Shown here: positions 1 to 64,000 of the stretch, one piece after another | How the letters are laid out: each line of letters opens with the position of its first letter | Position numbering within the stretch: the first letter of the stretch is position 1 | NCBI GenBank assembly: GCA_050250935.1 | Contig: JBFWNS010000001.1 | Location: 130,102 to 194,101 of the forward strand | Reading direction: 5' to 3' | DNA from: Candidatus Margulisiibacteriota bacterium | GTDB taxonomy: Bacteria; Margulisbacteria; Marinamargulisbacteria; JBFWNS01 | Length of the DNA stretch: 64,000 nucleotides | Notes under the pieces: generated by a model | The model's input: the letters and a program-made list of their open reading frames with translations, nothing else | Databases searched by the model: none | What the model was told of the DNA's origin: nothing | Translations under genes and position numbers: made by a program

Positions 1-2721
1 TACCCATACCCCTGTTCCAAACTGGAAGGTGCCATAATTTTCAAAGGTCAGAAATGGGGAGATGCTCCCATTGCTTAGATTGGACAACTCTAACAAGCTG
101 TTTGGCGAAACTGTGCCTATCCCCACAAACCCAGCTTTAGGCTGGTTGCCGATATTTCCAGAAGGAAAATAGATGTTAGGGGTTGTAGTCTCCCAATCCC
201 AAGGCTCAACCGAGGGGCTAGTCGACAGTTCTTCTCCAGTCGGCAAAATATAGCTATCGGCCAAAATATCACCACTGACCAACTGCAAGGCCCCAGCATC
301 CGATGTTCCAGGGACTTTACCAAGCCCCACGCTTCCGAAGGAGCTGATGTACATGGCAGGTGTAGCAACCCCATATTGACCATAAACCGTCATGAGTGTG
401 GGATAAAGGTTGGATGTCGAATTATTAAAGACATACATTGAGGCGTTGCTTGCTGTTGCACCCAGGGCTACGGAGCCAGAAACAAACAATCGGGCAGAAC
501 CTGCCGTGTCTGAAGCGATACCCACGTTGCCAGAGGTTGAAATTGAAAAATGAGTTCCCCCATTTCCGACAAAACGAAGGATGGATCCTGTAGGTGTGAT
601 TCCAGCAACCGTTAAGGCCCCTGCAGAAACCGTATTGGTGCCAATCCCCACACCGCCTCGGGACCGAATGATCAACTGATTTTCAACTTTAGAATCTAAG
701 GAAGCAACCGGTTGGCTGTCCCCAAAATAGGCAGCGCCCAAATGGGTCAAAGTTGCGCCTTTTCCCAAGGCCAAACTGAAGTCGTGTTGAACCGTTTTAT
801 CTGAGCCGCCAAACGCCGTCGAATAAGCGCCCCAAACGGCGTTGCTGGTCCCCCCCATGCTTGAAGCAAAGTTACCGGTTACATAGTTATTGAATCCCCC
901 AACCACAGAATATCGAGACAAATGACTATCGTCCCAATCGGCCCCAGAAAACGCAGACGGGGTCACCAAAGTCCCAAAAACCAAGGTTGATTTTGCAGGG
1001 TAGAAGAAGAACCGCGTTCCTGGGCCCGTTACCGGTAAATTGGCAGAAACCCCATAGGTACCGCTAAATAAAACCCCCGCGTTCCCACTGATGGTTAGGT
1101 TTGCAACCGGGTTGTAAACCCCGATCCCAAAACGGTCTTGTTGGGCCACAAATAGCGGCAAGCCCTGCCCAAGTTTATCTCCTTTTTCAACTCGGAAAGA
1201 CCCATTGGACCCCGTTAAAACCCCCATGGTGTATCGCTCGAGAGTGCCCCCGCTGTAATAGCTGAAGCTGATGGCAGGATCTTGGCTGGGCCGATTGGTG
1301 ATTTGAGAAATTTGGAGCAAATTAGCAGGATCTGGACGACCGATACCCACATTTCCCAACATATAGGAGATGCTGTTTCCGGTCGGATTGAGCTGCCAGA
1401 ATGTGGCATTTGAAATAATCAATCGCAAATCTTTACCCCCTAGCGTTATCCCTTTGGCATCCAAAGTTCCGGACACCTGCAAAGTGACGTTTGGGGTGAT
1501 GGTTCCTATCCCCACATTGCCCGTAGAACCCACAAACAAGACTGAATTGGCAGAACTTGAGGCGCTGTTAAACAAGGCGGCATTGGGCCCGCCCGTAATT
1601 TCCACTCTCGAGCTGGGGACGCTGGTTCCGATTCCCATTTTTTGGGTGGTGGGATCAACATAAAACAAATTGGATGTGGTTAACAAAGAGGTGGAAACAA
1701 ATTGGGTCGGAAACGTGGTTTTGGGGAAGACGACGGTCTTAATCCCTGTTAAAGAAACCCAGCCATCGGATGTCGACACATACCCTTGGAAATCGCTTCC
1801 ATTCCACCGAATGGTACCCGCGTTGGTGGAGCTGGTGTCTCCGACACGAAGACCTCCATTGATGTCCAAGGTTTCTAAAGGAGAAAATCGACCAATCCCA
1901 ATCTTTGTGGTGCTGGTCTCTCCCCAATAAATATCTTCGGTGTTACCTGTAATGGTTTTCCAATCAAAGGCCAAATTAATCCCTGTGTTGCTAACCAAAA
2001 GGGCGGTTGCATTCACTGTCCCGACCACATCTAGGGAAAACCTTGGGGTTGCGGTTCCAATCCCAACGTTACCCCGAACATAGGAAATGTTTTGGCTGAC
2101 ATCTTGTTGCCAGGGGAAAAGGTTCTCGAAGGATTGGCCTGCAATATAAAGTCCTTGGACATTGACTTTTCCATTGACATCAAGCAATTGGTTTGGGGTT
2201 GTTTTCCAAAGACCAATGTGCGAATTATCCGGATCAACATATAAAATGTTGCGGCTCACAGTAAATAATTTGCTGACATTAACGGTTGTTGTAAAGTTCC
2301 CATAGACCGTTGCTGCATCGGCACGACCCGCCGTATCGGCCAGGTTGGTTTTGACGGCATAAGGCAAAGACGTAACGGGCATGTAAATGGTTTCGCTTGT
2401 GGGCAACGTGATGCCCAGATAGGGGTTGGTGACATCCAGATCTGTAATGACCAGCGGAGAAACTTCCCCCAACTTAACCCCAAAATTCCCGTTGGTGAAT
2501 TTAACCAATTTACTTTCGGTCCATGCGCCAGAAGGCGCCGAGTAGGTGCTGTTAGCGGTACTGAAGCTATAAAATTTAAAGGCAACCGAAATATTGCCAC
2601 TTAGGGCTTGATTGGCAGCGTTGTAGGCCGTTCCTTGGAAATCCATGGTCAAGGCCAACACCACCAGCGGTGTGGCTAGCCAAGCAAGTCCCAAAACCAT
2701 TCCCCAAACGTACTTCTTCAT
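1..2721 (-). CDS. Large secreted repeat protein, N-terminal portion only (ORF is open to the window start; C-terminus lies outside)
   Basis: Manual translation from ATG at 2721: signal-peptide-like N-terminus (MKKYVWGMVLGLAWLATPLVVLALT), then at least 10 degenerate repeats built around G-x-[VF]-G-I-G-T-x-x-P...L-x-V-x-G. No long complete ORF is listed here in any frame, consistent with one frame open to the edge. Start supported; function unknown. Confidence 0.6.
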   Translation of the reverse strand, partial: MKKYVWGMVLGLAWLATPLVVLALTMDFQGTAYNAANQALSGNISVAFKFYSFSTANSTYSAPSGAWTESKLVKFTNGNFGVKLGEVSPLVITDLDVTNPYLGITLPTSETIYMPVTSLPYAVKTNLADTAGRADAATVYGNFTTTVNVSKLFTVSRNILYVDPDNSHIGLWKTTPNQLLDVNGKVNVQGLYIAGQSFENLFPWQQDVSQNISYVRGNVGIGTATPRFSLDVVGTVNATALLVSNTGINLAFDWKTITGNTEDIYWGETSTTKIGIGRFSPLETLDINGGLRVGDTSSTNAGTIRWNGSDFQGYVSTSDGWVSLTGIKTVVFPKTTFPTQFVSTSLLTTSNLFYVDPTTQKMGIGTSVPSSRVEITGGPNAALFNSASSSANSVLFVGSTGNVGIGTITPNVTLQVSGTLDAKGITLGGKDLRLIISNATFWQLNPTGNSISYMLGNVGIGRPDPANLLQISQITNRPSQDPAISFSYYSGGTLERYTMGVLTGSNGSFRVEKGDKLGQGLPLFVAQQDRFGIGVYNPVANLTISGNAGVLFSGTYGVSANLPVTGPGTRFFFYPAKSTLVFGTLVTPSAFSGADWDDSHLSRYSVVGGFNNYVTGNFASSMGGTSNAVWGAYSTAFGGSDKTVQHDFSLALGKGATLTHLGAAYFGDSQPVASLDSKVENQLIIRSRGGVGIGTNTVSAGALTVAGITPTGSILRFVGNGGTHFSISTSGNVGIASDTAGSARLFVSGSVALGATASNASMYVFNNSTSNLYPTLMTVYGQYGVATPAMYISSFGSVGLGKVPGTSDAGALQLVSGDILADSYILPTGEELSTSPSVEPWDWETTTPNIYFPSGNIGNQPKAGFVGIGTVSPNSLLELSNLSNGSISPFLTFENYGTFQFGTGVWV

Positions 2722-2734
2722 GCCCTACCCTTCA

Positions 2735-3682
2735 TCAGAGGTTCAACGAAACAGAAAAATAGTGATTGTTGTCATATTGGATATGATCGCTTTTTTGCAT
2801 GGCATAATCGAAATTAATGCCATTGACTTCCAATCCAATACCCAAAGCAAGTCCACTTTTAACATCGGTAATCACGTTAAACTCGCGGTATCCCCCCGAA
2901 ACTTGGAAAAAGGGAACAAAGGATGGCCGATAGTTCAAGCTTGCGGCCCGTAGCATTTTGTTGCTACCCACTGTCTTTATTTGACCGTGCAATTGGAAAT
3001 CGCCCATGGTATACCTTACCGCATAAATAGCTTGAAGTGGAAGCGTTTCTGATCCCCCATTGTTGTAGTTGACCTTTAAACCGGCTATCACGTTTTTCAG
3101 GGTAATCGACGTATTAAACGCCCCGGTATCCAACACCATCCCTGCATCCATGTTGAAGCCTGACCCTGTGTATTTTTCGATGCTATTGGAGTAATAAACC
3201 CCCGAAACCCCAAAATGCAAGTTCCGGGTTTGAGAAACGGAATAGGACACTTTGGCCACCAAACTGGAGTACCCGAAGGTTTCGCCGGTTTCGGAAATAT
3301 ACCAATCGCCACTGAGGTCCCCAATGACATTGCTCTCTACACCAATGGCCTGGGTCTTTTTGAGATCGCCAACATCGACACTCATCAACCCAAGACCAAT
3401 CACCCCATAGGGCATTCTCATGCTGACGGCCACGTTTTTGAAGTTGGCTTCGTCCATTAATTTAGAGGTAAACGCAGACACCGAAAACCGACGGATGCGG
3501 TACAAAGCCGCTGGATTTTCAAACACACTATTGGCATAGGGGCTAAACCCTTCCACCTGACCCAACCGAATGGCCCGTGCCGAAGACCCGATATCGGTGA
3601 TATCCAAATAGTTTCCACCGGCCACCGCAGGGGTCGCCAGCAAAAACAATCCGAGGATCATGGCCAGGCTTTTTTGAATCAT
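2735..3682 (-). CDS. Outer-membrane beta-barrel-like protein, possibly PorP/SprF-like (T9SS-associated)
   Basis: 315-aa ORF with signal peptide (MIQKSLAMILGLFLLATPAVA), alternating hydrophobic pattern, C-terminal ...FSVSLNL, and an N-terminal FSPY...FENPA motif reminiscent of the PorP/SprF NPA motif. Family assignment is tentative. Confidence 0.5.
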   Translation of the reverse strand: MIQKSLAMILGLFLLATPAVAGGNYLDITDIGSSARAIRLGQVEGFSPYANSVFENPAALYRIRRFSVSAFTSKLMDEANFKNVAVSMRMPYGVIGLGLMSVDVGDLKKTQAIGVESNVIGDLSGDWYISETGETFGYSSLVAKVSYSVSQTRNLHFGVSGVYYSNSIEKYTGSGFNMDAGMVLDTGAFNTSITLKNVIAGLKVNYNNGGSETLPLQAIYAVRYTMGDFQLHGQIKTVGSNKMLRAASLNYRPSFVPFFQVSGGYREFNVITDVKSGLALGIGLEVNGINFDYAMQKSDHIQYDNNHYFSVSLNL

Positions 3683-4287
3683 GGGATAACCGCCATTTTA
3701 CCTTTGGACAGGACTTTTCCGCCGCTTACAAGCACATAAAAATAGACTCCCGCAGAAAGTTGATAGCCCCCAAAACTGTCCAAATCGAGGCGAACCTTGT
3801 TGTAGCCGTATTTGGCACCTTCAGACCCTGCTGCAAAAGACCCATTAAAAATTCGATTGGAGAAAATGTCGTAGATTTGCAATTGAATATCCACGTTTTT
3901 GGACAACTGATACCCAATGATGCCGCCCTTGGCTTGTTGGAAGGGGTTGGGATAAACCAGTGCAGGTCCAATAACGGCCGCTTCGACATTCGAAAAATCT
4001 TGGACACCCACGCTTGTCGAACCTGTGGGAATGGTGGACTGCAAATTGGCAAACCCCATTTTAAGGACAGACAGTTGGTTCGCATTGACCGAACGGTTGA
4101 TGTTGGTTTCTTTTGAGAGTTCTGGATTGAGGGCTTTTACAAAAGCAGTGAAGTAGTTGGCAAAATAGAAGACTTGATTGAAGGAGACTGAAGAAGTTGT
4201 ATCGTCGATTGTATCGGCCTTCGCGGGAACACCCGTTAAGGAGAGGAAAAAGGCCAGTAGCAAAATGGTAAAACGTGTCTTAAACAT
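3679..4287 (-). CDS. Secreted protein with T9SS-type C-terminal sorting domain
   Basis: 202-aa ORF with signal peptide; last ~85 aa (ALVYPNPFQQ...LQIYDIFSNRIF...GVYFYVLVSGGKVLSKGKMAVIP) match the characteristic pattern of the Por-secretion CTD. Stop overlaps the start of the downstream barrel gene by 4 nt. Confidence 0.6.
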   Translation of the reverse strand: MFKTRFTILLLAFFLSLTGVPAKADTIDDTTSSVSFNQVFYFANYFTAFVKALNPELSKETNINRSVNANQLSVLKMGFANLQSTIPTGSTSVGVQDFSNVEAAVIGPALVYPNPFQQAKGGIIGYQLSKNVDIQLQIYDIFSNRIFNGSFAAGSEGAKYGYNKVRLDLDSFGGYQLSAGVYFYVLVSGGKVLSKGKMAVIP

Positions 4288-4395
4288 GGGTCTGTTCCAA
4301 TAGTGGTTTCGATCTGTTTTGTATACTTATCGTGTGAAGGGGTTGAAAACTTGTATAAATCATTTGATGGGTGTTGAGAACATGGGTTGGTCGGA

Positions 4396-5691
4396 TTAGC
4401 GGGTCAGGACACGGGCTTCGGTATCGTAGCCCTTGCTTCCGGTAATGGTTGCGGTATAGAACTGCCCGGGTTTTAGGGATTCGGGGTTGGCAATTAACAC
4501 CACCCCATCCACATCTGGGGCTTCTCGGAACGATCTGGCGATGCCATCGCCTTCGTAAAGCACTTGGATGGTTTCATTTTTTCGGCTGGCCAACTGCGCT
4601 TGGACACTCTTTTTTTGTGCAGACATCACGCGGTTGAGTCGTTTTTGTGCGATTTCGCGGGGCACTTTGTCGCCCAAGCGCGCCGAACGGGTTTCCCGTT
4701 CTTCGGAGTAAAGGAAGGCCCCCAATTGGGTGAAGGGATACTGTTCGATAAAGGCGATAAGCTCGTCGACGTGCGCTTCGGTTTCGCCAGGGAAACCGAT
4801 GATGAGGGTGGTTCGAAAAACCAATTCGGGAATTTCTTGCTTAAAGAGGGTATAGATGCGACGCAGATCGTCTTGGGTAGAGCCACGCCCCATGGCTTTG
4901 AGCAACTCGGAATTGACATGCTGAATGGGCATGTCCAAATAGCGGCAAATGGTCGGATTGTCTTTGATGACCTTAACCAAGGCCTCATCAACCCGAGGCG
5001 GGAAAATGTACATGGCCCGAATCCATTCGACACCCTCGACTTTGGCCAGGGCCTCGAGCAAGATTGGCAAGGAGGGTTTTCCATAGAGATCTTCACCCCA
5101 ACAGGTGGTATCTTCGGCAATTAAAATGAGTTCTTTGGCCCCAAACGAGACTTGCAATTTGGCCTCGGTGATTACCTCTTCGAGGGGTTTCGAGGTGTGT
5201 TTACCTCGAATTTTGGGAATGGTGCAAAACGAACACCAGTTGTCGCACCCTTCGGAAATTTTAATGTAAGCAAAATGAGACGGAGTCAGTTTAAGGTATT
5301 GCTTGGGCACCACCGGTGTAAACCGACGTTTAAACACCATAGCCGCCAATTTTTCTTGGATGGTGCCTTCTTCGTGGGTGGTTAACCACAGATCCACCAA
5401 GGGGTATTTGGCGGTTAATTCTTCTTTTTTGAAGCGGCTGGGGTAACAACCACTGACCACCACATATTTAAGGTCTCCGGCTTCTTTTTTGGCGATTAAG
5501 GCCTCGATATTGGCCTCGGTTTCGTCGATCGCAGATTGGATAAACGAACAGGTATTCAAAATGGTGATTTGTTCGCCGCTGCCTTCTGGGGTGATGGCAA
5601 AGCCCCCCCGGCGAAGTTGGTCTATCATTTTTTCGGAATCAACTAGCGTACGGGCACAACCCAAAGAAACCAAACTGAACTGATGCGACAT
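4396..5691 (-). CDS. rimO: Ribosomal protein S12 methylthiotransferase RimO (radical-SAM MTTase)
   Basis: 431 aa; MTTase N-domain, radical-SAM CxxxCxxC (CDNWCSFC), C-terminal TRAM-like region. Confidence 0.85.
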   Translation of the reverse strand: MSHQFSLVSLGCARTLVDSEKMIDQLRRGGFAITPEGSGEQITILNTCSFIQSAIDETEANIEALIAKKEAGDLKYVVVSGCYPSRFKKEELTAKYPLVDLWLTTHEEGTIQEKLAAMVFKRRFTPVVPKQYLKLTPSHFAYIKISEGCDNWCSFCTIPKIRGKHTSKPLEEVITEAKLQVSFGAKELILIAEDTTCWGEDLYGKPSLPILLEALAKVEGVEWIRAMYIFPPRVDEALVKVIKDNPTICRYLDMPIQHVNSELLKAMGRGSTQDDLRRIYTLFKQEIPELVFRTTLIIGFPGETEAHVDELIAFIEQYPFTQLGAFLYSEERETRSARLGDKVPREIAQKRLNRVMSAQKKSVQAQLASRKNETIQVLYEGDGIARSFREAPDVDGVVLIANPESLKPGQFYTATITGSKGYDTEARVLTR

Positions 5692-5807
5692 GCGATAAGA
5701 ATCTCCTAAAAATCAGCAATTCGGGGTATTATAGTCGTTCTTGGCGTTACCGACCAGAACACATCGCGACCCCAATATCACCCCAATTGTTACGAATAGG
5801 ACCCCCA

Positions 5808-7934
5808 ATGACTGCTACCCTTAACACCCAACAACAAGAAGCCATTGCCCACAGCGCGGGTCCCCTGCTGATTATTGCAGGCGCAGGCTCTGGCAAAACC
5901 ATGGTACTCACCCATAAAATTCGACATCTGATTCAAACCCAGGGGCTTTCCCCCAATGCCATTTTGGCCATCACCTTTACCAACAAAGCCGCCAAAGAAA
6001 TGAAAGAGCGAGTTCGAACCTTGTTGGGCGAAACCCAGCCCCAACCGTGGATTGCGACCTTTCATGCGTTTTGTGCCGAGGTATTGCGCAAGGAATTTCA
6101 TCATTTGGGGCGATCCCAGTCGTTTGTAATTTTGGACAGTGGGGACCAGCAACGTATTCTCAAAGACATTATTAAAAGCAACAATTTGGACGAAGACCTG
6201 TATTCGGCCGCTGTGGTTTCCGCCCGTATTAGTGGGCTTAAAAACAAGTTGGTGAGCCCCGAGGACTATCGCAACCCCAGTCGCCGGGACTACGATGGCA
6301 AATTGGCCGATGTGTATCAGGCCTATCAGTATCGGTTGCGGCAAAACAACGCCATGGATTTCGACGACCTGATTTTCGGAGTCACCACCCTTTTTGTTAC
6401 CCACCCTGCGGTGTTGGAACATTATCAAAACCGGTTTCGTTCCATTTTGGTGGACGAGTACCAAGACACCAATCATGCCCAATACATTTTGGTTCAATTG
6501 TTGGCCAAGCGTCACCAAAATCTTTGTGTGGTTGGGGATTTTGACCAAAACATTTATTCCTGGCGGGGGGCCAATATTCAAAACATTTTGAATTTTGAAC
6601 AAGACTATCCCACAGCTACCGTGATTCGACTGGAACAAAATTACCGCTCGACCCAAACCATTTTGGACGCCGCAAACGCCGTGATCGAAAACAATACCCA
6701 ACGGCAACCTAAAGTGCTGTGGACCGACAATAATCCCGGAACCCCCATTGTGGTTTATGGGGCCAAAAGCGATTTTGATGAAGCCGAATGGATTACCCAC
6801 ACCATCGAAGACCAATTGAAAACCCACGATGCCAACGATGTGGTGATTTTGTTTCGCACCAACGCCCAAAGCCGGGCTCTGGAAGAACAATTACAACGCA
6901 AAAGCATGGCCTATCGCCTGATTGGTGGGCTTAAATTTTTTGCCCGAGCTGAAATCAAAGATTTTATCGCCTATCTGCGGCTGATTGTGAATCCCCAAGA
7001 CCGCATTGCCTTTGCCCGAGTGGCCAACCGTCCCACCCGAGGTATGGGCGAGGTGACGGTACAAACCCTGTTGATGGCGTCTCAGGACCAGGGATTAACC
7101 TTTCAAGAACTGCTGGCCCAAGGCAACTTACCCCTACGAAACAAGGCCAATATCCAGACCTTTTTGGACTGGGTCGAAACCCAACATCAGCACTTAAAAG
7201 CTGGGGCTTTTGCCAATTTGGGGGATTTGCTCAAACAGATTCTAGACGACACCCAATATGCCACTTGGCTGGGCCAAGATCCCGCCACCAAAGACGAAAA
7301 ATTGGACAACCTCTACGAACTGATCGCCATGGGACACGCCGAAACCGATGCTGAAGCGTTTTTAAATCGCTTGGCTTTGGCCACAGATGGCGACCAAACC
7401 GAGTCGACCCACAGTGCCGTCACGTTAATGACCATTCACCATGCCAAAGGGTTGGAATTTCCCATCGTCTTTGTGTGCGGACTGGAAGAAAAAACCTTCC
7501 CCCATATTCGGTCTTTGCACAACGATTCCGAACTCGAAGAAGAACGCCGTCTCTGTTATGTGGCCCTGACCCGTGCCAAAGAAAAGCTGTTTTTAACCTA
7601 TTCAGGACGACGCCAGGTTTTTGGCGAAGTCAGTTTGCATGAACCCTCTCGGTTTTTGGCCGAAATTCCATCTAGATTGCTCCAAACGGCTGCTCCGAGA
7701 GTGGACCTGTCTGCCGCCAAAGTAAGCTTTTCCTTGGGGAAATTTACCCCTGTTACCCAGCCTGTACAGTCTTTTGATCGGGGTGAAACGGTTTATCACC
7801 GCGACTGGGGCCAGGGCCAGGTGATTCGTACCGAAGGGGAAGGCGAAAAAATGGTGATCCATGTGAATTTTTCGGGGTCGCTTAAAAGCTTAATTGCCAA
7901 ATATGCCCCGTTGACCAAAACCCCAGGAGGTTAG
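5808..7934 (+). CDS. pcrA: ATP-dependent DNA helicase PcrA/UvrD family
   Basis: Walker A AGAGSGKT, UvrD-family helicase motifs along the ORF; start placed at MTATLNTQQQEAI (ATG 5808) by alignment with typical PcrA N-termini. Confidence 0.85.
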   Translation: MTATLNTQQQEAIAHSAGPLLIIAGAGSGKTMVLTHKIRHLIQTQGLSPNAILAITFTNKAAKEMKERVRTLLGETQPQPWIATFHAFCAEVLRKEFHHLGRSQSFVILDSGDQQRILKDIIKSNNLDEDLYSAAVVSARISGLKNKLVSPEDYRNPSRRDYDGKLADVYQAYQYRLRQNNAMDFDDLIFGVTTLFVTHPAVLEHYQNRFRSILVDEYQDTNHAQYILVQLLAKRHQNLCVVGDFDQNIYSWRGANIQNILNFEQDYPTATVIRLEQNYRSTQTILDAANAVIENNTQRQPKVLWTDNNPGTPIVVYGAKSDFDEAEWITHTIEDQLKTHDANDVVILFRTNAQSRALEEQLQRKSMAYRLIGGLKFFARAEIKDFIAYLRLIVNPQDRIAFARVANRPTRGMGEVTVQTLLMASQDQGLTFQELLAQGNLPLRNKANIQTFLDWVETQHQHLKAGAFANLGDLLKQILDDTQYATWLGQDPATKDEKLDNLYELIAMGHAETDAEAFLNRLALATDGDQTESTHSAVTLMTIHHAKGLEFPIVFVCGLEEKTFPHIRSLHNDSELEEERRLCYVALTRAKEKLFLTYSGRRQVFGEVSLHEPSRFLAEIPSRLLQTAAPRVDLSAAKVSFSLGKFTPVTQPVQSFDRGETVYHRDWGQGQVIRTEGEGEKMVIHVNFSGSLKSLIAKYAPLTKTPGG

Positions 7935-7938
7935 TCTG

Positions 7939-8652
7939 ATGATCCGTTTGGGTGTCAATATCGACCACGTGGCCACCTTGCGCCAAGCCCGAAAAGAGGG
8001 AGATCCCGATCTGTGTGCCGCCGCCCGAGATGTCTTGGAGGCCGGTGCCGACAGCATTACGGTTCATTTGCGGGAAGACCGGCGTCACATTCAAGACGAG
8101 GATTTGGCCCAGCTGATGGCCTTTGTGCCCAAATTGAATTTGGAAATGGCTGCCACCGAATCGATGGTTCGGGTGGCTTTGGAAACCCGGCCCTGGGCCT
8201 GTTGTTTGGTTCCCGAAAAACGCGAAGAACTGACCACAGAAGGCGGGTTGGATGTGGCCGGGCATCAGGCCCACCTTGCCGCTGTTGTGGCACGCTTAAA
8301 GGCCAATGGGATTTTTGTCTCGGTGTTTATAGATCCAGATTCTGCTCAACTGGAGGCAGCCCAACAGGTCGGTGCCAACGCCGTTGAACTACACACGGGC
8401 ACCTACGCCCGACTCTCGCAACAAGGCACCCAAGAAACCGAACGGGAACGGCTGGTAAACGCCGCTGAATTGGGACACCAGCTGGGGTTGGCTATTCACG
8501 CAGGGCATGGGCTTAATCGCCGCAATGTGGGGCCTATTGTGCAGCTTCCCCATCTTCAAGAACTCAACATTGGCCATAGCATTGTGTCTCAGGCTCTATT
8601 TGTGGGGCTTCGCCAGGCTGTTAGAGAAATGAAAAGCCTGGTTGTGCTCTGA
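7939..8652 (+). CDS. pdxJ: Pyridoxine 5'-phosphate synthase
   Basis: 237 aa; N-terminus LGVNIDHVATLRQAR typical of PdxJ. Confidence 0.85.
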   Translation: MIRLGVNIDHVATLRQARKEGDPDLCAAARDVLEAGADSITVHLREDRRHIQDEDLAQLMAFVPKLNLEMAATESMVRVALETRPWACCLVPEKREELTTEGGLDVAGHQAHLAAVVARLKANGIFVSVFIDPDSAQLEAAQQVGANAVELHTGTYARLSQQGTQETERERLVNAAELGHQLGLAIHAGHGLNRRNVGPIVQLPHLQELNIGHSIVSQALFVGLRQAVREMKSLVVL

Positions 8653-8677
8653 TTTTGGGTAGGTTATTATTAGCCCG

Positions 8678-8959
8678 ATGTCGATGAATATTCAGCCTAA
8701 ATTTAATGCAGACCCCCTGAATTCCAACCCCAACTTGGCTGAAGCAGGCTCTGTTATTTTGGATGTTAACAACCGTAAAGTGGCCATTCGACGCTCTAAA
8801 ATTAAAGACATCGCAAAAGGGTTGGCCGAAATTGCGTTTTCCATGGGCGAAACCAACGACATGGACACCTACACCGCCATGATGGCCGAAGACATCTTCG
8901 AAGCCCTTCAAAAGGTTCGCAAACGGCAAAAAGAAAAAAAGAAAAAAGGGCATTCTTAA
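8678..8959 (+). CDS. Hypothetical small protein with Lys-rich C-terminus
   Basis: 93-aa ORF in an otherwise empty intergenic gap; no recognisable motif. Confidence 0.35.
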   Translation: MSMNIQPKFNADPLNSNPNLAEAGSVILDVNNRKVAIRRSKIKDIAKGLAEIAFSMGETNDMDTYTAMMAEDIFEALQKVRKRQKEKKKKGHS

Positions 8960-8981
8960 ACCCTATTCTTCAGTGTGATTT

Positions 8982-11096
8982 TTACCGCAATTGAGCCCTA
9001 ATTCCCTCGAACAAAATCTTCACCACCTCTGGCAGCTGTCCATAGCGGTCTTCGACTTCCCAAATTAAATCGTCCAGTTCGTCTTGTCGGGTTACGCCCA
9101 TCAAGCGCTGATAAATGGCCAACCGTTCGGATTCTGTATCGATGTAGTCGTCGGGGATATAGGTCTGAAGCACGTCTTCCAAATGAAGGGTTGGTTTTTG
9201 AGGCGGTCGTTGGCCTCGCGCTCGATAAACGGCATCTTCCAAAAGCTTACAATACAACTCGAAGCCCACAGCTGTGACATGGCCCGATTGCCGGTGCCCG
9301 AGCATGGTTCCGGCCCCCCTCAATTCGAGGTCTTTGAGGGCCAATTTGTATCCCGATCCCAAGGCCATATAGTCGCGAATGGCTTGGAGGCGCTTGATCC
9401 CTGCCCCGCTGAGGGTTTCTTCGCTGGTGTAAAACAAATGGGCATAGCCTTGTTTTTCGGTTCGTCCCACCCGACCCCGCAATTGGTGGATCTGAGACAA
9501 CCCAAAGTTTTCGGCTTTTTCGATGATGATGGTATTGGCGTTGGGAATGTCCAACCCGTTTTCGATGATGGTACTGCAAAGCAAGACCTGAATCTCGCCT
9601 GCCAGAAACCTTGCCATGGTTTTTTGAAGGGCCCCTTCTGGCATTTGGGCATGGGCCACCTCCAGGGTGACATTCCCCAAAATTTTTTGAAGCGCCGCCG
9701 CCCGTTGGGCGCTGTAGCGAACGTTGTTATAGATGTAAAACACCTGCCCACCCCGAGACAATTCGGTGGCTACAGCCTGATGAACAGCCTCGTCGCTGTA
9801 GGCTTGAACCGCCGTTAAAACCGGTTTTCGCTTCAAGGGCGGGGTACTGATGAGGGACAAATCTCGAGAGCCTGTCAACGACAAATAGAGGGTTCGGGGA
9901 ATGGGGGTTGCACTGACCGACAAAACATCCACCGTGGGATGGGCTTTTTTGAGGGCTTCTTTGTGGGTCACCCCAAAGCGTTGTTCTTCGTCCAAAATTA
10001 AGAGGCCTAAATTTGGAATACTCACATCTTTTTGAAGCAAACGGTGGGTGCCAATGACCACATCCACGCTGTTGCGTTTTAAGCCATCCAAAATGGCTTG
10101 CTGGTCTTTTTTAGACCGAAACCGAGACAACCCCTCAACCCGGATGGGAAAGGGCTCGAATCGCTTTTTAAACAGGGTCAAATGCTGTTCGGCCAACAGG
10201 GTGGTTGGGGCCACGATGGCCACTTGCTTGCCGTTGTCTGCCGCTTTAAAGGCAGCCCGGAGCATAACTTCGGTTTTGCCATAGCCCACTTCACCACAGA
10301 GCAACCGGTCCATGGGACGCTGGGATTCCATATCGGCTTTAATGGCGGCAATGGCCGACAGTTGATCCTGGGTTTCTTTATAGGGAAAGGTGGCCTCTTG
10401 CTCGAGTTGCCAGACGCTGTCTTCTTTGCAGGCAAACCCCACCACCAATTGACGTTGTTTGTACAGCTCGTAAATGTCCGAGGCCAATTCCAAAACGGCT
10501 TTTTGGGCCTTCTTTTTGGTGGTTTTCCAGCTGCCGTCATACAGGCCATTAATCACGGGCTCGGTTTCGGAGTCGCCATAGGGATGCACCCAATTCAACT
10601 GGTCCAAAGGCACAAACAACCGGTCTTCGCCCTTGTATTGAATCCACAAAAAGTCGCCTTCTTTTCCAGCAAAAGCCCGGCGAACCAGTCCTTTATAGCG
10701 CCCCACCCCATAGTGTTCGTGAACCAAAATATCGTCGATTTTGTAGGTCGACAGAACCGAATCGTCCAACACCGCCTCGCCCATGGGTTGGAAATAGGGG
10801 GATTTTTGAACCGTATTCGTGGCCGCAATGGTGGTTTTTTTGAGTTCGGACAAAGACCGTTGTGTTTGAACCAAAAACGAATTGAGCCGCTCGATGGACT
10901 CCCCAAAATAGTCGATGCGAATGGGATTGGTTTGATTCACCGCAAACACGTCGATGATGGAACCACGCACCGAAAACTCACCCGCTTCCAAAACCATGGG
11001 AACCCGGACATAGCCCAGATCCACCAAATTTTTGATTAGGTTTTCGTGACTGGGGTATCGCTTTTTGGTCAGGTCTAGGGTAAGGGTCATTGCCAA
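8982..11096 (-). CDS. mfd: Transcription-repair coupling factor Mfd, short form lacking the N-terminal UvrB-homology region
   Basis: 704 aa; CarD/TRCF RNAP-interaction motif (ILVHEHYGVGRYKGL...FVPLDQL), superfamily-2 helicase with DEEQRFGV, TRCF C-terminal region. Upstream sequence is occupied by the comF-like gene, so no N-terminal extension is possible. Confidence 0.8.
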   Translation of the reverse strand: MAMTLTLDLTKKRYPSHENLIKNLVDLGYVRVPMVLEAGEFSVRGSIIDVFAVNQTNPIRIDYFGESIERLNSFLVQTQRSLSELKKTTIAATNTVQKSPYFQPMGEAVLDDSVLSTYKIDDILVHEHYGVGRYKGLVRRAFAGKEGDFLWIQYKGEDRLFVPLDQLNWVHPYGDSETEPVINGLYDGSWKTTKKKAQKAVLELASDIYELYKQRQLVVGFACKEDSVWQLEQEATFPYKETQDQLSAIAAIKADMESQRPMDRLLCGEVGYGKTEVMLRAAFKAADNGKQVAIVAPTTLLAEQHLTLFKKRFEPFPIRVEGLSRFRSKKDQQAILDGLKRNSVDVVIGTHRLLQKDVSIPNLGLLILDEEQRFGVTHKEALKKAHPTVDVLSVSATPIPRTLYLSLTGSRDLSLISTPPLKRKPVLTAVQAYSDEAVHQAVATELSRGGQVFYIYNNVRYSAQRAAALQKILGNVTLEVAHAQMPEGALQKTMARFLAGEIQVLLCSTIIENGLDIPNANTIIIEKAENFGLSQIHQLRGRVGRTEKQGYAHLFYTSEETLSGAGIKRLQAIRDYMALGSGYKLALKDLELRGAGTMLGHRQSGHVTAVGFELYCKLLEDAVYRARGQRPPQKPTLHLEDVLQTYIPDDYIDTESERLAIYQRLMGVTRQDELDDLIWEVEDRYGQLPEVVKILFEGIRAQLR

Positions 11097-11746
11097 TCCG
11101 GGACATAGGCCAGGGTAAAGCCCACCATGTCGAGGTTTCTGTGGTGTTTGAGGGTTTTGGCCAGTTCGGTCAGGGTGGCCCCCGAGGTTAAAATGTCGTC
11201 TACCACGGCCACGCGCTGGTAAGGGGGAAAGCTGTCTTCCACCCTAAAACAATTCCTCAAAATGGTTTTGCGTTGTTCGGCAGTTTGGGCATGAAGGGGC
11301 GGCGTGTCGACGGTTCGATTCACCGGGGTTGTGTAGTGGGCTTGATGGGTTTCAAAATAGGGCGAAAAGACCAAATCGAGGTGATTATAGCCCCGTTTTC
11401 GAAGCCGATCGGGGTGACTGGGAACAGGAATCCAGGCGTCGATGCCATGGAAGGGCAACACCCCCATGTGTTTTTGAAGGGCGGCCACCAACAGGGGGGC
11501 AGCCTCAGGACACTGTTCAAATTTCAAGGCCCGTATCAGCGATTTAACCGGCCCCTCGTAGGGAAAAAGTCCAATTACAGAGACCATCCCTTCTATGTGG
11601 GTATTAAAATGAGGCTTCGGAACCACCTGTTTTCGACAGGGCTCGCACAAGATTCCCTCTCCCAAACTACCACAATGGCAGCAGACCCTGGGAAAAATAA
11701 GATCGAATAGTTTGACCAACCAGGACTTCATCATGCCCCAAATCAT
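11087..11746 (-). CDS. comF: ComF family protein (zinc-ribbon plus phosphoribosyltransferase domain)
   Basis: 219 aa; N-terminal CxxC...CxxC pairs, C-terminal PRTase motif VAVVDDILTSGATL; stop overlaps mfd start. Confidence 0.7.
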   Translation of the reverse strand: MIWGMMKSWLVKLFDLIFPRVCCHCGSLGEGILCEPCRKQVVPKPHFNTHIEGMVSVIGLFPYEGPVKSLIRALKFEQCPEAAPLLVAALQKHMGVLPFHGIDAWIPVPSHPDRLRKRGYNHLDLVFSPYFETHQAHYTTPVNRTVDTPPLHAQTAEQRKTILRNCFRVEDSFPPYQRVAVVDDILTSGATLTELAKTLKHHRNLDMVGFTLAYVPDWQ

Positions 11747-11800
11747 AGTCTGGATTGGCCTCTTGCCACAACGTTTGGGTGTGACCTACCATGAACCTCC

Positions 11801-12472
11801 ATGAAAACCTATCGCATTGCTCCCTCCATTTTGTCTGCCGATTTTGCCCGTTTGGGCGATGAAGTCAACGCCGTTTTGGCAGCCGGTGCCGATTGGGTTC
11901 ATTTTGATGTCATGGACAACCACTATGTCCCCAACCTGACCATTGGGCCTTTGGTGTGCGAAGCGTTGCGCAACCACGGCATTACAGCCCCCATCGATGT
12001 GCATTTGATGGTCAAACCTGTGGATCGCATTATTGGGGATTTTGTTAAAGCCGGTGCCTCGGCCATTACCTTTCATCCCGAAGCGTCTGAACACATCGAC
12101 CGATCTTTGTCGTTGATTAAAGACGCGGGTCTGATGGCCGGCTTGGTGTTTAACCCTGCAACGCCATTGGATTATTTGGACTATGTGATGGACAAAATTG
12201 ATATCGTACTGATTATGTCCGTTAATCCCGGTTTTGGGGGGCAATCTTTTATCGATGCTGTTATTCCCAAAATCAGAAAAGCCAAAGAAAAAATTCAGGC
12301 CAGTGGCCGCAATATTATTTTGGAAATTGATGGGGGCGTAAACCCTGGCAACATTCGCCGCATTGCCGAAGCGGGAATCGACACATTTGTGATTGGTTCT
12401 GCCCTTTTTAAAACCCCCAACTATGTGGACACCCTTGCCCAGTTTAGAAACGAGCTGGCACAAGCACGTTAG
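11801..12472 (+). CDS. rpe: Ribulose-phosphate 3-epimerase
   Basis: 223 aa; [36 protein letters not shown] motifs. Confidence 0.9.
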
Positions 12473-13121
12473 CATCCAAAAAATCCGGGGACGCAAGTCG
12501 CTGAGCCTTCGTGTGGAAGGCCCCGATCGGATTGTGGTGCGGTCGCCTTGGTTGGTGTCGCCGAAAACCATTTGGCAGTTTATCTATGAAAAATCCGACT
12601 GGATTCAAGACCGCTTGGACGATCACGCCGCCAGGCACCGTCCCCTGACAACCGGCCGGGAATTGCTGTATTTGGGCCAACCCAAAACCCTTCAGATTGT
12701 CCCTTCACCTAAAAAAAGACCGGTTGTAACCTTGGCACAAGACACCTTAAGGGTTGCAACCCAACACCCAGAAACTGTTAAAGCCGCTTTGGAAAAATGG
12801 TATCGGGCCAACGCTGCCGACATCATTTCGGACCGGGTCTCGATTTTTCAGCCCCAGGTCGGGAAACCGGTCAATGCCATTCGGTTTAAAACCCTCAAAA
12901 GCCGCTGGGGCAGTTGTTCGTCCAAAAATAATTTAAACTTTAACTGGACCCTGATGATGGCCCCTCTGGATGTGATCGATTATGTCGTGGTTCATGAACT
13001 CTGCCATTTGCTGGTCCCCAACCATTCGGCTGCCTTTTGGGAAACCGTCGCCAAGATCTTGCCCGACTACAAACAGCGGTGGGCCTGGCTTAAAAACAAC
13101 GGGGAAAAACTCCGCCTTTAG
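12393..13121 (+). CDS. YgjP-like metal-dependent hydrolase (DUF45 / WLM-type HExxH)
   Basis: [12 protein letters not shown] zinc-binding motif near the C-terminus; listed ATG overlaps rpe by 80 nt, so the true start may be a downstream alternative start codon. Start uncertain. Confidence 0.65.
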
Positions 13122-13124
13122 CCG

Positions 13125-13367
13125 CTAGGAGGCTTTGGACCTGCGGGGTTTTTGGAAATGGCTCAGGGTAAACAAAGCATGCTTTTTAGCCTCGGACAGC
13201 TTTCGAATCAACGGCACGGTGTCGATGGCCATATCGTAGTGGTGTTTGCGCAAGTCGGTATTGTGCAGGGCCTCGGTTTCCAGTTCGTAAATCAGGGATT
13301 GCAATTGATTGGCAACCTGGGCGATACGCTCCAAATGGTCTTTGCCCAACTGTTCTTCGGCGCTCAT
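13125..13367 (-). CDS. Hypothetical small protein
   Basis: 80-aa ORF whose start overlaps the stop of the upstream EVE-domain gene by 4 nt, suggesting translational coupling; no motif recognised. Confidence 0.35.
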   Translation of the reverse strand: MSAEEQLGKDHLERIAQVANQLQSLIYELETEALHNTDLRKHHYDMAIDTVPLIRKLSEAKKHALFTLSHFQKPRRSKAS

Positions 13368-13840
13368 GGTTTGGGTTTGCCCAGGGTTTCGATGAACTTA
13401 AATTCGGCTTCTGTGACGGGCTGAACCGACAGGCGAGACCCTTTTTGAAGCACCACCATGTTGGCCAATTCGGGGTATTGTCTTAAATCCGACAAGGACA
13501 CAAACTTGGAAAACGTGCTGACATAACCCACATCCACCATTTCCCAAATGGGTTTTTCGGGGGTGGATTTGGGATCAAAATGATCGTGATTGGGGTCTTC
13601 CCAAGCGGTAAAATCGGGGTGGGCTGCTTTCACCACTTTACAAATGCCAGCAATCCCCGAAGGCTCGGCGTTGGAGTGATAAAAAAAAGCCAAATCCCCA
13701 ACCGACATGGCATCGCGCATAAAATTTCGGGCTTGATAGTTTCGAATGCCATCCCAAAAGGTGGCTTTGTCTCGCTTGAGATCGGCAATGGAATAACAAC
13801 CGGGCTCTGTTTTTAATAGCCAGTACTTCATATTCGTCAT
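13364..13840 (-). CDS. EVE (PUA-like) domain protein
   Basis: MKYWLLKTEP...FFYHS pattern typical of EVE-domain proteins; start at 13840 or 13831. Confidence 0.7.
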   Translation of the reverse strand: MTNMKYWLLKTEPGCYSIADLKRDKATFWDGIRNYQARNFMRDAMSVGDLAFFYHSNAEPSGIAGICKVVKAAHPDFTAWEDPNHDHFDPKSTPEKPIWEMVDVGYVSTFSKFVSLSDLRQYPELANMVVLQKGSRLSVQPVTEAEFKFIETLGKPKP

Positions 13841-13861
13841 GATAAATTTTATACTGTCGGG

Positions 13862-14197
13862 ATGCAAGGCCACACCCATCACCAGTCCGAAGGCGCCCTC
13901 CAGGAGCTTGTCGCCGTTAAACCCCCACATTTTTATACCGTGGTGCTGTTAAACGACGATTTTACGCCCATGGAATTTGTCACTTGGATTTTGGAGACCG
14001 TGTTTTATAAAACCCCAGAAGAAAGTGTGAAGTTGATGCTCGATGTCCACCACCGAGGGCGTGGCGTTTGTGGGGTGTTCACCTATGACATTGCCCGCAG
14101 CAAAGCCAGCCAAGTCGAAGAGCTGGCCAGGCAACACCAACACCCGCTACACTGTGTGATTGAACCCGTTTCCCCCGAAGATAGCACCGCACCATGA
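13862..14197 (+). CDS. clpS: ATP-dependent Clp protease adaptor ClpS
   Basis: KPPHFYTVVLLNDDFTPMEFV...GVCGVFTYDIA matches the ClpS core. Confidence 0.85.
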   Translation: MQGHTHHQSEGALQELVAVKPPHFYTVVLLNDDFTPMEFVTWILETVFYKTPEESVKLMLDVHHRGRGVCGVFTYDIARSKASQVEELARQHQHPLHCVIEPVSPEDSTAP

Positions 14198-14204
14198 TAC
14201 TGCC

Positions 14205-16403
14205 ATGATACTAATTGAAGAACTCGAAAAAACCCTTACAGCCGCCTACGACGAAGCCAAAACCCGTCATCACGAATTTGTGACGCTTGAACACCTGCTG
14301 TTGGCTTTAACCTTCGATCGGATTTCGGCCACACTTTTGGAAGTGTGTGGGGCCAATTTAACCACCCTTCGCCAAGACCTTCGTAGCTTTTTGGATGAAA
14401 AAATCACCGCCCTGCCCCCCCATATTCAAAAAGACCCCGAATATTCGGTGGGCTTTCAGTTTGTGTTGCAACTGGCCATTGGGCATAGCGAATCGGCCGG
14501 TAAAAATCACATTGATGCCAGCAACCTGTTGGCGGCGTTGTTTCGCGAAGAGCAATCGGCTGCGGTGTATTTTTTGAGCCAACAAGGGATCTCGCGCTTG
14601 GATGTGCTTCGGGTGATGGCCCATGGCAGTGCCAAACCCGAGGTTGAACGCACCGAAACATCCGAAGAATCGGGTGGCGCAAAGGCCCTGGAAGGCTGTT
14701 GCCTGAACCTGAACGAGATGGCCAAAACCCAGGGCTTTGACCAGCTGATTGGCCGAGACATCGAGCTGGATCACATCATCCACTGTTTGGGCCGGCGCCG
14801 AAAAAACAATCCCATTTTGGTTGGGGATGCTGGGGTGGGGAAAACCGCCTTGGCCCAAGGTCTGGCCGCTAAAATCGTGGCCGGCGATGTTCCCGACTTT
14901 TTGAAAAATGCGGTTTTGTATAGCCTCGATATGGGGGCTTTATTGGCCGGAACCCGGTACCGGGGGGATTTTGAAGAACGCCTCAAAAAAGTCCTGACCC
15001 AACTCGAAAAAGAGCCGTTTAGCATTTTGTTTATCGACGAAATTCATACCCTGATCGGTGCTGGAACCTTGGGCAACGGCAATTTGGATGCGGCCAATTT
15101 ACTCAAACCGGTGTTGTCCAGCGGAGCTCTGCGCTGCATGGGGACCACCACCCACGAAGACTATCGCCGCATTTTCGACAAAGACCAAGCCTTGTCCCGC
15201 CGCTTTCAAAAGATCTCGGTTTCTGAACCTTCCGAAACCGAAACCACGGCCATTTTGCAAGGTCTTAAACCGAAATTCGAATTGTTTCATACCGTTCGCT
15301 ACGACGACGCTGTGATGTCCCATTTGGTACAAAGCGCAGGCCGCCTTTTCCACGATCGCCGATTCCCCGACAAAGCCATTGATTTGATGGACGAGGTTGG
15401 GGTGACCCTGAAGCTTCAAAATCGTACCGACAAACACATTACGGTTGCCGATGTGGATGCGGTGCTTAAAACCCGATACCCCCATCTTTTAACCACAGCA
15501 GAACCCGACAAAAAAGACCTTAAATCCAGTTTATCTGCTGTGTTGTTTGGCCAAGACTCGGCCATAGAAACGGTTGCCGATGCTGTGCAGATTGCCCAAG
15601 CGGGTTTGCACGATCCCCAGCGGCCCCTGGGCTGTTTTTTGTTTGCAGGCCCAACAGGGGTCGGTAAAACCGAATTGGCCAAACAAACCGCCGAACACCT
15701 GGGCATGACCTTTTTACGCTTCGACATGAGCGAATATATGGAAAAACACGCCGTTGCCCGACTGATTGGGGCGCCCCCAGGCTATGTTGGCTACGAACAA
15801 GGGGGCTTGCTGACCGAAGCCGTTCAAAAATCCCCCAAATCGGTGGTTTTGCTCGACGAAATTGAAAAAGCCCACGACGATATTGCCAATATCTTGCTCC
15901 AAGTGATGGACCACGGCACCCTGACCGACACCAATGGCCGCGCCGTCAGCTTCAAAAACACCCTCCTAATTTTAACCACGAACGCCGGGGCCAAAGAAAG
16001 CCAACAAAAACCGATTGGATTCGACAAGCCCGATTTCGAGGACCGCAGCAAAGAAGCCATTGAAAAACGGTTTTCCCCGGAGCTGCGGAACCGTCTGACC
16101 GCCATTGTGACTTTTGCCCCGCTTCAAAAGGCCGTCATGACCCAAATTTTGGACAAGGAATTGCAAGTGATTGTCGCCCGCTTGGCCGAAAAAAAGGTTA
16201 TCTTTTCTCTCGATGATGCCGCCAAAACGATTTTGTTGGACAAGGGCTTTGACCCCGCCATGGGCGCAAGACCGCTTAAACGCTGCCTGGAACGGGAAAT
16301 TTTGGTTCCCCTCTCCAAAGCCGTGCTGTTTGGCCAGCTCCAAAATGGTGGAAACGCCACCTTAATCGCCCAAGAAGGCCAGCTTCGGATGAGCTACACA
16401 TGA
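14205..16403 (+). CDS. clpA: ATP-dependent Clp protease ATP-binding subunit ClpA
   Basis: Two AAA+ modules (GDAGVGKT and GPTGVGKT Walker A), N-domain; start set at ATG 14205 just after clpS stop. Confidence 0.9.
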   Translation: MILIEELEKTLTAAYDEAKTRHHEFVTLEHLLLALTFDRISATLLEVCGANLTTLRQDLRSFLDEKITALPPHIQKDPEYSVGFQFVLQLAIGHSESAGKNHIDASNLLAALFREEQSAAVYFLSQQGISRLDVLRVMAHGSAKPEVERTETSEESGGAKALEGCCLNLNEMAKTQGFDQLIGRDIELDHIIHCLGRRRKNNPILVGDAGVGKTALAQGLAAKIVAGDVPDFLKNAVLYSLDMGALLAGTRYRGDFEERLKKVLTQLEKEPFSILFIDEIHTLIGAGTLGNGNLDAANLLKPVLSSGALRCMGTTTHEDYRRIFDKDQALSRRFQKISVSEPSETETTAILQGLKPKFELFHTVRYDDAVMSHLVQSAGRLFHDRRFPDKAIDLMDEVGVTLKLQNRTDKHITVADVDAVLKTRYPHLLTTAEPDKKDLKSSLSAVLFGQDSAIETVADAVQIAQAGLHDPQRPLGCFLFAGPTGVGKTELAKQTAEHLGMTFLRFDMSEYMEKHAVARLIGAPPGYVGYEQGGLLTEAVQKSPKSVVLLDEIEKAHDDIANILLQVMDHGTLTDTNGRAVSFKNTLLILTTNAGAKESQQKPIGFDKPDFEDRSKEAIEKRFSPELRNRLTAIVTFAPLQKAVMTQILDKELQVIVARLAEKKVIFSLDDAAKTILLDKGFDPAMGARPLKRCLEREILVPLSKAVLFGQLQNGGNATLIAQEGQLRMSYT

Positions 16404-17446
16404 AGTGGCTAGGGCTGTTGGTTCTTCTTGTTTTGGTCTTTATGCTTCTGATCCTGTACCTGGGCTACCATTTTTCTGCACCGGGTTATCAGGGTGCGGT
16501 AAGCTATCACTTCAACGGCAAAACCTTTGAAAATGCAACCCCCGTTCGTACCCGATTTCTGGATGTTTTGAAATGGAAATGGACCTCTTCCCCACAGGCT
16601 TGGCCCCAACATGTGCCATTGACCTTTAAGCCCGACATTCAATACCCCATTCCCAGCAAAGCCTTTCGTCTGACCTTCATCAACCACGATACGTTTTTAA
16701 TCGAAGCCGATCACCTTCGGATTTTAACCGACCCCATTTGGTCCAAGCGGGCCAGCCCATTTTCGATGCTAGGGCCCAAACGGGTACATGATCCCGGTCT
16801 TCCCTTTTCAGAACTCCCCCCCATCGACGTTGTTTTGATCAGCCACAACCATTACGATCATATGGACATCCAAACCCTTAAGGCCCTTCAAAAACGCTGT
16901 CGGCCCTTGTTTATTACCGGTCTTGGCAATAAGGCATTTTTGATACAGCAAGGCCTGCAAAACGTGGTTGAATTGGATTGGTGGGATTCGATTCAAGTGA
17001 AGGGCTGGACCCTGACCTTTACCCCCGCCAAACATTTTTCGAGCCGGGGTTTATTTGATCGGAATCAAACGCTTTGGGGTGGATTTGTCGCAAAATCGGC
17101 CACGGGGGCAACCCTCTATTTTGCAGGAGACACGGGATTCGATCCTTTTTTTAAGGCCATTGCAACACAATTGGGCCCCATTGATGTAGCCTTATTGCCC
17201 ATCGGTGCCTACGAACCCACTTGGTTTATGAAGCCCGTACATTGCAACCCAGCAGAGGCCGTCCAAGCCCATCAATTGTTGGGTGCCAAACAAAGTTTTG
17301 GGATGCATTGGGGCTGCTTTCAGCTCACCGACGAGGCCAGAGAACAACCTTTGGCCGAACTGGCATCTGCCCTGAATCAGGCGCACATTCCCACAGCCGC
17401 CTTTAAAGTGCTTCAACCGGGGCAAACCACGCTGGTTCCGTTTTAA
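16400..17446 (+). CDS. Membrane-anchored MBL-fold metallo-hydrolase
   Basis: N-terminal TM segment; HxHxDH-type motif ISHNHYDHMD; overall resemblance to NAPE-PLD-like Zn hydrolases. Confidence 0.7.
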   Translation: MKWLGLLVLLVLVFMLLILYLGYHFSAPGYQGAVSYHFNGKTFENATPVRTRFLDVLKWKWTSSPQAWPQHVPLTFKPDIQYPIPSKAFRLTFINHDTFLIEADHLRILTDPIWSKRASPFSMLGPKRVHDPGLPFSELPPIDVVLISHNHYDHMDIQTLKALQKRCRPLFITGLGNKAFLIQQGLQNVVELDWWDSIQVKGWTLTFTPAKHFSSRGLFDRNQTLWGGFVAKSATGATLYFAGDTGFDPFFKAIATQLGPIDVALLPIGAYEPTWFMKPVHCNPAEAVQAHQLLGAKQSFGMHWGCFQLTDEAREQPLAELASALNQAHIPTAAFKVLQPGQTTLVPF

Positions 17447-17976
17447 ACCCTTAAAGCCAAGGTCTTGTGTTTGCCTGCAATGGCCACATATTTTTGCGCC
17501 CATTTTTGGTTTACTGTAAATGCTTCGGGCCCCAGATTTCGGATTACTTTTCCGGGAACACCCACCACCAATGACCCCGATTCGATGGTTTGATTTTCCG
17601 TGACAATGGCCCCAGCCCCAATGACACATCCTTTTTTAAGAACAGCGCCGTTCAAAATGATGGCCCCCATGCCAATTAAGCAGCCATCTTCGATGGTGCA
17701 GCCATGCAAAACCGCCCGGTGCCCCACCGTCACATCTTCGCCAACGATACACGCGTTGTCATTTTCAACATGAATCACACAGCCATCTTGGATGTTGCTG
17801 CGTTTGCCAATGTGAATGCGGTTGATGTCCCCTCGCAGAACCGCCGAATAAAACACCGAGGCATCTTCTTCTAAAATCACATCCCCCACAACCGTGGCTG
17901 TATTGGCCACAAAAACGCTGGGATGAATGCTAGGCGCTTGGTCTAGAACCGAATCTGGCAAATCGTATTTGTGCAT
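17443..17976 (-). CDS. Gamma-class carbonic anhydrase family protein (left-handed beta-helix)
   Basis: 177 aa with hexapeptide repeats and conserved His residues in the gamma-CA/YrdA pattern. Confidence 0.8.
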   Translation of the reverse strand: MHKYDLPDSVLDQAPSIHPSVFVANTATVVGDVILEEDASVFYSAVLRGDINRIHIGKRSNIQDGCVIHVENDNACIVGEDVTVGHRAVLHGCTIEDGCLIGMGAIILNGAVLKKGCVIGAGAIVTENQTIESGSLVVGVPGKVIRNLGPEAFTVNQKWAQKYVAIAGKHKTLALRV

Positions 17977-17979
17977 GGG

Positions 17980-18153
17980 CTATCCTTTGGGTGTTGTTAA
18001 ATAGCGAATGAGCATCCCCACCCCAATTCCGATTGGTATGATGGGCCAAACCACCGACGCATCGGCAATTTGCAAATTATCCAATAAAAAGACCAACCCA
18101 ATACAGATTAATAGAATCCCAGAAACCAGACCCCGTTTTGGCAAAGCCGCCAT
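17980..18153 (-). CDS. Possible small membrane protein (57 aa)
   Basis: Not in the supplied track (below 60 aa). ATG preceded by GGAG; two hydrophobic segments; sits exactly between two minus-strand genes. Confidence 0.3.
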   Translation of the reverse strand: MAALPKRGLVSGILLICIGLVFLLDNLQIADASVVWPIIPIGIGVGMLIRYLTTPKG

Positions 18154-18157
18154 ATCG

Positions 18158-19039
18158 CTACTCCTTTGTATTAATGGTTAAAGAACCCGATTTTAAATTG
18201 ATGTGAATGCGCAATTCTGGCTTACCTGGGTGATAGTGTTCGCTGATGTATTCGTCTGAACGGGTCTTAAAAAAGCCCGTAATCGTGGTTTTAATCATGA
18301 GGGTATCTTGGAACACAATGCGAACGTTGGCCGAGGCTGGCAGGACCAATTTGGCCCGACCTACCCCACCTTTTAGCTCGACATTTCCACTGGGCGTTTT
18401 GTCGCCAGAAAAATCCAATACATAGTTTCCTGCCGAACTGGTAAAGGTTAAAGAGGCGATGTTCGCATTGGATAATCCATAAAAATGGCAGTCCGAAGCC
18501 CCAGAATCGATGTCCACGGTTAATCGCTCGGGGTTGGGCTCTAGGAACAAGACCGTCATTTTACTGGCCACGGTTTTAAGTTTAAGCGATTTTAAAGGGA
18601 TGCCTGTAAAATCCAAGTGCTGGGTCGAGGTTCTGTTTTCGATCTTAATGGATTGGGTTACGGTTTTGGGCAGGGCCAATTTCCAAGCAAAAGCCGAAGA
18701 CCCCAACCGTTTGGATCGCATTTTTTGGCGCAAATACAAGACCTGATGCCCATTTTCCATGAAGCTTTTCTCGAAGGTTGTCATGACCCGGGGATTCAAT
18801 TCAACTTGCGAGGTCACCGCTTCGTTTGAGGTTGCCGATTCTATGTCCAGTTTTCCGGTTCGAAATTGGATATCGGTAACCATGTCCTTGTCCCCAGCCA
18901 CGCGAAACACCCGCAACTGGCTGTGCCCCCGACGTTGCCACACCGGTTCGGGAGCATGTCTGGACACCACCACAAGTCCTGCGACAATCAAGGTGGTCAG
19001 CCCCATGCTGATCCACCGAAGTCTAGTTTTTGAGGGCAT
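18158..19039 (-). CDS. Hypothetical membrane-anchored protein
   Basis: 293 aa; N-terminal TM helix (LTTLIVAGLVVV), then beta-rich sequence; no confident family assignment. Confidence 0.5.
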   Translation of the reverse strand: MPSKTRLRWISMGLTTLIVAGLVVVSRHAPEPVWQRRGHSQLRVFRVAGDKDMVTDIQFRTGKLDIESATSNEAVTSQVELNPRVMTTFEKSFMENGHQVLYLRQKMRSKRLGSSAFAWKLALPKTVTQSIKIENRTSTQHLDFTGIPLKSLKLKTVASKMTVLFLEPNPERLTVDIDSGASDCHFYGLSNANIASLTFTSSAGNYVLDFSGDKTPSGNVELKGGVGRAKLVLPASANVRIVFQDTLMIKTTITGFFKTRSDEYISEHYHPGKPELRIHINLKSGSLTINTKE

Positions 19040-20471
19040 TGGATGCAGGGCCTGGCACTGGCTTTGCTGAAGACAAAATGGCCAATAACGCCTTCACTTT
19101 GGCGGCGTGAGCACTGTCCTTTTTCTCTGCAAAATAGGTTGCCATTTGGTTTAAAAAGATCGCATTGGTTTTGGACAACTCAATGGCTTTGTCATAGGCC
19201 GCACTGGCCTGGGCAGAATTCCCTTGTTTGATAAGAAGCTCGGCCTGCAACATGTGCAACTCCGAAAAATCCAATCCTGGATTCATTTCTCCTTTAATAA
19301 TGCCTTTTTCAAGCTCTTGTTGGGCTTGGGTGGGCTCTCCCATCAGCACGTAAACTTTGGCCAAAAAATAATGGGGCAAGGGCGAGGCTGGGTCCCGAGA
19401 CGCTAGGGTTTGATAGGCTGCAATGGCCGTGGCCGTATCCCCTTGGGTTTTGGCCCGAAACGCCCGTACACCGGGGTCGTTGATGACCAATTTATTGTGG
19501 GTCAGTTTGTCTTGGATAAACGCCTGGACCAGCTGGCTTTGTTTATAGCGCAATAATTCGTCTTGCTCTTTTGCAAAATCAAAAGGGGTGGGTCGTGGAA
19601 GACCCCGTTTACCCAACACCCGAATAATGTGATAGCCAAATGGGGTTCGAAATGGCTTCGATATGCCGCCTTCGGGGGTTGCATACAGGGCCGTTTCAAA
19701 CGTCGCCACGGTTTTACCAAGGCCCAACCATCCCAAATCGCCGCCTTTTGATCGGGTTTGAGAATCGTCGGAATACTGCTTCACCGCTTCGTCGAAAGGC
19801 ATCCCGGCTTTGATTTTCTGATACACCGCATCTGCCTTGGCCTTAAGTTCGTTTTCAGAAGGCGATTCCGGGCCAACACCAATCAACACATGGGCCACAT
19901 GGACTTCGGAATATTTATCCACCACGTCATCCACATTAACCGTTGCTGTTTTGGCAATTTCGGCGCTGACTTTTTGAACCAACACATCGTCTTTTAGGTT
20001 GTCGATGAATTGATCATAGGGATAATGGCTTTTTTCCAAAAGGGCTTTTAAGCCCTCTTCGCCACGGACATTGTATTGCCGATAAACATTGCCAAGGGCC
20101 ATATCCAATTCTGCACCCGACACGTCCAAGCCGCGGTCTTTGGCTTCTTGGGTCAGAAGGGTGTATTGCAGGGCTTGGTCGAAGGCATTGCCTTGAATAA
20201 TCTCAGCCAATTCGGGTCGAATTTTTTGGCCATTTAATTGTTGTTCAAGTTGGCTGAAATTAAAGTACAAAATTTCAGAATATTTTTTGCGATTAATGGG
20301 CAAAGACCCAATCATGGCCAATTGGTTGGGATCATTTTGTTGGGGAGTCGACGTGTTATGTAAACGGCCATAAAACCCTGTGATGGCCAACCCTGTAAAC
20401 AGGGTTCCACAAAACAACACCACAATCACCCAAGCAATAATTTTTGATTTTTCACGCATCGCAACTAGCAT
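19023..20471 (-). CDS. Membrane-anchored parvulin-type peptidyl-prolyl isomerase (PpiD/SurA-like) with C-terminal TPR-like region
   Basis: N-terminal TM anchor; parvulin motif GGDLGWLG...FGYHIIRV; C-terminal helical repeat region. Confidence 0.7.
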   Translation of the reverse strand: MLVAMREKSKIIAWVIVVLFCGTLFTGLAITGFYGRLHNTSTPQQNDPNQLAMIGSLPINRKKYSEILYFNFSQLEQQLNGQKIRPELAEIIQGNAFDQALQYTLLTQEAKDRGLDVSGAELDMALGNVYRQYNVRGEEGLKALLEKSHYPYDQFIDNLKDDVLVQKVSAEIAKTATVNVDDVVDKYSEVHVAHVLIGVGPESPSENELKAKADAVYQKIKAGMPFDEAVKQYSDDSQTRSKGGDLGWLGLGKTVATFETALYATPEGGISKPFRTPFGYHIIRVLGKRGLPRPTPFDFAKEQDELLRYKQSQLVQAFIQDKLTHNKLVINDPGVRAFRAKTQGDTATAIAAYQTLASRDPASPLPHYFLAKVYVLMGEPTQAQQELEKGIIKGEMNPGLDFSELHMLQAELLIKQGNSAQASAAYDKAIELSKTNAIFLNQMATYFAEKKDSAHAAKVKALLAILSSAKPVPGPASNALKN

Positions 20472-20488
20472 GACGACTCCTTACGTAT

Positions 20489-21376
20489 CTAGATTGTGGA
20501 TTTTAAGGTCTTTGAAATGGAAATATAAGCGCCCAACACGCCCAAAGTCGTGCCCACCAAGGCCACGCACAAATAGAGCATGTTCAACTTAAAGGCATCA
20601 AAAACCAGGGGAAAATAAGGCAAACTTTCTTGGAATTTTGCTGCAAAAAACAAATAGCTAAATTTCAAGAAAACAACAGCGATCACCGAACCGGCTACCC
20701 CCATCAGCAGCCCTTCAATAATAAATGGCCAGCGAATGAAAGCCTTGGTCGCCCCCACCAATTGCATAATGACAATCTCGTTTTCTCGGGCCAAAACCGT
20801 CAACCGAATGGTATTCACCACAATCAACAAGGTCGCAAAGGTTAGGAGCCCGACCAAGACAAATCCCACAATTTTGGTGTACCTCGAAAACAATTCAATC
20901 CGCTCGGCCATGGCTCCCATATAGCCCACATCGTCCACCAAATCTTTGAACTGTCCCAAATAACTCGCGATTTCGGGCAGATTGTTGTTGTCATACAAAA
21001 ATATCTGAAAGGAATTGGGCAAGGGGTTGTTTTCCACAAAATCTGAAAGATCCATGTTTTTGTAGTTTTGCTTGAATTTTGCCCAAGCGGTGTCTTTGTC
21101 GATGTAAACCACTTGGCTGATTTTATCCACTTTTTGGAGTTTGGCTTGAAAAGCCTCGGCCTGTTCTTGGGTGACAGAATCTTTTAAATAAACCCGAACT
21201 TCGAGCTTAGAAGAAATAAAATCCGCCAAATTGTGAATGTTGAGCATTAACAATAAAAATACCCCAAACATCACCAAGGACACGGTAATCGTGGCAATGG
21301 AAATGGCAGACATCAACCCGGAACGGCGCATGCCAATCATGGCTTCTGAAATAAAGAATCCCAAATCACGAAACAT
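20489..21376 (-). CDS. ftsX: Cell division permease-like protein FtsX
   Basis: 295 aa, 4 TM segments, periplasmic domain between TM1 and TM2; immediately downstream of ftsE. Confidence 0.8.
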   Translation of the reverse strand: MFRDLGFFISEAMIGMRRSGLMSAISIATITVSLVMFGVFLLLMLNIHNLADFISSKLEVRVYLKDSVTQEQAEAFQAKLQKVDKISQVVYIDKDTAWAKFKQNYKNMDLSDFVENNPLPNSFQIFLYDNNNLPEIASYLGQFKDLVDDVGYMGAMAERIELFSRYTKIVGFVLVGLLTFATLLIVVNTIRLTVLARENEIVIMQLVGATKAFIRWPFIIEGLLMGVAGSVIAVVFLKFSYLFFAAKFQESLPYFPLVFDAFKLNMLYLCVALVGTTLGVLGAYISISKTLKSTI

Positions 21377-21381
21377 GGTGT

Positions 21382-22062
21382 CTACCCTTCATACATGCCA
21401 AATTGTTGGTCTCGGACCACCTTGCCTCGGTCTAAAGCAATGACCCGTTTTCGAATATCGTCGACCACATTTTTATCGTGGGTGGCCACCAGAACGGTGG
21501 TTTGTCTGGCATTGATTTTACTGAGCAATTGCATGATTTCCCAAGTAGAATCCGGGTCCAAACTGCCGGTGGGCTCGTCGGCCAACAAAATGGGGGGGTT
21601 GTTCACAATGGCTCTGGCAATACAAATGCGTTGCTGCTCGCCACCCGACAATTCGCAAGGCAGGCTGTTCATTTTGTCTTGAAGACCCACCAGTTCCAAA
21701 ACCTGGCTGACTTGTCTGCGAATTCTGGATCGGGAATAGTGCATCACCCGCAGGGCAAAAGCGATGTTTTCGTACACCGTTCTTCGGGGAAGCAATTTAT
21801 AGTCTTGGAAAACCACCCCAATGCTGCGCCGCAACATGGGAATTTGGTCTTCGGCCATCGACGCTAGGGACATATTGCCAATAAAAATATCCCCCATCGT
21901 TGGGGTGTCGGCCCGAAACACCATATTCAGCAAGGTCGATTTTCCTGCACCCGAAGGGCCTACCAAATAGACAAACTCATTTTTTTCAATGTGCAAATCC
22001 ACCCCATCCAAGGCTCTAAACCCGTTGGGATGAATTTTTTTAAGGTTTTTGATTCGAATCAT
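21382..22062 (-). CDS. ftsE: Cell division ATP-binding protein FtsE
   Basis: ABC ATPase: Walker A GPSGAGKST, signature LSGGEQQR, Walker B ILLADEPTG. Confidence 0.9.
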   Translation of the reverse strand: MIRIKNLKKIHPNGFRALDGVDLHIEKNEFVYLVGPSGAGKSTLLNMVFRADTPTMGDIFIGNMSLASMAEDQIPMLRRSIGVVFQDYKLLPRRTVYENIAFALRVMHYSRSRIRRQVSQVLELVGLQDKMNSLPCELSGGEQQRICIARAIVNNPPILLADEPTGSLDPDSTWEIMQLLSKINARQTTVLVATHDKNVVDDIRKRVIALDRGKVVRDQQFGMYEG

Positions 22063-22065
22063 GCG

Positions 22066-24051
22066 TTAAGACAGCCTTTTTAAGATCGACTCTGAAATCG
22101 CCGACGCAGAAAAATGATAGTGTTCCACCAAGGCCTTCATGGGGGCGCTGTCGCCAAAATGATCGATGCCAAAGGTCAGACCTTCCGACCCCACATATTT
22201 GTGCCATCCAAAGGTGGATTGGGCTTCGATCGAACAGGTTAAGCGAGCACTGCCCAAAACCGACTTGCGATAGGCTTCTGGCTGGGCATCGAACAGTTCA
22301 AAAGAAGGCAAAGAGACCACACGAACCGATTGACCCGCCGCTTCCAAAGCCTCGGCAACCGCACAAGCCAAGCTGACTTCTGAACCTGTGGCCAGCAAAC
22401 AAACATCGAGGGTTTCTTTGGAAGATTCCGATTCTTTGCGAATCACATACCCGCCTTTTCGAACCCCATCGATGGAGGCGCCTGGTAACTCGGGCAGGGC
22501 TTGGCGGCTCAAAATTAGGGCCGTCGGCGCTGTCGCGTTTAAGGCCGACAACCAAGCCCCTTTGACTTCGGTGGAATCGGCTGGGCGAATCACCGTCAGC
22601 CCAGGCATGGCCCGCAGACCGGCCAAATGCTCGACCGGTTGATGGGTAGGTCCATCTTCGCCCAAAAACACAGAATCGTGGGTAAATTGATAAATGACCG
22701 GTAGCTTCATCAAAGCCGCCAAGCGTACCGCGTTTTTCATGTAGTCGGAAAAGGTTAAGAAGGTTCCGCAAAATGGGGTGTAATAGCCGCTTAAAGCCAA
22801 CCCAGAAGCAATGGCCCCCATGGCAAATTCGCGAACCCCGTATTTGATGTTTCGACCGGCGTAGTTGGCCGGAGAAACCACCCCACTGCCTTTAATGAAG
22901 GTGTTGTCCGAACAAGACAAATCGGCAGATCCACCCACCACAAAAGGAAGATGCGTGTTTACGGCCGCAATCACAGCACCCGAGGCTTGCCGAGTGGCAC
23001 CTGGCTTAATGGGCAGTGCCGCTAGTGTTGCTTCAAAATCGGGGGTAATGCTGTGGTTTTGAAGGGCTTCTAGTTTGGAATGAACCTCTGTGCCCAAGGC
23101 TGAAAACTGGGTTTTCCAAGCGTCGTAGTCTGCGATTTTTTCTTGGGTTTTGGTTTCAAAAAAGCTGCGAACAGCAGCCGAAACCGAAAAGGGCTCCGAA
23201 CCCAGACCCAGGGCAGCCTTTGTTTTGGCGGCCTCTTCAGCACCCAAGGCTTTGCCATGAACTTCAGAAGTGCCTTGGTACGTTGCAGACCCTTTTCCAA
23301 TAATGGTTTTGGCAATGATCAGAACCGGCTGACCTTTGTGGGCTTTTGCCGCTTGGAAGGTGGTTCGAATCTCGGCCAAATTGTGGCCATCGATGGTGAC
23401 AACATGCCAGCCATACGCTTGATAGCGCAGGGCCACGTTTTCATCAAAACACTCGGAAATGGGGCCATCCAAACAAATTTGGTTGGCATCGTAGATCACA
23501 ATTAAGTTGTCGAGCTTCATGTGGCCGGCAAAGGAACTGGCCTCTGCTCCCACCCCTTCCATTAAACAACCGTCACCGGCCAAGGCCACGATGTTTGGGT
23601 TTAAAAGGTCCTTGTCCGCGCCCGAAAGCCCCAAATCGGCCTGAAGCATTTTGTGGGCCAGGGCCAATCCCACGGCGTTGGCGATTCCTTGACCCAAAGG
23701 ACCTGTGGTGGTTTCTACCCCTGGGGTGTGGCGAAATTCGGGGTGACCTGGGGTTTTAGAACCCCATTGCCGGAAGGCTTTTAAATCGTCCAAAGACAGG
23801 TCGTATCCGGCTAAATGCAACCCGGCATACAACAGCATCGATCCATGGCCTGCAGACAAAATAAACCGATCTCGGGCCACCCAATGTGGGTCTTTGGGGT
23901 TAAAGCGTAGGCCTTCAGAAAACAAATAGGCCCCCAGTTCGGCGCAACCCAAGGGCAAGCCTGGGTGGCCAGAGTTGGCGGCTTCGATGGCATCAATGGC
24001 CAATCCACGAATGGTATTGGCAACGGAGAGAAGGTGTTGATCGTCTGACAT
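22066..24051 (-). CDS. tkt: Transketolase
   Basis: 661 aa; N-terminal ThDP-binding motif (GHPG...SAGHGS). Confidence 0.9.
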   Translation of the reverse strand: MSDDQHLLSVANTIRGLAIDAIEAANSGHPGLPLGCAELGAYLFSEGLRFNPKDPHWVARDRFILSAGHGSMLLYAGLHLAGYDLSLDDLKAFRQWGSKTPGHPEFRHTPGVETTTGPLGQGIANAVGLALAHKMLQADLGLSGADKDLLNPNIVALAGDGCLMEGVGAEASSFAGHMKLDNLIVIYDANQICLDGPISECFDENVALRYQAYGWHVVTIDGHNLAEIRTTFQAAKAHKGQPVLIIAKTIIGKGSATYQGTSEVHGKALGAEEAAKTKAALGLGSEPFSVSAAVRSFFETKTQEKIADYDAWKTQFSALGTEVHSKLEALQNHSITPDFEATLAALPIKPGATRQASGAVIAAVNTHLPFVVGGSADLSCSDNTFIKGSGVVSPANYAGRNIKYGVREFAMGAIASGLALSGYYTPFCGTFLTFSDYMKNAVRLAALMKLPVIYQFTHDSVFLGEDGPTHQPVEHLAGLRAMPGLTVIRPADSTEVKGAWLSALNATAPTALILSRQALPELPGASIDGVRKGGYVIRKESESSKETLDVCLLATGSEVSLACAVAEALEAAGQSVRVVSLPSFELFDAQPEAYRKSVLGSARLTCSIEAQSTFGWHKYVGSEGLTFGIDHFGDSAPMKALVEHYHFSASAISESILKRLS

Positions 24052-24063
24052 GTCGTTTCGTCC

Positions 24064-25122
24064 TTACAGTTTTTTCAAAAGTGCGATGCGCGAAGACCAG
24101 TTCACAACATCGTTAATCACAATCAGGGCCATCAGGGCCATGAGCACCACATAGGCCGCGGTGTTAATGCGGTTTTCCCAGAGCTTATTCAAGGGTTTTT
24201 TACGCAACGCTTCAATGATTAAAAACAAAATATGGCCGCCATCCAACACCGGAATGGGCAATAAATTCGCGACGCCCAAACTGATGCTAATCATGGCCAC
24301 CATCCCAAAAAAGGCTGCAATACTGCGCTGCAATTGGTAGGATGTAATTTGAACAATGCCAACGGGGCCTGCCAATTCTTTAAGTCCGGCTTTTCCGGTG
24401 ATCAGCATGGTCAAACTTTTAAAAACCAGCCCCACATTGTGTTCAGTGGCATCGATGCTGGCCGACAGTGCGGCCAGGGGACTCAACCGTTCCCATTGGG
24501 TTTCGAACACCACCCCTATCAGGCCTTGTTTCCCACCATCTAGGGCCTCGGGAATTACGGTAATGTTCAAGATATCTGCGCCTCGTTTCAGTTCAAACAC
24601 CAAGGGCAAATGGGTCGAATTATGAATGGCGGGAATCAAATCGTCTTCCACGCTGCGAACGGGAATTTCATTGACGGTTAAAATGCGGTCTCCAGGCAAC
24701 AAGCCACCTTTCATGGCCGGGGAATCTTGGGCAATTTTATGAAGTACAGGCTGGGTATGGGGAACGCCCATCAAGGTGTAGATGCCAACAAAAATAAAAA
24801 ATCCCAACAGAATATTGAACACGGGTCCTGCTGCAATCACCGAAAACCGACGCCCCCAACTTTTGTTGTAAAAATTCAGTTCTGCAGGGGGTGGAGAATC
24901 TGATTGCTCATCGTCCATCCCCGCTAGTTTTACAAACCCGCCCAGGGGTAATAAACGCAGGGTATACAACGTACCGCCGATGGTTTTTCCAAAAATTTTT
25001 GGACCCATGCCCAAACTAAACTCATAGACCCCGACTCCGGCGCGCTTGGCCACGATCATGTGCCCAAATTCATGAATTAAAATAACAAATGCCAACGCCA
25101 AAATGGTGATTAAAATACTCAT
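24064..25122 (-). CDS. rseP: RIP metalloprotease RseP (site-2 protease, M50)
   Basis: HEFGHM zinc motif in TM1, PDZ-like insert, C-terminal TM region. Confidence 0.85.
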   Translation of the reverse strand: MSILITILALAFVILIHEFGHMIVAKRAGVGVYEFSLGMGPKIFGKTIGGTLYTLRLLPLGGFVKLAGMDDEQSDSPPPAELNFYNKSWGRRFSVIAAGPVFNILLGFFIFVGIYTLMGVPHTQPVLHKIAQDSPAMKGGLLPGDRILTVNEIPVRSVEDDLIPAIHNSTHLPLVFELKRGADILNITVIPEALDGGKQGLIGVVFETQWERLSPLAALSASIDATEHNVGLVFKSLTMLITGKAGLKELAGPVGIVQITSYQLQRSIAAFFGMVAMISISLGVANLLPIPVLDGGHILFLIIEALRKKPLNKLWENRINTAAYVVLMALMALIVINDVVNWSSRIALLKKL

Positions 25123-25137
25123 GATGTTTTACCTCGG

Positions 25138-26346
25138 GTGGCTATGATACAGTATTCTCATCCGAATGGGCCAGAACTCTGGGGGATTTTTACCGTGTCT
25201 AAAAAAATTTTTATCAGTGCGATAGAGCCGTCCGCAGACCTGCATGGGTCCCATTTGGTCAAAGCCCTCCTTCGCCAAGACCCCGAGCTGATCTGCTACG
25301 GCTATGGTGGGCAGCACTTAAAGGCCACTGGCATTGCCATTTTAGATGACTTAACGGACCGCAGCACCATTGGATTTATCGAGCCTATTCGACATCTTTT
25401 TAGGTTTGCCATAGCCTATTTTCGTATTAAAAAAGAACTTCAAAAAACCAGGCCGGACTTGGTGGTGGTGATCGATGCGCAGGGATTTCACCTGCCTGTT
25501 TTAAAAGCCGCCAAAGCTCTGGGCCTAAAAACCGCCTATTTTATCACCCCCCAAGAATGGCATTGGGGCAGCGACGAAGGCGGCAAATCCGTGATTGCTG
25601 TAACCGATTTGTTGATTTGTATTTTTAAGCAAGAAGCCGAATTTTATTCGCGACTTGGGGGCCATGTAGCCTATGTGGGGCACCCGCTGGTGGATAGCGT
25701 GGTACCAAAGCTGTCCCCCGAAGCGTTGCGCAATACCCTAAACCTATCCCCTACCAAACCCATTCTGGCCATTTTTCCAGGGTCCCGAAAACAAGAGCTG
25801 GCCCTGACGGCTCCCGTGCTGCTGGAAGCCGCCAGTCTGATTTCCCGAAAAAAAGACATTCAACCTGTCATTTCGGTGGCCGCCCTGCATTTGGAACAAA
25901 AAATTCGTGCTTTGGCCATCGAGGCTCGACTGCCTTTTGCAACTTTTTATACCGGGGATTCGGCCAGCTTGATCCAAGCCGCGGATCTGTCTCTGACCAC
26001 TTCGGGCACCATTACCCTCGAGCATGCCATTTTAAAAAAACTAGCGGTGGTGGCCTATAAATTTTCGCCGCTGTCCTATCGAATCGCCAAATTTGTACTC
26101 CGTAAAAAACTAGAAAAACTTCGGTTTATGGCCCTGCCCAACATGCTGGCCGACGCCGAAATTTTTCCCGAATTTTTTCAAGACAAAGCCACAGCTTCGG
26201 CCCTAGCATCAACAGGATTGGCCCTTTTGGACGATGCAACCTTGCGCACCGAACGCCAATCCAAATTGGATGGACTACCGGCCCAACTGGGGGATCCTGG
26301 GGTTTTAGACCGGGCAGCAACAGCCTTGTTGACAACCCTTCACTAG
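25138..26346 (+). CDS. lpxB: Lipid-A-disaccharide synthase
   Basis: IFISAIEPSADLHG, ITPQEWHWG, PGSR and ALPNMLA motifs align with E. coli LpxB positions; exact start uncertain. Confidence 0.8.
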   Translation: MAMIQYSHPNGPELWGIFTVSKKIFISAIEPSADLHGSHLVKALLRQDPELICYGYGGQHLKATGIAILDDLTDRSTIGFIEPIRHLFRFAIAYFRIKKELQKTRPDLVVVIDAQGFHLPVLKAAKALGLKTAYFITPQEWHWGSDEGGKSVIAVTDLLICIFKQEAEFYSRLGGHVAYVGHPLVDSVVPKLSPEALRNTLNLSPTKPILAIFPGSRKQELALTAPVLLEAASLISRKKDIQPVISVAALHLEQKIRALAIEARLPFATFYTGDSASLIQAADLSLTTSGTITLEHAILKKLAVVAYKFSPLSYRIAKFVLRKKLEKLRFMALPNMLADAEIFPEFFQDKATASALASTGLALLDDATLRTERQSKLDGLPAQLGDPGVLDRAATALLTTLH

Positions 26347-26663
26347 CTTTTTTGAACGGCGTCTTCCAACCACGTGGCATAGTCGGGCAATGCTTCGGCT
26401 TGAATGGCCACAATTTGAGGCACATCGAAGGGATGATGGTCTTTGATGGCCTGCATGACAGTCGCTTGGGTTGAAGCAGGGACTTTGAACCAACACCGAA
26501 TTTCCGAAGCCGATTCCAACTGCCCTTTCCACCAATAGGTGCTGGTGATGGGGGCATCGATTTGCGCGCAGCCCGCCAGACGGTAGGCCATGATGGTATC
26601 AACCAGGGTTTGGGCCTGGGCTTCGGTACTGACAGTGGTAAGGATGAGGGTGACTGAATTCAT
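26343..26663 (-). CDS. cutA: Divalent-cation tolerance protein CutA
   Basis: 106 aa; CutA1 pattern including HPFDVPQIVAI. Confidence 0.75.
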   Translation of the reverse strand: MNSVTLILTTVSTEAQAQTLVDTIMAYRLAGCAQIDAPITSTYWWKGQLESASEIRCWFKVPASTQATVMQAIKDHHPFDVPQIVAIQAEALPDYATWLEDAVQKS

Positions 26664-26967
26664 GGGATCAATATTGTGATGATAAAATTCTTAAGTTATA
26701 CTGGAACTCAGCTTGTAGCTTACCAGGAAAACGGCGAAACCTGGCAAGCCTTACTGGTGGTCTTGACTAATGCTGGCGAGCAATTAACATCAAGACCACC
26801 AAAAGTGAAACAATAAGTTCGATAATCTCGCCTACTGTTAATTCAACTTTTAGTTTGATGTCAACACCTCCTCTCTTATAACTCGAGGGGTTGAGAGGTG
26901 CTCGTCGCACTAGCGCCGTTTCGATAAAGCTTACACGACGGCAGTTATTCTGGAAATATTTTTATTT
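26664..26967. other. AT-rich structured spacer between nudix and cutA (candidate ncRNA or regulatory region, family unknown)
   Basis: About 300 bp of markedly lower GC than neighbours; perfect 11-bp stem (ggtggtcttga/tcaagaccacc, 26756-26800) and a 9-bp stem (26719-26748); no motif of tmRNA, SRP RNA, 6S or RNase P recognised. Confidence 0.25.
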
Positions 26968-27378
26968 TTATATAAAAGATACTTGTTCTTCAAAAAAAGC
27001 CTTGTCTTTGGGATGACTTAGTTTGTCGGCAATGTCGGCTTTGTCCAGCCACAGGGCTTCGGGGTTTTCGGGATCGGTTGGGGCCAATTCGGTTTGGGTG
27101 GTGGTGAATAAAAAGAATTCGATGCGTTTAAGCTCTGAGTGGTCTTCCCCACCATTTTTGCCAATGCGATACCGTTCGTAAAACCCCAGGTAACGCACCA
27201 AGGTGAGGTCCGTCACACCGGTTTCTTCGGCAATTTCTCGCTTGGCTGCATCAAGCAGGGTTTCGCCAGGGTCCACGTGGCCTTTGGGCAAGGACCACGA
27301 GGTGCCATGTTGGCAGGTGATAAGCACCTGCCCATGGCGATTAAGGACAATGCCACCCGCGCTGATGGTTTTTTCCAT
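26968..27378 (-). CDS. NUDIX hydrolase
   Basis: Nudix box GHVDPGETLLDAAKREIAEETGV. Confidence 0.8.
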   Translation of the reverse strand: MEKTISAGGIVLNRHGQVLITCQHGTSWSLPKGHVDPGETLLDAAKREIAEETGVTDLTLVRYLGFYERYRIGKNGGEDHSELKRIEFFLFTTTQTELAPTDPENPEALWLDKADIADKLSHPKDKAFFEEQVSFI

Positions 27379-29069
27379 CAGAACAGGTTTTTGTCGGTGA
27401 CAGCGCCTTCGGAGGCTGAAGTCGTCAGTTTGGCAAATTTGGCCAAGACCCCACGGGTGTAACGGGGCGCTGGTTGCTTCCAGGCTGCCAACCGGGCTTG
27501 AAGTTCAGCATCGGGAACGTGAACATTGACCTCGTGTTTTTCGGCATCGATGGTGATGGTATCGCCGTTCTGAATCACGGCAATCACCCCACCGTCAAAG
27601 GCTTCTGGTGTGATGTGTCCCACCACAAAACCATGGGTTCCGCCTGAAAATCGGCCGTCGGTAATTAAGGCAACATCCTTGCCCAGGCCACGACCCATCA
27701 CCGCCGAGGTTGGGGACAACATTTCCCGCATCCCAGGTCCGCCTTTAGGACCTTCATAGCGAATGACGATCACGTCGCCTTTAACAATCCCGCCATCCAA
27801 AATGCTTTTGAGGGCTGCTTCTTCCGAATCAAACACCTTGGCCTTACCTTCAAATTTGAGGCCTTCTTTGCCAGAAATTTTGGCGACGCCGCCCTTAGAC
27901 GCCACGTTGCCGTAACACACCACCAAATGCCCTTGCGATTTGATGGGATTGGACAAGGGACGAACCACTTCTTGACCCGTGGGATAAGGCGCAACATCGG
28001 CCAAGTTTTCGGCAAGGGTTTTGCCCGTCACCGTCAGACAATCGCCATGCAGCAACCCAGCGTCCAATAAAATCTTCATCAAAGGGGTCACACCACCAAT
28101 TTCCACCAACTTGGACATGGTAAACCGGCCGCTGGGTTTTAAATCCGCCAACACCGGTACTTTTTGACCAATACGGGTAAAATCGTCCAAGGTTAGGGGA
28201 ATACCAGCCGTATGGGCAATGGCCAACAAATGCAGCACGGCGTTGGTGGATCCTCCCAAAGCCGTGACCACCACAATGGCATTTTCCAAGGACTTTTTGG
28301 TGACGATATCCAAGGGTTTTAAATTGGCTTGAAGCAAGGCATAAACGGCTTTTCCCGCGTTACGACAGTCTTCTTTTTTATGCTCGGAAACCGCCGCTTG
28401 GGCCGAACTATTTGGCAAACTCAGCCCCATGGCCTCGATGGCCGATGCCATGGTGTTGGCCGTGTACATACCCCCACAAGAACCAGGGCCTGGAATCGCA
28501 CATTTTTCGACTTCTGTCAGTTCGGCAGCATCGATTTTGTTGTTGGCAAATGCCCCGACGGCTTCGAAAACAGAGACCACATCTTGGTCTTTGTTTTTGT
28601 GGCATCCTGGCAAAATGGTCCCGCCATATACAAACACGGAGGGACGGTTCATCCGCAACATGGCCATGACACAGGCCGGCATGTTTTTGTCGCAGCCCCC
28701 AATGGCCACAAACCCATCCAAATTTTCGCAACCCACCACCGTTTCGATGGAATCGGCAATGACTTCTCGGGAAACCAGGGAATATTTCATGCCTTCTGTT
28801 CCCATGGAAATCCCATCAGAAATCGTGATGGTGTTAAAAATAATGGCTTTTCCACCCGCTTCGTTAGCCCCAGCTTCGGCTTCTCTGGCCAAGCCATCGA
28901 TGTGCATATTACACGGGGTTACCATACTCCAGGTCGAAGCAATCCCGATTTGGGGTTTGTTAAAATCCTCGTCGTTAAAGCCCACGGCCCGCAACATGGC
29001 GCGGGAAGGGGCTCGGTCGTAGCCGTCTGTCATCTGAGAAGAAAAATGTCGGGGGTTGTGTGAGCTCAT
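27378..29069 (-). CDS. ilvD: Dihydroxy-acid dehydratase
   Basis: 563 aa; IlvD/EDD family pattern including cysteine cluster region (CDKNMPA) and C-terminal [10 protein letters not shown]. Confidence 0.9.
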
Positions 29070-29149
29070 AACATCTCCAATGGGTAAAAGATTATCAACA
29101 GGGCATCGAAATAATGGGAAAGAATTCTAGCACTTTTTTGGGTTTAATG

Positions 29150-29380
29150 TTAGGCTCTTGCCTGGTTTTTATCAGGGAAATTGGGCGAAAAACCCAGCTG
29201 TCCCGCAACTGTGAAGCGACTTCATAGAGCCTATCCCGATTTGACAGATGCAAGGCAAAGACAAGTAAAAAAACCGGAATTTAGCTACCTAAATGAGGAT
29301 TTTTTTAGCTTGGCTTTAACGCAGCAGATACAAATGCGGATAGTCTCCAGTGGAAGTAGCCTAGTCAGAATGCCTGAAAT
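29150..29380 (+). promoter_or_regulatory. Cobalamin (B12) riboswitch in the leader of the TonB-dependent receptor gene
   Basis: Core CAGGGAAATTGGGCGAAAAACCCAGCTGTCCCGCAACTGTGAAG (29173-29216) follows the conserved GGGAA...GGTG..AA..CC..GCTG.CCCGC.ACTGT pattern; B12-box-like TAGTCAGAATGCCTG at 29362-29376; ends about 50 nt before the btuB-like start. Boundaries approximate. Confidence 0.7.
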
Positions 29381-29427
29381 CAACCCCAATTTACCCCATG
29401 CCCGTGGATAGGCATTAAGGAGTTTTT

Positions 29428-31299
29428 ATGCGCGTAGACGTTGTGTTTAAGCAAGTCTTGCTTGCTGTTGTGTGTATGTGTTGGTCGGGGCTAGTGATGG
29501 CCCAAACCGAGCCCAGTATAGCGCTTCCCGAAACTGTGGTCAGTGCAACCAAGTTTCCAAGACTCAGTTCGCAAGTCGCCGAAGATGTGTTTGTGATCAC
29601 CTCGAAAAATATGGAAGCAGCCGGGGTTAAAAACATCAAACAAGCCTTGATGTTGGTTCCTGGCTTAACCGTTTCGGATACGGGCGGGGCAACGCCAACA
29701 ACCCTTTTCTTACATGGGTTTCAATCTTACCAAATTTTGGTCCTCAAAGACGGCATGCCCATCAACGACACCATTTCTCCGCAGCCCATTGCCTATTTGG
29801 ATTCGCTTTCCATCGATGATATTGATCGGGTCGAGGTGATGTTCAATTCCAAAAGTGTGCTCTATGGTAGCCAAGCCATGGCTGGCGTTATTCAAATTTT
29901 TTCGAATACCGACGCCAATCAGGTTCATTATGTTCAGGGCTGGGACCACGGCAAAACCTCGGCTCAACTTAGCCGGCAATTTGGCAGTGCCAAAGTCTCG
30001 TTTTCGGGCAGTTACGAAAACGATTGGCGGCAGTCTTCTTACATCAATACCAGCGAACGCGATCGCAAAGAGAGGTCTACTTTTTCGGCTTATGTTGAAA
30101 ATGACTTTGGCTTTTTTAAGGGGGCTTTCCGCTACAACAAGAACAAAGCTACTCTGGGCTTAGATCGTGCCGACTATGTCTATGTTGGCCCTGGCTATGC
30201 CGAGGTTCGCATCGACGATACCAACGACAACCTACAAACCGAACAAAATTTAACCTCCTTAAGCTTGGAAACCTCGGTTATCCCCCTCACCACCACGGTG
30301 TTACAAGGGAGCATTTCCAACATCACCCGCTTGGAACTGAACCAAGCCGATGAGGCATTGAACAGTAACGTGGTGTCTCAATTTTGGGGAGTGACCCGGC
30401 GCTTGGAACTGCGTAACGAAACCCTACTGTCTTCGGAATGGGCAGCCACCTATGGGTTTGACCTTCAAATCGAGGAAGGATCTTCGGATTATTGGCATCC
30501 GCTGTATCCCAGCTCTTTTCCAGCCCAATCGCAGGAAAGCCAAGGCTATTTTGGGCAACTGCAATACACCACGCCAGGCTTTGGGGTTTCGGCCGGGCAT
30601 CGGGTTCATATGGATCACACCCAGCACATTTTAAAAGCCTATTCTTTGGGCAGTTACTACCGGGTTGAAGCCTTGGATCTGTTGGTCAAACCCAGCATTG
30701 GCACCAGTTTCCGAGAAGCCGGCTTATTTGAGCGCTTTGATAGCTATACCGGAAACCCCGATTTTCAACCCGAAACCACCCTCTCCAAGGACCTGCTGTT
30801 GGAAAAACCCCTGGGACCCGTTGTCTTAAGCTGGCGTTGGTTTGAAAACCAGACCTCCAACCTGATTACCTATGATGATTTGAATACCTTCAAATACATC
30901 CAAAACACCGGTACCGCTATAGCAACCGGTCAAGACTATGCCCTATCCATTCGAAATCTCGGCCCGCTTCAGTTTTTAAAAGCGTCTTACACCCGTCTTT
31001 CTGCCAAAGACAAAACCATTTTGAAAACCCCAGACTGGCAGGCCAACTTAAATGGGGGATTCGTTTTCGATGCCTGGCGTTACGGTTTCGACGCTGCTTG
31101 GGTAGGCTCGCGCTTGGATTCGGCCAGCAAACCGTTGGACGCCTATTTTCAGCTTAATTTGCGCGGGGCTTATCAATGGGGCCCTCAAACGCAATTGGAA
31201 GTCATTTTGTTTAATGCCTTGAATTCCCATCACCAAGAGGTGTACGGATTTAACTCCCACGAACGCAATGTCTACTTTGGCATCAAGCAACAGTTTTAA
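29428..31299 (+). CDS. btuB: TonB-dependent outer-membrane receptor, BtuB-like (putative cobalamin transporter)
   Basis: Signal peptide, TonB-box-like ETVVSAT, plug-domain motifs, C-terminal ...GIKQQF; size (623 aa) and upstream B12 riboswitch support a BtuB-type role. Confidence 0.8.
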   Translation: MRVDVVFKQVLLAVVCMCWSGLVMAQTEPSIALPETVVSATKFPRLSSQVAEDVFVITSKNMEAAGVKNIKQALMLVPGLTVSDTGGATPTTLFLHGFQSYQILVLKDGMPINDTISPQPIAYLDSLSIDDIDRVEVMFNSKSVLYGSQAMAGVIQIFSNTDANQVHYVQGWDHGKTSAQLSRQFGSAKVSFSGSYENDWRQSSYINTSERDRKERSTFSAYVENDFGFFKGAFRYNKNKATLGLDRADYVYVGPGYAEVRIDDTNDNLQTEQNLTSLSLETSVIPLTTTVLQGSISNITRLELNQADEALNSNVVSQFWGVTRRLELRNETLLSSEWAATYGFDLQIEEGSSDYWHPLYPSSFPAQSQESQGYFGQLQYTTPGFGVSAGHRVHMDHTQHILKAYSLGSYYRVEALDLLVKPSIGTSFREAGLFERFDSYTGNPDFQPETTLSKDLLLEKPLGPVVLSWRWFENQTSNLITYDDLNTFKYIQNTGTAIATGQDYALSIRNLGPLQFLKASYTRLSAKDKTILKTPDWQANLNGGFVFDAWRYGFDAAWVGSRLDSASKPLDAYFQLNLRGAYQWGPQTQLEVILFNALNSHHQEVYGFNSHERNVYFGIKQQF

Positions 31300-32587
31300 C
31301 ACAACGCTTGCTGAAGCGCTGAACAAAAAAATTGGCCTCTACGAACTGTTTCAAATCGTCGAGGCCCTACCCGCCTTACCGGCCAGATCCGAACACATCC
31401 TCTTGGCCACCTTGCCTGGGGATGTGCACCGGCTGGGCACCCGCATTACCCAAGCTTTGCTTGAAAAGGCAGGGTGTCGGGTAGACGTGCACTGGGAAAT
31501 GACGCCCCAGGCCTTGACCCTCTATTTGGCAAACAACAACCCCACCCATATTGTGATGACCTGTTTTTTAACCGCCCAACTGGATTTTTTCGGGGCCTTG
31601 GTCCCCCAGTTGGTCCAAACACAGACTTGTTTGGTTTTGGGTGGATTTGCGTTTTCTCCCCGGACCTTGTCGACGCGATTTAGCACCTTGGCCCCTAAAA
31701 CCGTGCATCCCAAAAACGGCGTCGAAGCTGCGGGGTTTATTTTACAAGCCTGGCCCTTGCCTTGGGTTTCCAGCCTGACGTTTTCGCCAGATCTCGACAC
31801 TGATCGAAGCAAAAAATGCGCCCCGGTCGCGGTTCAAACCCCTTGCCTGCCCCATTCTTTTTCGCCCATCACCCAAACCGATTTTAACCTGGAAACCCTG
31901 TGGGATGCCATTAATCCACGAACCCTCTACAATTTGCATTTGGGCTTCAAGGGCAACCCGCATCAAGCCCAGGGGAATCCCCTGTTTACCGCAATAACAG
32001 AGCGGTTTAATCGCCTAAAACCCCTGGCACATCGGCTCTTTGAACCCCAGGCATTGTGGCAACATTTTAAAGCCAAAAGCAACCACGATCAGATTTGGGT
32101 GTATCCCGAAGCTTCGGCCCCAGTAAGCTGGGATTTCCCCCGAAAAAATGGGATTTGCCTTGCCGATTATCTGCGTCACGACACCGACGATTTTATCACC
32201 CTCATGGCTGTGACCATTGGAAAAGTCGCGGGAGACCACACCGAAACCCTGTTTCAGCAAGGCCGCTTTACCGACATGCTGTGCTGGCATGCCCTGACCG
32301 TTCAAAGTGCCGAAGCTTTGGCCGAAACCGTTCATGCCCAGTTGCGGCGTATGCACGGTGACGAAGACAGCCCCCCCGATGCCCAATCCCTGTGGGATGC
32401 CCGCTACACCGGCAAACGCTACAGCTTTGGCTACGCGGCTTGCCCCGATTTACGAGGACAGGCCCTATTTTTTAAGTTGCTAAAACCCGAAACCATCGGG
32501 ATTCATCTTTCCGAATCGATGATGATGAACCCCGAAGCTTCGGTGAATGCTCTGGTGTTTTACCACCCCGCTGCTGCCTATTTTTGA
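31268..32587 (+). CDS. Stand-alone cobalamin-binding protein resembling the B12-binding and AdoMet reactivation domains of methionine synthase (no catalytic barrels)
   Basis: N-terminal half has the B12-binding DxHxxG motif (LPGDVHRLG); C-terminal half ends ...RYSFGYAACPDL...IGIHLSESMMMNPEASVNALVFYHPAAAYF, the hallmark of the MetH activation domain. Start overlaps the receptor gene by 32 nt; no signal peptide. Confidence 0.7.
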   Translation: MSTLASSNSFNTTLAEALNKKIGLYELFQIVEALPALPARSEHILLATLPGDVHRLGTRITQALLEKAGCRVDVHWEMTPQALTLYLANNNPTHIVMTCFLTAQLDFFGALVPQLVQTQTCLVLGGFAFSPRTLSTRFSTLAPKTVHPKNGVEAAGFILQAWPLPWVSSLTFSPDLDTDRSKKCAPVAVQTPCLPHSFSPITQTDFNLETLWDAINPRTLYNLHLGFKGNPHQAQGNPLFTAITERFNRLKPLAHRLFEPQALWQHFKAKSNHDQIWVYPEASAPVSWDFPRKNGICLADYLRHDTDDFITLMAVTIGKVAGDHTETLFQQGRFTDMLCWHALTVQSAEALAETVHAQLRRMHGDEDSPPDAQSLWDARYTGKRYSFGYAACPDLRGQALFFKLLKPETIGIHLSESMMMNPEASVNALVFYHPAAAYF

Positions 32588-32852
32588 ATGGGGCTTGCGT
32601 CGCCCCCTCAACCGAAGCAAGTTCGGTTGAGCCTCCCCCTCACGCTGGCGCTGGGCCTTCGGCCATGGTCTGTTTTTTTGTACAGAGTCCTTTAGGCCCC
32701 TGCGGGGAGGGAAGACAAACTTGCTTTGGCTTCCCGATTCAAAAACGCTTGCCGTTTTTGTTTATAATTATACTGCCCCTGCGGGGAGGAAAGACAAACT
32801 TGCTTTGGCTTCCCGATTCAAAAACGCTTGCCGTTTTTGTTTATAATTTAAA
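32588..32852. repeat. Mosaic intergenic repeat cluster: ~135-bp element shared with 57019-57154 plus a ~79-bp near-perfect tandem duplication
   Basis: 32591-32725 is near-identical to 57019-57154, including GC hairpins and a hairpin+T-run; 32696-32769 and 32775-32848 are tandem copies differing at about one position. Confidence 0.8.
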
Positions 32853-32854
32853 CC

Positions 32855-35716
32855 CTACCGCCAATAGCGCCCTACGGTGATGTTGATTGTCTGATGGTCG
32901 GTGTCGTCGTTGAGCATGTACGAGGCGTTGCTGCCAAAGCTGAAGAGGCGGACGCCCATCATGTCGGCCCAAATATCCCCATCCATGACTTCAAAAAACT
33001 CACCTGTGCCATCGAAGGCCACATCGATTTTGTCCGTTTGACCCGAGCTGACCAAATCGTACCAAACCACCAATCGATAGCTGGAATTCCGGGACAAAAT
33101 GCTGTCGGTTTTGGTAAACGTGGGTAAGGTATAGCTGGATTGACGATTGCCGGCCAATACCGACTCCATAGATCCAAGACTGTACACCATCGACTGACTG
33201 GATGGTCCCGTCACGGGGGTTTTGGCACCGGCAGAGAAGAAATAGTCCGACCAAACACCGGCATCGGATCCACCCATTTTAAACAAGCCCACTTTCCATG
33301 TACCGGTTTGACCTACGCCAACCCGAGAACTTAGCGTCGATGGGAAGGTTACAGTCCCGTTCAACCCAATGCTCCACGGTGTGGCAGCCCCAACTTTAAA
33401 GCTGGTTCGGCTTTCAGCGCCTTGCCAAACCACACGTCCAGACGATTGCTCCACCAAGACGGGCATGATGTTGAGTTCGTAGGTGGTTTCGTAGTTGTTC
33501 CCGATATCGCGAACCGTACGGGCCAACTGCTGTTTCAACTGGAAGGAATTCCCTTGGATAAAGCGATTGTCTTGCCAAGAGCTCCAAATAAATTTCCATT
33601 TGTAGTTATCACCACTGGAATCCCAGCTTCCGGAGGGATTAAAGGTATTGTTGTTCCAATCCACTTTAATGGCCGAGAGCCCCAGGTTGATGGCATAGGC
33701 CAAGAAATAGCCATCGGGTACCGTACCAGTCGGTGTATCCCATTGCAGGTTGGGTTGGGCTTTATCCGTATCAACATCCACATCCATGGTTTGCATTTCA
33801 AACGTGTCGTCCCAGCCTGTGGCTTGTACTCTGGCCATGTCCATGCCCCGTGGGTTCCGCCAATTAATCAGGCCAATGCTGGGTTTCAAAATTCTGACCG
33901 TTGTTGATGTCAACACATTGTTGTCGGCATCCAGCACCTTAATCGTGGCCGTTCCCGAAATGTAATCCGTCACAAAGGTGGGGGTAAAGTCTCCAGAAAA
34001 ACCTGTATTTTGATAAGGCGAGATGATCCAGGTGACATCGAAAGGATTATCCAAGGCCTTTTTGGATTGAGCAGCATTAAATGCCGAAATGGCAACCAGG
34101 GATTGAGACGATCTTAACGCTTGGGGATTCCCAATCGATTGGGGGTTATTGCCAGCAGAAACGCGTTGGTATTCCACCGTTTGCGTTCCGGTCGAGGTGG
34201 GGTATTCCAAAACCACACGGGCAGCCGCTGCAGAAGCGTTTTCTGCATAAAGAACCACGCGAGAATCCAAGGCATCGGTGGGTTGCCAGTTGTTGTCCGA
34301 TACTTGTCTATAGGCCCGAACAGGAACCAAAGAGGTTTCAACAATGTAATAGCGCCCGGTTTGAATGCTTACAAAATTAATGGCCTTAAGCAATACAAAC
34401 GGATCAAAAACGGGGCCATCGTGGGTAAAAAACTCATTTCGAACCATCAGCGGCAAAGAACTTCCATCCAATAATCCTGCTTGAATCATGACGGCAATGG
34501 CCTGAGGAACCGTCATGGTTTGGCTTTCGGTAATGGGCAATGTCCACCGGTTGTTTTTGGGGAAAATAACCCGCATGGCCGGCATCGTCGTGGTATCGGA
34601 CGTCGCGGTGGCATCGTAAAAGGCGTATAACTTTCTAAGTTGTGAATTATCTTGATTCATAACCCCCAACATTTCTGCCTTAACATTAGCAACCGACCAA
34701 TAGTCCGACTTTAACTCCCCTTCTGGCAAACTCTCGTTAAACGCCTGGGCAAACTCGGCAATGGTTACCGTTACACCATTCAAATAGCCCGTTGCAAATT
34801 GCTCAATAAAAAATTCTGGTGGCACGCCAACCGAAGATCCGTCTTTGGATCCGCCACCACTTTTACCCCCAAAAATGGACCGAATAATTTGTTTGGCACG
34901 ATCTAGGGTTAAGGTCGCATTAACCTGAGAATCCAAAGCGGCTTGTTGGGCCAATTTTCGTAAATCATCGTCGTTTTGCAACTGCTCGACGATTAGTTTT
35001 TGGGTATCGTCGGGCGCAGGAAACACGTCTTTATTCACCGTAGCATCGGTGGTTGGCTTGACCGGAGACACCCGCTGAATTTCCCCAGAGCTGAGTTTTG
35101 AATTGATGGTATCGGTGATTTTTTGTGTCAATTCGTCGGACAAATCCCCGCTGAATTTATTCCCGTTTCCTTTGGCTACTTTTTCGACCACATAATCCAC
35201 AATAGCCCGGGTCTTTTCAGAGACGTTGGCCGACACGGCCGTTTCTCCGCTTTTAACGTTCACATAGGTGTCCATGCGCAACACGTTTTGGGCTCCGGAA
35301 GAATCTGTCCCTGTTTTGACAATCCCGACCACATATTTTTTACCGTCTGCTATATTTTTGAATTCGTAAGCGCCATCCACCACATTGGCTGTAATGCCCG
35401 TGGGAATAACAGTGCCATCAGATCCAATTTCATATAAAATGGCTGTCCCATCCGACAAAGTCGAAATGTCCGACAAATGTTTTGTGAAGGCTTGAGACAA
35501 CCTTTTGGACGACGACAAACTGCTAATCGAAGACACCGGATTGGTAATCCCCACCTGGCTTTGATCTTGAGCCGATGCAATGACATAGCCACTTAAGGTG
35601 GTGGCCCCCGCATAACTGGTGGTCGAGGTTGTCGACGTGGTGGATTCCGATGCTTTTCCACAGCCCCCCAAAGCCAAAATGAATATCAGCGGAACCGCTG
35701 CAAACCACGTTTTCAT
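32855..35716 (-). CDS. Large predicted lipoprotein of unknown function
   Basis: Start set at MKTWF (ATG 35716, GGAGGG RBS 7 nt upstream); lipobox LALGGC followed by Ser/Thr-rich linker; ~950 aa with no recognised catalytic motif. Confidence 0.6.
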   Translation of the reverse strand: MKTWFAAVPLIFILALGGCGKASESTTSTTSTTSYAGATTLSGYVIASAQDQSQVGITNPVSSISSLSSSKRLSQAFTKHLSDISTLSDGTAILYEIGSDGTVIPTGITANVVDGAYEFKNIADGKKYVVGIVKTGTDSSGAQNVLRMDTYVNVKSGETAVSANVSEKTRAIVDYVVEKVAKGNGNKFSGDLSDELTQKITDTINSKLSSGEIQRVSPVKPTTDATVNKDVFPAPDDTQKLIVEQLQNDDDLRKLAQQAALDSQVNATLTLDRAKQIIRSIFGGKSGGGSKDGSSVGVPPEFFIEQFATGYLNGVTVTIAEFAQAFNESLPEGELKSDYWSVANVKAEMLGVMNQDNSQLRKLYAFYDATATSDTTTMPAMRVIFPKNNRWTLPITESQTMTVPQAIAVMIQAGLLDGSSLPLMVRNEFFTHDGPVFDPFVLLKAINFVSIQTGRYYIVETSLVPVRAYRQVSDNNWQPTDALDSRVVLYAENASAAAARVVLEYPTSTGTQTVEYQRVSAGNNPQSIGNPQALRSSQSLVAISAFNAAQSKKALDNPFDVTWIISPYQNTGFSGDFTPTFVTDYISGTATIKVLDADNNVLTSTTVRILKPSIGLINWRNPRGMDMARVQATGWDDTFEMQTMDVDVDTDKAQPNLQWDTPTGTVPDGYFLAYAINLGLSAIKVDWNNNTFNPSGSWDSSGDNYKWKFIWSSWQDNRFIQGNSFQLKQQLARTVRDIGNNYETTYELNIMPVLVEQSSGRVVWQGAESRTSFKVGAATPWSIGLNGTVTFPSTLSSRVGVGQTGTWKVGLFKMGGSDAGVWSDYFFSAGAKTPVTGPSSQSMVYSLGSMESVLAGNRQSSYTLPTFTKTDSILSRNSSYRLVVWYDLVSSGQTDKIDVAFDGTGEFFEVMDGDIWADMMGVRLFSFGSNASYMLNDDTDHQTINITVGRYWR

Positions 35717-35876
35717 CTCTGTCCCTCCATTTTTGAAACTGTTTCGTTCATTATACATACTTCTTGCCCCTTTCCCAAAATTTTGAGGTTTTAAACCTGT
35801 TTTTTTAATCGAAAATTAGTTTTCTATTTGTGAAGGGGGATTCAAAAATGGTATTCTGATCCTCACTTTTACCCCT

Positions 35877-37142
35877 ATGAACAAACGGTTTTTAGTGCTT
35901 TTAGAACAAGAAATTTCCCTTTGGGTTAACCGTGGCTTTATTCAAGCTGACCAAGGCGAAACCCTTCGTCAGCACTATGCCACCCAAAGCACACCCAAAC
36001 GGGTTTGGGCCCATCCTGGCACCAGCTTGTGGCTTGCCATTGGTGGCTGTTTGGTGGGATTTGGCCTGTTGCTGCTCTTAACTTACCAATGGTCTTTGTA
36101 TCCCATTTGGGTTAAGACCCTTTTCGCCGCCCTGCTTTTGGTGGCTTCTCAAGGTTGCTTTTGGTGGACGCCAAAACCCGCTTCTTCACCGATTTTAAAA
36201 GACCTTTTTTTACTGATGTTTGGACTGGGAACCGGCCTTTCGTTTTTTCTGCTGAATGCAACCTGGCAGTTTTGGTCATACCATGGTTGGCTGGGTCTTT
36301 GGGTGGGCTTTTTGGCCTTGGGGGCTTGGGTTTCGGGCCGAAATAGCCTGACCTATTTCATGATGATTTTGTGCCAACTCTGGTTTGTTCAACATTTTTC
36401 TTGGGTTGAAGGCGGGTTGTTGTTGGCTCTGGTAGGCTGGCAACTTGTCTCGAACAACTGGTTGTCTGCAACGCCCAAAACAGGTCTTTTGCCCGCCGCT
36501 TGGCTGCTTTTTACGGCGATGGGATTGATGCAGGTCTTTAACGGCGGCCCTTTTTCGCTCTATTTTTTGGGATTGGGGCTGTTTTTTTCCCTATTGATTG
36601 TCCGCCACACCCCCAAACTCCACTGGCCCCCAGATTCGGCCATTGGGGTGAGCTTTTTGGGGTTGATGGCTCTCTGTCTTTTTGGCACTTTTAAACTGCA
36701 GTGGCCCTCTTTAATTCAATCGGTTTTGCCAACAACCGTATACTTAGGTTGGGCCAGCACCGTTTTATTAATGGGGCTTGTGGGCCTCTGGGGACTGGCC
36801 TTGTGGCAAAATAAGGCGCGACGTTCGGCTGGGCTGGGGTTTGGGGCAGGGGTTCCAGGTCTGGTTCTGCTGGCTGGGCTCTGGCGTTTGGCCCCCACCC
36901 CCGTTTGGCCCATTCAAACTGCTTTTTTGGTATTGGGTTTATTTTGGTCTGTGTGGCTGGTTCGGGAAGGCCTTTCCAGGAATCAGCTGGCGTGGATCAA
37001 TGTCGGGGGCATCTATGGGACCTTGTTGGTGGCCACCTTCTTTTTCCACCAAGCCTTCGGGGCTGGCCTCCAAGGCTTAGCGTTGCTGATTTTGGGCTCG
37101 GCTATTATCGGTCTTAATTTATATGCAAGGCGAAAATCGTGA
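35877..37142 (+). CDS. Polytopic membrane protein, DUF2157-like N-terminus fused to a multi-TM body
   Basis: 421 aa; soluble N-terminal ~45 aa then at least 10 hydrophobic helices rich in Trp/Gly/Leu; family assignment tentative. Confidence 0.5.
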   Translation: MNKRFLVLLEQEISLWVNRGFIQADQGETLRQHYATQSTPKRVWAHPGTSLWLAIGGCLVGFGLLLLLTYQWSLYPIWVKTLFAALLLVASQGCFWWTPKPASSPILKDLFLLMFGLGTGLSFFLLNATWQFWSYHGWLGLWVGFLALGAWVSGRNSLTYFMMILCQLWFVQHFSWVEGGLLLALVGWQLVSNNWLSATPKTGLLPAAWLLFTAMGLMQVFNGGPFSLYFLGLGLFFSLLIVRHTPKLHWPPDSAIGVSFLGLMALCLFGTFKLQWPSLIQSVLPTTVYLGWASTVLLMGLVGLWGLALWQNKARRSAGLGFGAGVPGLVLLAGLWRLAPTPVWPIQTAFLVLGLFWSVWLVREGLSRNQLAWINVGGIYGTLLVATFFFHQAFGAGLQGLALLILGSAIIGLNLYARRKS

Positions 37143-37723
37143 AAAAACCCAGCTTTTCAACACCCTTGATCGCCCTTGTTCTGACGCAATGGCTTGTATT
37201 CGGTGGTTTTCTGGCCAACGAAGCTTTGATTCGAGCCTTTGGCACCCATCACCTGTTTCGTTTAGAAGAAAACCCGGTTTCTTTGTATTTGCAACAAACC
37301 CGTGTTCCCCTTCCGTTTAAAGACACCACCATCACCCTCAATGCTGCCCCGTTTAAATTGGGCGATCAGGGCTATGTGTTGCTGACGAAAGACAGCTATG
37401 GCTGCGAGGTTCCCTATAGTTTTAGGCCTTCAAAACCCAAGCAAGGTTTTTGTATTCAAGGCACCATTATCGGGTTAACCCCAACGTCCATTACGGTTCG
37501 CTTGGATTTGCCCTCGTTTTTACCCGAAACCCTTCGTGCCCCTCGAACCTCTTTTTCGTCTGCATCAGCCTGGCAAAAAGAGCCCGGACTGGTTACGGTG
37601 CAAATTTGGGGGTCTCAAAGCCGGATTCGCACCCTGTTCATCCGTCGAATGCCGCTTGAAATCTTTCTTAAAACCCCGGCACCTACCCCACAATTTCAGT
37701 TTTTAAAGGAGAAAAAGTCATGA
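37139..37723 (+). CDS. Hypothetical membrane-anchored protein (possibly GDYXXLXY-like)
   Basis: 194 aa; N-terminal TM helix; GDQGYVLL motif loosely resembling GDYxxLxY; start overlaps upstream gene by 4 nt. Confidence 0.4.
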   Translation: MKKPSFSTPLIALVLTQWLVFGGFLANEALIRAFGTHHLFRLEENPVSLYLQQTRVPLPFKDTTITLNAAPFKLGDQGYVLLTKDSYGCEVPYSFRPSKPKQGFCIQGTIIGLTPTSITVRLDLPSFLPETLRAPRTSFSSASAWQKEPGLVTVQIWGSQSRIRTLFIRRMPLEIFLKTPAPTPQFQFLKEKKS

Positions 37724-39063
37724 GCACACCCACCAACAAATTCTTTGTTTTGGATACCAACGTTTTAATCCACAACCCAGCGGCCTTGTACTCGTTTAGC
37801 GAACACACGGTTGTCTTGCCCATCACGGTGATTGAAGAACTCGACAAATTCAAAACCGCTTCCGATAAAAAAGGCATGCATGCCCGGCAAGTCATGCGCG
37901 AAATTGATGGCCTGGTTCGCAAAGGGGCTTTAAAAGAAGGGGCAAAAATCAAAACGGGTGGGAAATTACGCATTGCCCTATGTCCCGAAAAAAGTGTCCT
38001 TAGTTCTTTGGATCTGTCGGTGAATGACAATAAAATTTTAAACTGTGCCCTCTCGTTTTTGGCCCCAGGCAACACTGTTTTTTTTATCTCCAAAGATTTG
38101 AATTCCAGAATCAAGGCCGAGGCACTGGGCATTGTGGCCATGGACTACGAAAAAGAAAAAGTAGAATACACCTCGTTGTACCAGGGTTGGCGCGAGATAG
38201 CTCTGCCACAGGCCAGCATTGATGCGCTGTATAAAGACCATAAACTAGAGGTTAGCAAAACCAACTATTTGGACAACGAGTATTTTTGCATTAAATCTTT
38301 GGAAAACCCCAATACCTCCTGTCTGGCCAAATTTGATGCCCCTCACAATCAACTGGTGCCCATTCGGTCCCATTTCGAAGCCATGGGCGTTAAACCCGCC
38401 AACCTCGAACAACAATTTGCCTTCGATTTATTGCTCAACGACGCGGTGGTCTTGGTCAGTTTGGTGGGACAAGCAGGCACAGGGAAAACCCTGATTGCCC
38501 TGGCCTGCGGCCTTCAACAGGTGCTGGGCAAATCCCCCAAATACGAAAAATTACTGGTGGCCAGACCCATTATGCCCATGGGCAAAGACATTGGCTATTT
38601 ACCTGGTACCAAAGACCAAAAGCTTAATTATTGGATGCAGCCTATTTTCGACAACCTGAATTTTATTATGCACAAAGACGAAACCCCAGAAGACGAACAG
38701 CCCCGTTATAAAAAGGCCGAAAAGTTCGACAAAATCGACTACCTTCTGGAATCTCAGTTGCTTGAAATCGAAGCCCTCACCTATATTCGGGGTCGCAGTA
38801 TTCCCAACCAATTTATCATTATTGATGAGGCCCAAAATCTGACCCCTCACGAAATCAAAACCATCATTTCCCGAGCCGGCAAAGGCACCAAAATTGTCCT
38901 GACTGGCGATGCCGAACAAATCGACAACCCCTATTTGGATGCCAATTCCAACGGACTCAGCTACACCGCCGAACACCTCAAAGGCCAACACATTACCGGC
39001 CACATGTTTTTGTCCAAAAGCGAGCGCTCGCCTTTGGCAACCTTGGCGGCAGAGATGTTATAG
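37720..39063 (+). CDS. PhoH2-type protein (N-terminal PIN domain fused to PhoH-like ATPase)
   Basis: PIN start FVLDTNVLIH; Walker A GQAGTGKT; Walker B FIIIDEAQN; typical PhoH2/YlaK architecture. Confidence 0.8.
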   Translation: MSTPTNKFFVLDTNVLIHNPAALYSFSEHTVVLPITVIEELDKFKTASDKKGMHARQVMREIDGLVRKGALKEGAKIKTGGKLRIALCPEKSVLSSLDLSVNDNKILNCALSFLAPGNTVFFISKDLNSRIKAEALGIVAMDYEKEKVEYTSLYQGWREIALPQASIDALYKDHKLEVSKTNYLDNEYFCIKSLENPNTSCLAKFDAPHNQLVPIRSHFEAMGVKPANLEQQFAFDLLLNDAVVLVSLVGQAGTGKTLIALACGLQQVLGKSPKYEKLLVARPIMPMGKDIGYLPGTKDQKLNYWMQPIFDNLNFIMHKDETPEDEQPRYKKAEKFDKIDYLLESQLLEIEALTYIRGRSIPNQFIIIDEAQNLTPHEIKTIISRAGKGTKIVLTGDAEQIDNPYLDANSNGLSYTAEHLKGQHITGHMFLSKSERSPLATLAAEML

Positions 39064-41091
39064 GGCGTTAAAACTCTCCATCTTTTTTCGCATTGCGTTA
39101 GTCAGTCGAAATCCTGGCATCTGCAGACCTCGTTTAAGACAATCGGACAATGCCGTTTTGACACTGGGGGGATACTTTGCCAAAGGCGCCATCGCAACCT
39201 CAAAATGCATCAAATGAAATTCCCAATATTTCCCCACAATAGCCTTAATAAAAGGAGGGGCATCGGAGACCATAACCGCATTATAAATCTCTTTTAGATG
39301 ACCTTCCAAGTGGGCTAGATAAGCCTTTTGCTCTGGGGAAAGTTGCGTTGTATTTTTTCCAAACGTGGCTTTTAAATACTCCCCTGCATCAAAGATCAAT
39401 TGATGGACACAAAACAACAGACGATTAAAGAGTTCCTCAAGATACTGATAGGCCGTTTGAATCTGCACCTCTCTATCGGATGTGGGTTGTTCAGCACCCC
39501 ATTGTTTAAACTGATCCGAAACCATTGAAAAAGCCCGCTTTAAAGCAACTTTATAGGCCATCGTAAGATCCGGCACGAGGATTTGTTGGGAACCAACCTT
39601 ATACGAACGGTATTCATAGGCCACATTTTGGGTCCCATAAAGTGCAAAACACAGGGTCTTTAAACTAACGTTTGGGGATTGACTTAACCGATCCAAATAT
39701 CGTTCTGGACAAAAATCTCTGAGGGTTGTTGCCAAAGTTGCAAAAACACCTGCATAGACATACTCAAAACGTTGCCCAATTTCTGGAGGCAAGGAAACCA
39801 GTTCAGGTTCCCTTTGGTAGCAAGCTATAACCCGTACCCATCGACCCTGAGGTGTTTCTTGGACTGCCACAACCGCGCGATTGGTATAATCGCTGATACT
39901 ATTTCCCCGTTGATCGGTTTCTTCCACCCCAAATTTGGTTCGACCTGCAGATTGCATATGGTTTCTGGTAAGCGCAGGATTACGGGGGTGGCTTCGTTCC
40001 ACAAATTTTACATTCGACTGACAACTATCCTGGGGTTTTACCACCACAGTTGGACAGGCAAACTCCTGACCGGGGACCAAAAATTTGGAATCAGGGTTGG
40101 GAAAACCAGGAAAGTATCGTTTCGCTTCTACCCCATTGAAACACTGGGCCAAAACCGGGACATTGGGATACAGCATATGGGCAGGATCAAATTCTACAGG
40201 GTTCACGCCATAACGGGTCTGTGCCAACAGTAACCGTTGCATCCCTTTAGGCCACTGATATCCAAAAACCCGAACATCGCCATCTTCTGTGGCTCTAGGA
40301 GATGCAGTATAAACATACTCGAATCTGGGCGTCGTTGACTTGGGTAGCTGTTGCCGAAAATCAGTCTGGGTTGGGAAAAGGGCCCGAAACGATTCAGAAG
40401 TCGTACGCCTTGGGAGAGGCGCAGAAGTTGTCAGGCGGTGTTGGGGGTCCACCGATGGGGCCAGGCTTGCCAAAATACCCTCGTGGGCTCCAAAACGAAG
40501 TAAAGATTCTCCCAGATCTTGAACTTCACAGATCAATGGCCTTCCAGCTTGATCTTTATAATCAACCACCATCACAACCGTATCCCCAACCTGCCATGGC
40601 ACGGGCACAAAATCGGCATCCACCATGGCTTCTGGCCTTCGAGATCTCTCGATAAACGCCTGCAAAACGCTACTTTTCGCCAGATTGTCCGGATGAATCT
40701 CAAACCGAGATCCATCTCGCAGGGCTTGCAAAGGGTCAGCCCCTGCCCGAAGTAAGGCATCTTCGTAGTTAGAGCCTCGACACCCATACAGCACCTCATG
40801 TAAGGGTGTATGCCCTGCTTGATCTGATTGAAGATGAAACAAGGGCGTTCCATAGTATCGCTTTAACAGCAACACCAATTTCTGAAACCGTTCAGGGGCC
40901 AATCGTTCTCGTATGGCCTGAATCAGTAATAACAGTGGATTTAGTCTGGATTGTAGCGTTCTTAATACGAGATTAAGATCGCGGGGATTTTGGCTGTCTC
41001 GAGTCGCCTGTACCAATGCTAATTGGAATACCGTCAAAGCATCGGGTCCGCCTACTGCAGGTTGAATCGAGACATATTTGTAAACACCCAT
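39058..41091 (-). CDS. Hypothetical 677-aa protein with at least one ankyrin-repeat-like motif
   Basis: AGHTPLHEVLYGCRGSNYEDALLRAGADP matches the ankyrin consensus; no signal peptide; local composition looks more AT-rich than the flanking housekeeping genes; 3' end overlaps PhoH2 by 6 nt in convergent orientation. Confidence 0.5.
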   Translation of the reverse strand: MGVYKYVSIQPAVGGPDALTVFQLALVQATRDSQNPRDLNLVLRTLQSRLNPLLLLIQAIRERLAPERFQKLVLLLKRYYGTPLFHLQSDQAGHTPLHEVLYGCRGSNYEDALLRAGADPLQALRDGSRFEIHPDNLAKSSVLQAFIERSRRPEAMVDADFVPVPWQVGDTVVMVVDYKDQAGRPLICEVQDLGESLLRFGAHEGILASLAPSVDPQHRLTTSAPLPRRTTSESFRALFPTQTDFRQQLPKSTTPRFEYVYTASPRATEDGDVRVFGYQWPKGMQRLLLAQTRYGVNPVEFDPAHMLYPNVPVLAQCFNGVEAKRYFPGFPNPDSKFLVPGQEFACPTVVVKPQDSCQSNVKFVERSHPRNPALTRNHMQSAGRTKFGVEETDQRGNSISDYTNRAVVAVQETPQGRWVRVIACYQREPELVSLPPEIGQRFEYVYAGVFATLATTLRDFCPERYLDRLSQSPNVSLKTLCFALYGTQNVAYEYRSYKVGSQQILVPDLTMAYKVALKRAFSMVSDQFKQWGAEQPTSDREVQIQTAYQYLEELFNRLLFCVHQLIFDAGEYLKATFGKNTTQLSPEQKAYLAHLEGHLKEIYNAVMVSDAPPFIKAIVGKYWEFHLMHFEVAMAPLAKYPPSVKTALSDCLKRGLQMPGFRLTNAMRKKMESFNAL

Positions 41092-41188
41092 ACTCTGTGG
41101 ACACCCTTAGTCATTAAACTAAAGGATTATCGGATCCACTTGACCCCAAATGCATCTATTTTTCTCGATTTATTTGAATTTTATTGGG

Positions 41189-41614
41189 TTATCGTTGTTT
41201 CAAATACATCAACGCCAAAAGATAGCTATGCACCCCAAATCCTGCGATTTGACCTTGGCAAACGCCAGCCGTCACCGATTTGTGGCGGAATTCTTCTCGA
41301 GCGTGGATGTTGGACAAATGTACCTCGACTTTGGGCAAATCGATGGCTGCCAAGGCATCCCGAAGGGCATAGCTGTAGTGGGTAAACGCCCCACCATTCA
41401 GAACCAGGGCATCAAACTGGTTGGGCGCCGCTTGAATACGGTCTATCAGTTCACCTTCGTGATTGGATTGAAAAATGTCCAGGGTTAAGCCATTGTCTTG
41501 GCCAAACTTCATCAATGTTGCGTTGATGTCCTCTAGGGTGGTGCTGCCGTAAACGGCTGGTTCGCGCTTTCCAACCAAGTTCAAATTGGGGCCATGAATA
41601 ATTAAGATTCGCAT
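41189..41614 (-). CDS. aroQ: 3-dehydroquinate dehydratase, type II
   Basis: 141 aa; MRILIIHGPNLNLVGKREPAVYG...VEVHLSNIHAREEFR. Confidence 0.85.
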   Translation of the reverse strand: MRILIIHGPNLNLVGKREPAVYGSTTLEDINATLMKFGQDNGLTLDIFQSNHEGELIDRIQAAPNQFDALVLNGGAFTHYSYALRDALAAIDLPKVEVHLSNIHAREEFRHKSVTAGVCQGQIAGFGVHSYLLALMYLKQR

Positions 41615-42726
41615 ACAAGCTCCTTTATAACAGCTTCAATCAGGCTAAGCGGCACATCGGACCGGGTTTCGACCTTGCCCAGCTGGGTGGGCAACACAAA
41701 TCGCAACTTACCCTGACGCACTTTTTTGTCTTGAAACAGCGGCGTCATCAGGGCCTGTACGGCGATGGGTTTTAGGGTTAATTCAAAGCCCAATTCGGCC
41801 AACAAATTTTCCAACCTCACACAGGCGTCTTCTTCGATCAGATGCATGCGGTGGGCAATGCGCATGGCCGCTTTCATGCCAATGGCTATGGCCTCGCCGT
41901 GCAGATAGACTGAATACCCAAAAGCCGCTTCAATGGCATGGCCGATGGTGTGTCCAAAATTCAATATCTCGCGCAATCCTGCTTCTTTTTCATCCAAAGA
42001 CACCACATGGGCTTTAATTTGTGCCGATTGTTCGACAATGTGCTGCCAAACCTCGGGGTTTTGGTCAAAATTTGGGGTTCGAATCACCTCGGAATGGGCC
42101 TGAAGCCAGGCAAAAAAGTCGGCGTCAAAAATCACGCCATATTTCACCACTTCGGCCAATCCACACCGCCATTCTCGGCTGGGCAGGGTTTTTAAAACCT
42201 CTAAATCACAGACCGTCATGGTGGGTTGATAAAACGTGCCTACCAAATTTTTGCCGTGGGGAATGTTAATGCCTGTTTTGCCGCCGATGGCCGAATCCAC
42301 CTGGGCAAGCAGGGTTGTGGGAACTTGGAACAACCGAATGCCCCGCAAATAGACCGAGGCTGCAAATCCAGCCAAATCGCCAATCACGCCGCCGCCCAAG
42401 GCCACAACCGCATCGCCACGCTCGAACCGATGTTCGGCAAGCAAGCCCACAATGTGCTGAAGTTGCTCAAAACATTTGGCGGTTTCCCCACTGGGTATCA
42501 GGATGGGTAAACAGTCGAAACCAGCCTCCTGAAGGGATTGGATCAGTGGCGTTGCATGGACCTGAATATTGGGATTGGTCACCACAGCTATTTTTTTGGC
42601 CTTTGTTTGATCCCGAATCCAGTCTGGGATTTTCCCCAAAAGCCCTCGTCCGACATGAATGGGATAGGTGGTTGTTGCAGTGGTCACGGTAATCGGCATG
42701 GGGTCATTATACCTGAAATTTTTCAA
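41602..42726 (-). CDS. aroB: 3-dehydroquinate synthase
   Basis: GGGVIGDLAGFAASVYLRGIRLFQVPTTLLAQVDSAIGGKTGIN nucleotide-binding region; overlaps aroQ by 13 nt. Confidence 0.85.
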   Translation of the reverse strand: MKNFRYNDPMPITVTTATTTYPIHVGRGLLGKIPDWIRDQTKAKKIAVVTNPNIQVHATPLIQSLQEAGFDCLPILIPSGETAKCFEQLQHIVGLLAEHRFERGDAVVALGGGVIGDLAGFAASVYLRGIRLFQVPTTLLAQVDSAIGGKTGINIPHGKNLVGTFYQPTMTVCDLEVLKTLPSREWRCGLAEVVKYGVIFDADFFAWLQAHSEVIRTPNFDQNPEVWQHIVEQSAQIKAHVVSLDEKEAGLREILNFGHTIGHAIEAAFGYSVYLHGEAIAIGMKAAMRIAHRMHLIEEDACVRLENLLAELGFELTLKPIAVQALMTPLFQDKKVRQGKLRFVLPTQLGKVETRSDVPLSLIEAVIKELVCES

Positions 42727-42805
42727 TGTTTAAGTCTTCGTAAAAGTGGGAATATTCCCGCGCGGAGTAGCACCACTCCACAATTTTCGGTAAGGAGGAT
42801 GTTTT

Positions 42806-43282
42806 ATGCGTTACCTATCGTTATGTGTGGGTGTTTTGCTCTTAATTTCGTCCGGATTAACCGCAGCGCCACGATGGGGAGTCGAAGTTGTTCCCCACAC
42901 AACCAGCATTGGGTTGTTGTGCTATGACACGGGTTTTGGCGGTGGGATTTCGATTGGCAGTTCTGCGGACAATGCAGCGGCTAAAACGGCCCTAACTCGC
43001 ATCGGGTTTTTTGTCGAAAAGCGGGATTTGGTCTCGGACGATATGATGATGCTAACCTATGGGATTGATGCTTATACCCTATCCGGAACGGATGCCGGTG
43101 TGACCTTGGATAAAGGCTATGGTTATGGACCTTTTATTGGTTTCGAAAAACCCTTGGCCAACCGTATTTTACTGTCGGTTTGGACCCTGCCAATATCGTT
43201 TCATACTGTAGCAAAAGCAGGGGTTTCGGTGGATACCGTGAAGTATTTTGACAGCGGCTTGGGCGTTAGCTATTGGTTCTAG
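42806..43282 (+). CDS. Small secreted protein, probable small outer-membrane beta-barrel
   Basis: 158 aa; signal peptide; Gly/aromatic-rich alternating segments; C-terminal ...GVSYWF. Confidence 0.5.
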   Translation: MRYLSLCVGVLLLISSGLTAAPRWGVEVVPHTTSIGLLCYDTGFGGGISIGSSADNAAAKTALTRIGFFVEKRDLVSDDMMMLTYGIDAYTLSGTDAGVTLDKGYGYGPFIGFEKPLANRILLSVWTLPISFHTVAKAGVSVDTVKYFDSGLGVSYWF

Positions 43283-43433
43283 TCATAACACTGCGCTGAA
43301 TAACTGAGTCTGAAGGCCTTGGGAATTTAAGGTCGACTTTCCCAAGGCCCCTACAAAACACGGCCTGAATACAGTAAACTACCCCTACCGGCGCTACACC
43401 ACAAAATCCCTTGGCCACGGTAGGAGTTGCATC

Positions 43434-44693
43434 ATGTTGTTGTCTTCGATTGCCCATGTTCAGAAAATTGATCCTGAAGTTACCGAATCCCTGCTTAAAG
43501 AACTCCGCCGCCAACGCAATAATATTGAATTGATCGCTTCTGAAAACTTCACCTCTTTGGCTGTTATGGAAGCCCAAGGCACCTGGCTGACCAATAAATA
43601 CGCCGAAGGGTTGCCTGATAAACGCTATTACGGCGGCTGCGACTATGTCGACGAAGTGGAAAAATTGGCCATCGCAAGGGCCAAACAGGTGTTTGGTGCC
43701 GACCATGCCAACGTTCAGCCCCATTCTGGCGCGCAGGCCAACACAGCCGTCATGTTTGCCACCCTCAAACCTGGGGACACGATTATGGGCATGAACTTGG
43801 CCCACGGTGGACATTTAACCCATGGGTCGCCCGTCAGCTTGTCTGGGTCTTATTTTAATGTGATTCCCTACGGTGTGGATCCCACCACCTTCCGCATCGA
43901 CTACAACGAACTCGAAACCATCGCCAAACGCGAAAAACCCAAAATGATTATTGCGGGTGCATCAGCCTATCCCCGCATCATCGATTTTGAACGCATCGGC
44001 AAAATTGCCAAAGAAATCGGCGCGATTTTCTTTGTGGATATGGCCCACATTGCCGGTTTGGTCGCAGCCGGTTTGCATCCCAGCCCTGTTCCCCATGCCG
44101 ACATTGTCACCACCACCACCCACAAAACCCTTCGCGGACCCCGAGGCGGCATGATTTTGTGCACCGAAGCCTATCAAAAACAAATCGACAAAGCGGTTTT
44201 CCCCGGCATTCAAGGCGGGCCACTCATGCACGTGATTGCCGCCAAAGCTGTGGCCTTCAAAGAAGCCTTGTCCCCTGAATTTAAAACCTACCAGTCTCAG
44301 GTTATCAAGAATTCCCAACAACTGGCCCAAACCCTAATCAGTCGCGGATTTACCCTGCTTTCAGGCGGCACCGACAACCACCTCATGCTGGTGGATCTTC
44401 GCCCTCAACAATTAACAGGCAAAGTAGTGGAACACAAACTCGACGAGATTGGCATTACCGTCAACAAAAACGCCATTCCGTTTGACACGGAAAGCCCCTT
44501 CATCACCTCTGGGATTCGCATCGGAACGCCTGCTGCCACTGCACGAGGTATGAAAGAAGATGCCATGACCGCTATCGGAAACCTGATTGCCGATCTGGTG
44601 GCCAATATCGACAACGAGGCCAAAATTGCCGAACTTCGGACCCAGGTCTCGGCACTCACCGACCGTTACCCGCTCTATCCCGAACTCCAATAA
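43434..44693 (+). CDS. glyA: Serine hydroxymethyltransferase
   Basis: 419 aa; PLP-lysine region [14 protein letters not shown] and N-terminal LIASENFTS. Confidence 0.9.
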
Positions 44694-45541
44694 TGCTTAA
44701 AATTGGCTATTTGGGGCCAGCCGGAACGTTTACCGAAAAGGCCATGCAGGTGTACACCCGCACCCTGTCTGTCCCCTTTGAAACCCAGGCTGGCGAATCC
44801 TTTTTTGAACTGTTTGAGGGCCTCAAAAACAACACCCTCACCCATGCCGTGATTGCCATTGAAAACTCCATCGAAGGGGCCGTTGCCCCGAACTTGGACA
44901 TGTTGGTTCAAAACGAAACCTTAAAAATTTGTGCGGATTTAAAGCTGCCCATTTCGCAGGCGTTGATTACCGCAGAGCCCTTGGCCCTGGATCGGATCAC
45001 CGATATCTATTCCCATCCCCAAGGTTTTGCCCAATGCCAAACTTTTTTGCTTTCCCAATTGCCCAAGGTCCGGGTCCATCCCCTGGCTTCAACCGCCGAA
45101 GGGGTGGCCCATCTTAAACCCGGTAGCACCCATGCGGTGATAGGCGCTGCTATTCTAGCCGAGTTGTATCACTTGCATTGCCACACCCCCAACATCCAAG
45201 ATTCCAAAACCAACACCACCCGTTTTGTGGTGATTGCCCACGATTTCCCGCCCCCTTCCGGGCAAGACAAAACCTCGATTGTGTTTTCCACTTTAAAAGA
45301 CAAACCCGGCGGCCTTTATGAGGTGCTTGGGGCTTTTGCCAAACGCACCATTAACTTGACCCGCATTGAATCTCGCCCCACCAAACAAGGGTTGGGCGAT
45401 TATGTATTTTTTATCGATTTGGAAGGCCATGCTGCCGATGCCAATGTGGCCGAAGCCTTGGATGAATTGCAACACAAAACCTCGTTTTACCGACTTTTGG
45501 GATCTTACCCCACACTACCCTTGCCAAAGGAGCCGTCATGA
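44693..45541 (+). CDS. pheA: Prephenate dehydratase
   Basis: [14 protein letters not shown] start, PDT domain and C-terminal ACT-like domain (TRFVVIA...ESRP). Confidence 0.8.
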
Positions 45542-46791
45542 TCGATCCGAAGCGCATCCGCGATGAATTGGACACTGTTCGCCAAGCCCTGCAAAACCGA
45601 CACTTTCCCGCCGAAGCCCTGGACCAAGTGGCTCAACTGGATGCCCAGTGGCTGGAAGCCAGACACAAACTCGAACAGCTCCAAACCGAACGGAACCAAC
45701 AAACCCCCAAGGGCAAACCCACGGACGAACAACGCCAAGCCCTGGGGCAACTCTCTGCAGCGGTTAAAGCCCAACAAGAAACGGTGGACGCCTTGGCCAC
45801 CGACCTTCAAAAAGCCTGTCTAATGCTCCCCAGCATTCCCGATGCCACGGTGCCCATTGGTGCCTCTGAAGATGACAATGTCGAAGTCAAAACCTGGGGA
45901 ACCCCACCCACCTTAGATTTTGAACCCAAAAGCCACGATGTTTTGGCCGAAAAATTGGGGATTTTGGATTTCGAAAGCTCGGCCAAAACCTCGGGAGCTC
46001 GGTTTGTGTGTTATCGGGGATTGGGCGCGAAATTGGAACGTGCCCTGATCAACTTTATGCTGGATGTTCAAACCCAAGACAACGGCTACGAAGAAATGAT
46101 TCCCCCTGTTTTAATCAATTCTCAAAGCATGGTGGGAACCGGTCAGTTGCCCAAATTCGCCGAAGAAAGTTTCAAGATCGAAAACACCGATTTTTGGTTG
46201 GCCCCCACCGCCGAGGTTCCCCTGACGAACCTATACCGGGACCATATTTTTGACGAGGCCGAGCTTCCAAAAGCCATCACCGCCTATACCCCTTGTTTTC
46301 GCAAAGAAGCAGGCTCTTATGGCAAAGACATGAAAGGTATTATCCGTCTTCATCAATTTAACAAGGTCGAGTTGGTCCGGTTTTGCAGCCCGGAACACTC
46401 TGCAGCCGAACACGAAAAGCTGTTGGGCCATGCCGAAACCATTTTGCAAAAACTGGGGCTTGCCTACCGGGTCATTACCCTGTGCACCGGCGACTTGGGC
46501 TTCTCTGCCGGCAAAACCTATGACATCGAAGTTTGGCTTCCCTCTCAAAATAAATACCGAGAAATTTCGTCCTGTTCGAACTTTTTTGATTTTCAAGCCC
46601 GCCGTGCCATGATACGATACAGAGAGTCTGGGACGGGGAAAGTACGCTATTTACATACCCTGAACGGATCTGGATTGGCTGTTGGCCGCACCTTTGCTGC
46701 CCTGTTGGAAAATGGTCAGCAAGCGGATGGCAGTATTCTGATTCCAGAAGTTCTGGTTCCATATCTGGGGGTGAAACAACTTCATGGCTGA
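45538..46791 (+). CDS. serS: Seryl-tRNA synthetase
   Basis: N-terminal coiled-coil arm, class II core motifs ([18 protein letters not shown]...[18 protein letters not shown]). Confidence 0.9.
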
Positions 46792-47065
46792 AAAAAACAC
46801 CAAATTCATTAAATTTTTCAAAGCCCTTGCCAACGAAGAACGGCTTGAAATCCTAAAACTCCTCAAAAAAAATACCGAAATGTTTGCTCAAGATGTTGAA
46901 AAACACTTCTTTTTAGAGCAATCCACGACGTCGCATCACCTGAACATGCTCAAACGGGCCGGGATTACCAAGTCTCGAAAAGAAGGTCGCAAAATTTTTT
47001 ATTCCATCGATTACGATCAATTGAATGCTGCCTTGCAAGAATTTTCTGGGCTCATCAACGGGTAA
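46784..47065 (+). CDS. ArsR/SmtB-family HTH transcriptional regulator
   Basis: 93 aa; [16 protein letters not shown]...[14 protein letters not shown] helix-turn-helix pattern. Confidence 0.7.
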
Positions 47066-47142
47066 AATCCGGGTAATATTCAGAATTATCCATACATGTA
47101 TCCCTTAAAACCTGTCGATAAACCAGCCAAAGGGCAACGATT

Positions 47143-47457
47143 ATGACAGCACATTCCCAAAATCTTCCAACCCAAACGACACCTGATTCTCGCAGAGGCG
47201 GGGTTTTTATGGTGTCTTCAAAGGAAAAACAGTCGAAATTTGAAGCTGTTTTGAAAAGCATTTTACCCCATTTGGGCACCCACGAAGGTCGTATTATTTT
47301 GGCTGAAGTCATGATTGCTTTAAAACTCGAAGGGATCATTGGTAAACAATTGTCCGAACACGACGCCAAAATGGTTGGGGTGATTAACCAATCCATTGTG
47401 GGCACGCCCTATCGAAAACTCGAGGCCTTGCGTCTGGCCCAAAGACTGTTGGAATAA
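47143..47457 (+). CDS. Hypothetical small protein
   Basis: 104-aa ORF, first of three tightly packed small ORFs; no motif recognised. Confidence 0.4.
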   Translation: MTAHSQNLPTQTTPDSRRGGVFMVSSKEKQSKFEAVLKSILPHLGTHEGRIILAEVMIALKLEGIIGKQLSEHDAKMVGVINQSIVGTPYRKLEALRLAQRLLE

Positions 47458-47476
47458 AGGGCTTAGGGGATTTTCT

Positions 47477-47656
47477 ATGGTGGATAGCTTTTTTAGCCAA
47501 CGCCCCTCGGAACTGCTGTTTAACAAGGCCAAGGATGTTTTAATGGACATGAATGTGAGTCCTGAAATCATCAAAGATTTGGCCAGCAGCTTGGATTCGC
47601 CTACTAAACATCCAGACCCGCCCATCGACACGGGTAAGGGTGGGACTGTGGTGTAA
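47477..47656 (+). CDS. Hypothetical small protein (59 aa)
   Basis: Start chosen at MVDSFF (ATG 47477, AGGGGA 8 nt upstream) rather than the upstream ATG of the listed ORF. Confidence 0.3.
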   Translation: MVDSFFSQRPSELLFNKAKDVLMDMNVSPEIIKDLASSLDSPTKHPDPPIDTGKGGTVV

Positions 47657-47967
47657 TGAACATCAATCCTTCTTCCCGATTTGAGCCCGATCCTGGCTTA
47701 AAGGCCCAACAGGCTGCTGCACAACCCGACCCAAATAACCCTTTTTTAGCCCATTTAAAACAGGCTTCAACCAACCCCAACTTGACCCCATTGATTCCCA
47801 ACGAGCAAGCTCAAAAACAGTCTTTGGAGCGGGAAAAACAAAAAATTGGGGAAGAGTTTTATGTGGAAGAATCTGAAGATGGGGAAAGCATTGCCAAAAC
47901 CGTCAGCGAGATCAAAAAAAAGCTCAAAGCCATTTCCGATCTAGAACGACGGCATTTGGGGTTATAA
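47656..47967 (+). CDS. Hypothetical small protein, Pro/Gln-rich N-terminus and acidic C-terminus
   Basis: Start ATG overlaps the previous stop (taATGa); no motif recognised. Confidence 0.4.
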   Translation: MNINPSSRFEPDPGLKAQQAAAQPDPNNPFLAHLKQASTNPNLTPLIPNEQAQKQSLEREKQKIGEEFYVEESEDGESIAKTVSEIKKKLKAISDLERRHLGL

Positions 47968-47968
47968 G

Positions 47969-48223
47969 TTACCGATAGACATCTTTTCGATGTCTTACAC
48001 GCAATACAGTAATTGTGGCTTCCTCAACGGTATAAACCAACCTGTAATCGCCTTCTCGAAGGCGGTAGGTATGCAGAGAACCGCTGAGTTTTTTACTGTC
48101 CGTTGGGAAAGGGTTATCGATTAATTCTAAAAGACGCTTATCAAATCGCCTCAGCATCAAAGCAGGCAACTCTTCAAGCTCTTTTTGGGCCTTTTTGCTA
48201 ATAAAAAGACTAAATTTTTCCAT
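47969..48223 (-). CDS. Type II toxin, RelE/ParE family
   Basis: C-terminal YRLREGDYRLVY...VLRVRHRKDVYR is a classic RelE/ParE signature; start set at MEKFSL (ATG 48223, AAGG upstream), overlapping the antitoxin stop. Confidence 0.75.
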   Translation of the reverse strand: MEKFSLFISKKAQKELEELPALMLRRFDKRLLELIDNPFPTDSKKLSGSLHTYRLREGDYRLVYTVEEATITVLRVRHRKDVYR

Positions 48224-48419
48224 GCGCCTTAAGCTGTTCTCGAAATTTGTCGTAAGAGATTTTCTCATCCTCTCTACGCTCTGCAACAACAGCCAAGTCT
48301 TCTAAATCCTCCATGAGGGTTTCATAGCTTTCAATGGGCAACACCACAAAGGCCCGATTACCATCGGCATCCAATACAAACTGGGGGGCTGTTTTAGACG
48401 ACTCTTTTTTCTTTTTCAT
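48210..48419 (-). CDS. Type II antitoxin, Phd/YefM-like
   Basis: 69 aa; FVVLPIESYETLMEDLEDLAVVAERRED pattern; immediately upstream of and overlapping the toxin. Confidence 0.65.
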   Translation of the reverse strand: MKKKKESSKTAPQFVLDADGNRAFVVLPIESYETLMEDLEDLAVVAERREDEKISYDKFREQLKAHGKI

Positions 48420-48424
48420 GAGCC

Positions 48425-49240
48425 TTATTTTACATGGATTGAATTCAAAAACAACACCCCTTTGGCGTTGAGTGCGTGCCCGGATCCGATGCCCACAACA
48501 TGGCCGCGGATGCGTCGGCCCAAAATCGCAAAATCGCCGATCATGTCCAAGACTTTGTGGCGGGCCAGTTCGTCTGGAAACCGCAACGGGTTTAGGTAGC
48601 CGTCGTCTTTGATGATGACTGCGTTGTCCAAGCTGCCGCCTTGGGCCAGGCCTTTTTCCAGCAAATGGGCCACTTCGTGGTAAAAGCCATAGGTGCGGGC
48701 TGGGGCAATGTCTTGGATAAACGATTCTGGGCTGTCCAACACCGAGGCCACTTGGGTGCCAATAAAGGTGTCGGGATAGGACAAGACATAGGTGAAACGG
48801 GGTTCTGAACTGGGAATAAACAGGATTTTCTTATCCCCATCTTCGATAAAACCAGGGGTTGTAATCACCTGTTCTGGCCAAGGGGTTTCTTGATTTTTAA
48901 GTCCGGCCTTTACAAAGGCCTCCACAAACGCGTTTGCACTGCCATCCACAACGGGTACTTCGGGATGGTCCAATTCGACCCGAAGATTGGCTATACACAA
49001 CCCATAACAGGCCGCCAAAAAATGTTCTGGGGTTTGGACCCTGGCCCCTGCTTTTTCGAGCAAGGTTGCCCGGGCCGTATGAGCCAAAGCATCGGGACGC
49101 ACCGGAACCGCTTGCCCGGCAACCTCGAACACAAGTCCTGTCCCCACTGGGGCTGGATGGACCCTACACGTGTTGGCTTTTCCGCTGTGAATGCCGATCC
49201 CATGGATGGCGAAGGACTCGGCTACGGTGTGCTGTTTCAC
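48425..49240 (-). CDS. lpxC: UDP-3-O-acyl-N-acetylglucosamine deacetylase
   Basis: ARTYGF, HKVLDMIGDF and SGHALN motifs at LpxC-typical positions. Confidence 0.85.
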   Translation of the reverse strand: MKQHTVAESFAIHGIGIHSGKANTCRVHPAPVGTGLVFEVAGQAVPVRPDALAHTARATLLEKAGARVQTPEHFLAACYGLCIANLRVELDHPEVPVVDGSANAFVEAFVKAGLKNQETPWPEQVITTPGFIEDGDKKILFIPSSEPRFTYVLSYPDTFIGTQVASVLDSPESFIQDIAPARTYGFYHEVAHLLEKGLAQGGSLDNAVIIKDDGYLNPLRFPDELARHKVLDMIGDFAILGRRIRGHVVGIGSGHALNAKGVLFLNSIHVK

Positions 49241-50421
49241 TAGGCGTCCTGGGAAAGTTCTGGCGAGGTTGGCTTTAGCAAGAGCACAAAACCCACCGTA
49301 GCCAGCACCAAAACCAATCCAAAGGCAAAATAACTGAGGCGGGTATAGAGCAAGACAAATCCAAAGGCCCCCAGAGGGCCAATAATGCGACTCAGGCTAC
49401 CCAATCCTTCGTAAAGACCCATGAGTGCGCCCCGGCTATCAGCGTGGGCAAATCCAGACAATAACGAGGGCATATAGGCATTGACCAACCCGACGCCCAG
49501 GGCCAGGGCCGCCAAGGAAACCAACAACATCCCCAACCCATGGGCCATGGACAATCCAAAAACGCTTAGGGCCGTAATGCTTAAGCCTACCCCCACCATG
49601 CGCTTCAGGTTGCGGGTTGCGCGTCGGGTGATACCCCCTTGAACCACCAACATCATCAGCCCCACAAACACAAACAGCCAGCTGTTTTGCTGGGTGGTAT
49701 AGCCAAAAACCCGGTGGGTAAAGGCCGAAAACGAGGTCTCGAAACCGGAAAACAAAATCATATACACCATTTGGGTTAGGCAAATAATGCGAACCGGGCG
49801 GCTGGTTAACCGGGTAGGCAAGGCTTTAAGACTTTCCAAAGCCGATTCTGATTTTTTTCGAGACTCCGGCTCTTTTAAAAACAGGACCGTTATGAGGGTC
49901 GCCACCGCCGAAAATCCACCCGCCACCCAGGCCGGCAAGGCATGACCGTTGCTGATTCCAAACAAAATGCCACCCAGGGCTGGCCCTAAAATAAAGCCCG
50001 TTCCAAAGGCAATCCCAATCACAGCCATGCCTTTGGGGCGGTCTTCGGGGCTGGTGATATCCCCCACATAGGCCCTGGCAACCGAAATATTGCCGCCAGT
50101 GAAGCCGTCTAGAAGCCTGGAAATCAAAAACAAGGCATAGGTGTGGGCATTGGCCAAGAGCACATAGGCCAAAACCGATCCCACTTTGCTGATAACCAAC
50201 AAAGGTTTTCGGCCAAATTTATCAGAAAGCGCCCCCAAAACCGGGGCTGCCACAAACTGGGCCAGGGAATACGAGGCCAATAAAAACCCGATCAAGAAGG
50301 GGCTCACCTGAAACTGGCTGGCGATTTGCGGCAAAATGGGGATGAGCAGACCAAACCCAATCAGTTCGGTGGCCACCACCAAAAACAAGATGAACAAACT
50401 TTTTTTATGGGGTGAATTCAT
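49240..50421 (-). CDS. MFS transporter (DHA1/tetracycline-efflux-like)
   Basis: 12 predicted TM helices; MFS motif GALSDKFGRKP between TM2 and TM3. Confidence 0.8.
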   Translation of the reverse strand: MNSPHKKSLFILFLVVATELIGFGLLIPILPQIASQFQVSPFLIGFLLASYSLAQFVAAPVLGALSDKFGRKPLLVISKVGSVLAYVLLANAHTYALFLISRLLDGFTGGNISVARAYVGDITSPEDRPKGMAVIGIAFGTGFILGPALGGILFGISNGHALPAWVAGGFSAVATLITVLFLKEPESRKKSESALESLKALPTRLTSRPVRIICLTQMVYMILFSGFETSFSAFTHRVFGYTTQQNSWLFVFVGLMMLVVQGGITRRATRNLKRMVGVGLSITALSVFGLSMAHGLGMLLVSLAALALGVGLVNAYMPSLLSGFAHADSRGALMGLYEGLGSLSRIIGPLGAFGFVLLYTRLSYFAFGLVLVLATVGFVLLLKPTSPELSQDA

Positions 50422-50923
50422 AGTGATCTTTCAAAAATTGGAATAGTTGCTGGGCCCAGGCATCGGGATCGAAATCCCCTTCCAGACGAAACACATGGTC
50501 CGCATATTTTTCGTACAGCGGCTGTCGTTCGGCAAAAACGGCTTCGAATCCTTTTTCTTTAAGTCCTACAATGCCGCGCTTGGCTGCATCGGTAACCCGG
50601 CGTTGAATGTTCTCGAAACTGTCTTGCAAATAGACAATAATGGATTGTTTTTTAAGGTGGCGCATGGCCTTTTGGGAATAGACCACACTACCCCCTGGGG
50701 CCAAGACCATTCTGGCCAAATGGGTCAGATTCAAGATGGTCTCTTCTTCGATGCGCATCATGGCATCGGTGCCGGATCGGTCGATGATGTCGATTAAATC
50801 TTGGTGGGTCCGCTGACGAATCAGCTGATCGGGGTCGATAAACCCATAGTCCATCAGCTTTGCCAGCCGCTTGCCCAATTCTGTTTTGCCCACGCCGGGC
50901 ATGCCAATGAGTGTGATTACCAT
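50405..50923 (-). CDS. aroK: Shikimate kinase-like P-loop kinase
   Basis: Walker A GMPGVGKT, D-x-D after it, overall size and pattern consistent with shikimate kinase; assignment moderate. Confidence 0.55.
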   Translation of the reverse strand: MVITLIGMPGVGKTELGKRLAKLMDYGFIDPDQLIRQRTHQDLIDIIDRSGTDAMMRIEEETILNLTHLARMVLAPGGSVVYSQKAMRHLKKQSIIVYLQDSFENIQRRVTDAAKRGIVGLKEKGFEAVFAERQPLYEKYADHVFRLEGDFDPDAWAQQLFQFLKDHYEFTP

Positions 50924-50981
50924 ATTGTTTTTCAGATGATATAATAAAGTCTTTTGTAAATCCCTTCTAGGAGTATTCAGA

Positions 50982-51365
50982 ATGATGGAAACCGTTTTAA
51001 CCCAAAAATCCCCTGTTCCCCTTGGCCACTACAGCCAAGCGGTGATCCACAACGGCCTGGTATATGTTGCCGGCCAATTGCCCATTGATCCCCAACACGA
51101 AAACCAACCCCTTCAATCGTTGGAAGACCAAACCCGCCAAGTCCTTCAAAACCTCGACGAGATTTTATTGGCCTCTGGCAGCGACCGAAACCACGTTCTT
51201 AAAGTCACCATTTACCTGACCGACTTGGCCCACTGGGCAACCGTGAACGATATTTACGGTCGGTTTTTTGGCAAACACAAACCCGCCCGATCTGCCGTCC
51301 CCGTTAAAACCCTTCCCAAGGGCTATTTTTTAGAAATCGACGTCATCGCCGCTCAGGTGAAATAA
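50982..51365 (+). CDS. ridA: RidA/YjgF family protein
   Basis: 127 aa; PLGHYSQAV...VYVAGQLP...IYLTDL...ARSAV...LPKG...EIDVIA pattern. Confidence 0.8.
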   Translation: MMETVLTQKSPVPLGHYSQAVIHNGLVYVAGQLPIDPQHENQPLQSLEDQTRQVLQNLDEILLASGSDRNHVLKVTIYLTDLAHWATVNDIYGRFFGKHKPARSAVPVKTLPKGYFLEIDVIAAQVK

Positions 51366-51366
51366 A

Positions 51367-51735
51367 ATGAAACCAGAACGCGTAGCGGTGATTGGCGCCT
51401 CTGACAAACCCGACCGCTATTCCTACATGGCCATCGAGCGCCTCCGCAACCATGGCCATGTGGCGTTGCCCGTACACCCCAAGTTAAAAACCGTTCAAGG
51501 CCTGGCCGTATATCCCAGCCTTGCCCAAGTCCCCCACCCCATCGATACCATCACCCTGTACGTTAACGCCGAGAAATCCGCCGCGATGGCCGCAGACCTC
51601 ATCGCCGCAAACCCCCGCCGCGTAATCTTTAACCCCGGTACCGAAAGCCCTGCTCTAGAAGCCACTCTCCAAAACGCCGGCATCCAAACGATGGAAGCCT
51701 GCACGCTGGTCCTGCTTTCTACGAAGCAATTTTAA
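51367..51735 (+). CDS. CoA-binding domain protein (YccU-like)
   Basis: 122 aa; VAVIGASDKPDRYSY...VHPK...G...YPSL pattern of CoA_binding_2 proteins. Confidence 0.65.
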   Translation: MKPERVAVIGASDKPDRYSYMAIERLRNHGHVALPVHPKLKTVQGLAVYPSLAQVPHPIDTITLYVNAEKSAAMAADLIAANPRRVIFNPGTESPALEATLQNAGIQTMEACTLVLLSTKQF

Positions 51736-52321
51736 TCACAAACGCACAGCGTTTGTGATGGATTGTATACACAAACGACAAGCGTTTGTGGGTCGCAGCG
51801 TTGAAGTAAATTCAACGCCGCTCCCGCTGCGCGGCCTCCGTTCCAGCCTTTTCCAGAGAAACGGATACTCCGTTACAGGGATAATGGGGCTAAAAAAATG
51901 GATTATAAGCTCGATTGCCAGCGAAGCGAAGCAGTTTCAGATTGTATTCACAAACGCACAGCGTTTGTGGGTCGGAACATTGAAGCAAGTTCAATCTTCC
52001 TCCCGCTGCGCGGCTTCTGTTCCAGCTTTTTCCAGCGAAACTGTTCCTCCGTTCCAGAGATAAGGGGGCTAAAAAAATGGATTATAAACCGATTGCCAGC
52101 GAAGCGAAGCAATCCCAAACCGCGCTAAGCGTTAAGTGTTGGTCTTACCCCCTCCAATCGGGAGGGGGCAGGGGGTGGGGAACCTTATTAGCGAAATGTC
52201 CGAAACCCCATCCAGCCGAAGGCTGCGTGGGTGAGTTTTGAGCGTAAAAGCACAGGTGGGGGGTCCTAGGGGGGCACCTCGCGCAGCGTGGTTCCCCCCT
52301 AGGCGTTAAGCGACGCTTACC
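51736..52321. repeat. Convergent-intergenic repeat cluster: two ~179-bp tandem units with CACAAACG-N5-CGTTTGTG palindromes, followed by GC-rich hairpins
   Basis: Units at ~51761-51939 and ~51940-52118; each has a palindrome, a TTGAA-N5-TTCAA hairpin whose loop varies between copies, and GGGGCTAAAAAAATGGATTATAA; then hairpins ccccctcc/ggagggggg (52147-52170) and cctagggggg...cccccctagg (52264-52303). Confidence 0.8.
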
Positions 52322-53380
52322 CTACCACTCCAAAGTCCCAGTCTGATACTCCTTCACCCGTCCTTCAAAGAAGTTCACTTCAATCATATTCCCTTGGGTC
52401 AATTCATCGATCCAAGGATACGGATTCGTCGCATTCCAAACCTTAGGCAAGCCAATGGCCGCCAAGCGTTGGTCCCCAATAAATTGGAGATACTCTTTCA
52501 TGTTATCGCCAGTAATCCCCAAAATGCCATCACCAATGCAAGACAATCCCCATTCATATTCCATTTGAACGGCATCTTTAACGTTTTGGATAATGAGATC
52601 TTGGAGCTCTTGGGTCCACAACTCGGGCTGCTCTTCTCGAATGCCGTTAATGATGTTCACAAACAAAGCCACGTGCAAATCTTCGTCGCGGTTGATGAAC
52701 TGGATCATCTCTTTGCTGCCGGGCATTTTGTTATTTCGGCCAAAATTGTAGAAAATTAAGAAGGCGCTAAAGAAAAACACCCCTTCCAAAATCAGGTTGG
52801 TGGTGCAGGCTTCTAGGAACAACTTGTCGTTATCCAAAGTGCCCGTTTTGAAGCCAGGAAAGGCAATTTTAGAGACTGATCTTAAAACCGTTTTGTTTTT
52901 GTAGAACAACCCTTTGTCTTTACGGTACAGCCCGTACACTTCTTCAGCATCAAAGCCCAAGGCTTCGATCATACAAGAATAGGAATCAACGTGAAGCGCC
53001 TCTTCGTAGATTTGCCTGGCCAAAGCCAAACAAACCTCTGGGCTGGTGATTTGGGGTTTGATCAATTCAGACAAGGTCTTGGTGAGCAATCCATCCAAAT
53101 TGGAGGCAAAGGCCAAGGCGCGCATGAAAGCATTCTTTTCGGTTTCGGTGAGCTTGTTGTTGTACCATTGCTCGTAGTCGGTTTGGAAAGGAATTTCTTC
53201 GGCAACCCAGTTGTTCCGTTGCATTTTTTTGAAAATGTCCCGGGCCCAAGGGTGTTTGAGGGGGCTGGCTTGCATCAATCCATCGTCAAACCCGTTGATG
53301 ATGCGGCGTTTGTTGATGATGTCGGCGTTGCTCATGGGGGAGTCTGTAAATTCGCCTTGAAAAAGTTCACTAATAGACAT
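52322..53380 (-). CDS. nrdB: Ribonucleoside-diphosphate reductase beta subunit (class I)
   Basis: 352 aa; diiron ligand pattern (E...EALH...E...EGVFFF...EDLH). Confidence 0.9.
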   Translation of the reverse strand: MSISELFQGEFTDSPMSNADIINKRRIINGFDDGLMQASPLKHPWARDIFKKMQRNNWVAEEIPFQTDYEQWYNNKLTETEKNAFMRALAFASNLDGLLTKTLSELIKPQITSPEVCLALARQIYEEALHVDSYSCMIEALGFDAEEVYGLYRKDKGLFYKNKTVLRSVSKIAFPGFKTGTLDNDKLFLEACTTNLILEGVFFFSAFLIFYNFGRNNKMPGSKEMIQFINRDEDLHVALFVNIINGIREEQPELWTQELQDLIIQNVKDAVQMEYEWGLSCIGDGILGITGDNMKEYLQFIGDQRLAAIGLPKVWNATNPYPWIDELTQGNMIEVNFFEGRVKEYQTGTLEW

Positions 53381-53398
53381 GGTTTACCTCGCTTTTTT

Positions 53399-56134
53399 TT
53401 ATTGACAGGCTTCGCAATCGGGATCGTTGATCAAACAGGCTTTGGGCATTTCGGCAGGAACCGGTTGTTCTACCGCAGGCTTTTCGGCGACCACGGCATC
53501 TGTCACCGACATTTTGGTGATCTGAGACGCCCCCAAGGTTCGGAGGTAGTAGGTGGTTTTAAGACCTTGTTCCCAAGCGGCCATGTAAATGTCGCTGAGG
53601 GCTTTCCCGCTGGTGGTGTTGCTGAATACGTTGGTAGAGGCCGCTTGATCGATCCATTTGGACCGTCTTGCGGCTGCCCCAATAATCCATTTCCCATCGA
53701 TTTCGAAGGTTTCTTTGTACTTGGCTTTGATGGCCACGGGAATCTCTTCAATGTCTTGAATAGACCCATTGTAGAGCTTGATTTTGGCCACCATGTCGGG
53801 ATTCCACAATCCCAGTTTTTCCAATTCGTCGATCAGATAGCGGTTGATCACGATGAAGTTTCCAGACAAATTTTCTTTCATGTAGATGTTTTTATAAACC
53901 GGTTCTGTGCAGGGATAAACACCGGAAATATTGGCAATGGTGGCGGTGGGGGCGATGGCCATGGTGTTGGAGTTTCTCATGCCGTGTTGGGCAACCTGAG
54001 CTTTCAAAGCAGCCCAATCCAAGCGTTGAGCTTTATTCACTTGGATGGCTTGTCCCCGTTGCTCTTCCAAAACCATTAAGGTGTCGAGCGGGAAAAGCCC
54101 ACGGGACCATTTGCTGCCGTCATAGGAAGGATAAGTGCCCCGTTCTTGGGCCAACAAGGCACTGGCCTTAATGGCATAATAAGAAATCATTTCCATGGAT
54201 TGATCGGCAAACTCAAGGTTGGCTTCAGAATCAAAGGCAATGCCCACTTGGAACAAGGCATCTTGATAGCCCATCAAACCCAACCCGACCGCACGGTGAC
54301 GGAAGTTGGCTTTTTCGGCTTCTGGAATGGGGTAAAAATTGTTATCGATGACGTTGTCGAGCATGCGAATGCCCACTTCCACAGTCTTGGCGATTTTGGC
54401 TTCATCCAGGGCCCCATCTTTGATCATTCTGGCCAAGTTTAGGCTAGCCAAGTTACAAACCGCTGTTTCGTCTTTCGAGGTGTTCAAGGTGATTTCGGTA
54501 CACAGGTTGGACGAGTGAATCACCCCACAATGGTCTTGGGGATTACGAACGTTGGCCGCGTCTTTGAAGGTCATCCAGGGATGGCCTGTTTCGTAGAGCA
54601 TGGTCAACATTTTTCGCCACAGATCCAAGGCTTTCACTTTTTTGGCTCGGGGCAAATTTGCAGCTTCGTATTCCACATATTTGGCTTCGAAGGCCTTGCC
54701 GTACAGATCGTGCAATTCGGGAACATCGGCTGGGCAGAAGAAGGTCCAGTCTTGATCTTGTTGAACACGTTTCATGAACAAATCTGGAATCCAGCTGGCC
54801 GTATTAACATCGTGGGCGCGGCGGCGTTCGTCGCCGGTATTCTTTTTCAGTTCTAAAAATTGTTCGTAATCCAAGTGCCACATTTCCATGTAGGCGCACA
54901 TGGCCCCTTTGCGTTTACCCCCTTGGTTCACGGCCAGGGCGACATCGTTGAAAATTTTGATAAACGGAATGACCCCTTGGGACATGCCGTTGGTGCCTTT
55001 GATTTTAGACCCTGTTGCCCGAACATAGGTAAAGTCGGATCCAATCCCTCCGGCCCATTTGCTGAGGTTGGCGTTGTCGGCATAGAGTTTAAAGATGCTG
55101 TTGAGCGAATCGCCGGCCAAATTGAGGTAGCAAGAGCTCATTTGGCTGTGGGTGGTACCGCTGTTGAATAAGGTTGGGGTTGAAGAAACCAAGTCCATTT
55201 GAGACAACACGTTGTAGAACTCGATGGCGCGGGCTTCTTTATCGGCTTCTTTAAGCGCCAAGCCCATGGCCACACGCATCCAGAACCATTGAGGCAATTC
55301 GTAGATATTTTTTTCCAGGGATCGATCGCGAAGGAAATAACGGTCGATTAAAATCTGAACCCCCAAATAATAAAACAACTTGTCTCGTTCTGGGTTCAAG
55401 GCTGCCGCCAATTTTTCCAAATCGAAGCCAGCTAGCTCGGGATTCAGCATTTCGTAAGAAATCCCTTTGGCCACATAATCCGCAAATTTTTCTTTATACA
55501 ACTCGGCCAAGCGCGGACTATTCATGGGCTCGCCCAAAATTTTGCCGTACAACTCGTTGCTGATGGCGATGCGGGAGGCCAGGTGGGCATAATCGTAGTG
55601 CAATTCGATGCGTTCTCTGGCGGCGGTTAGTACCAAGAGGTCGATTTCGTGCTTAGGGATGTTGTCGTAGACCTGCTTGGTGACCGCTTCGACCATTTCG
55701 GTGATGGACACGCGCATGAGGTCTGGGGCCAATTGGCGCAGCTGCTCTTCGATGGATTTGGAATCGAAGATAACGGTTTCGGTTTCGCTGACTTTGACCT
55801 GAAGTTGCTTCTCGCGGATTTTGTCCAACACCTTTTGTTGGCGAACCTGTTTGTGCATCTCCCGATACACAATGTAGTTGCGGGCAATTTTGTGGTAGCC
55901 CGCTTTCATGAGCATTTCTTCAACCACGTCTTGAACCGATTCCACGATGGTGGTGTCGTTGTTCCCAGACCTGGCGATCATCGCATAGACCACTTCTTCG
56001 GTTAGTTTGGCCACAGCCGCTGTATCCACTTTGTTTTCGGACAAAAAGGCCTTCTCGATGGCACTGAAAATTCGAGCTTTATCGAAAGGAACTTTTTGAC
56101 CGTTGCGTTTGATGATGTAGTGGATTAGGGCCAT
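53399..56134 (-). CDS. nrdA: Ribonucleoside-diphosphate reductase alpha subunit (class I, with ATP-cone)
   Basis: 911 aa; N-terminal ATP-cone (IIKRNGQKVPFDKARI), active-site region, C-terminal Cys pair (CEAC). Confidence 0.9.
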   Translation of the reverse strand: MALIHYIIKRNGQKVPFDKARIFSAIEKAFLSENKVDTAAVAKLTEEVVYAMIARSGNNDTTIVESVQDVVEEMLMKAGYHKIARNYIVYREMHKQVRQQKVLDKIREKQLQVKVSETETVIFDSKSIEEQLRQLAPDLMRVSITEMVEAVTKQVYDNIPKHEIDLLVLTAARERIELHYDYAHLASRIAISNELYGKILGEPMNSPRLAELYKEKFADYVAKGISYEMLNPELAGFDLEKLAAALNPERDKLFYYLGVQILIDRYFLRDRSLEKNIYELPQWFWMRVAMGLALKEADKEARAIEFYNVLSQMDLVSSTPTLFNSGTTHSQMSSCYLNLAGDSLNSIFKLYADNANLSKWAGGIGSDFTYVRATGSKIKGTNGMSQGVIPFIKIFNDVALAVNQGGKRKGAMCAYMEMWHLDYEQFLELKKNTGDERRRAHDVNTASWIPDLFMKRVQQDQDWTFFCPADVPELHDLYGKAFEAKYVEYEAANLPRAKKVKALDLWRKMLTMLYETGHPWMTFKDAANVRNPQDHCGVIHSSNLCTEITLNTSKDETAVCNLASLNLARMIKDGALDEAKIAKTVEVGIRMLDNVIDNNFYPIPEAEKANFRHRAVGLGLMGYQDALFQVGIAFDSEANLEFADQSMEMISYYAIKASALLAQERGTYPSYDGSKWSRGLFPLDTLMVLEEQRGQAIQVNKAQRLDWAALKAQVAQHGMRNSNTMAIAPTATIANISGVYPCTEPVYKNIYMKENLSGNFIVINRYLIDELEKLGLWNPDMVAKIKLYNGSIQDIEEIPVAIKAKYKETFEIDGKWIIGAAARRSKWIDQAASTNVFSNTTSGKALSDIYMAAWEQGLKTTYYLRTLGASQITKMSVTDAVVAEKPAVEQPVPAEMPKACLINDPDCEACQ

Positions 56135-56340
56135 AACTAACTCTCCTTAAAAAATAAAAAATGGATACGAGAAAATGGATACAAGAAAACCCAAAATGGG
56201 CTCTGCCATCTGTACTAAAAAACAATAAAATCAACTTGTAAGTTTGCGAGTTTTCCCTAAGTAGTAGGGGTGACTAACTCAACCTGAAAATTAGGTTTTT
56301 TTGAAGAAGATTTGGGTACCCTGAAAATGGGGTGAAATGC

Positions 56341-56372
56341 ATTATACACCCACGCTTCTTCGGTCCGTCAAC
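56341..56372 (-). promoter_or_regulatory. Candidate sigma-70-type promoter for nrdA (extended -10 TGTATAAT with TTGACG -35)
   Basis: On the nrdA sense strand: TTGACG, about 19 nt spacer, TGTATAAT; about 200 nt upstream of the nrdA start. Spacer is longer than optimal, so speculative. Confidence 0.3.
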
Positions 56373-56508
56373 AGAAGATTTCATGGATTGTTTATGGTCT
56401 ATTTTTGAGACTTGATCTCAATAAAAATCAGGATTCTTGCTTGATCAAAACCCTCGACTTGGGTTAGGGTTAAACCCGAACGTTATCCCCCGCAAAAAAG
56501 GACATTTT

Positions 56509-57003
56509 ATGGCTGACCCCTCGTTTGATATCGCCTCTAAAATTGACTGGCAAGAAATCGTCAACGCCGTTAACCAAACCGAGCGAGACATCGCCAATCG
56601 CTACGACCTTAAAGACAGCGGCGCCACCATCGAGCAAAAGCAAGCGGACTCTAAAATTTTTATTGAAGCCCCAGACGACTATAAAGTAAACGCCATCTAT
56701 GAACTCTTTGTTCAAAAGCTCATCAAGCGTGGGATTTCAGCCAAAGCCGTTAAAGCCGGCGAAATCAAATCCGCCTTGGGTGGCCGAGCTAAAATGGAAA
56801 TAACGGTTCAACAAGGCATTTCCAAAGAAAAAGCCAAAGAAATCACAAAAGACGTCAAGGACAGCGGCTTGAAAGTTCAAACCCAAATTCAGGACGATCA
56901 GATTCGGGTATCTGGCAAAAAGATCGACGATCTACAGGCCGTTATGAAGGTCTTAAAAGCCAAAGACTACGACATTCATATTGATTTTATTAATTATAGA
57001 TAG
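56509..57003 (+). CDS. yajQ: YajQ-family nucleotide-binding protein
   Basis: Start set at MADPSFDIASKIDWQEIVNAV (ATG 56509, AAGGA upstream), the typical YajQ N-terminus. Confidence 0.8.
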   Translation: MADPSFDIASKIDWQEIVNAVNQTERDIANRYDLKDSGATIEQKQADSKIFIEAPDDYKVNAIYELFVQKLIKRGISAKAVKAGEIKSALGGRAKMEITVQQGISKEKAKEITKDVKDSGLKVQTQIQDDQIRVSGKKIDDLQAVMKVLKAKDYDIHIDFINYR

Positions 57004-57310
57004 GGGCATCTATAGATGGGGGCTTGCGTCGCCCCCTCAACCGAAGCAAGTTCGGTTGAGCCTCCCCCTCACGCTGGCGCTGGGCCTTCGGCCTGGCTTG
57101 TCTTTTTTGTACAGGGTCCTTTAGGCCCCTGCGGGGAGGAAAGTCGAACTTGCTCCAAGTGCGGGCGAGGAGGTTGAATTTAGTTCAACCTCCTCCCCAC
57201 AAAACCTGTGGTTTTGTGATTATAATAAGCCCGTTTTTTAGTACAGGGCCTTTTAGGCCCCTGCAGGCGAACAGCTTTGGATTTACTCCAAAGCTGCGAC
57301 ACACAAACGC
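57004..57310. repeat. Convergent-intergenic repeat cluster sharing a ~135-bp element with 32591-32725 and palindrome modules with 51736-52118
   Basis: 57019-57154 near-identical to 32591-32725; further GTACAGGG...TTTAGGCCCCTGC module and a CACAAACG...GTTTGTG palindrome at ~57299-57325. Confidence 0.8.
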
Positions 57311-58677
57311 TATGTGTTTGTGTTTACAATCGGCGTAAACTCGCCTTCCCATTTGGCAACGACAACGGTTGCCAAGCAGTTCCCTAAAACGTTAACCGCT
57401 GTACGACCCATGTCCATCAAGGCATCGATACCTAAAATCAAGAAAATGGGTTCAACTGGCAGATTGAATTGGGCGGCAGTACCCAAAAGAATCACCAAGG
57501 AAGCTCGGGCAACGCCGGCCACGCCTTTGCTGGTCAACATCAGGGTAAACCCAATCAAAAGCTGATGCATAATCGACAAATGAATCCCGGCCGCCTGTGC
57601 CACAAAAACAGTGGCCAAAGACAAATACAAGGTTGTTCCATCCAAATTGAAGCTATACCCCGTTGGAATTACAAAAGACACGATTTTTCGGGGAACCCCA
57701 ATCGATTCCATCCCTTCCATGGCCTTGGGCAATGCAGACTCTGAACTGGCGGTACCAAAGGCAATCACAACAGGCTCTGCAACCGCTTTTAAAAAGGCTT
57801 TGATCGGAACACGAACGATTAAGGCAATCGGTAAAAGCACACACAACACAAAGACGATAAGCGCCACATAAAGGGTTAACAACAGCTGGAACAAATTCAC
57901 CAAAACGCCAAGACCCATGTTCCCAACCGTATAGGCAATGGCACCCCCTACCCCAATTGGGGCAAAGAGCATCACCACATCGGTGAACTTGAACATAACC
58001 TCGGACAATCCTTCAAAAAACGACACCATGGGGGCTTTGTACTTTTCTTTAACCATGGCCAACCCAATGGCAAAAAAGATGCTGAACACCACAATTTGAA
58101 GAATTTCCCCATTGGCAACAGACTTGGCAATGTTTTCTGGGAAAATGTGCAACACAATGTCATGAAAAGATTGTTTTTGAACTTGAACCACTTCAGCATG
58201 CAGGTTGGCTGGCATGTGAATCCCAACCCCGGCTTTGCTGACGTTAATGGCAAATAACCCAACCACCAAAGCAATGGTGGTGACCAACTCGAAGTAAATG
58301 ATGGATTTTAAACCCATACGTCCAACTTGTTTAAGGTTGGAATGTCCGGCAATCCCAACCACCAAAGTTGCAAACAACAGTGGGGCAATGATTGTTTTGA
58401 TCAAATGCAAGAAAATTTCGCTTAAAATTTTCAGATTAACCGCAACAGCTGGCAAATCGTGGCCAACCAAAATACCAATCACCATGCTGATAAAAATAAA
58501 AACCGTTAAAGACCGTTTTTGAAACCCATAAGCCAAAAGCCCAAGACTGGCCACCAAATGCCCCCCGTACAATAAAGGCTGGGACACCGGTGCAAGATCA
58601 TACAGATGTAAGACCTGTAAAATAGCCGCTACTGTCACCGACAGAATAGCCGCCCAAACGGAAACGGATTTACTCAT
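57310..58677 (-). CDS. Dicarboxylate/amino acid:cation symporter (DAACS family)
   Basis: 455 aa polytopic; re-entrant loop motifs typical of GltP/DctA-type symporters. Confidence 0.8.
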   Translation of the reverse strand: MSKSVSVWAAILSVTVAAILQVLHLYDLAPVSQPLLYGGHLVASLGLLAYGFQKRSLTVFIFISMVIGILVGHDLPAVAVNLKILSEIFLHLIKTIIAPLLFATLVVGIAGHSNLKQVGRMGLKSIIYFELVTTIALVVGLFAINVSKAGVGIHMPANLHAEVVQVQKQSFHDIVLHIFPENIAKSVANGEILQIVVFSIFFAIGLAMVKEKYKAPMVSFFEGLSEVMFKFTDVVMLFAPIGVGGAIAYTVGNMGLGVLVNLFQLLLTLYVALIVFVLCVLLPIALIVRVPIKAFLKAVAEPVVIAFGTASSESALPKAMEGMESIGVPRKIVSFVIPTGYSFNLDGTTLYLSLATVFVAQAAGIHLSIMHQLLIGFTLMLTSKGVAGVARASLVILLGTAAQFNLPVEPIFLILGIDALMDMGRTAVNVLGNCLATVVVAKWEGEFTPIVNTNT

Positions 58678-58771
58678 GCAATACTCCTTTTGAAATCAAA
58701 AATAAGGCTAAAAAAATTGGGATGAAGGCAGTATGATTGCAGAATCGGCAAGATTTAGTCAAGGAAAGTGA

Positions 58772-59260
58772 ATGTCTAACCTAACCATCAGAAGTGTGCT
58801 TGGTCTCGTTTTTTGGGTTCTTTTTTGCCCGATGGCGATGGCCCATGTGTTTTCTGGGCGGGTGGTTCATGTTAGCGATGGGGACACGATTGTGGTTTTG
58901 CAGGACAATCGCCACAGCACAAAAATTCGGCTGGCCGCCATTGATTGTCCAGAAAAATCCCAACCCTTTGGACGCCAAGCCCAACGGTTTACCCAAGCGT
59001 TTTGCGACGGCCAACGCGTGACAGTTACCACCACCAAAAAAGACCGATACGGCCGAACCATTGGCACGGTTCAAGTGGGATCAAAACGGTTGGATATCGC
59101 CCTATTGGAAGCCGGCCTGGCCTGGCATTACCGCTATTTTGACCACGATCCGGCCTTGGATGCTCTTGAACAACAGGCCAGGGCCGAGCGCAAGGGGCTG
59201 TGGTCCGAGGCCAATCCCACCCCACCCTGGGACTATCGCAAAGCGCGTCGGCGGCGGTAA
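58772..59260 (+). CDS. Secreted thermonuclease (SNase-like)
   Basis: Signal peptide; VSDGDTIVV...IRLAAIDCPEK...DRYGRTIG...GLAWHYRYF pattern. Confidence 0.75.
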   Translation: MSNLTIRSVLGLVFWVLFCPMAMAHVFSGRVVHVSDGDTIVVLQDNRHSTKIRLAAIDCPEKSQPFGRQAQRFTQAFCDGQRVTVTTTKKDRYGRTIGTVQVGSKRLDIALLEAGLAWHYRYFDHDPALDALEQQARAERKGLWSEANPTPPWDYRKARRRR

Positions 59261-60243
59261 GTGGTTTTTTCCAGCCACAAATAGTCGGCTTTGAGAACCA
59301 CTCGCCAGAGCCCTGGCAGGTCCAAGCCAATGGATTGATCGGTTTGAATCAGCTGCATCAACGTGTCGATATGGCCGGCGCTGACCACTTGTTCTGCCCC
59401 CAGTTCCGCCCGCTGTTGAGCTTGGGATAAAAAGCGCCACAACACATGGCTTAAAATGGGTTTTGGAAGGGGTTTTAGTAGGGCAAAGGGCACCGAAAAG
59501 CCCGTCTCGCAGGTCATGAATCTGGCCAAAATTGGAGCGGCTTGTTCTTCCCAGTACTGGGCCTTTTCTTGGGCTGTTGCCGCGGCCTTCAACAGTGTCT
59601 CTTCGAAAGTCGGGTTGATGCTGGACAGTAGGGGCAGAACTTGATGTCGGATTTTGTTGCGCAAAAAAGTTGGCTCGAGATTGGTTGTATCGGTTACAAA
59701 GCCCATTTTTTGTTTTGCCAAAAACCCCAGAATCTCGGCTTTTCTGAGGCCTAAAAGGGGTCGGTGCAGAGTCAGGCCATCGCCCAAATCGGAAGCCGGG
59801 GTGATGCCGGCCCAGCCGCTGCCCGTCCCCCGAATCCATTGCAGCAAGAGGGTTTCGATGTGGTCATCGCGGTGATGGCCAGTCAAAACATGGGCAATGC
59901 CCTGGGATTTTGCCAGGGTTTTTAGGGCTTTTCTTCGTAAATGATGTCCTGCCTCTTCCACAGACATTCCGGTTTCGGCTGCGGTTTGTTGGATAGGCAA
60001 AGACTGTTGGACCAAAACAACATCCAGCGCTTGGGCACAGGCTGTTACGATCGCTTTTTCTGCTGCCAAAACCTCGGGGGCTCGCAGACCATGGTCGAAA
60101 TACACGGCCCTCTTTGTTCCAGTAAAAAAAGTGGCAACTTGGTGAAGTAAAAATGTACTGTCCGGCCCGCCTGAAAATGCGACCAAAACGGCGTCGGTTG
60201 ACGACAGGCTTTCAAACCGAACCTTGGGGTGGAGGGGACTCAC
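59233..60243 (-). CDS. tilS: tRNA(Ile)-lysidine synthetase
   Basis: PP-loop SGGPDS near the N-terminus; size and pattern fit TilS; overlaps argS. Confidence 0.8.
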   Translation of the reverse strand: MSPLHPKVRFESLSSTDAVLVAFSGGPDSTFLLHQVATFFTGTKRAVYFDHGLRAPEVLAAEKAIVTACAQALDVVLVQQSLPIQQTAAETGMSVEEAGHHLRRKALKTLAKSQGIAHVLTGHHRDDHIETLLLQWIRGTGSGWAGITPASDLGDGLTLHRPLLGLRKAEILGFLAKQKMGFVTDTTNLEPTFLRNKIRHQVLPLLSSINPTFEETLLKAAATAQEKAQYWEEQAAPILARFMTCETGFSVPFALLKPLPKPILSHVLWRFLSQAQQRAELGAEQVVSAGHIDTLMQLIQTDQSIGLDLPGLWRVVLKADYLWLEKTTYRRRRALR

Positions 60244-61790
60244 ATTTCTTGGGGTGCAGTTATGCCCAGAATATGCAAAAGCTGGGCCAACATGGTTTGG
60301 GTTTTTTCCAAAATCACCAGGCGGGGGGCTTGTTGTTCGGGAGGGGCTTTTAGCAAGGGGCAGGTTTCATAAAAGGCATGAAACAGTTTTGCGGTTTCCA
60401 AGGCCGCTTGGGCCACCCGATGCGGGGCCATTTGATGGGCAAAATCCCAGAGATCGTTGGGCAGTTGAATCCAGTTTAAGAGCAGGGCCCTTTCGGCTTT
60501 TTCCAAGGTGGTTGGGGCTTCTGCTTTGGGCAAGGTAGCCGACACTTCGGCCAATTTTTTAAGAATGCCACAGAGTCTGGCGTGGGCATATTGAATGGTA
60601 AAAACTGGGTTTTCGTTGGTTTTTTTGGCGGCCAGTTCCACATCAAAATCCATGTGGGTATCAGGGCTTTTTTGAATCAAGAAATAGCGGATGGCATCGG
60701 AACCCACTTCTTCGATTACCTCGTCAAAGGTCACCATTTCGCCAGTTCGTTTGGACATGCGAAACGGCTCTCCGCCCCGCACCAGGCTGACCAATTGGCC
60801 AATTAAAACCACCAATTCTTGGGGTTTTTCGGCTTCGGAAACGGCCTCGACGGCGGCTTTGACCCGGGCCACATAGCCATGGTGGTCGGCGCCCCAGATG
60901 TTGATAAGACGATCATAGCCCCGGGACAATTTGTCTCGGTGATAGGCAATGTCCACCAAGAAATAGGTGTAGGCACCATCGGCTTTAACCAAGACCCGGT
61001 CTTTTTCGTCGCCAAAGGCTGTGGATTTAAACCATAACGCCCCGTCTTGGGTATAGCTGAGGTCTTTTTGAGCCAAGAGCCTTAACACCCCATCGATGGC
61101 TTGGTTTTGATATAAAGTTTTTTCGGAGAACCACCGATCGAACGCCACCCCCACCGAGGCCAGGGTTCGGCGATGGGCTTCGAGATTGGCTTGGAGCGGG
61201 TCGGCATCCGAAGCGGCTAAATCGTGGATATAAGCGCCTTGATAGCCCCCTTCTGGAACGGGCTTTCCTTCGCGAACTGCAGCCACACTCTCATAAAATT
61301 TTTGAATCTGATTACCGGCATCGTTGATGTAAAACTCGGTGGACACCGGTTGGCCCACAAAGCGCAATAACTGGGCCAAAGCACTGCCCAAAACCGCCCA
61401 CCGGCCATGCCCAATGTGCAAAGGACCTGTGGGGTTGGCCGATACATATTCAAGCAAGGTGGTCGCCGTTGTTTTGGGAAAGGTTAGGGTGACTTGGTCT
61501 GCGGCTTTCCATATCCAAGCATCGCTCAGTTTGAGATTCAAAAACCCATTCAAGGCTTCAAACCGAAGGCCTTGGGATTCCCATTCAGCATTCAAAATGC
61601 CAGCAAAGTCTTCGGCAATTTGTTTGGGAGCTTTGCGCAGGGTTTTGGCCAATTGAAACGCGACATTGGTGGCAAAATCCCCATGGTCACTGTGGGCTGG
61701 GACATCCATCACAATGGGAACCGGCAACACGATATTTGCTTGGGCCAAGGTTGTTTTAATTTGATCGGCCAATACCTGTCTAATGAGCAT
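60240..61790 (-). CDS. argS: Arginyl-tRNA synthetase
   Basis: 516 aa; class I HIGH-type motif (PTGPLHIGHGR), anticodon-binding C-terminal domain. Confidence 0.9.
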   Translation of the reverse strand: MLIRQVLADQIKTTLAQANIVLPVPIVMDVPAHSDHGDFATNVAFQLAKTLRKAPKQIAEDFAGILNAEWESQGLRFEALNGFLNLKLSDAWIWKAADQVTLTFPKTTATTLLEYVSANPTGPLHIGHGRWAVLGSALAQLLRFVGQPVSTEFYINDAGNQIQKFYESVAAVREGKPVPEGGYQGAYIHDLAASDADPLQANLEAHRRTLASVGVAFDRWFSEKTLYQNQAIDGVLRLLAQKDLSYTQDGALWFKSTAFGDEKDRVLVKADGAYTYFLVDIAYHRDKLSRGYDRLINIWGADHHGYVARVKAAVEAVSEAEKPQELVVLIGQLVSLVRGGEPFRMSKRTGEMVTFDEVIEEVGSDAIRYFLIQKSPDTHMDFDVELAAKKTNENPVFTIQYAHARLCGILKKLAEVSATLPKAEAPTTLEKAERALLLNWIQLPNDLWDFAHQMAPHRVAQAALETAKLFHAFYETCPLLKAPPEQQAPRLVILEKTQTMLAQLLHILGITAPQEM

Positions 61791-61792
61791 GG

Positions 61793-63484
61793 TTATTCTT
61801 TTACCCCATCCATCATTTTTTTCACAGGGGGGGTTTTGGACAAGAGGGCCAAAAACTCGGCCCGGGTAATGGGGGTTTTGGGGTTAAACACAGGACCAGG
61901 CGCAATAAGACCGGCATTGAGTGCGGCTTGTAAATAGGGTCTAGACCAATGGTGACGGGGAACATCTCGGTAGGGTAAGCGAATTTTTGGAGCATCGGGA
62001 AGGGGAAGGCCCAACCATTTCACCACAGCGGCAACCGCTTCTGCTCGGGCAACCGGTAAAACGGCTTCCCACTCTTGAAGGGGTTGCAAGGGCACTGGAC
62101 CCGTTTGGGTATATTGCCCCAAAGCCTGCATCCACGCCATTAAATCGCGCTTTAACACCAGCGATTTGGGCTCGAAGTGTGCTTGATCGGGAACAATGCC
62201 CACACCACGGAACAATACCGCCACCGATTCGACCCAGTGTCCTTTCATATCCTCGAAAGGAACCAGCCGGACTACGTTGACAGTAACAACCCCACCCTCT
62301 GCTGCCAGCCAAAGGGTGTTGGGGCCTGTTTCAAGCGGGACTGAAGTGGTTAGCTGAGCGTTAAACGTCGCCACCCAAGCACCCAAAGACGCCGTCCCCT
62401 GGCTTCCTTTTGGAACCCGAAAGGTCACGGAAACGGTTGGGGATAGGGTATAGGCAGGGGCTTCGATTCGGCTTCCTTTTTTTGAGGGGGCTAGGGCGGC
62501 AACATAGGCAAAGGCTGCTTCGTTAACCGATGCTACCGAATCCGTTGGCAATATCATTAAGGGCTTGGCCAGGGCCACAAAGGTCGGTTGCTTGGACAGA
62601 GCCAACACCAGATCCGCAACGGTGATGGTGTCGGTAGGGGCCTTCATGGCCGATTCAGAAATGACCCCTTGCTTGTAGGCCCAGACCATCAGACGCTGAT
62701 ACCAAGCCCCACTTGCTTTTGGCAAAGACTGCTGGTCTGGGGGGGCTTTTCGCCACAGGGCTATGACCATATCCAACCGTGTCGCGGGTTGTTTTTCTCC
62801 AAAATCTCCTTGGGTATTGTTCCCCATCCACCCCTGTTTTTGAACGTAGCGCACAGCATCTTTGGGGTCTGGGCGATGACGGTTATCTGGCACATTTTCC
62901 AATTGATAAAACGCATAGGCCAACATTTCTCGGGTAATGGGCGTGGTCAGATCGGTTACCCCAGGATGAAACAGCGGCAATTTAAGCAAAGCAATAAGGG
63001 CATCTCGGTTCGCCGTTGGGTAGGCCGCAATGGACAATCCCGGAACCAACTGGTACACCCGAAGCACGGTGTGCCACAACCGGTTTTCACCAACGACTGC
63101 ACTCACCCAAATGGTGTTCATGCCCGGCGCTGACAAGGGCATATCCAGCACAAACCGTCCGTCGTTTCGAACCGATACGGATTGATTATTCACAAAAACA
63201 GGTCGCACAAACGGGTTGGTTCCTTTTAATAAGAAAGTAGGTTTGGTCGTTAAAAAAACGGTAGAGGGACTGTGCAGCAAAATCCCCTCTTGGGTTGTCG
63301 TGGTCCGGGGTTTCGCTGCTTCAGGTTGAACCAAAATAGGGACTTCGACGGCCTCGGCTTCAGCCTCTGTGGCCACCTGAACCTCTTGCTGGGGCGGACG
63401 TTGACCAAAGGCCATCACCAAGGGATGCCCGCCAACAAGTCCCAGTCCAACCAACATCGCTATTAGCAATTTTTTGTGTCTCAA
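61793..63484 (-). CDS. Secreted protein with SLH (S-layer homology)-like modules
   Basis: Signal peptide; C-terminal YRDVPRHHWSRPYLQAALNAGLIAPGPVFNPKTPITRAEFLALL matches the SLH pattern; weaker SLH-like segments internally. Confidence 0.6.
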   Translation of the reverse strand: MRHKKLLIAMLVGLGLVGGHPLVMAFGQRPPQQEVQVATEAEAEAVEVPILVQPEAAKPRTTTTQEGILLHSPSTVFLTTKPTFLLKGTNPFVRPVFVNNQSVSVRNDGRFVLDMPLSAPGMNTIWVSAVVGENRLWHTVLRVYQLVPGLSIAAYPTANRDALIALLKLPLFHPGVTDLTTPITREMLAYAFYQLENVPDNRHRPDPKDAVRYVQKQGWMGNNTQGDFGEKQPATRLDMVIALWRKAPPDQQSLPKASGAWYQRLMVWAYKQGVISESAMKAPTDTITVADLVLALSKQPTFVALAKPLMILPTDSVASVNEAAFAYVAALAPSKKGSRIEAPAYTLSPTVSVTFRVPKGSQGTASLGAWVATFNAQLTTSVPLETGPNTLWLAAEGGVVTVNVVRLVPFEDMKGHWVESVAVLFRGVGIVPDQAHFEPKSLVLKRDLMAWMQALGQYTQTGPVPLQPLQEWEAVLPVARAEAVAAVVKWLGLPLPDAPKIRLPYRDVPRHHWSRPYLQAALNAGLIAPGPVFNPKTPITRAEFLALLSKTPPVKKMMDGVKE

Positions 63485-63495
63485 TGGATTACCCT

Positions 63496-63571
<76 letters not shown>

Positions 63572-63686
63572 CGTTTTTTGTCTATATTTGCAAGAAAGGG
63601 TAGTTTATTATACGCGCAGTTCATGGTCAAATTGCGGTAAATCTTGTGGAACAAAGTCCCATACTTCTCGGTCTTCTAGGAAAGCT

Positions 63687-64000
63687 ATGAAATATCTCAG
63701 TCTCTTTTTATGCCTTTTAGTGGGATGGACCTCGACCTCTTGTGCGGTTGGATTGGAAGACTGTGTTCAATTGGGTTTTACCAAAAATCCCAGCGTATTG
63801 GCCCAGAAAGAATCGTTGGAATCCGCAGCCCTGCAAGTCAAATTGGCCCAGGCCGATTATGGCCCTAGCTTGGGGCTTGGGGGATCTGTTTCTCAAGGGT
63901 TTTCACCCAATACCAACACCAGCTACGATGCAGGGCTTTCCCTGTCCCAAAAATTGCTGCCTATGGTGGTTAGCCAACCCGAAGTCAAGCAAGCCCAAGC
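63687..64000 (+). CDS. TolC-family outer-membrane efflux protein, N-terminal fragment (continues beyond window end)
   Basis: ATG 63687; signal peptide; LEDCVQLGFTKNPSVLAQKESLESAALQVKLAQADYGPSL matches the TolC/OEP N-terminal repeat pattern; ORF open to the edge. Confidence 0.6.
   Translation, partial: MKYLSLFLCLLVGWTSTSCAVGLEDCVQLGFTKNPSVLAQKESLESAALQVKLAQADYGPSLGLGGSVSQGFSPNTNTSYDAGLSLSQKLLPMVVSQPEVKQAQ

What the first reader, a model, noticed from the sequence alone, without database searches (positions are those of the whole stretch)
29428..32587. B12 riboswitch-controlled BtuB-like receptor translationally coupled to a stand-alone MetH-fragment (B12-binding plus reactivation domain) protein
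The 439-aa ORF downstream of the BtuB-like receptor has the DxHxxG cobalamin-binding motif followed by the reactivation-domain hallmark (RYSFGYAACPDL ... VFYHPAAAYF), but no homocysteine or methyltetrahydrofolate barrels, so it cannot be a methionine synthase. Its start overlaps the receptor gene by 32 nt and both sit behind a cobalamin riboswitch. This suggests a cytoplasmic B12-binding or B12-conditioning partner of an outer-membrane importer, an arrangement I do not recognise from characterised btuB loci.
Basis: partly seen in the sequence, partly recalled or inferred. Interest (0 to 1): 0.7.

Follow-up and report, generated by a model that had tools for sequence, protein, structure and literature searches.

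The report
B12 receptor paired with MetH-derived protein
In this Margulisbacteria genome, a vitamin-B12 riboswitch controls an outer-membrane B12 receptor gene that overlaps a gene for a free-standing copy of the B12-binding and reactivation half of methionine synthase; the pair is conserved in related uncultured bacteria and may be an undescribed B12-handling step, but no function has been tested.

Summary
A 623-aa TonB-dependent receptor (29428-31299) overlaps by 32 nt a 439-aa ORF (31268-32587) that has only the cobalamin-binding (DxHxxG intact) and AdoMet/reactivation domains of MetH. It has no Hcy or folate barrels and only a remnant of the Cap.

The riboswitch is real but misses Rfam's thresholds. 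It carries a 150-nt hairpin insertion, and its true span is 29170-29379.

New here:
- The ORF belongs to a small clade (14 clusters among 1.84 billion representatives) separate from MetH C-halves (98/100 bootstrap).
- In 10 of 11 family loci examined, the gene sits directly behind a TonB receptor or a BtuG-like lipoprotein. This holds for 0 of 79 full-length metH loci.
- All 7 available leaders carry the same cobalamin-riboswitch core.
- Domain constraint is inverted relative to MetH: Cob 22% and Act 40% pairwise identity, against 51% and 35% in MetH.

Best reading (confidence about 0.45): a cytoplasmic cobalamin capture or conditioning protein that is made together with the receptor when B12 is scarce and uses MetH's cofactor-loading and reductive-methylation chemistry. 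The main rival (about 0.25) is the C-half of a split methionine synthase. That rival could not be excluded, because only 64 kb of the genome was available.

I classify it as a new variant of a known kind. No description was found in the searched literature.

The parts
29170..29379 (+). Cobalamin riboswitch aptamer. Closing helix TATCAGG (29170-76) pairs with CCTGAAA (29373-79). P4 hairpin TGGGCGAAAAACCCA (29182-96). Conserved core GCTGTCCCGCAACTGT (29197-212). B12-box AGTCAGAATGC (29363-73).
   Evidence: Rfam AdoCbl RF01482 scores 29.7 bits, below its gathering score. CM R1, built from six relatives only, gives one hit in the window, 37.4 bits, E about 3.5e-10. The core and the box motif each occur once in the window. 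Three helices are kept with compensatory changes in 7 of 7 leaders.
29213..29362 (+). 150-nt insertion that folds as one long irregular hairpin, at the position of the short (17-25 nt) variable hairpin of the relatives' aptamers. It contains the pseudo 3' half and the U-run that Rfam's model aligned to.
   Evidence: MFE -43.4 kcal/mol, z=-4.08, 1 of 200 shuffles folds as well, and its ends pair. The core-to-box gap is 150 nt here against 17-25 nt in relatives.
29380..29427 (+). Expression platform and 5' UTR, with Shine-Dalgarno AAGGAG at 29417-29422. The switching mechanism is not resolved.
   Evidence: Sequence read directly. The box-to-ATG distance of 55 nt is within the relatives' range of 47-71 nt.
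29428..31299 (+). TonB-dependent outer-membrane receptor, BtuB-like (623 aa). It has a signal peptide, a TonB-box-like ETVVSAT, a Plug domain and a C-terminal aromatic residue.
   Evidence: Pfam Plug 1e-20. TIGR01779 TonB-B12 matches full length at 2e-41 but below its cut-off. Top PDB hits are E. coli BtuB. It is homologous (20-30% identity) to the receptors upstream of the other family members.
31268..31299 (+). 32-nt overlap of the two ORFs. No Shine-Dalgarno sequence lies before the second ATG.
   Evidence: Relatives overlap by 1-23 nt or are separated by 5-15 nt.
31268..32587 (+). Stand-alone Cob:Act protein (439 aa), a paralogue of the C-half of MetH.
   Evidence: AF2 model has pLDDT 84 and pTM 0.86. 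Best structural match is the Thermus MetH Cob+Act fragment 8SSE/8SSD at TM 0.83, followed by E. coli 1K7Y/3IVA/3BUL. NCBI name: 'vitamin B12 dependent-methionine synthase activation domain-containing protein'.
31280..31366 (+). Two N-terminal helices (aa 5-33), the only remnant of the MetH Cap domain.
   Evidence: AF2 secondary structure. No PF02607 hit. tblastn aligns window aa 15 onward with the stretch of full-length MetH just before its Rossmann domain.
31394..31747 (+). Cobalamin-binding Rossmann domain (aa 43-160). DxHxxG lies at aa 52-57 (nt 31421-31438) and GG at aa 125-126.
   Evidence: PF02310 at 29.4 bits, below its gathering score. PDB alignment. Motif table.
31880..32584 (+). AdoMet-binding activation (reactivation) domain (aa 205-439). 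RxxxGY lies at aa 384-389 (nt 32417-32434).
   Evidence: PF02965 1e-30. R384, G388, Y389, C392, P393, H433, P434, Y438 and F439 are invariant in the family.
32696..32848 (+). 79-bp tandem duplication. Each copy ends in a terminator-like hairpin (CAAAAACGCTTGCCGTTTTTG followed by T-rich sequence). It may be the operon terminator.

Best explanation
The locus is a B12-scarcity operon. A cobalamin riboswitch represses it when corrinoid is plentiful. When B12 is scarce, the cell makes an outer-membrane BtuB-type receptor together with a cytoplasmic protein that consists of MetH's cobalamin-binding and AdoMet/activation domains only.

The protein lacks the Hcy and folate barrels and has only a remnant of the Cap. 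I infer that it sits by default in MetH's 'Act-on' state, which is the state in which MetH loads cobalamin and reductively methylates it. In this reading it captures incoming cobalamin base-off and, using AdoMet and a reductant such as flavodoxin or ferredoxin, converts it to methylcobalamin. It would then hold the cofactor or hand it on. That makes it a B12 trap or conditioner, not a methionine synthase.

Shown: the anatomy, the reality of the riboswitch, the conserved gene pairing, the distinct clade, the intact AdoMet motifs and the inverted domain constraint. Inferred: repression by B12, B12 and AdoMet binding, methylation, hand-off and the cytoplasmic location (no signal peptide).
For: Domain content and fold are those of the MetH C-half.

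Mendoza et al. 2023 (PMC10567725) show that the apo Cap:Cob:Act module of MetH is Act-on, and that it takes up cobalamin His-off/base-off in that state.

The gene directly follows a TonB receptor or a BtuG-like lipoprotein in 10 of 11 family loci. This holds for 0 of 79 full-length metH loci.

All 7 available receptor leaders carry the same cobalamin-riboswitch core. In two relatives a lipoprotein with weak similarity to BtuG lies between the receptor and the Cob:Act gene, or directly upstream of it.

The family is a separate clade from MetH C-halves, with 98/100 bootstrap support.

Constraint is inverted. Pairwise identity is Cob 22% and Act 40% in the family, against 51% and 35% in MetH. The lower-ligand His is lost in 3 of 14 members while RxxxGY/ACP is invariant. 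This fits a Cob domain that no longer has to dock on the Hcy, folate and Cap modules, and a state in which His is off the cobalt.

Regulatory logic, from my own knowledge (Rodionov/Vitreschak 2003): B12 riboswitches repress uptake, synthesis and B12-independent isozymes. They are not known to repress metH.

Precedent for an upper-ligand enzyme tied to uptake and MetH-dependent growth: BtuR in E. coli (PMC11841063).
Against: Nothing was tested biochemically.

The operon has no inner-membrane transporter, reductase or client enzyme. One true family member (P0001) lacks the receptor context.

The rest of the genome could not be inspected. I do not know whether a full metH, an N-half-only metH, metE or any other B12 enzyme is present. 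The 64-kb window has none of these.

The predicted Act-on domain arrangement may only reflect AlphaFold's training on MetH fragments.

Loss of the His in some members could also mean that those members no longer bind B12 at all.
Confidence: 0.45

Rival explanations
1. The ORF is the C-half of a split methionine synthase. A separately encoded Hcy:Fol (possibly with Cap) N-half docks on this Cob:Act subunit in trans, and together they act as MetH.
For: Split MetH enzymes exist. Price et al. 2018 (PMC5764234) describe a three-part enzyme in Phaeobacter and note that PF02965 can be a separate protein. Other truncated architectures appear in the searches; for example P0196 is Fol+Cap+Cob+Act without Hcy on a 178-kb contig. 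The window protein keeps DxHxxG and all AdoMet motifs. The human enzyme is described as a catalytic N-half plus a cobalamin C-half (PMC13376404 abstract).
Against: No N-half was found in 203 kb of window plus family loci, although that is a small fraction of each genome. The Cob domain is far less constrained than in MetH (22% against 51% pairwise identity). The catalytically essential His is lost in 3 of 14 members. Only a remnant of the Cap remains. Repressing a B12-dependent methionine synthase subunit when B12 is plentiful runs against known B12-riboswitch logic (my own knowledge). The tight, specific linkage is to an uptake receptor, not to methionine or folate genes.
Confidence: 0.25
2. 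It is a trans-acting reactivation or loading factor for another corrinoid enzyme, for example a MetH that lacks its own activation domain. In that case its own Cob domain would serve mainly as a docking or scaffold module.
For: A stand-alone activation protein is known: Thermotoga TM0269 (PDB 1J6R), which appears among the structural matches. The Act domain is the most conserved part of the family and the Cob domain is degenerating.
Against: Eleven of 14 members keep the DxH motif. The domain is retained at full length in every member, which argues that it is used. This reading does not explain the linkage to the receptor and the riboswitch better than the best explanation does.
Confidence: 0.12
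3. It is a passive B12 store or a B12/AdoMet sensor without chemistry. It would buffer or report intracellular cobalamin, as B12-binding-domain regulators do.
For: B12-binding Rossmann domains serve as sensors in other proteins; photocobilin and MerR-type B12 domains are among the weaker structural matches. The gene is co-regulated with uptake.
Against: There is no DNA-binding or signalling output domain. The residues that bind AdoMet and cap the cobalt (RxxxGY, ACP, HP..YF) are strictly conserved, which points to catalysis.
Confidence: 0.08
4. It is a decaying remnant of a metH gene broken by insertion of a receptor gene, or an assembly artefact.
For: The Cob domain is diverged and falls below Pfam's threshold.
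Against: The ORF is intact. The same architecture is found in 14 deeply diverged clusters (26-37% identity) on independent assemblies, with conserved Act motifs and conserved gene order. No N-half remnants lie upstream.
Confidence: 0.02

Closest known systems
C-terminal half of cobalamin-dependent methionine synthase MetH. This corresponds to the laboratory fragments E. coli 649-1227 (PDB 1K7Y, 3BUL, 3IVA) and Thermus Cap:Cob:Act (8SSD, 8SSE).
   Same: Same two domains in the same order. DxHxxG, GG and RxxxGY/ACP motifs are present. The predicted fold superposes at TM 0.83 on 8SSE and 0.74-0.76 on the E. coli reactivation-state fragments.
   Different: It is a natural free-standing gene, not part of a 1,100-1,250-aa enzyme. 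The Cap is reduced to two helices. It forms a separate clade (98/100 bootstrap). The Cob domain is much less conserved than in MetH. It is encoded behind a B12 receptor under a riboswitch.
Split methionine synthases: the three-part MetH/MtgCDE of Phaeobacter and Ruegeria (PMC5764234, PMC12478193), and Thermotoga MetH plus TM0269.
   Same: MetH modules are encoded as separate polypeptides. PF02965 can be a separate protein.
   Different: The known splits are Cap+Cob without Act, reactivated by RamA-like proteins, or Act alone. I found no description of a Cob+Act unit without Cap. Those genes sit with methionine or one-carbon genes, not with a TonB receptor.
Accessory B12-binding proteins of Bacteroides uptake loci: BtuG, BtuH and BtuJ next to BtuB under cobalamin riboswitches.
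   Same: These are extra B12-handling proteins co-transcribed with a BtuB-type receptor. Two relatives of this locus also encode a lipoprotein with weak similarity to BtuG (E about 1e-4 to BtuG structures).
   Different: Those proteins are surface-exposed lipoproteins with unrelated folds. This one has no signal peptide and keeps an AdoMet site, so it should act in the cytoplasm.
Enzymes and chaperones that set the upper ligand after uptake: the corrinoid adenosyltransferases BtuR/CobA/PduO, and eukaryotic MMACHC/MMADHC, which deliver cobalamin to methionine synthase.
   Same: The proposed role is the same: processing and escorting incoming cobalamin, linked to uptake (PMC11841063; PMC13376404 abstract).
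   Different: There is no sequence or fold relationship. The proposed chemistry is methylation by AdoMet, not adenosylation or dealkylation. The analogy is functional only and untested.
Cobalamin riboswitches (Rfam clan CL00101: RF00174, RF01482, RF01689).
   Same: It has the conserved core, a B12-box and helices that are kept through compensatory changes. It lies upstream of a B12 transporter gene.
   Different: All seven leaders of this group score below the Rfam gathering scores. The window's copy has a 150-nt hairpin inserted where relatives have 17-25 nt.

Membership tests
Cobalamin-dependent methionine synthase MetH (EC 2.1.1.13) | Homocysteine-binding barrel (PF02574) | tested here: not met
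   No Pfam hit in the ORF. There is no N-half similarity in the window or in the family loci.
Cobalamin-dependent methionine synthase MetH (EC 2.1.1.13) | Methyltetrahydrofolate (pterin)-binding barrel (PF00809) | tested here: not met
   No Pfam hit. tblastn finds nothing.
Cobalamin-dependent methionine synthase MetH (EC 2.1.1.13) | Four-helix Cap domain (PF02607) | tested here: not met
   No Pfam hit. Only about 40 residues, forming two helices, precede the Rossmann domain.
Cobalamin-dependent methionine synthase MetH (EC 2.1.1.13) | Cobalamin-binding Rossmann domain with DxHxxG...GG | tested here: met
   The motifs are present. The domain aligns with MetH structures. The PF02310 score is 29.4, below the gathering score of 32.1.
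Cobalamin-dependent methionine synthase MetH (EC 2.1.1.13) | Activation domain with the AdoMet motif RxxxGY (PF02965) | tested here: met
   PF02965 E=1e-30, 107.6 bits against a cut-off of 25. The motif is invariant in the family.
Cobalamin-dependent methionine synthase MetH (EC 2.1.1.13) | Methionine synthase activity; binding of cobalamin and AdoMet | not testable with these tools
   This needs biochemistry.
Split methionine synthase (C-half subunit) | A separately encoded Hcy:Fol partner in the same genome | tested here: inconclusive
   None is present in the 64-kb window or in 203 kb of window plus family loci.
Cobalamin riboswitch (Rfam CL00101) | Score at or above an Rfam gathering threshold | tested here: not met
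   No hit at the gathering score. RF01482 scores 29.7 against 50. Relatives score 23.8-42.4 bits, all below their gathering scores.
Cobalamin riboswitch (Rfam CL00101) | Conserved core and B12-box, with helices supported by covariation, in the leader of a B12-related gene | tested here: met
   The core and the box each occur once in the window, both in this leader. An independent CM scores 37.4 bits, E about 3.5e-10. H1, P4 and the P6 base are kept with compensatory changes in 7 of 7 leaders. The CM finds no hit in the 79 metH control loci.
Cobalamin riboswitch (Rfam CL00101) | Binds a corrinoid and switches expression; ligand selectivity | not testable with these tools
   The expression platform is not resolved. 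This needs in-line probing or ITC, plus reporter assays.
BtuB, TonB-dependent vitamin B12 receptor (TIGR01779 / NF007926) | Plug domain plus 22-strand barrel, with a score above the equivalog cut-off | tested here: not met
   The Plug domain matches at 1e-20. TIGR01779 aligns full length but scores 142 bits against a cut-off of 599.7. It is best described as BtuB-like. B12 specificity is inferred from the riboswitch and from the best hits.
Stand-alone Cob:Act family defined here (window ORF plus P0001-4, 47-50, 53, 56, 57, 145, 186) | About 390-475 aa, no complete Cap, Cob+Act only, and clustering apart from MetH C-halves | tested here: met
   Profile search of 1.84 billion representatives. 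NJ bipartition supported in 98 of 100 bootstraps.
Stand-alone Cob:Act family defined here (window ORF plus P0001-4, 47-50, 53, 56, 57, 145, 186) | Located directly downstream of a TonB-dependent receptor or BtuG-like gene | tested here: met
   The window and 9 of 10 other family loci examined show this. The control is 0 of 79 metH loci.

The most novel reading that the evidence does not exclude
Margulisbacteria and related uncultured bacteria have a dedicated cytoplasmic cobalamin chaperone-enzyme that evolved from the C-half of MetH. It would take up newly imported corrinoid in the base-off mode, reductively methylate it with AdoMet, and deliver methylcobalamin to client enzymes. That would be a bacterial counterpart of the eukaryotic MMACHC/MMADHC trafficking step, and a natural protein fixed in MetH's cofactor-loading/reactivation conformation. 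It is co-regulated with the outer-membrane receptor by a riboswitch.
Probability: 0.3. Interest if true: 0.8.

Novelty: new variant of a known kind. Interest (0 to 1): 0.6.

Why it matters
How bacteria handle cobalamin between the inner membrane and its client enzymes is largely unknown. The best-known cytoplasmic step is adenosylation.

A conserved, riboswitch-controlled pairing of a B12 receptor with a MetH-derived Cob:Act protein points to a testable second route, methylation or escort. It would also give structural biologists a natural, small protein that may be held in the conformation in which methionine synthase loads and reactivates its cofactor.

The locus also adds an uptake-operon architecture outside Proteobacteria and Bacteroidota. 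It shows a cobalamin-riboswitch subgroup that current Rfam thresholds miss.

If the protein turns out to be one half of a split methionine synthase, it would still be a new split point. It would also be an unusual case of B12-repressed MetH.

Tried and rejected
- The genome-contig scan with the family alignment was swamped by full-length MetH from Bryobacterales and others.
- The second homologue search with the 14-member profile returned few new members because of the candidate cap.
- P0116 (514 aa) was first taken as a family member. It clusters with MetH and has no receptor context, so I dropped it.
- The first NJ run had invalid distances from an over-large cap. I repeated it with a valid cap and got the same result.
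- Plain MFE folding of the leader did not recover the aptamer. Rfam's alignment of the window leader used a look-alike 3' half inside the insertion; I replaced it after comparison with relatives.
- An automated helix extraction picked the wrong GAAA anchor and was redone.
- Taxon names for the other family contigs could not be obtained.
- Literature searches for this gene pair, for PF02965 contexts, and for Margulisbacteria B12 or methionine metabolism found nothing relevant.
- I looked by eye for a kissing-loop or anti-SD expression platform in the window and found nothing convincing.


Full report
SOURCE AND ANATOMY

Exact-sequence look-up places the window in a 'Candidatus Margulisiibacteriota' metagenome-assembled genome (NCBI MGE4169236-38, contig 576 kb).

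The first has a Shine-Dalgarno AAGGAG at 29417-22. The second has none, so translational coupling is a reasonable inference but is not shown.

The first ORF is a TonB-dependent receptor:
- Plug domain, E=1e-20.
- Its best family match is the B12 receptor model TIGR01779, aligned over the full length but far below the equivalog cut-off (142 bits against 599.7).
- Its best solved relatives are E. coli BtuB.

'BtuB-like' is therefore fair. B12 specificity rests mainly on the riboswitch.

THE 439-AA PROTEIN

- It matches PF02965 (activation domain) at 1e-30.
- It matches PF02310 (B12-binding) at 29.4 bits, just under the threshold.
- It aligns with residues 749-1175 of Thermus MetH.
- It carries D52-x-H54-x-x-G57, G125-G126, R384-xxx-G388-Y389, ACP and the C-terminal HP..YF.
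- There is no Hcy barrel, no pterin barrel and no Cap domain. Two short helices precede the Rossmann fold.
- An AlphaFold model (pLDDT 84, pTM 0.86) superposes as a whole on the Thermus Cob+Act fragment (8SSE, TM 0.83), then on the E. coli 649-1227 fragments solved in the reactivation conformation. The domain arrangement may be biased by AlphaFold's training set.
- It is not the tail of a broken metH. The upstream gene is an intact receptor, and MetH N-halves find nothing in the window or in 15 related loci (203 kb in total).

THE RIBOSWITCH

No Rfam family reaches its gathering score in the window. A sensitive scan gives AdoCbl RF01482 at 29.7 bits against a gathering score of 50.

The element is nevertheless real:
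- The leaders of the receptor genes in six related loci each give a cobalamin-clan hit at the same place, at 23.8-42.4 bits, all below their gathering scores.
- All share a 16-nt core, GCTGTCSCGCARCYGT. It occurs once per leader and nowhere else in the window or in the other loci fetched.
- A covariance model built from the six relatives alone finds exactly one hit in the 64 kb, at this leader (37.4 bits, rough E of 3.5e-10).
- The same model finds nothing in 79 metH control loci.

Comparison with relatives also corrects the boundaries:
- The true B12-box (AGTCAGAATGC, 29363-73) and the 3' strand of the closing helix lie 150 nt downstream of the core.
- The intervening 29213-29362 folds into one long hairpin (z=-4.1), where relatives have 17-25 nt.
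- With this reading, three helices are kept in 7 of 7 leaders with compensatory changes, for example CTG/CAG in the window against CCG/CGG elsewhere.
- The box-to-ATG distance (55 nt) then falls within the relatives' range.
- The aptamer is therefore 29170-29379.
- How it switches expression, and which corrinoid form it prefers, I could not determine.

A CONSERVED FAMILY AND GENE PAIR

A profile search of 1.84 billion cluster representatives finds 14 clusters with the same architecture (about 390-475 aa, Cob+Act, no complete Cap), at 26-37% identity to the window protein. In a neighbour-joining tree they separate from MetH C-halves in 98 of 100 bootstraps.

Of the 11 family loci whose context I could read:
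- Ten have a TonB-dependent receptor, or a lipoprotein with weak similarity to Bacteroides BtuG structures (E about 1e-4), immediately upstream. The genes overlap by 1-32 nt or are 5-15 nt apart.
- The exception is P0001.

In 79 full-length metH loci with 8-kb flanks (1.08 Mb), no such receptor is found. The receptors are as diverged from one another (20-30% identity) as the Cob:Act proteins are. The pair is therefore old rather than recently spread.

Only two members carry a taxon name, and both are Margulisbacteria.

CONSTRAINT PATTERN

In full-length MetH the Cob domain is the better conserved part: 51% mean pairwise identity, against 35% for Act. In this family the order is reversed: Cob 22%, Act 40%.

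The cobalt-ligating His is kept in 11 of 14 members, including the window protein. It is lost in P0001, P0004 and P0186. The AdoMet and cobalt-capping motif is invariant.

I read this as a Cob domain freed from having to dock on the Hcy, folate and Cap modules, working only with its Act domain. In that state MetH has the His off the cobalt. This is established for the reactivation complex, and seen again in the Thermus cofactor-loading structure (PMC10567725).

MECHANISM

Best reading (confidence about 0.45): at low B12 the riboswitch allows expression of both the receptor and a cytoplasmic cobalamin acceptor. The acceptor uses MetH's loading and reductive-methylation chemistry to capture and condition incoming corrinoid.

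- The riboswitch, the gene pairing, the domain content and the conservation pattern are shown.
- Repression by B12, ligand binding, methylation and hand-off are inferred.

Main rival (about 0.25): the C-half of a split methionine synthase.
- Split forms exist (PMC5764234, PMC12478193).
- I could not inspect the rest of the genome.
- The 64-kb window has no metH N-half, metE, btuCDF or cob genes. It does encode a class I (B12-independent) ribonucleotide reductase.
- Against the rival: the relaxed Cob domain, the loss of His in some members, the reduced Cap, the specific linkage to uptake genes, and the odd logic of repressing a B12-dependent enzyme subunit when B12 is abundant (that last point is my own knowledge of B12 regulons).

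Lesser rivals are a trans-acting reactivase for another corrinoid enzyme, a store or sensor, and a gene remnant. The comparative data contradict the remnant reading.

COMPARISON AND NOVELTY

The protein works most like the MetH C-half, and it is clearly derived from it. It fails three of the five domain criteria for MetH membership.

Its operon resembles the accessory-protein-rich B12 uptake loci of Bacteroides. Those accessories are surface lipoproteins of unrelated fold.

NCBI annotates it only as an 'activation domain-containing protein'. Six literature searches found no description of this family or this gene pair.

I rate it a new variant of a known kind, with interest 0.6. It is a well-supported comparative-genomic lead whose function still has to be tested.

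Noticed in passing
window 32696-32848: A 79-bp tandem duplication (two copies, 99% identical) lies in the gap between the Cob:Act ORF and the convergent 967-aa ORF. Each copy ends in the terminator-like hairpin CAAAAACGCTTGCCGTTTTTG. A 3-mismatch relative of the hairpin lies at 51770-51790 (-).
   Followed up: partly
window 29213-29362: The 150-nt insertion inside the riboswitch contains a look-alike of the aptamer's 3' half (TTGACAGATGC, 29242-52, which can also pair with GCAACTGT) and a hairpin followed by a U-run. Whether this competes with the true 3' half as part of the switch is unknown.
   Followed up: partly
window 32855-35758 (-) and 39058-41091 (-): Two large ORFs (967 aa and 677 aa) have no Pfam match. 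The 967-aa ORF has a lipoprotein-type signal (LALGGC) and a Ser/Thr-rich start.
   Followed up: no
window 52322-56134 (-): Class I ribonucleotide reductase, large and small subunits (B12-independent). So at least this B12-replaceable function does not need the vitamin here.
   Followed up: no
window 61793-63484 (-); 25138-26346 (+); 48425-49240 (-): An S-layer-homology-domain protein lies in the same window as lpxB and lpxC. This fits a diderm envelope, in which a TonB-dependent receptor makes sense.
   Followed up: no
L002 4865-5995; L005 47-1189: In two relatives a beta-propeller lipoprotein sits directly upstream of the Cob:Act gene; in L002 it lies between the receptor and that gene. The L002 protein is weakly similar to Bacteroides BtuG structures (E about 1e-4), and the L005 protein is 29% identical to it. 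The window lacks this gene.
   Followed up: partly
proteins P0058, P0059, P0079, P0085, P0146: Short proteins (230-260 aa) carry the family-specific start of the activation domain (W..I.NRTL..LHLG[FY]). They could be stand-alone activation-domain versions of this family, or fragments cut at contig ends.
   Followed up: no
proteins P0196, P0005, P0023: Other truncated MetH architectures occur on long contigs: Fol+Cap+Cob+Act without the Hcy barrel (849 aa on a 178-kb contig) and Cap+Cob+Act alone (503 aa on a 204-kb contig). These hint at more ways of splitting MetH than have been described.
   Followed up: no
L089 3462-4697; L095 3276-4601; P0003 contig: An MFS transporter gene lies upstream of the receptor, on the opposite strand, in three relatives. 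It is directly adjacent in two of them; in L095 two other genes intervene. An ATP-synthase operon lies nearby in two. The window has ilvD there instead. Whether the MFS protein is the missing inner-membrane step was not examined.
   Followed up: no

Follow-up and report, generated by a model that had tools for sequence, protein, structure and literature searches.

Three clusters of repeats in a 64-kb stretch of an uncultured Candidatus Margulisiibacteriota MAG (64,000 nucleotides, hereafter the window) probably represent a lineage-specific, BOX/BIME-like mosaic of non-coding, modular, hairpin-forming interspersed repeats. The repeat sequence is new; its kind is already known, as REP/BIME and BOX. 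Each cluster combines an A-type module with one to three U-type units, the two halves facing each other, and runs in the order A-module, hp3 and then hp2, hp1 and box, the last three repeated one to three times (Table 1). In a U-type unit, the box ATTRTAWWC is followed by hp1, a conserved hairpin of 8 bp, and hp2, a hairpin of 11-12 bp, and then by a CCTCCC tract, the GC hairpin hp3 and an A-run. The stem of hp2 varies in sequence among copies with its pairing kept, and its loop reads GYAAR. The A-type module has three hairpins: a small one, one of 10 bp whose loop reads GCAAG and, beyond a C-rich tract, a GC hairpin with a T-run.

Table 1. Coordinates of the repeat modules and associated hairpins in the window.
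Feature	Position	Strand	Remarks
A-module, small hairpin GGGGC-TTGCGTC-GCCCC	32590-32606	+	identical at 57019-57035
A-module, hp2-type hairpin CTCAACCGAA (32607-32616) / TTCGGTTGAG (32622-32631), loop GCAAG	32607-32631	+	R1 match as hp2, 15.8 bits, E 0.014
GGCC-TTC-GGCC (32654-32664), 8-nt spacer, T7 (32673-32679)	32654-32679	+	weak terminator-like; not called by terminator scan
hp3 CAGGGGCC-TAAA-GGACTCTG, then TAC + A7 on the minus strand	32683-32702	-	3 copies in the window
Unit U7: box ATTATAAAC + hp1 (CAAAAACG-GCAAG-CGTTTTTG) + AATC + hp2 (GGGAAGCCAAA-GCAAG-TTTGTCTTCCC) + CCTCCCCGCAGG	32699-32768	-	R1 88.8 bits; tandem copy 1
Unit U6: tandem duplicate of U7, truncated before hp3	32778-32847	-	R1 87.3 bits; tandem copy 2
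Unit U1: box + hp1 only	51729-51761	+	R1 23.4 bits, E 4e-5
Long unit U2: core 51762-51831 + ~100-nt tail with A-run	51762-51933	+	R1 89.4 bits
Long unit U3: core 51941-52010	51940-52111	+	R1 85.5 bits; tandem copy of U2 (85% identical, period 179)
Candidate A'-module, 3' of the RNR small-chain gene	52200-52320	-	weak resemblance to A-module
Hairpin TATAGAT-AGGGGC-ATCTATA	56995-57014	+	just 5' of A-module; includes TAG stop 57001-57003 of YajQ/DUF520 gene
A-module copy 2: small hairpin, hp2-type hairpin 57036-57060, C-rich tract, GC hairpin 57079-57097, TTGTCTTTTTT	57019-57108	+	
hp3 (57112-57131) + CCTCCCC + half of hp2-type hairpin	57112-57154	-	
Unit U5a: box ATTATAATC + hp1 (CACAAAAC-CACAG-GTTTTGTG) + hp2	57159-57226	-	R1 48.7 bits, E 1.6e-13; unseeded
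Unit U4: box ATTGTAAAC + hp1 + hp2 (GCAGCTTTGGA-GTAAA-TCCAAAGCTGT)	57261-57330	-	R1 81.2 bits; fold z -5.3

A model seeded with five units (R1) and run over the 64 kb identifies seven copies of the two-hairpin unit at three loci: two on the minus strand at 32.7 kb, two on the minus strand at 57.2 kb, and two full and one partial on the plus strand, thus inverted, at 51.7-52.0 kb. It recovers an unseeded sixth unit, a partial seventh and, on the opposite strand, the A-module hairpin, and across the window it returns no other matches. The initial annotation had placed the element at two convergent loci; both hold, and a third cluster in the opposite orientation has to be added at 51729-52111. 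That parse also lacked the units at 57159-57330 and the unit structure as such. A separate match at 16887-16914 (D6) was set aside as chance, lying inside the coding gene 16400-17446 with no R1 match. The readable genome for copy counts comes to about 71 kb. A neighbouring 69-kb contig of the independent Logan assembly described below has no repeat breaks, showing that repeat density is uneven.

The hp2 stems provide the structural evidence. Across six different hairpins 10 of the 11 pairs change on both sides, and 93.9% of all cells are paired, compared with 66% in shuffles and at most 50% when the 3' partner is slid, a value somewhat inflated by the choice of hp2 for being hairpins. In U5a, hp2 is a perfect 12-bp stem (GAGGAGGTTGAA/TTCAACCTCCTC) with the loop CTAAA; in the U2 core, box and hp1 are followed by hp2 as GCAGCGTTGAA-GTAAA-TTCAACGCCGC and then CTCCCGC. 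The stems are too divergent among copies for simple recent copying to account for them. The initial annotation had allowed for an element confined to two loci and lacking conserved structure; instead, a third locus exists and the hp2 stems change compensatorily.

Reading frames do cross the repeats, and we considered whether the units encode small peptides, for instance of a type I toxin-like kind. Related peptides (MNLLQRCDPQTLVVCVYN..., MDLLQSCDTQTLCVCVYN..., MLWLPDSKTLAVFVYN...) can be read on the anti-unit strand from ORFs that start with TTG; these ORFs span 27-41 aa in a common frame in U2, U3, U4 and U7, with a 26-aa stretch of that frame in U6, and three of the four distinct ORFs have a GGAG-like tract (GGGAG/GGAGG 4-9 nt 5' of the TTG in U2, U3 and U6/U7). 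However, all the starts are TTG and sit at differing positions of the hairpins, stop and length are not conserved, the peptides are not hydrophobic helices, and their similarity is exactly that of the hp1 palindrome in the DNA. In the variable part, substitutions are paired and compensatory, a pattern that no peptide would require. Six-frame translation of the repeats against a collection of 5.8 billion proteins found no protein, and the peptides have neither a homologue there nor a Pfam match. On the grounds of the hairpin-bound starts, the compensatory changes and the missing homologues we rejected peptide coding, which is extremely improbable.

Part of the evidence for a mosaic comes from repeats that were visible at first reading. 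The near-identity of about 135 bp between two intergenic regions, as initially annotated, extends over 136 nt (32590-32725 and 57019-57154; 92% identical, ungapped, blastn E 6e-48), and its 10-bp perfect stem, present again at 57036-57060, and its GGCC-TTC-GGCC hairpin with T7 are both there. The C-rich tract CCTCCCCC (32632-32639) lies directly 3' of the hp2-type hairpin, which is the sole component inverted relative to the units, and the clusters contain an internal inverted pair, AGCAAGTTCG..CCTCCCC / GGGGAGG..CGAACTTGCT. The left end of the homology is sharp (32590 corresponds to 57019, with Logan breaks); its right limit, 32725/57154, falls within a hairpin loop. The candidate A'-module contains a GCGTCGC hairpin, a 10-bp hairpin CCTAGGGGGG...CCCCCCTAGG, a C-rich tract and CAGCC-TTC-GGCTG.

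The tandem duplication was likewise described correctly: 32696-32769 (U7) and 32775-32848 (U6) are identical at 73 of 74 positions (99%), with a period of 79 and the 5-nt linker ATACT, and the 79-nt tandem copy is recent. The 79-nt piece does not belong to the 135-nt element; it duplicates a distinct two-hairpin unit (box, hp1 and hp2), which faces that module. With the 179-nt period at 85% identity, the window holds two local tandem duplications. A second copy of hp3 with its A-run (to ~57230) comes after U4.

MAG assemblies may mis-join or miscount short tandem repeats, and we weighed the reading in which the 79-nt copy, or whole clusters, are assembly artefacts of the metagenome bin, an error that the initial annotation had itself envisaged. 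The two tandem copies differ by one base, which speaks for this reading. An independent Logan assembly (k=31), made from the same reads (SRR27751816), agrees with the window at 100% identity up to 30 nt inside each repeat. One of its contigs ends at 32619 and the next (L148) starts at 32819, so that each unique flank extends exactly 30 nt into the repeat. The 30-mers 32590-32619 and 32819-32848 each occur exactly twice in the window, so that each has two contexts in the de Bruijn graph and the breaks are found where the window predicts them; with a single copy there would be no branch at 32819 unless another copy existed elsewhere. Every Logan contig around the repeats ends in them, overall 29-30 nt deep, and U4 and U5a (57125-57331) are intact in L144. 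An artefact is thus very improbable. L144 ends at 57125 and L149 at 52273, inside the candidate A'-module; these ends, and a further one at 51788, have no exact partner in the window, indicating copies outside it.

The seven units and the two A-modules lie outside genes or, at most, overlap their last codons. As first noted, the two initial copies lie between the ends of a plus-strand and a minus-strand gene (31268-32587 and 32855-35758; 56437-57003 and 57310-58677). The clusters occupy 3 of the 10 convergent junctions in the window versus none of ~44 other junctions (Fisher p 0.005). No other convergent gap in the window is long: the remaining seven junctions of this type measure at most 22 nt. 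The genome is very compact, with most convergent genes abutting or overlapping and repeat insertions making up the sole long convergent spacers. The element is no general requirement for gene ending here, since seven of ten convergent junctions lack it and have hardly any spacer. Contact with the flanking genes is close. The A-module begins 3 nt past the TGA of gene 31268-32587, and the U6 box 8 nt past the TAG (32855-32857) of gene 32855-35758; U4 box and hp1 contain the last seven codons and TAG (57310-57312) of an SDF symporter gene, and the CoA-binding gene 51367-51735 has its TAA stop (51733-51735) within the U1 box ATTTTAATC.

This setting, together with the covariation, raises the alternative that the units are primarily host-functional 3'-UTR RNA modules and not selfish DNA. 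They would be transcribed with the upstream gene, and the stop-proximal hairpins and an exposed anti-Shine-Dalgarno-like CCUCCCC would act on translation termination, ribosome rescue, mRNA decay or termination, the covariation of the hairpins then reflecting selection on RNA. The strong covariation of the hp2 stems, with conserved GYAAR loops and flanking tracts, argues for this, and hp2 divergence with kept pairing would also fit host-level selection on RNA. Each half is co-oriented with the gene upstream and starts 0-10 nt from, or over, its stop codon, and Liang, Rudd and Deutscher are said to have found in 2015 that REPs at most ~15 nt from a stop codon lower expression in E. coli, which we counted on the same side. 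The orientation is not independent evidence, being automatic for a composite with inward-facing halves. When each module was folded as RNA, as the initial annotation had proposed, the sense strand came out slightly better than the antisense strand in four of five modules, with one tie, consistent with G-U pairs on the transcribed strand. The 32-kb unit folds at -28.9 kcal/mol (z -3.1) on the minus and -23.4 (z -0.3) on the plus strand, A-module copy 2 at -42.4 kcal/mol on the plus versus -39.1 on the minus strand, and in hp3 at 32683-32702 a G-U pair on the minus strand is an A-C mismatch on the plus. The predicted folding energies thus weakly favour the sense strand. Against this, G-U and A-C mismatches in the stems number 2 versus 2, no clear strand bias and too few to tell the transcribed strand. 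The host-function reading is further opposed by the seven convergent gene pairs that do without the element, by its absence from relatives and from a distant orthologous locus, by the unrelated functions of the flanking genes and by a unit number that varies through recent duplication. We consider it unlikely, and retain the interspersed repeat family as the preferred reading.

The box offers another functional reading, that of an outward-facing promoter, with antisense transcription running from each unit into the adjacent gene's 3' end. Promoters are likewise carried by Correia elements, which are mobile and would be comparable. All seven boxes indeed read -10-like on the anti-unit strand (TATAAT in three, TACAAT in three and TAAAAT in one), but a sigma-70 scan found no promoter-like site in any cluster, the sequence 17 nt upstream lies inside hp1 (CACAAA) and is unlike TTGACA, and an extended -10 (TGn) is missing. 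As an AT-rich sequence, the box would fit a spacer or a cleavage or target site just as well. There is very little chance that the box works as such a promoter.

The proposal that the element doubles as a bidirectional terminator is not supported, since a hairpin with a T-run is found on the plus strand only, and the minus-strand hairpins precede an A-run. The T-run sits between two different hairpins. On the plus strand, the GC hairpin at 57079-57097, a longer form of the GGCC-TTC-GGCC hairpin at 32 kb, has eight pairs (six GC) and the tail TTGTCTTTTT, as expected of an intrinsic terminator, and with its T-tail it is the strongest terminator-like site in 40-60 kb. At the 32-kb copy, with a 4-bp stem and the T7 8 nt away, the terminator scan made no call. 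The predicted terminator-like signal of the A-module is thus convincing at 57079-57108 and weak at 32654-32679. The GC hairpin and U-run may terminate the upstream plus-strand gene as a side effect, which is credible at 57 kb and doubtful at 32 kb, and the stacked stem-loops would shield both convergent mRNAs from 3' exonucleases.

We examined relatives and sequence collections for further members of the family. Loci of relatives fetched through the RNR small chain (Marinamargulisbacteria-like, at most 86% identity; 372 kb) contain no family member by blastn or R1. There the RNR operon ends in a plain terminator, and synteny is not conserved outside that operon. The 967-aa protein of the neighbouring gene is found only as the MAG's own copy and one 40% homologue, and the gene of this orthologue has a convergent neighbour 40 nt away. 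The plain terminator, this short spacing and the absence of family members from relatives fit repeats of an insertion-like nature. Rfam yields tRNA-Thr only at the gathering threshold, and permissive scans of the three clusters reach at most 21.8 bits against thresholds of 34-218. The exact hp3 pattern GTACAGNGYCYTTTAGGCCCCTGC has no match in 185,579 species-representative genomes or in JGI metagenome contigs, the source MAG being in neither set, and plasmid and phage collections have no match to the repeats. A loose hp1 pattern, ATTDTAWWCAMAAAMNNNNNNNKTTTKTG, was discarded as too low in complexity; in metagenomes it gave at least 120 single AT-rich chance matches, none with hp2.

We infer that the repeats are mobile. 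Identity of 92% between loci 24 kb apart suggests interlocus spread, which may have proceeded through a trans-acting enzyme or recombination, and units may have multiplied locally by slippage or unequal recombination. The repeats would be additions tolerated only where promoters and operons stay undisturbed, and their hairpins may persist since the single-stranded form (ssDNA in mobilisation, or 3'-UTR RNA) must fold. Neither a transposase nor a RAYT (Y1 transposase, PF01797) domain was found among the window ORFs scanned and in the Pfam tables for Logan contigs, and neither a TIR nor a TSD was apparent, a weak test with two or three copies.

Among known systems, BOX elements of Streptococcus pneumoniae, with relatives in S. 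suis, are also composite, modular, non-coding interspersed repeats with distinct end modules. They are built as boxA-(boxB)n-boxC with a variable tandem number of boxB, which changes by gain and loss (PMC3049150), and a variable internal module is present here too. BOX elements form predicted stem-loops once transcribed, and BOX, RUP and SPRITE are over-represented between convergent genes, read by the authors as tolerated parasitic insertion (PMC3049150). In contrast to BOX, our repeats come from another phylum and show no evident sequence relationship, the likeness being one of architecture. Here the repeated module is a two-hairpin unit with a covarying stem, and we found no boxA/boxC-type terminal inverted repeat and saw no outer TIR. 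SPRITE is a dispersed repeat of a stem and a U-rich tract, strongly enriched near CDS 3' ends between convergent genes and possibly co-opted as a terminator (PMC3049150). A-module 57019-57108 is analogous, but has three hairpins before its T-run and a GC stem of 4-8 bp and not an 18-bp duplex, and the 32-kb copy has poor terminator geometry.

The initial suggestion of a REP/BIME-like or MITE-like family stands in so far as the repeats are dispersed, mosaic, hairpin-rich and non-coding at convergent gene ends; MITE hallmarks were not found, and GTAG is absent. REP/BIME elements and REPINs of Enterobacteria and Pseudomonas are extragenic palindromes at gene 3' ends, as are the repeats here. They are presumed to act as mRNA 3' stabilisers or attenuators and are mobilised by RAYT transposases. 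Shared features are mosaics with linker motifs, tandem arrays, which have been described for REP (PMC3116915), and compensatory stem changes (PMC3116915, PMC3337134). The units described here are larger (~70-100 nt, two or three different hairpins) and stand in direct tandem (periods 79 and 179), whereas inverted REPs alternate in BIMEs and REPINs form symmetric doublets, arrangements that the U units do not show. Unlike REP, no GTAG tetranucleotide adjoins hp1 or hp2, the box being ATTRTAWWC, and the window has no RAYT. The MITE comparison suffers from the lack of TIR/TSD and from a sharp left end paired with a right end inside a hairpin loop, a weak test on two copies.

PATEs, non-autonomous derivatives of the IS200/IS605 family, are polar, have no terminal inverted repeats and are moved as single strands by Y1 transposases. 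Like our repeats, they carry different hairpins near their two ends and conserved short motifs beside hairpins, and keep structure over sequence. No TnpA/TnpB was found near our repeats, and their end hairpins are dissimilar, whereas the left-end and right-end hairpins of the IS608 type resemble each other. A bolder idea, distinctly improbable but worth stating, is that the two-hairpin units are substrates of a structure- and strand-specific machinery, either a single-strand transposase of the Y1/HUH type that uses a new hairpin code or a factor that binds RNA at stop-proximal 3'-UTR hairpins flanking the anti-SD-like CCUCCCC. If so, recognition would go by sequence at hp1 and the GYAAR loop and by shape alone at the hp2 stem, which would explain stems that are nearly all different between copies yet always paired, and the repeats would be a new class of element or regulation in the Margulisbacteria lineage, commonly placed near Cyanobacteria/Melainabacteria. 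The strongly covarying hairpin is a handle for finding its reading enzyme or factor. Confirmed genome-wide, the clusters would provide Margulisiibacteriota, a candidate phylum for which MAGs and single-cell genomes are almost the sole source of knowledge, with a described family of small interspersed repeats. The family opens no long-standing question, and its interest is modest.

The repeats also affect assembly and annotation. They break short-read assemblies and alter real genes by rewriting their last codons and stop codons, as in the SDF symporter and the CoA-binding protein. Furthermore, they create spurious ORFs at 32584-32880 and 51755-52063; the first, 98 aa long, had already been called spurious, and it does exist, with a TTG start and no Pfam match.

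Three gaps between convergent genes in the window are filled by repeat arrays, most likely non-coding mosaic repeats that form a family of the BOX/BIME kind. Self-comparison aligned 32590-32725 with 57019-57154, a gap-free 136 nt at 92% identity (blastn E 6e-48), in line with the near-identity over about 135 bp claimed in the initial annotation. Both copies carry the perfect 10-bp stem CTCAACCGAA/TTCGGTTGAG (loop GCAAG) and the GGCC-TTC-GGCC hairpin followed by a T-run noted there, and both indeed lie after a plus-strand gene and opposite a minus-strand gene end. Likewise, the reported tandem duplication (32696-32769/32775-32848) is 73/74 identical, with a 79-nt period and the joint ATACT. The element is not confined to two loci devoid of conserved structure: self-comparison and blastn detected a third cluster at 51729-52111, and hairpin pairing is conserved. 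This cluster contains a tandem pair (51761-51933/51940-52111; ~173 nt, 85% identical, period 179), each copy a repeat unit with a ~100-nt tail, oriented oppositely to the 32-kb and 57-kb clusters.

Features flanking or associated with the repeat clusters
Feature	Position	Strand	Remark
MetH-like B12-binding/activation-domain protein gene	31268-32587	+	left flank of 32-kb cluster
967-aa protein gene, without Pfam domains	32855-35758	-	right flank of 32-kb cluster
Analogue of A-module beside RNR gene	52200-52320	-	GCGTCGC hairpin, 10-bp hairpin, C-rich tract, CAGCC-TTC-GGCTG
10-bp hairpin CCTAGGGGGG...CCCCCCTAGG	52258-52302	-	~20 nt past RNR small-chain stop codon
YajQ/DUF520 gene	56437-57003	+	left flank of 57-kb cluster
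Sodium:dicarboxylate symporter (SDF) gene	57310-58677	-	right flank of 57-kb cluster
Short or overlapping convergent junctions	8959/8982, 13121/13125, 17446/17443, 26346/26343, 39063/39058, 47967/47969, 59260/59233		

Alignments A1-A3 resolve a common unit, which is read from the minus strand in the 32-kb and 57-kb clusters and from the plus strand in the 51.7-kb cluster. It consists of a box (ATTRTAWWC), a hairpin hp1 (8-bp stem CACAAACG/CGTTTGTG, 5-nt loop), a 4-nt spacer, a second hairpin hp2 (11-12-bp stem, loop GYAAR) and a C-rich tract, CYCCC(C)GC, followed in full units only by a GC hairpin, hp3 (CAGGGGCC-TAAA-GGaCCCTG), and an A-run. A covariance model of the unit (R1) was seeded with five units, which score 81-89 bits, and scanned across the 64-kb window. 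The scan retrieved an unseeded unit (57159-57226; 48.7 bits, E 1.6e-13), a box + hp1 fragment (51729-51761; 23.4 bits) and, on the opposite strand, the 10-bp hairpin within the 136-nt element (E 0.004 and 0.014), with no further matches in the 64 kb. In total, seven units are present in the window, three at 51.7 kb (U1-U3), two at 57.2 kb (U4 and U5a) and two at 32.7 kb (U6 and U7); U7 and U6 make up the 79-nt tandem copy. At 16887-16914, within a metallo-beta-lactamase-fold gene (16400-17446), 28 nt resemble the hp1 region (79%); R1 does not score this match, which was judged to be chance. Reading the box as a TAYAAT promoter element is not supported, as a promoter scan found no -35 partner.

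The 136-nt shared sequence is a separate A-type module, distinct from the unit, containing a small hairpin, an hp2-type hairpin, CCTCCCCC and a GC hairpin with T-run. Its homology runs on through hp3 and stops within a hairpin loop, that of the first hp2 in the facing units. The A-module faces the units, and thus each cluster is a composite of two inward-facing halves. Beside the RNR gene, the analogous layout has weak sequence similarity to the A-module. The same spacer also contains a hairpin, CCCCCTCC-AATC-GGGAGGGGG, followed by G-tracts GGGGGCAGGGGGTGGGG that are G-quadruplex-like on the plus strand (52146-52190).

Structure rather than sequence is conserved in the hp2 stems. The unit consensus fold predicts hp1 and hp2, with double changes in 11 of 22 pairs. 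While hp1 is almost invariant, with two compensated variants, there are six different hp2 hairpins, in which both sides changed in 10 of 11 pairs. The hp2 cells are paired in 93.9%, against 66% in shuffles and at most 50% with the partner slid, for hairpins that were themselves chosen as hairpins at equivalent positions. Furthermore, the folding of full units is much stronger than that of shuffles (z -3.1 to -5.4). When the two strands of five modules are compared, the one that runs in the direction of the upstream gene has slightly better folding in four, with one tie. Each half is co-oriented with its upstream gene, which is automatic for an inward-facing composite in a convergent spacer and hence not independent evidence. 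The stems hold two G-U and two A-C mismatches, so they do not identify the transcribed strand.

Such extreme stem covariation, together with nearness to stop codons, favors the main rival explanation, that the repeats primarily serve a host-selected RNA function in 3' UTRs; however, most junctions and the relatives lack them. Our gene map, built from ORF lists and Logan gene tables, contains ten convergent junctions, seven of which overlap or are at most 22 nt apart. Repeats occupy each of the three long gaps (267, 586 and 306 nt) from stop codon to stop codon, and none of the ~44 divergent or co-directional junctions (Fisher p 0.005). The genome is very compact, leaving canonical terminators little room, and real genes take their ends from the repeats: the U1 box (51729-51737) contains the TAA of the CoA-binding gene, and the last seven codons (IVNTNT) and TAG of the SDF symporter lie within the U4 box and hp1 (57310-57330). 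In relatives, the RNR operon ends in a plain hairpin-plus-T terminator, 40 nt separate a 40%-identical orthologue of the 967-aa gene from its convergent neighbour, and neither blastn nor R1 found family members in 372 kb of sequence; this gives the clusters the appearance of lineage-specific additions rather than obligatory gene-end signals. The 967-aa protein matches at 100% identity the AB7F28_00780 product, from a 576-kb contig of a Candidatus Margulisiibacteriota bacterium MAG, and the RNR small chain shares at most 86% identity with those of Marinamargulisbacteria and groundwater MAGs.

The proposed bidirectional terminator is not supported: the hairpin with T-run is on the plus strand, and A-rich or mixed sequence follows every hairpin on the minus strand. 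At 57079-57097 (plus strand), an 8-pair hairpin (6 GC) followed by TTGTCTTTTTT is the strongest terminator-like site found by a terminator scan within 40-60 kb. The 32-kb A-module has a 4-bp core stem with a T7 beginning 8 nt downstream and is not called. On the plus strand the scan also scores the AT-rich hp1, with TTTATAATT after it, as terminator-like, but this hairpin has just 3 GC pairs, and terminator-like sites across the window are not enriched over shuffles. Together the sequence features support a putative terminator in the A-module that acts in one direction and is convincing at a single locus (57 kb).

An independent assembly of run SRR27751816 (Logan, k=31) gave contigs that match the window at 100% identity and whose ends fall 29-30 nt within repeats. 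L147 ends at 32619, the A-module starting at 32590, and L148 starts at 32819, the unit ending at 32848. Because the window has exactly two occurrences of the 30-mer 32590-32619 and two of the 30-mer 32819-32848, these breaks are as its sequence predicts, tandem copy included, arguing against assembly error as the source of that copy. L149 covers 52273-57047, L144 ends at 57125 and the contig of L148/L150 stops at 51788. The 30-mers at 57125, 51759 and 52273 occur once each in the window; the breaks at 57125, 51788 and 52273 therefore suggest, without proving, extra copies outside the window, in the genome or sample. The end at 52273 lies 30 nt into the hairpin past the RNR stop codon, which has no second exact copy in the window and is probably another multicopy module. 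L144 begins at 63524, inside tRNA-Thr (CGT; 63495-63570), so this tRNA, too, is in part multicopy or a branch point of the read graph.

The earlier REP/BIME- or MITE-like assignment is supported as regards a REP/BIME-like, non-coding mosaic; the repeats would work like REP/BIME clusters, yet they lack GTAG and alternating inverted REPs. As to MITEs, neither outer terminal inverted repeats nor target duplications were seen, a weak test with two or three copies. No window ORF scanned has a transposase or other mobile-element domain (Pfam, Logan tables). Gathering and permissive Rfam scans gave no family near threshold, and plasmid and phage records gave no match. The 98-aa ORF 32584-32880 is spurious as claimed (TTG start, no Pfam match, no homologue); the 51.7-kb tandem pair likewise generates spurious ORFs (51755-52063, 51898-52128). 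We rejected a small-peptide reading, since the anti-unit TTG ORFs (MNLLQxCDPQTLxVCVYN...) have no conserved stop and track palindromic DNA. Pneumococcal BOX elements, which combine end modules with an internal module of variable tandem number and are enriched between convergent genes, are closest in architecture, and SPRITE is the closest system to the A-module.

On the mosaic-repeat reading, the repeats would have colonised the few sites that the genome tolerates. The 92% identity at 24 kb separation points to copying between loci, by a trans-acting function or recombination, and the 79-nt copy (99%) and 179-nt-period copy (85%) to local amplification, by slippage or unequal exchange. Hairpins would be kept because the single-stranded form must fold. 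Judging from anatomy and from known REP, BOX and SPRITE elements (PMC3049150; PMC3116915), the A-module, transcribed as a 3' UTR, is a probable terminator of the plus-strand gene at 57 kb, and stacked stem-loops, as 3' UTRs, probably stabilise both convergent mRNAs.

Elsewhere, within 29428-32587, a TonB-dependent receptor gene (Plug domain) precedes and overlaps by 32 nt the MetH-like gene, whose product has, of methionine synthase, the B12-binding and activation domains only. The two may be functionally linked through cobalamin, although upstream of them no riboswitch for cobalamin scored above the Rfam threshold. A giant 2965-aa ORF with no Pfam match on record (minus strand, L145 10962-19859, window <1-2721) extends past the left edge. 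Adjacent RelB-like antitoxin and ParE toxin genes lie at 47969-48419 on the minus strand (Pfam marks, Logan gene table).

Follow-up and report, generated by a model that had tools for sequence, protein, structure and literature searches.

The locus holds three plus-strand ORFs within a 64-kb window (the whole stretch of DNA that was analysed, 64,000 nucleotides) of a Candidatus Margulisiibacteriota MAG. Gene 1 (p1; 35877-37142, ATG start, 421 aa) encodes a polytopic membrane protein of the DUF2157 family, gene 2 (p2; 37139-37723, GTG start, 194 aa) a single-pass, membrane-anchored, beta-rich protein, and gene 3 (p3; 37720-39063, ATG start, 447 aa) a PhoH2 protein. At the first junction, ...AAATCGTGAAAA, positions 37139-37142 are common to the GTG start and the TGA stop (a GTGA overlap); at the second, ...AAGTCATGAGC, positions 37720-37723 are common to the ATG start and the TGA stop (an ATGA overlap). 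A ribosome-binding site, AAGGAG, could be read directly from the sequence at 37706-37711 on the plus strand, within the end of gene 2 and 8 nt ahead of the PhoH2 ATG. An earlier note on this DNA had described three co-directional genes with 4-nt overlaps and had proposed their translational coupling; we indeed found the ORFs and both junctions as described, and the three genes make up one tightly coupled unit. Among operon junctions, four-base ATGA/GTGA overlaps are the most frequent type; they are therefore a sign of operon membership, with nothing unusual in themselves.

A log-likelihood score of codon usage, for which 21 long window ORFs served as the training set, was positive in the annotated frame only for all three genes (0.11, 0.13 and 0.39 for genes 1, 2 and 3), and the other frames scored between -0.22 and -0.46. 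Genes 1 and 2 lie below the mean of 0.35 for typical window genes. The public annotation of the same MAG has an identical gene 2 (194 aa) and calls gene 1 six codons shorter (415 aa). A divergent intergenic region of 118 nt (35759-35876) separates gene 1 from a 967-aa gene on the minus strand and is presumed to hold the promoter of the cluster; consensus promoter matches in this region were weak and no more frequent than in shuffled sequence. Within the cluster, no promoter-like or terminator-like site rose above shuffle expectation, and Rfam and tRNA scans gave no match in or near it. The neighbours of the locus are housekeeping genes (aroB, aroQ, glyA, pheA, serS, ilvD and lpxB), and a mobile or defence-island context was rejected on this ground. 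Taken together, genes 1-3 form a three-gene operon on the core chromosome.

The product of gene 1 scores 52.7 bits on the DUF2157 profile PF09925, whose cut-off is 32.4 (E 4.8e-14), and the match spans nearly the whole profile (positions 2-142 of 146). The domain proper, residues 15-156 (35919-36344, plus strand), comprises the N-terminal helices and the first four membrane helices, and this N-terminal block can be aligned with relatives, including a 66-aa mini protein at locus L081; the Pfam scores of syntenic relatives range from 40 to 73 bits. A single-sequence AF2 model of low confidence (pLDDT 52.7), which we used for the helix count only, contains 2 + 14 helices, and hydropathy averaged over five homologues gives about 14 blocks, with both termini rich in K/R. 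AF2 secondary structure and hydropathy also display the family feature of a soluble N-terminal helical segment followed by membrane helices. We predict a helical domain in the cytoplasm at the N-terminus (roughly residues 1-45), followed by about 14 membrane helices, with both ends inside; the natural fusion found at locus L003 (see below) demands a cytoplasmic C-terminus. The earlier note had seen in gene 1 a resemblance to a DUF2157/DUF4401 fusion, and only the first half of that reading stood: no Pfam match to DUF4401 (PF14351) appeared in gene 1 (E<=1) or in the homologues from L003, L161, L163 and L166 (E<=10; one homologue partial), and the fusion was rejected because none of these five proteins carries a DUF4401 signal. 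Gene 1 is an ordinary long DUF2157 build (~420-440 aa).

Gene 2 is more elusive. It has no Pfam or NCBIfam match, and the GDYXXLXY profile PF14345, by which the earlier note had proposed to check a weak resemblance to that family, is absent at E<=1. An exhaustive phmmer search against 1.8 billion proteins nevertheless returned P0004 (E 6.4e-4, 27% identity, residues 13-179), a canonical GDYXXLXY protein (PF14345 E 1e-27, 97 bits) with which gene 2 is collinear over 167 residues. An AF2 model from a 5-sequence alignment (pLDDT 72) contains one helix at residues 8-34 followed by beta strands. The helix (37160-37240, plus strand) is predicted from AF2 secondary structure and hydropathy to be a membrane anchor, and it follows a positively charged MKK. 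Gene 2 therefore has the build of the family, an N-terminal membrane anchor and a beta domain of ~150 aa, encoded directly after and overlapping a DUF2157 gene, and the same slot in L161, L163 and L166 is filled by genes with PF14345 matches. Among the syntenic counterparts, P0005 at L001 scores 35 bits (cut-off 27), and P0006 and P0007 carry the match in precomputed annotation. Given the phmmer match to a canonical member, the shared architecture and the conserved position, gene 2 is probably a very divergent, periplasm-facing member of the GDYXXLXY family.

The divergence is most evident at the signature motif. The family signature is G-D-Y-x-x-L-x-Y, with DPxD ahead of it. In alignments A1 and A2, the motif position of gene 2 (37295-37318, plus strand) reads QTRVPLPF, where relatives have RG[AKNS]Y..[FL].[FY]; with the preceding residues included, gene 2 reads NPVSLY..QTRVPLPF and relatives DPxDxFRG[AKNS]Y..[FL].F. 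The string GDQGYVLL (37361-37384, plus strand), which the earlier note had quoted for the resemblance to the family, falls instead on a second conserved 'GD' block, with D76 invariant in A2. Having lost the signature residues, gene 2 may work differently or be decaying. We considered a reading in which gene 2 is decaying or re-purposed and gene 1 with PhoH2, or PhoH2 alone, is still functional here. The G-x-Y and the preceding DPxDP are missing in the window copy only and present in the aligned relatives, a profile-profile comparison (hhalign) with five GDYXXLXY members was weak (probability 2%, E 0.023), and the lack of a Pfam match and the low codon score point in the same direction. However, the full-length ORF is intact, with its charged N-terminus, membrane anchor and beta-rich body, the correct frame alone has a positive codon score, both overlaps are preserved, the ribosome-binding site of PhoH2 sits within gene 2, and the collinearity with P0004 is retained. 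Moreover, gene 1, with its clear Pfam match, has an equally low codon score. Decay or re-purposing of gene 2 is therefore very unlikely in our view.

In gene 3, a PIN_4 domain (residues 9-144; 37744-38151, plus strand; Pfam E 7.5e-31) and a PhoH-type P-loop ATPase/RNA helicase domain (residues 224-434; 38389-39021, plus strand; Pfam E 7.6e-48, and E 3e-26 to the PhoH domain of PDB 3B85) are combined in one polypeptide, in agreement with the PIN-PhoH assignment of the earlier note. By inspection, the PIN motifs LDTN (D12), EELD (39-42; E40/D42), NDN (102-104; D103) and SKD (124-126; D126) are all present, as are Walker A GQAGTGKT (250-257) and Walker B IIDEAQN (367-373), so that, judged by its motifs, gene 3 encodes an intact PIN+PhoH protein. 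Its score against the NCBIfam PhoH2 equivalog NF053827 is 298.8 bits, below the cut-off of 680, though the match is full length (residues 7-447); by these profiles it has the PhoH2 family architecture as a distant member and is not the NCBI-defined equivalog. ATP-dependent 5'-3' RNA unwinding and sequence-specific RNA cleavage are known for PhoH2 from the biochemistry of the mycobacterial protein only (PMC7390352). PADLOC returned weak, low-score P-loop/helicase matches for PhoH2 (Nhi, AbiO and GajB) and no match for genes 1-2, and a known defence system was rejected. We are highly confident in the identities of the three genes.

To compare gene neighbourhoods, membrane genes of relatives had to be recognised by reading ORFs and then with small custom HMMs: word-index homologue searches with genes 1 and 2 found self matches only, and phmmer with both genes against all ORFs of 80 PhoH2 loci gave no match. 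At least four further lineages, themselves diverged and with PhoH2 proteins 62-65% identical, share the order DUF2157, GDYXXLXY, PhoH2. In L161/L162, L163-L165 and L166, a DUF2157 gene (424-435 aa), a GDYXXLXY gene (166-195 aa) and a PIN_4+PhoH gene are followed by a glycosyltransferase gene, with junctions that are overlaps or gaps of 11-20 nt; in L166 the membrane gene is visible as a 241-aa C-terminal fragment only, which has no DUF2157 match. In L003, a single 615-aa protein is a fusion of DUF2157 and GDYXXLXY, and its gene shares 8 nt with the start of PhoH2; in L082 the end of a GDYXXLXY gene is visible ahead of PhoH2. The locus with the PhoH2 closest to that of the window (L081, 67%) carries, immediately ahead of PhoH2, the 66-aa ORF mentioned above, which consists of the DUF2157 N-terminal domain and one membrane helix (Pfam E 8e-6). 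In L083, too, a similar ORF can be seen ahead of PhoH2, though only its end. This mini variant points to the N-terminal domain and first helix of DUF2157 as the piece tied to PhoH2. The L081 and L083 mini ORFs could also be deletion remnants.

The PhoH2 proteins of the window, L161-L166, L003 and L082 fall into one clade of an NJ tree, across which the order of membrane pair and PhoH2 is kept and the membrane genes are by now scarcely recognisable as related: gene 1 reaches at most 30% identity over partial stretches and gene 2 is undetectable by BLASTP, compared with 62-67% for PhoH2. Synonymous sites are saturated between clade members (dS above 1 to undefined), and for the membrane genes of L163 versus L166 a dN/dS of ~0.03-0.05 indicates strong purifying selection in these relatives. 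The earlier note had named PhoH2 with unrelated flanks in relatives as the observation that would speak against its cluster; the comparison shows instead that the link between the membrane pair and PhoH2 is kept.

It is conceivable that the three genes came to be neighbours a single time, in the clade ancestor, and that inertia alone has kept them side by side. The arrangement is indeed found in one PhoH2 clade only: ~150 other PhoH2 loci (49-62% identity) have neither a DUF2157 nor a GDYXXLXY gene nearby, and the clade members L002 and L004, where the arrangement was lost, have PhoH2 without any upstream partner. These observations also count against a functional link. However, neutral gene order usually decays by the depth that the saturated dS and the PhoH2 identities imply, and the surrounding genes did change, since the flanks differ between the window and L161/L163 and only YajQ recurs, ~17 kb away. 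The L003 fusion and the junctions of 4-16 nt further argue for selection on co-expression. We therefore regard mere inheritance of gene order as decidedly unlikely.

A stronger alternative is shared regulation, in which the pair and PhoH2 are co-transcribed as parts of one regulon that answers to stress or nutrients (phosphate limitation or envelope stress, for instance) and act independently without ever touching. In L081, PhoH2 lies directly after pstS-pstC-pstA-pstB-phoU, in keeping with the classical association of PhoH with phosphate starvation (PMC7390352), and the glycosyltransferase in the same cluster of most relatives is as expected of a mixed 'envelope/stress' operon. In addition, a canonical DUF2157 + GDYXXLXY pair at the P0004 locus (L167) has a 4-nt overlap and no PhoH2 nearby; such pairs show that the gene pairing put forward by the earlier note is real, down to the same overlap, and they indicate that the pair serves some function in its own right. 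However, the order and tight junctions have survived although the membrane genes diverged very deeply and the flanks changed, and in L081, with the rest of the pair gone, a mini DUF2157 still stands directly ahead of PhoH2 (with the similar ORF end in L083). Nor were any pst/phoU genes found within the 64-kb window, the sole match to pstB (~34% identical) being taken to be a generic ABC ATPase; the glycosyltransferase of the clade was also searched for there and not found. Weighing these points, we consider shared regulation without contact possible, though rather doubtful, and we put a genuine functional link between the membrane pair and PhoH2 at slightly better than an even chance.

PhoH2 is spread across bacteria and archaea, and its physiological role and trigger are poorly understood (PMC7390352). 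In mycobacteria, phoAT lies upstream of phoH2 and is co-transcribed with it, and its product binds PhoH2 (PMC7390352). The window resembles this system in that an upstream gene overlaps the gene of a PIN+PhoH fusion and is co-transcribed with it, and one could imagine a toxin-antitoxin-like arrangement in which PhoH2 is a PIN toxin and one of the upstream membrane proteins is the neutralising partner in place of a small PhoAT/VapB-type antitoxin. The catalytic acidic residues of the PIN domain are intact, and the weak PADLOC matches include helicase-type defence proteins (Nhi and AbiO). However, those matches are limited to shared P-loop/helicase motifs, the locus sits among housekeeping genes, and PhoH2 in L002 and L004 stands without a partner. 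Unlike PhoAT, which is small, cytosolic and VapB-like, the upstream proteins here are a 14-helix integral membrane protein and a periplasm-facing one, neither of them a small soluble or DNA-binding antitoxin, and PhoH2 itself is a distant member as judged by its equivalog score. We give a toxin-antitoxin function only a slim chance.

It is more likely, at a probability of roughly 0.4, that the operon brings together PhoH2 and a membrane pair that anchors or gates it. Genes 1-2 are very probably a diverged copy of the widespread two-gene DUF2157 + GDYXXLXY membrane module, which they resemble at L167 in gene order (~420-440 aa, then a single-pass ~180-195 aa protein), 4-nt overlap, predicted topology and domain sizes, and from which they differ in the coupling to PhoH2 and in a gene 2 that lacks the signature motif and lies below Pfam detection. 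The DUF2157 protein would use its cytoplasmic N-terminal domain, together with the first membrane helix, to tether or gate PhoH2 at the inner membrane, the periplasmic GDYXXLXY domain might report the envelope or nutrient state, and an extracytoplasmic signal could thereby switch PhoH2 RNA unwinding and cleavage. Most of the gene 2 product is predicted to lie in the periplasm and would therefore not touch PhoH2 directly. As a specific mechanism, the tethering or gating of PhoH2 by DUF2157 is tentative and rather less likely than not; it draws by analogy on LiaI recruiting LiaH and on PhoAT restraining mycobacterial PhoH2.

B. subtilis LiaI anchors LiaH at the membrane. The Lia/PSP systems resemble the window in that a DUF2157-type four-helix membrane domain is encoded beside a cytoplasmic effector. 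They differ in that PspA/LiaH, Toastrack, PspC and two-component (LiaRS) genes were found neither flanking the window cluster nor in the clusters of relatives, the effector here is an RNA helicase/nuclease, and gene 1 encodes ~10 membrane helices more and has a partner in the periplasm. DUF2157 and LiaI-LiaF-TM, the membrane 'sensory' domain of envelope-stress systems, were unified in earlier work (PMC11237479); the 'sensor' label was also predicted computationally.

Mixed operons of RNA-processing and envelope genes are no rarity. In E. coli ybeZ-ybeY-ybeX-lnt, the PhoH-like ATPase YbeZ works with the RNase YbeY and is co-transcribed with CorC/YbeX and Lnt. As there, the PhoH ATPase in the clade lies beside membrane or envelope genes (in relatives, membrane proteins and the glycosyltransferase); in contrast, YbeY is a separate metalloprotein and not a fused PIN domain, and the membrane partners are of unrelated families. 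To our knowledge, no function is known for the widespread membrane families DUF2157 and GDYXXLXY. The literature searched mentions DUF2157, DUF4401 and GDYXXLXY in passing only and holds no link between the DUF2157/GDYXXLXY families and PhoH2.

Because relatives keep the same arrangement, the operon of membrane pair and PhoH2 offers a genuine clue, though no more than a moderately surprising one, to the role of the membrane proteins. Its value is limited by a link that is confined to one uncultured lineage and known from sequence analysis. Within these bounds, the conserved coupled operon, the L003 fusion and the 66-aa variant beside PhoH2 give a concrete guilt-by-association lead, which names the proteins to pair up and a 60-residue segment of first interest. 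A bolder and, in our estimate, unlikely extension is that the DUF2157/GDYXXLXY pair is a transmembrane signalling device that controls an RNA helicase-nuclease with no transcription factor: a periplasmic cue would act on the GDYXXLXY domain and, by way of the DUF2157 protein, reach the cytoplasmic N-terminal domain of the latter, which would bind and gate PhoH2, and the 66-aa mini DUF2157 would be the minimal PhoH2-binding membrane tether. If true, this would amount to direct envelope-to-RNA-decay signalling, and would provide a first function for three widespread families and a physiological trigger for PhoH2.

Genes 1, 2 and 3, which encode a DUF2157 protein, a GDYXXLXY-like protein and a PhoH2 (PIN plus PhoH) protein, lie on the plus strand at 35877-37142 (421 aa, ATG start), 37139-37723 (194 aa, GTG start) and 37720-39063 (447 aa, ATG start), respectively. 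The ORF listing and our reading of the junctions from the sequence agree on the co-directional, overlapping arrangement described in the earlier note: genes 1 and 2 have GTGA in common (37139-37142) and genes 2 and 3 have ATGA (37720-37723), with a ribosome-binding site, AAGGAG, at 37706-37711, 8 nt upstream of the gene 3 start. A 4-base overlap is the commonest operon junction and marks operon membership, being unremarkable by itself. Because the genes overlap, each has a codon-usage score above zero in its annotated frame alone (training set, 21 long ORFs of the window), and a scan of the cluster found no internal promoter- or terminator-like site above shuffled-sequence level, the three genes form one compact operon.

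The cluster sits in core chromosome, among ilvD, a TonB-dependent receptor, aroQ, aroB, glyA, pheA, serS, lpxB and an RseP-type protease, and a mobile or defence island was therefore rejected. The AT skew across genes 1 and 2 (36001-38000) is strongly negative (-0.23) at a normal GC content (0.50), as fits the use of T-rich codons for the hydrophobic residues of membrane proteins, and gives no hint of a foreign origin. Both lpxB and the TonB-dependent receptors point to a two-membrane cell, so that "outside" for the products of genes 1 and 2 would be the periplasm. Divergent from gene 1, the minus strand at 32855-35758 encodes a 967-aa protein that bears a lipoprotein-type signal (…LALGGCGK) and has no Pfam or NCBIfam match at E<=1. 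A 677-aa protein gene without any family match (39058-41091, minus strand) converges on PhoH2; the two genes share 6 nt (TTATAG) at their stop codons, so that a terminator would have no space between them. At 29428-32587 on the plus strand, a TonB-dependent receptor gene (Plug domain) overlaps that of a 439-aa protein that combines B12-binding and methionine-synthase activation domains, and no cobalamin riboswitch was found there at the Rfam gathering threshold.

The identification of gene 3 as PhoH2 was confirmed by Pfam matches to PIN_4 (E 7.5e-31) and PhoH (E 7.6e-48), together with a full-length match to the NCBI PhoH2 model (298.8 bits, below the equivalog cut-off of 680) and a match to crystal structure 3B85 of a PhoH domain; the protein carries the PIN acidic residues as well as both Walker motifs, A and B. 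Mycobacterial PhoH2 unwinds RNA as an ATP-dependent helicase and also cleaves it sequence-specifically, and its gene is co-transcribed with a small upstream gene, phoAT, whose product binds PhoH2 (PMC7390352). A toxin-antitoxin-like arrangement of our three genes appears improbable.

Residues 15-156 of gene 1 match Pfam DUF2157 at 52.7 bits, against a curated threshold of 32.4. The earlier note had likened gene 1 to a DUF2157/DUF4401 fusion; however, DUF4401 has no match in gene 1, nor does a scan at E<=10 find one in four homologues. Moreover, in L167, a canonical DUF2157 and GDYXXLXY gene pair with no PhoH2 nearby, the partner of the textbook GDYXXLXY gene is likewise long (439 aa) and matches DUF2157 alone. 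We thus reject the fusion and regard gene 1 as an ordinary long DUF2157 build. Its AF2 model, of low confidence (pLDDT 52.7), shows a pair of short helices at the N-terminus and then 14 long ones, and averaged hydropathy of five homologues gives about as many blocks as these ~14 helices. Both termini are Lys/Arg-rich. We read this as both termini lying inside the cell; a natural DUF2157-GDYXXLXY fusion found in a relative (L003, below) requires that topology.

Gene 2 had no Pfam, NCBIfam or PADLOC match, and a word-indexed search returned only itself. Run exhaustively on 1.84 billion representatives, phmmer gave one meaningful relative, the 183-aa P0004 of the L167 pair (E 6.4e-4 library-wide; 27% identity, residues 13-179), which scores 97 bits on PF14345 and is hence a canonical GDYXXLXY protein; profile-profile comparison was weak (probability 2%). 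The motif cited in the earlier note, GDQGYVLL, aligns with another conserved GD block (D76), whereas the signature position itself reads QTRVPLPF, compared with RG[AKNS]Y..[FL].F in relatives, and the preceding DPxDP is also lost. From its sequence, gene 2 can be placed in the GDYXXLXY family only tentatively; taken with its genomic position, which GDYXXLXY genes occupy in relatives, it probably belongs there, so the likeness stands while the motif cited for it does not. That gene 2 is decaying here, a reading compatible with the others, seems unlikely.

We then compared PhoH2-anchored loci, 80 of them taken from species-representative genomes and a further 80 of metagenomic origin, in which the best PhoH2 relatives are just 57-67% identical to the window PhoH2. 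Searching the first 80, the genome-derived loci, with genes 1 and 2 by phmmer gave no match, because the membrane genes diverge much faster than PhoH2, as became clear from reading the ORFs. L001 has a GDYXXLXY gene (Pfam E 1.4e-8) with a polytopic membrane gene on one side and PhoH2 on the other, and in L082 the end of a GDYXXLXY gene is visible upstream of PhoH2. In L003, a single 615-aa ORF begins with DUF2157 (E 2.9e-10), ends in a GDYXXLXY-like region (E 0.021) and runs 8 nt into PhoH2. Profile search with the sequences from L001 and L003 retrieved three proteins (P0005, P0006 and P0007), all pre-annotated PF14345. The contigs of these proteins (L161/L162, L163-L165 and L166) share the order DUF2157 (424-435 aa), GDYXXLXY (166-195 aa), PIN_4+PhoH (446-447 aa) and GT4-type glycosyltransferase, with overlaps or 11-20 nt gaps at the junctions; on the L166 contig the membrane gene is visible only as a 241-aa C-terminal fragment. 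The DUF2157 and GDYXXLXY gene pairing noted earlier is therefore found both in L167 and in these loci. In a neighbour-joining tree, the window PhoH2 and those of all membrane-pair loci fall into one clade, which also includes L081, L083, L002 and L004. Small HMMs of the membrane proteins had no match in the remaining ~150 PhoH2 loci, indicating that the link is clade-specific.

The window PhoH2 is 62-67% identical to those of relatives, compared with <=30% over partial stretches for gene 1 and no detectable similarity for gene 2 (BLASTP). The membrane genes in relatives are under purifying selection (L163 versus L166: dN/dS about 0.03 for the membrane gene and about 0.05 for the GDYXXLXY gene). 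The flanks vary within the clade: one of ten L163 neighbours (YajQ) was found in the window, ~17 kb from the cluster. Adjacency to PhoH2 has outlived synonymous-site saturation and this turnover, which argues for a functional link; inherited synteny of no functional meaning, though the loci do share one clade, is rather unlikely.

Nearly every clade member carries a GT4/GT1-type glycosyltransferase gene directly 3' of PhoH2, often overlapping it (L161:7937-9139, L163:7942-9153, L166:2645-3796, L003:3393-3710 and L081:5318-6574; also L082, L083 and L002). Within the clade, this pairing is conserved at least as well as the membrane-pair link; the glycosyltransferase was not found anywhere in the 64-kb window.

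L081 has the PhoH2 closest to that of the window (67%). Between phoU and PhoH2, starting right after phoU, lies a 66-aa ORF (L081:3784-3984) consisting of the DUF2157 N-terminal helical segment and one membrane helix (below the Pfam threshold at E 8.2e-6), and the first 126 nt of L083 (L083:1-126) carry the last part of a similar ORF directly ahead of PhoH2; both align with the gene 1 N-terminus. These mini ORFs may be deletion remnants, or a short DUF2157 segment that matters for PhoH2, possibly as a putative minimal membrane tether. In L081, a complete pstS-pstC-pstA-pstB-phoU operon runs through the mini ORF to PhoH2 (L081:66-5317) and on to the glycosyltransferase. Given this co-directional, tightly packed string, PhoH2 of that genome appears to be under the phosphate regulon; no pst genes occur in the window.

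The L003 fusion and the canonical two-gene pair in L167 argue that the products of genes 1 and 2 form one predicted membrane complex. The enduring adjacency, together with retention of a minimal DUF2157 fragment beside PhoH2, points to a functional link between the membrane pair and PhoH2, to which we assign a probability of about 55%. Co-regulation of the membrane pair and PhoH2 without contact is a less likely alternative. PhoH-type ATPases in membrane company are familiar from the E. coli ybeZ-ybeY-ybeX-lnt operon, in which such an ATPase and an RNase travel with membrane and envelope genes, as in our cluster. As the mechanism of a functional link we favour, speculatively, a DUF2157 tether or gate: its cytoplasmic N-terminal domain and first helix would hold or gate PhoH2, probably a hexamer, at the membrane, and the input signal would come from the periplasmic GDYXXLXY domain. 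Two analogies for this mechanism are the binding of PhoH2 by mycobacterial PhoAT and the LiaI-LiaF-TM domain, a proposed membrane-stress sensor with which DUF2157 has been unified (PMC11237479).

In the searched literature, DUF2157, DUF4401 or GDYXXLXY came up in just three of the papers listed, each time in passing and never with PhoH, and of the 43 PhoH2 papers matched, the 20 listed do not have a membrane partner as the subject of their titles or abstracts. Each component family is thus known, and the combination is not described in that literature. Taken together, one clade of uncultured bacteria has conserved the DUF2157-GDYXXLXY-PhoH2 combination, which, lineage-restricted and wholly computational as it is, provides a solid lead by association, and a testable one, to three families that are poorly understood.
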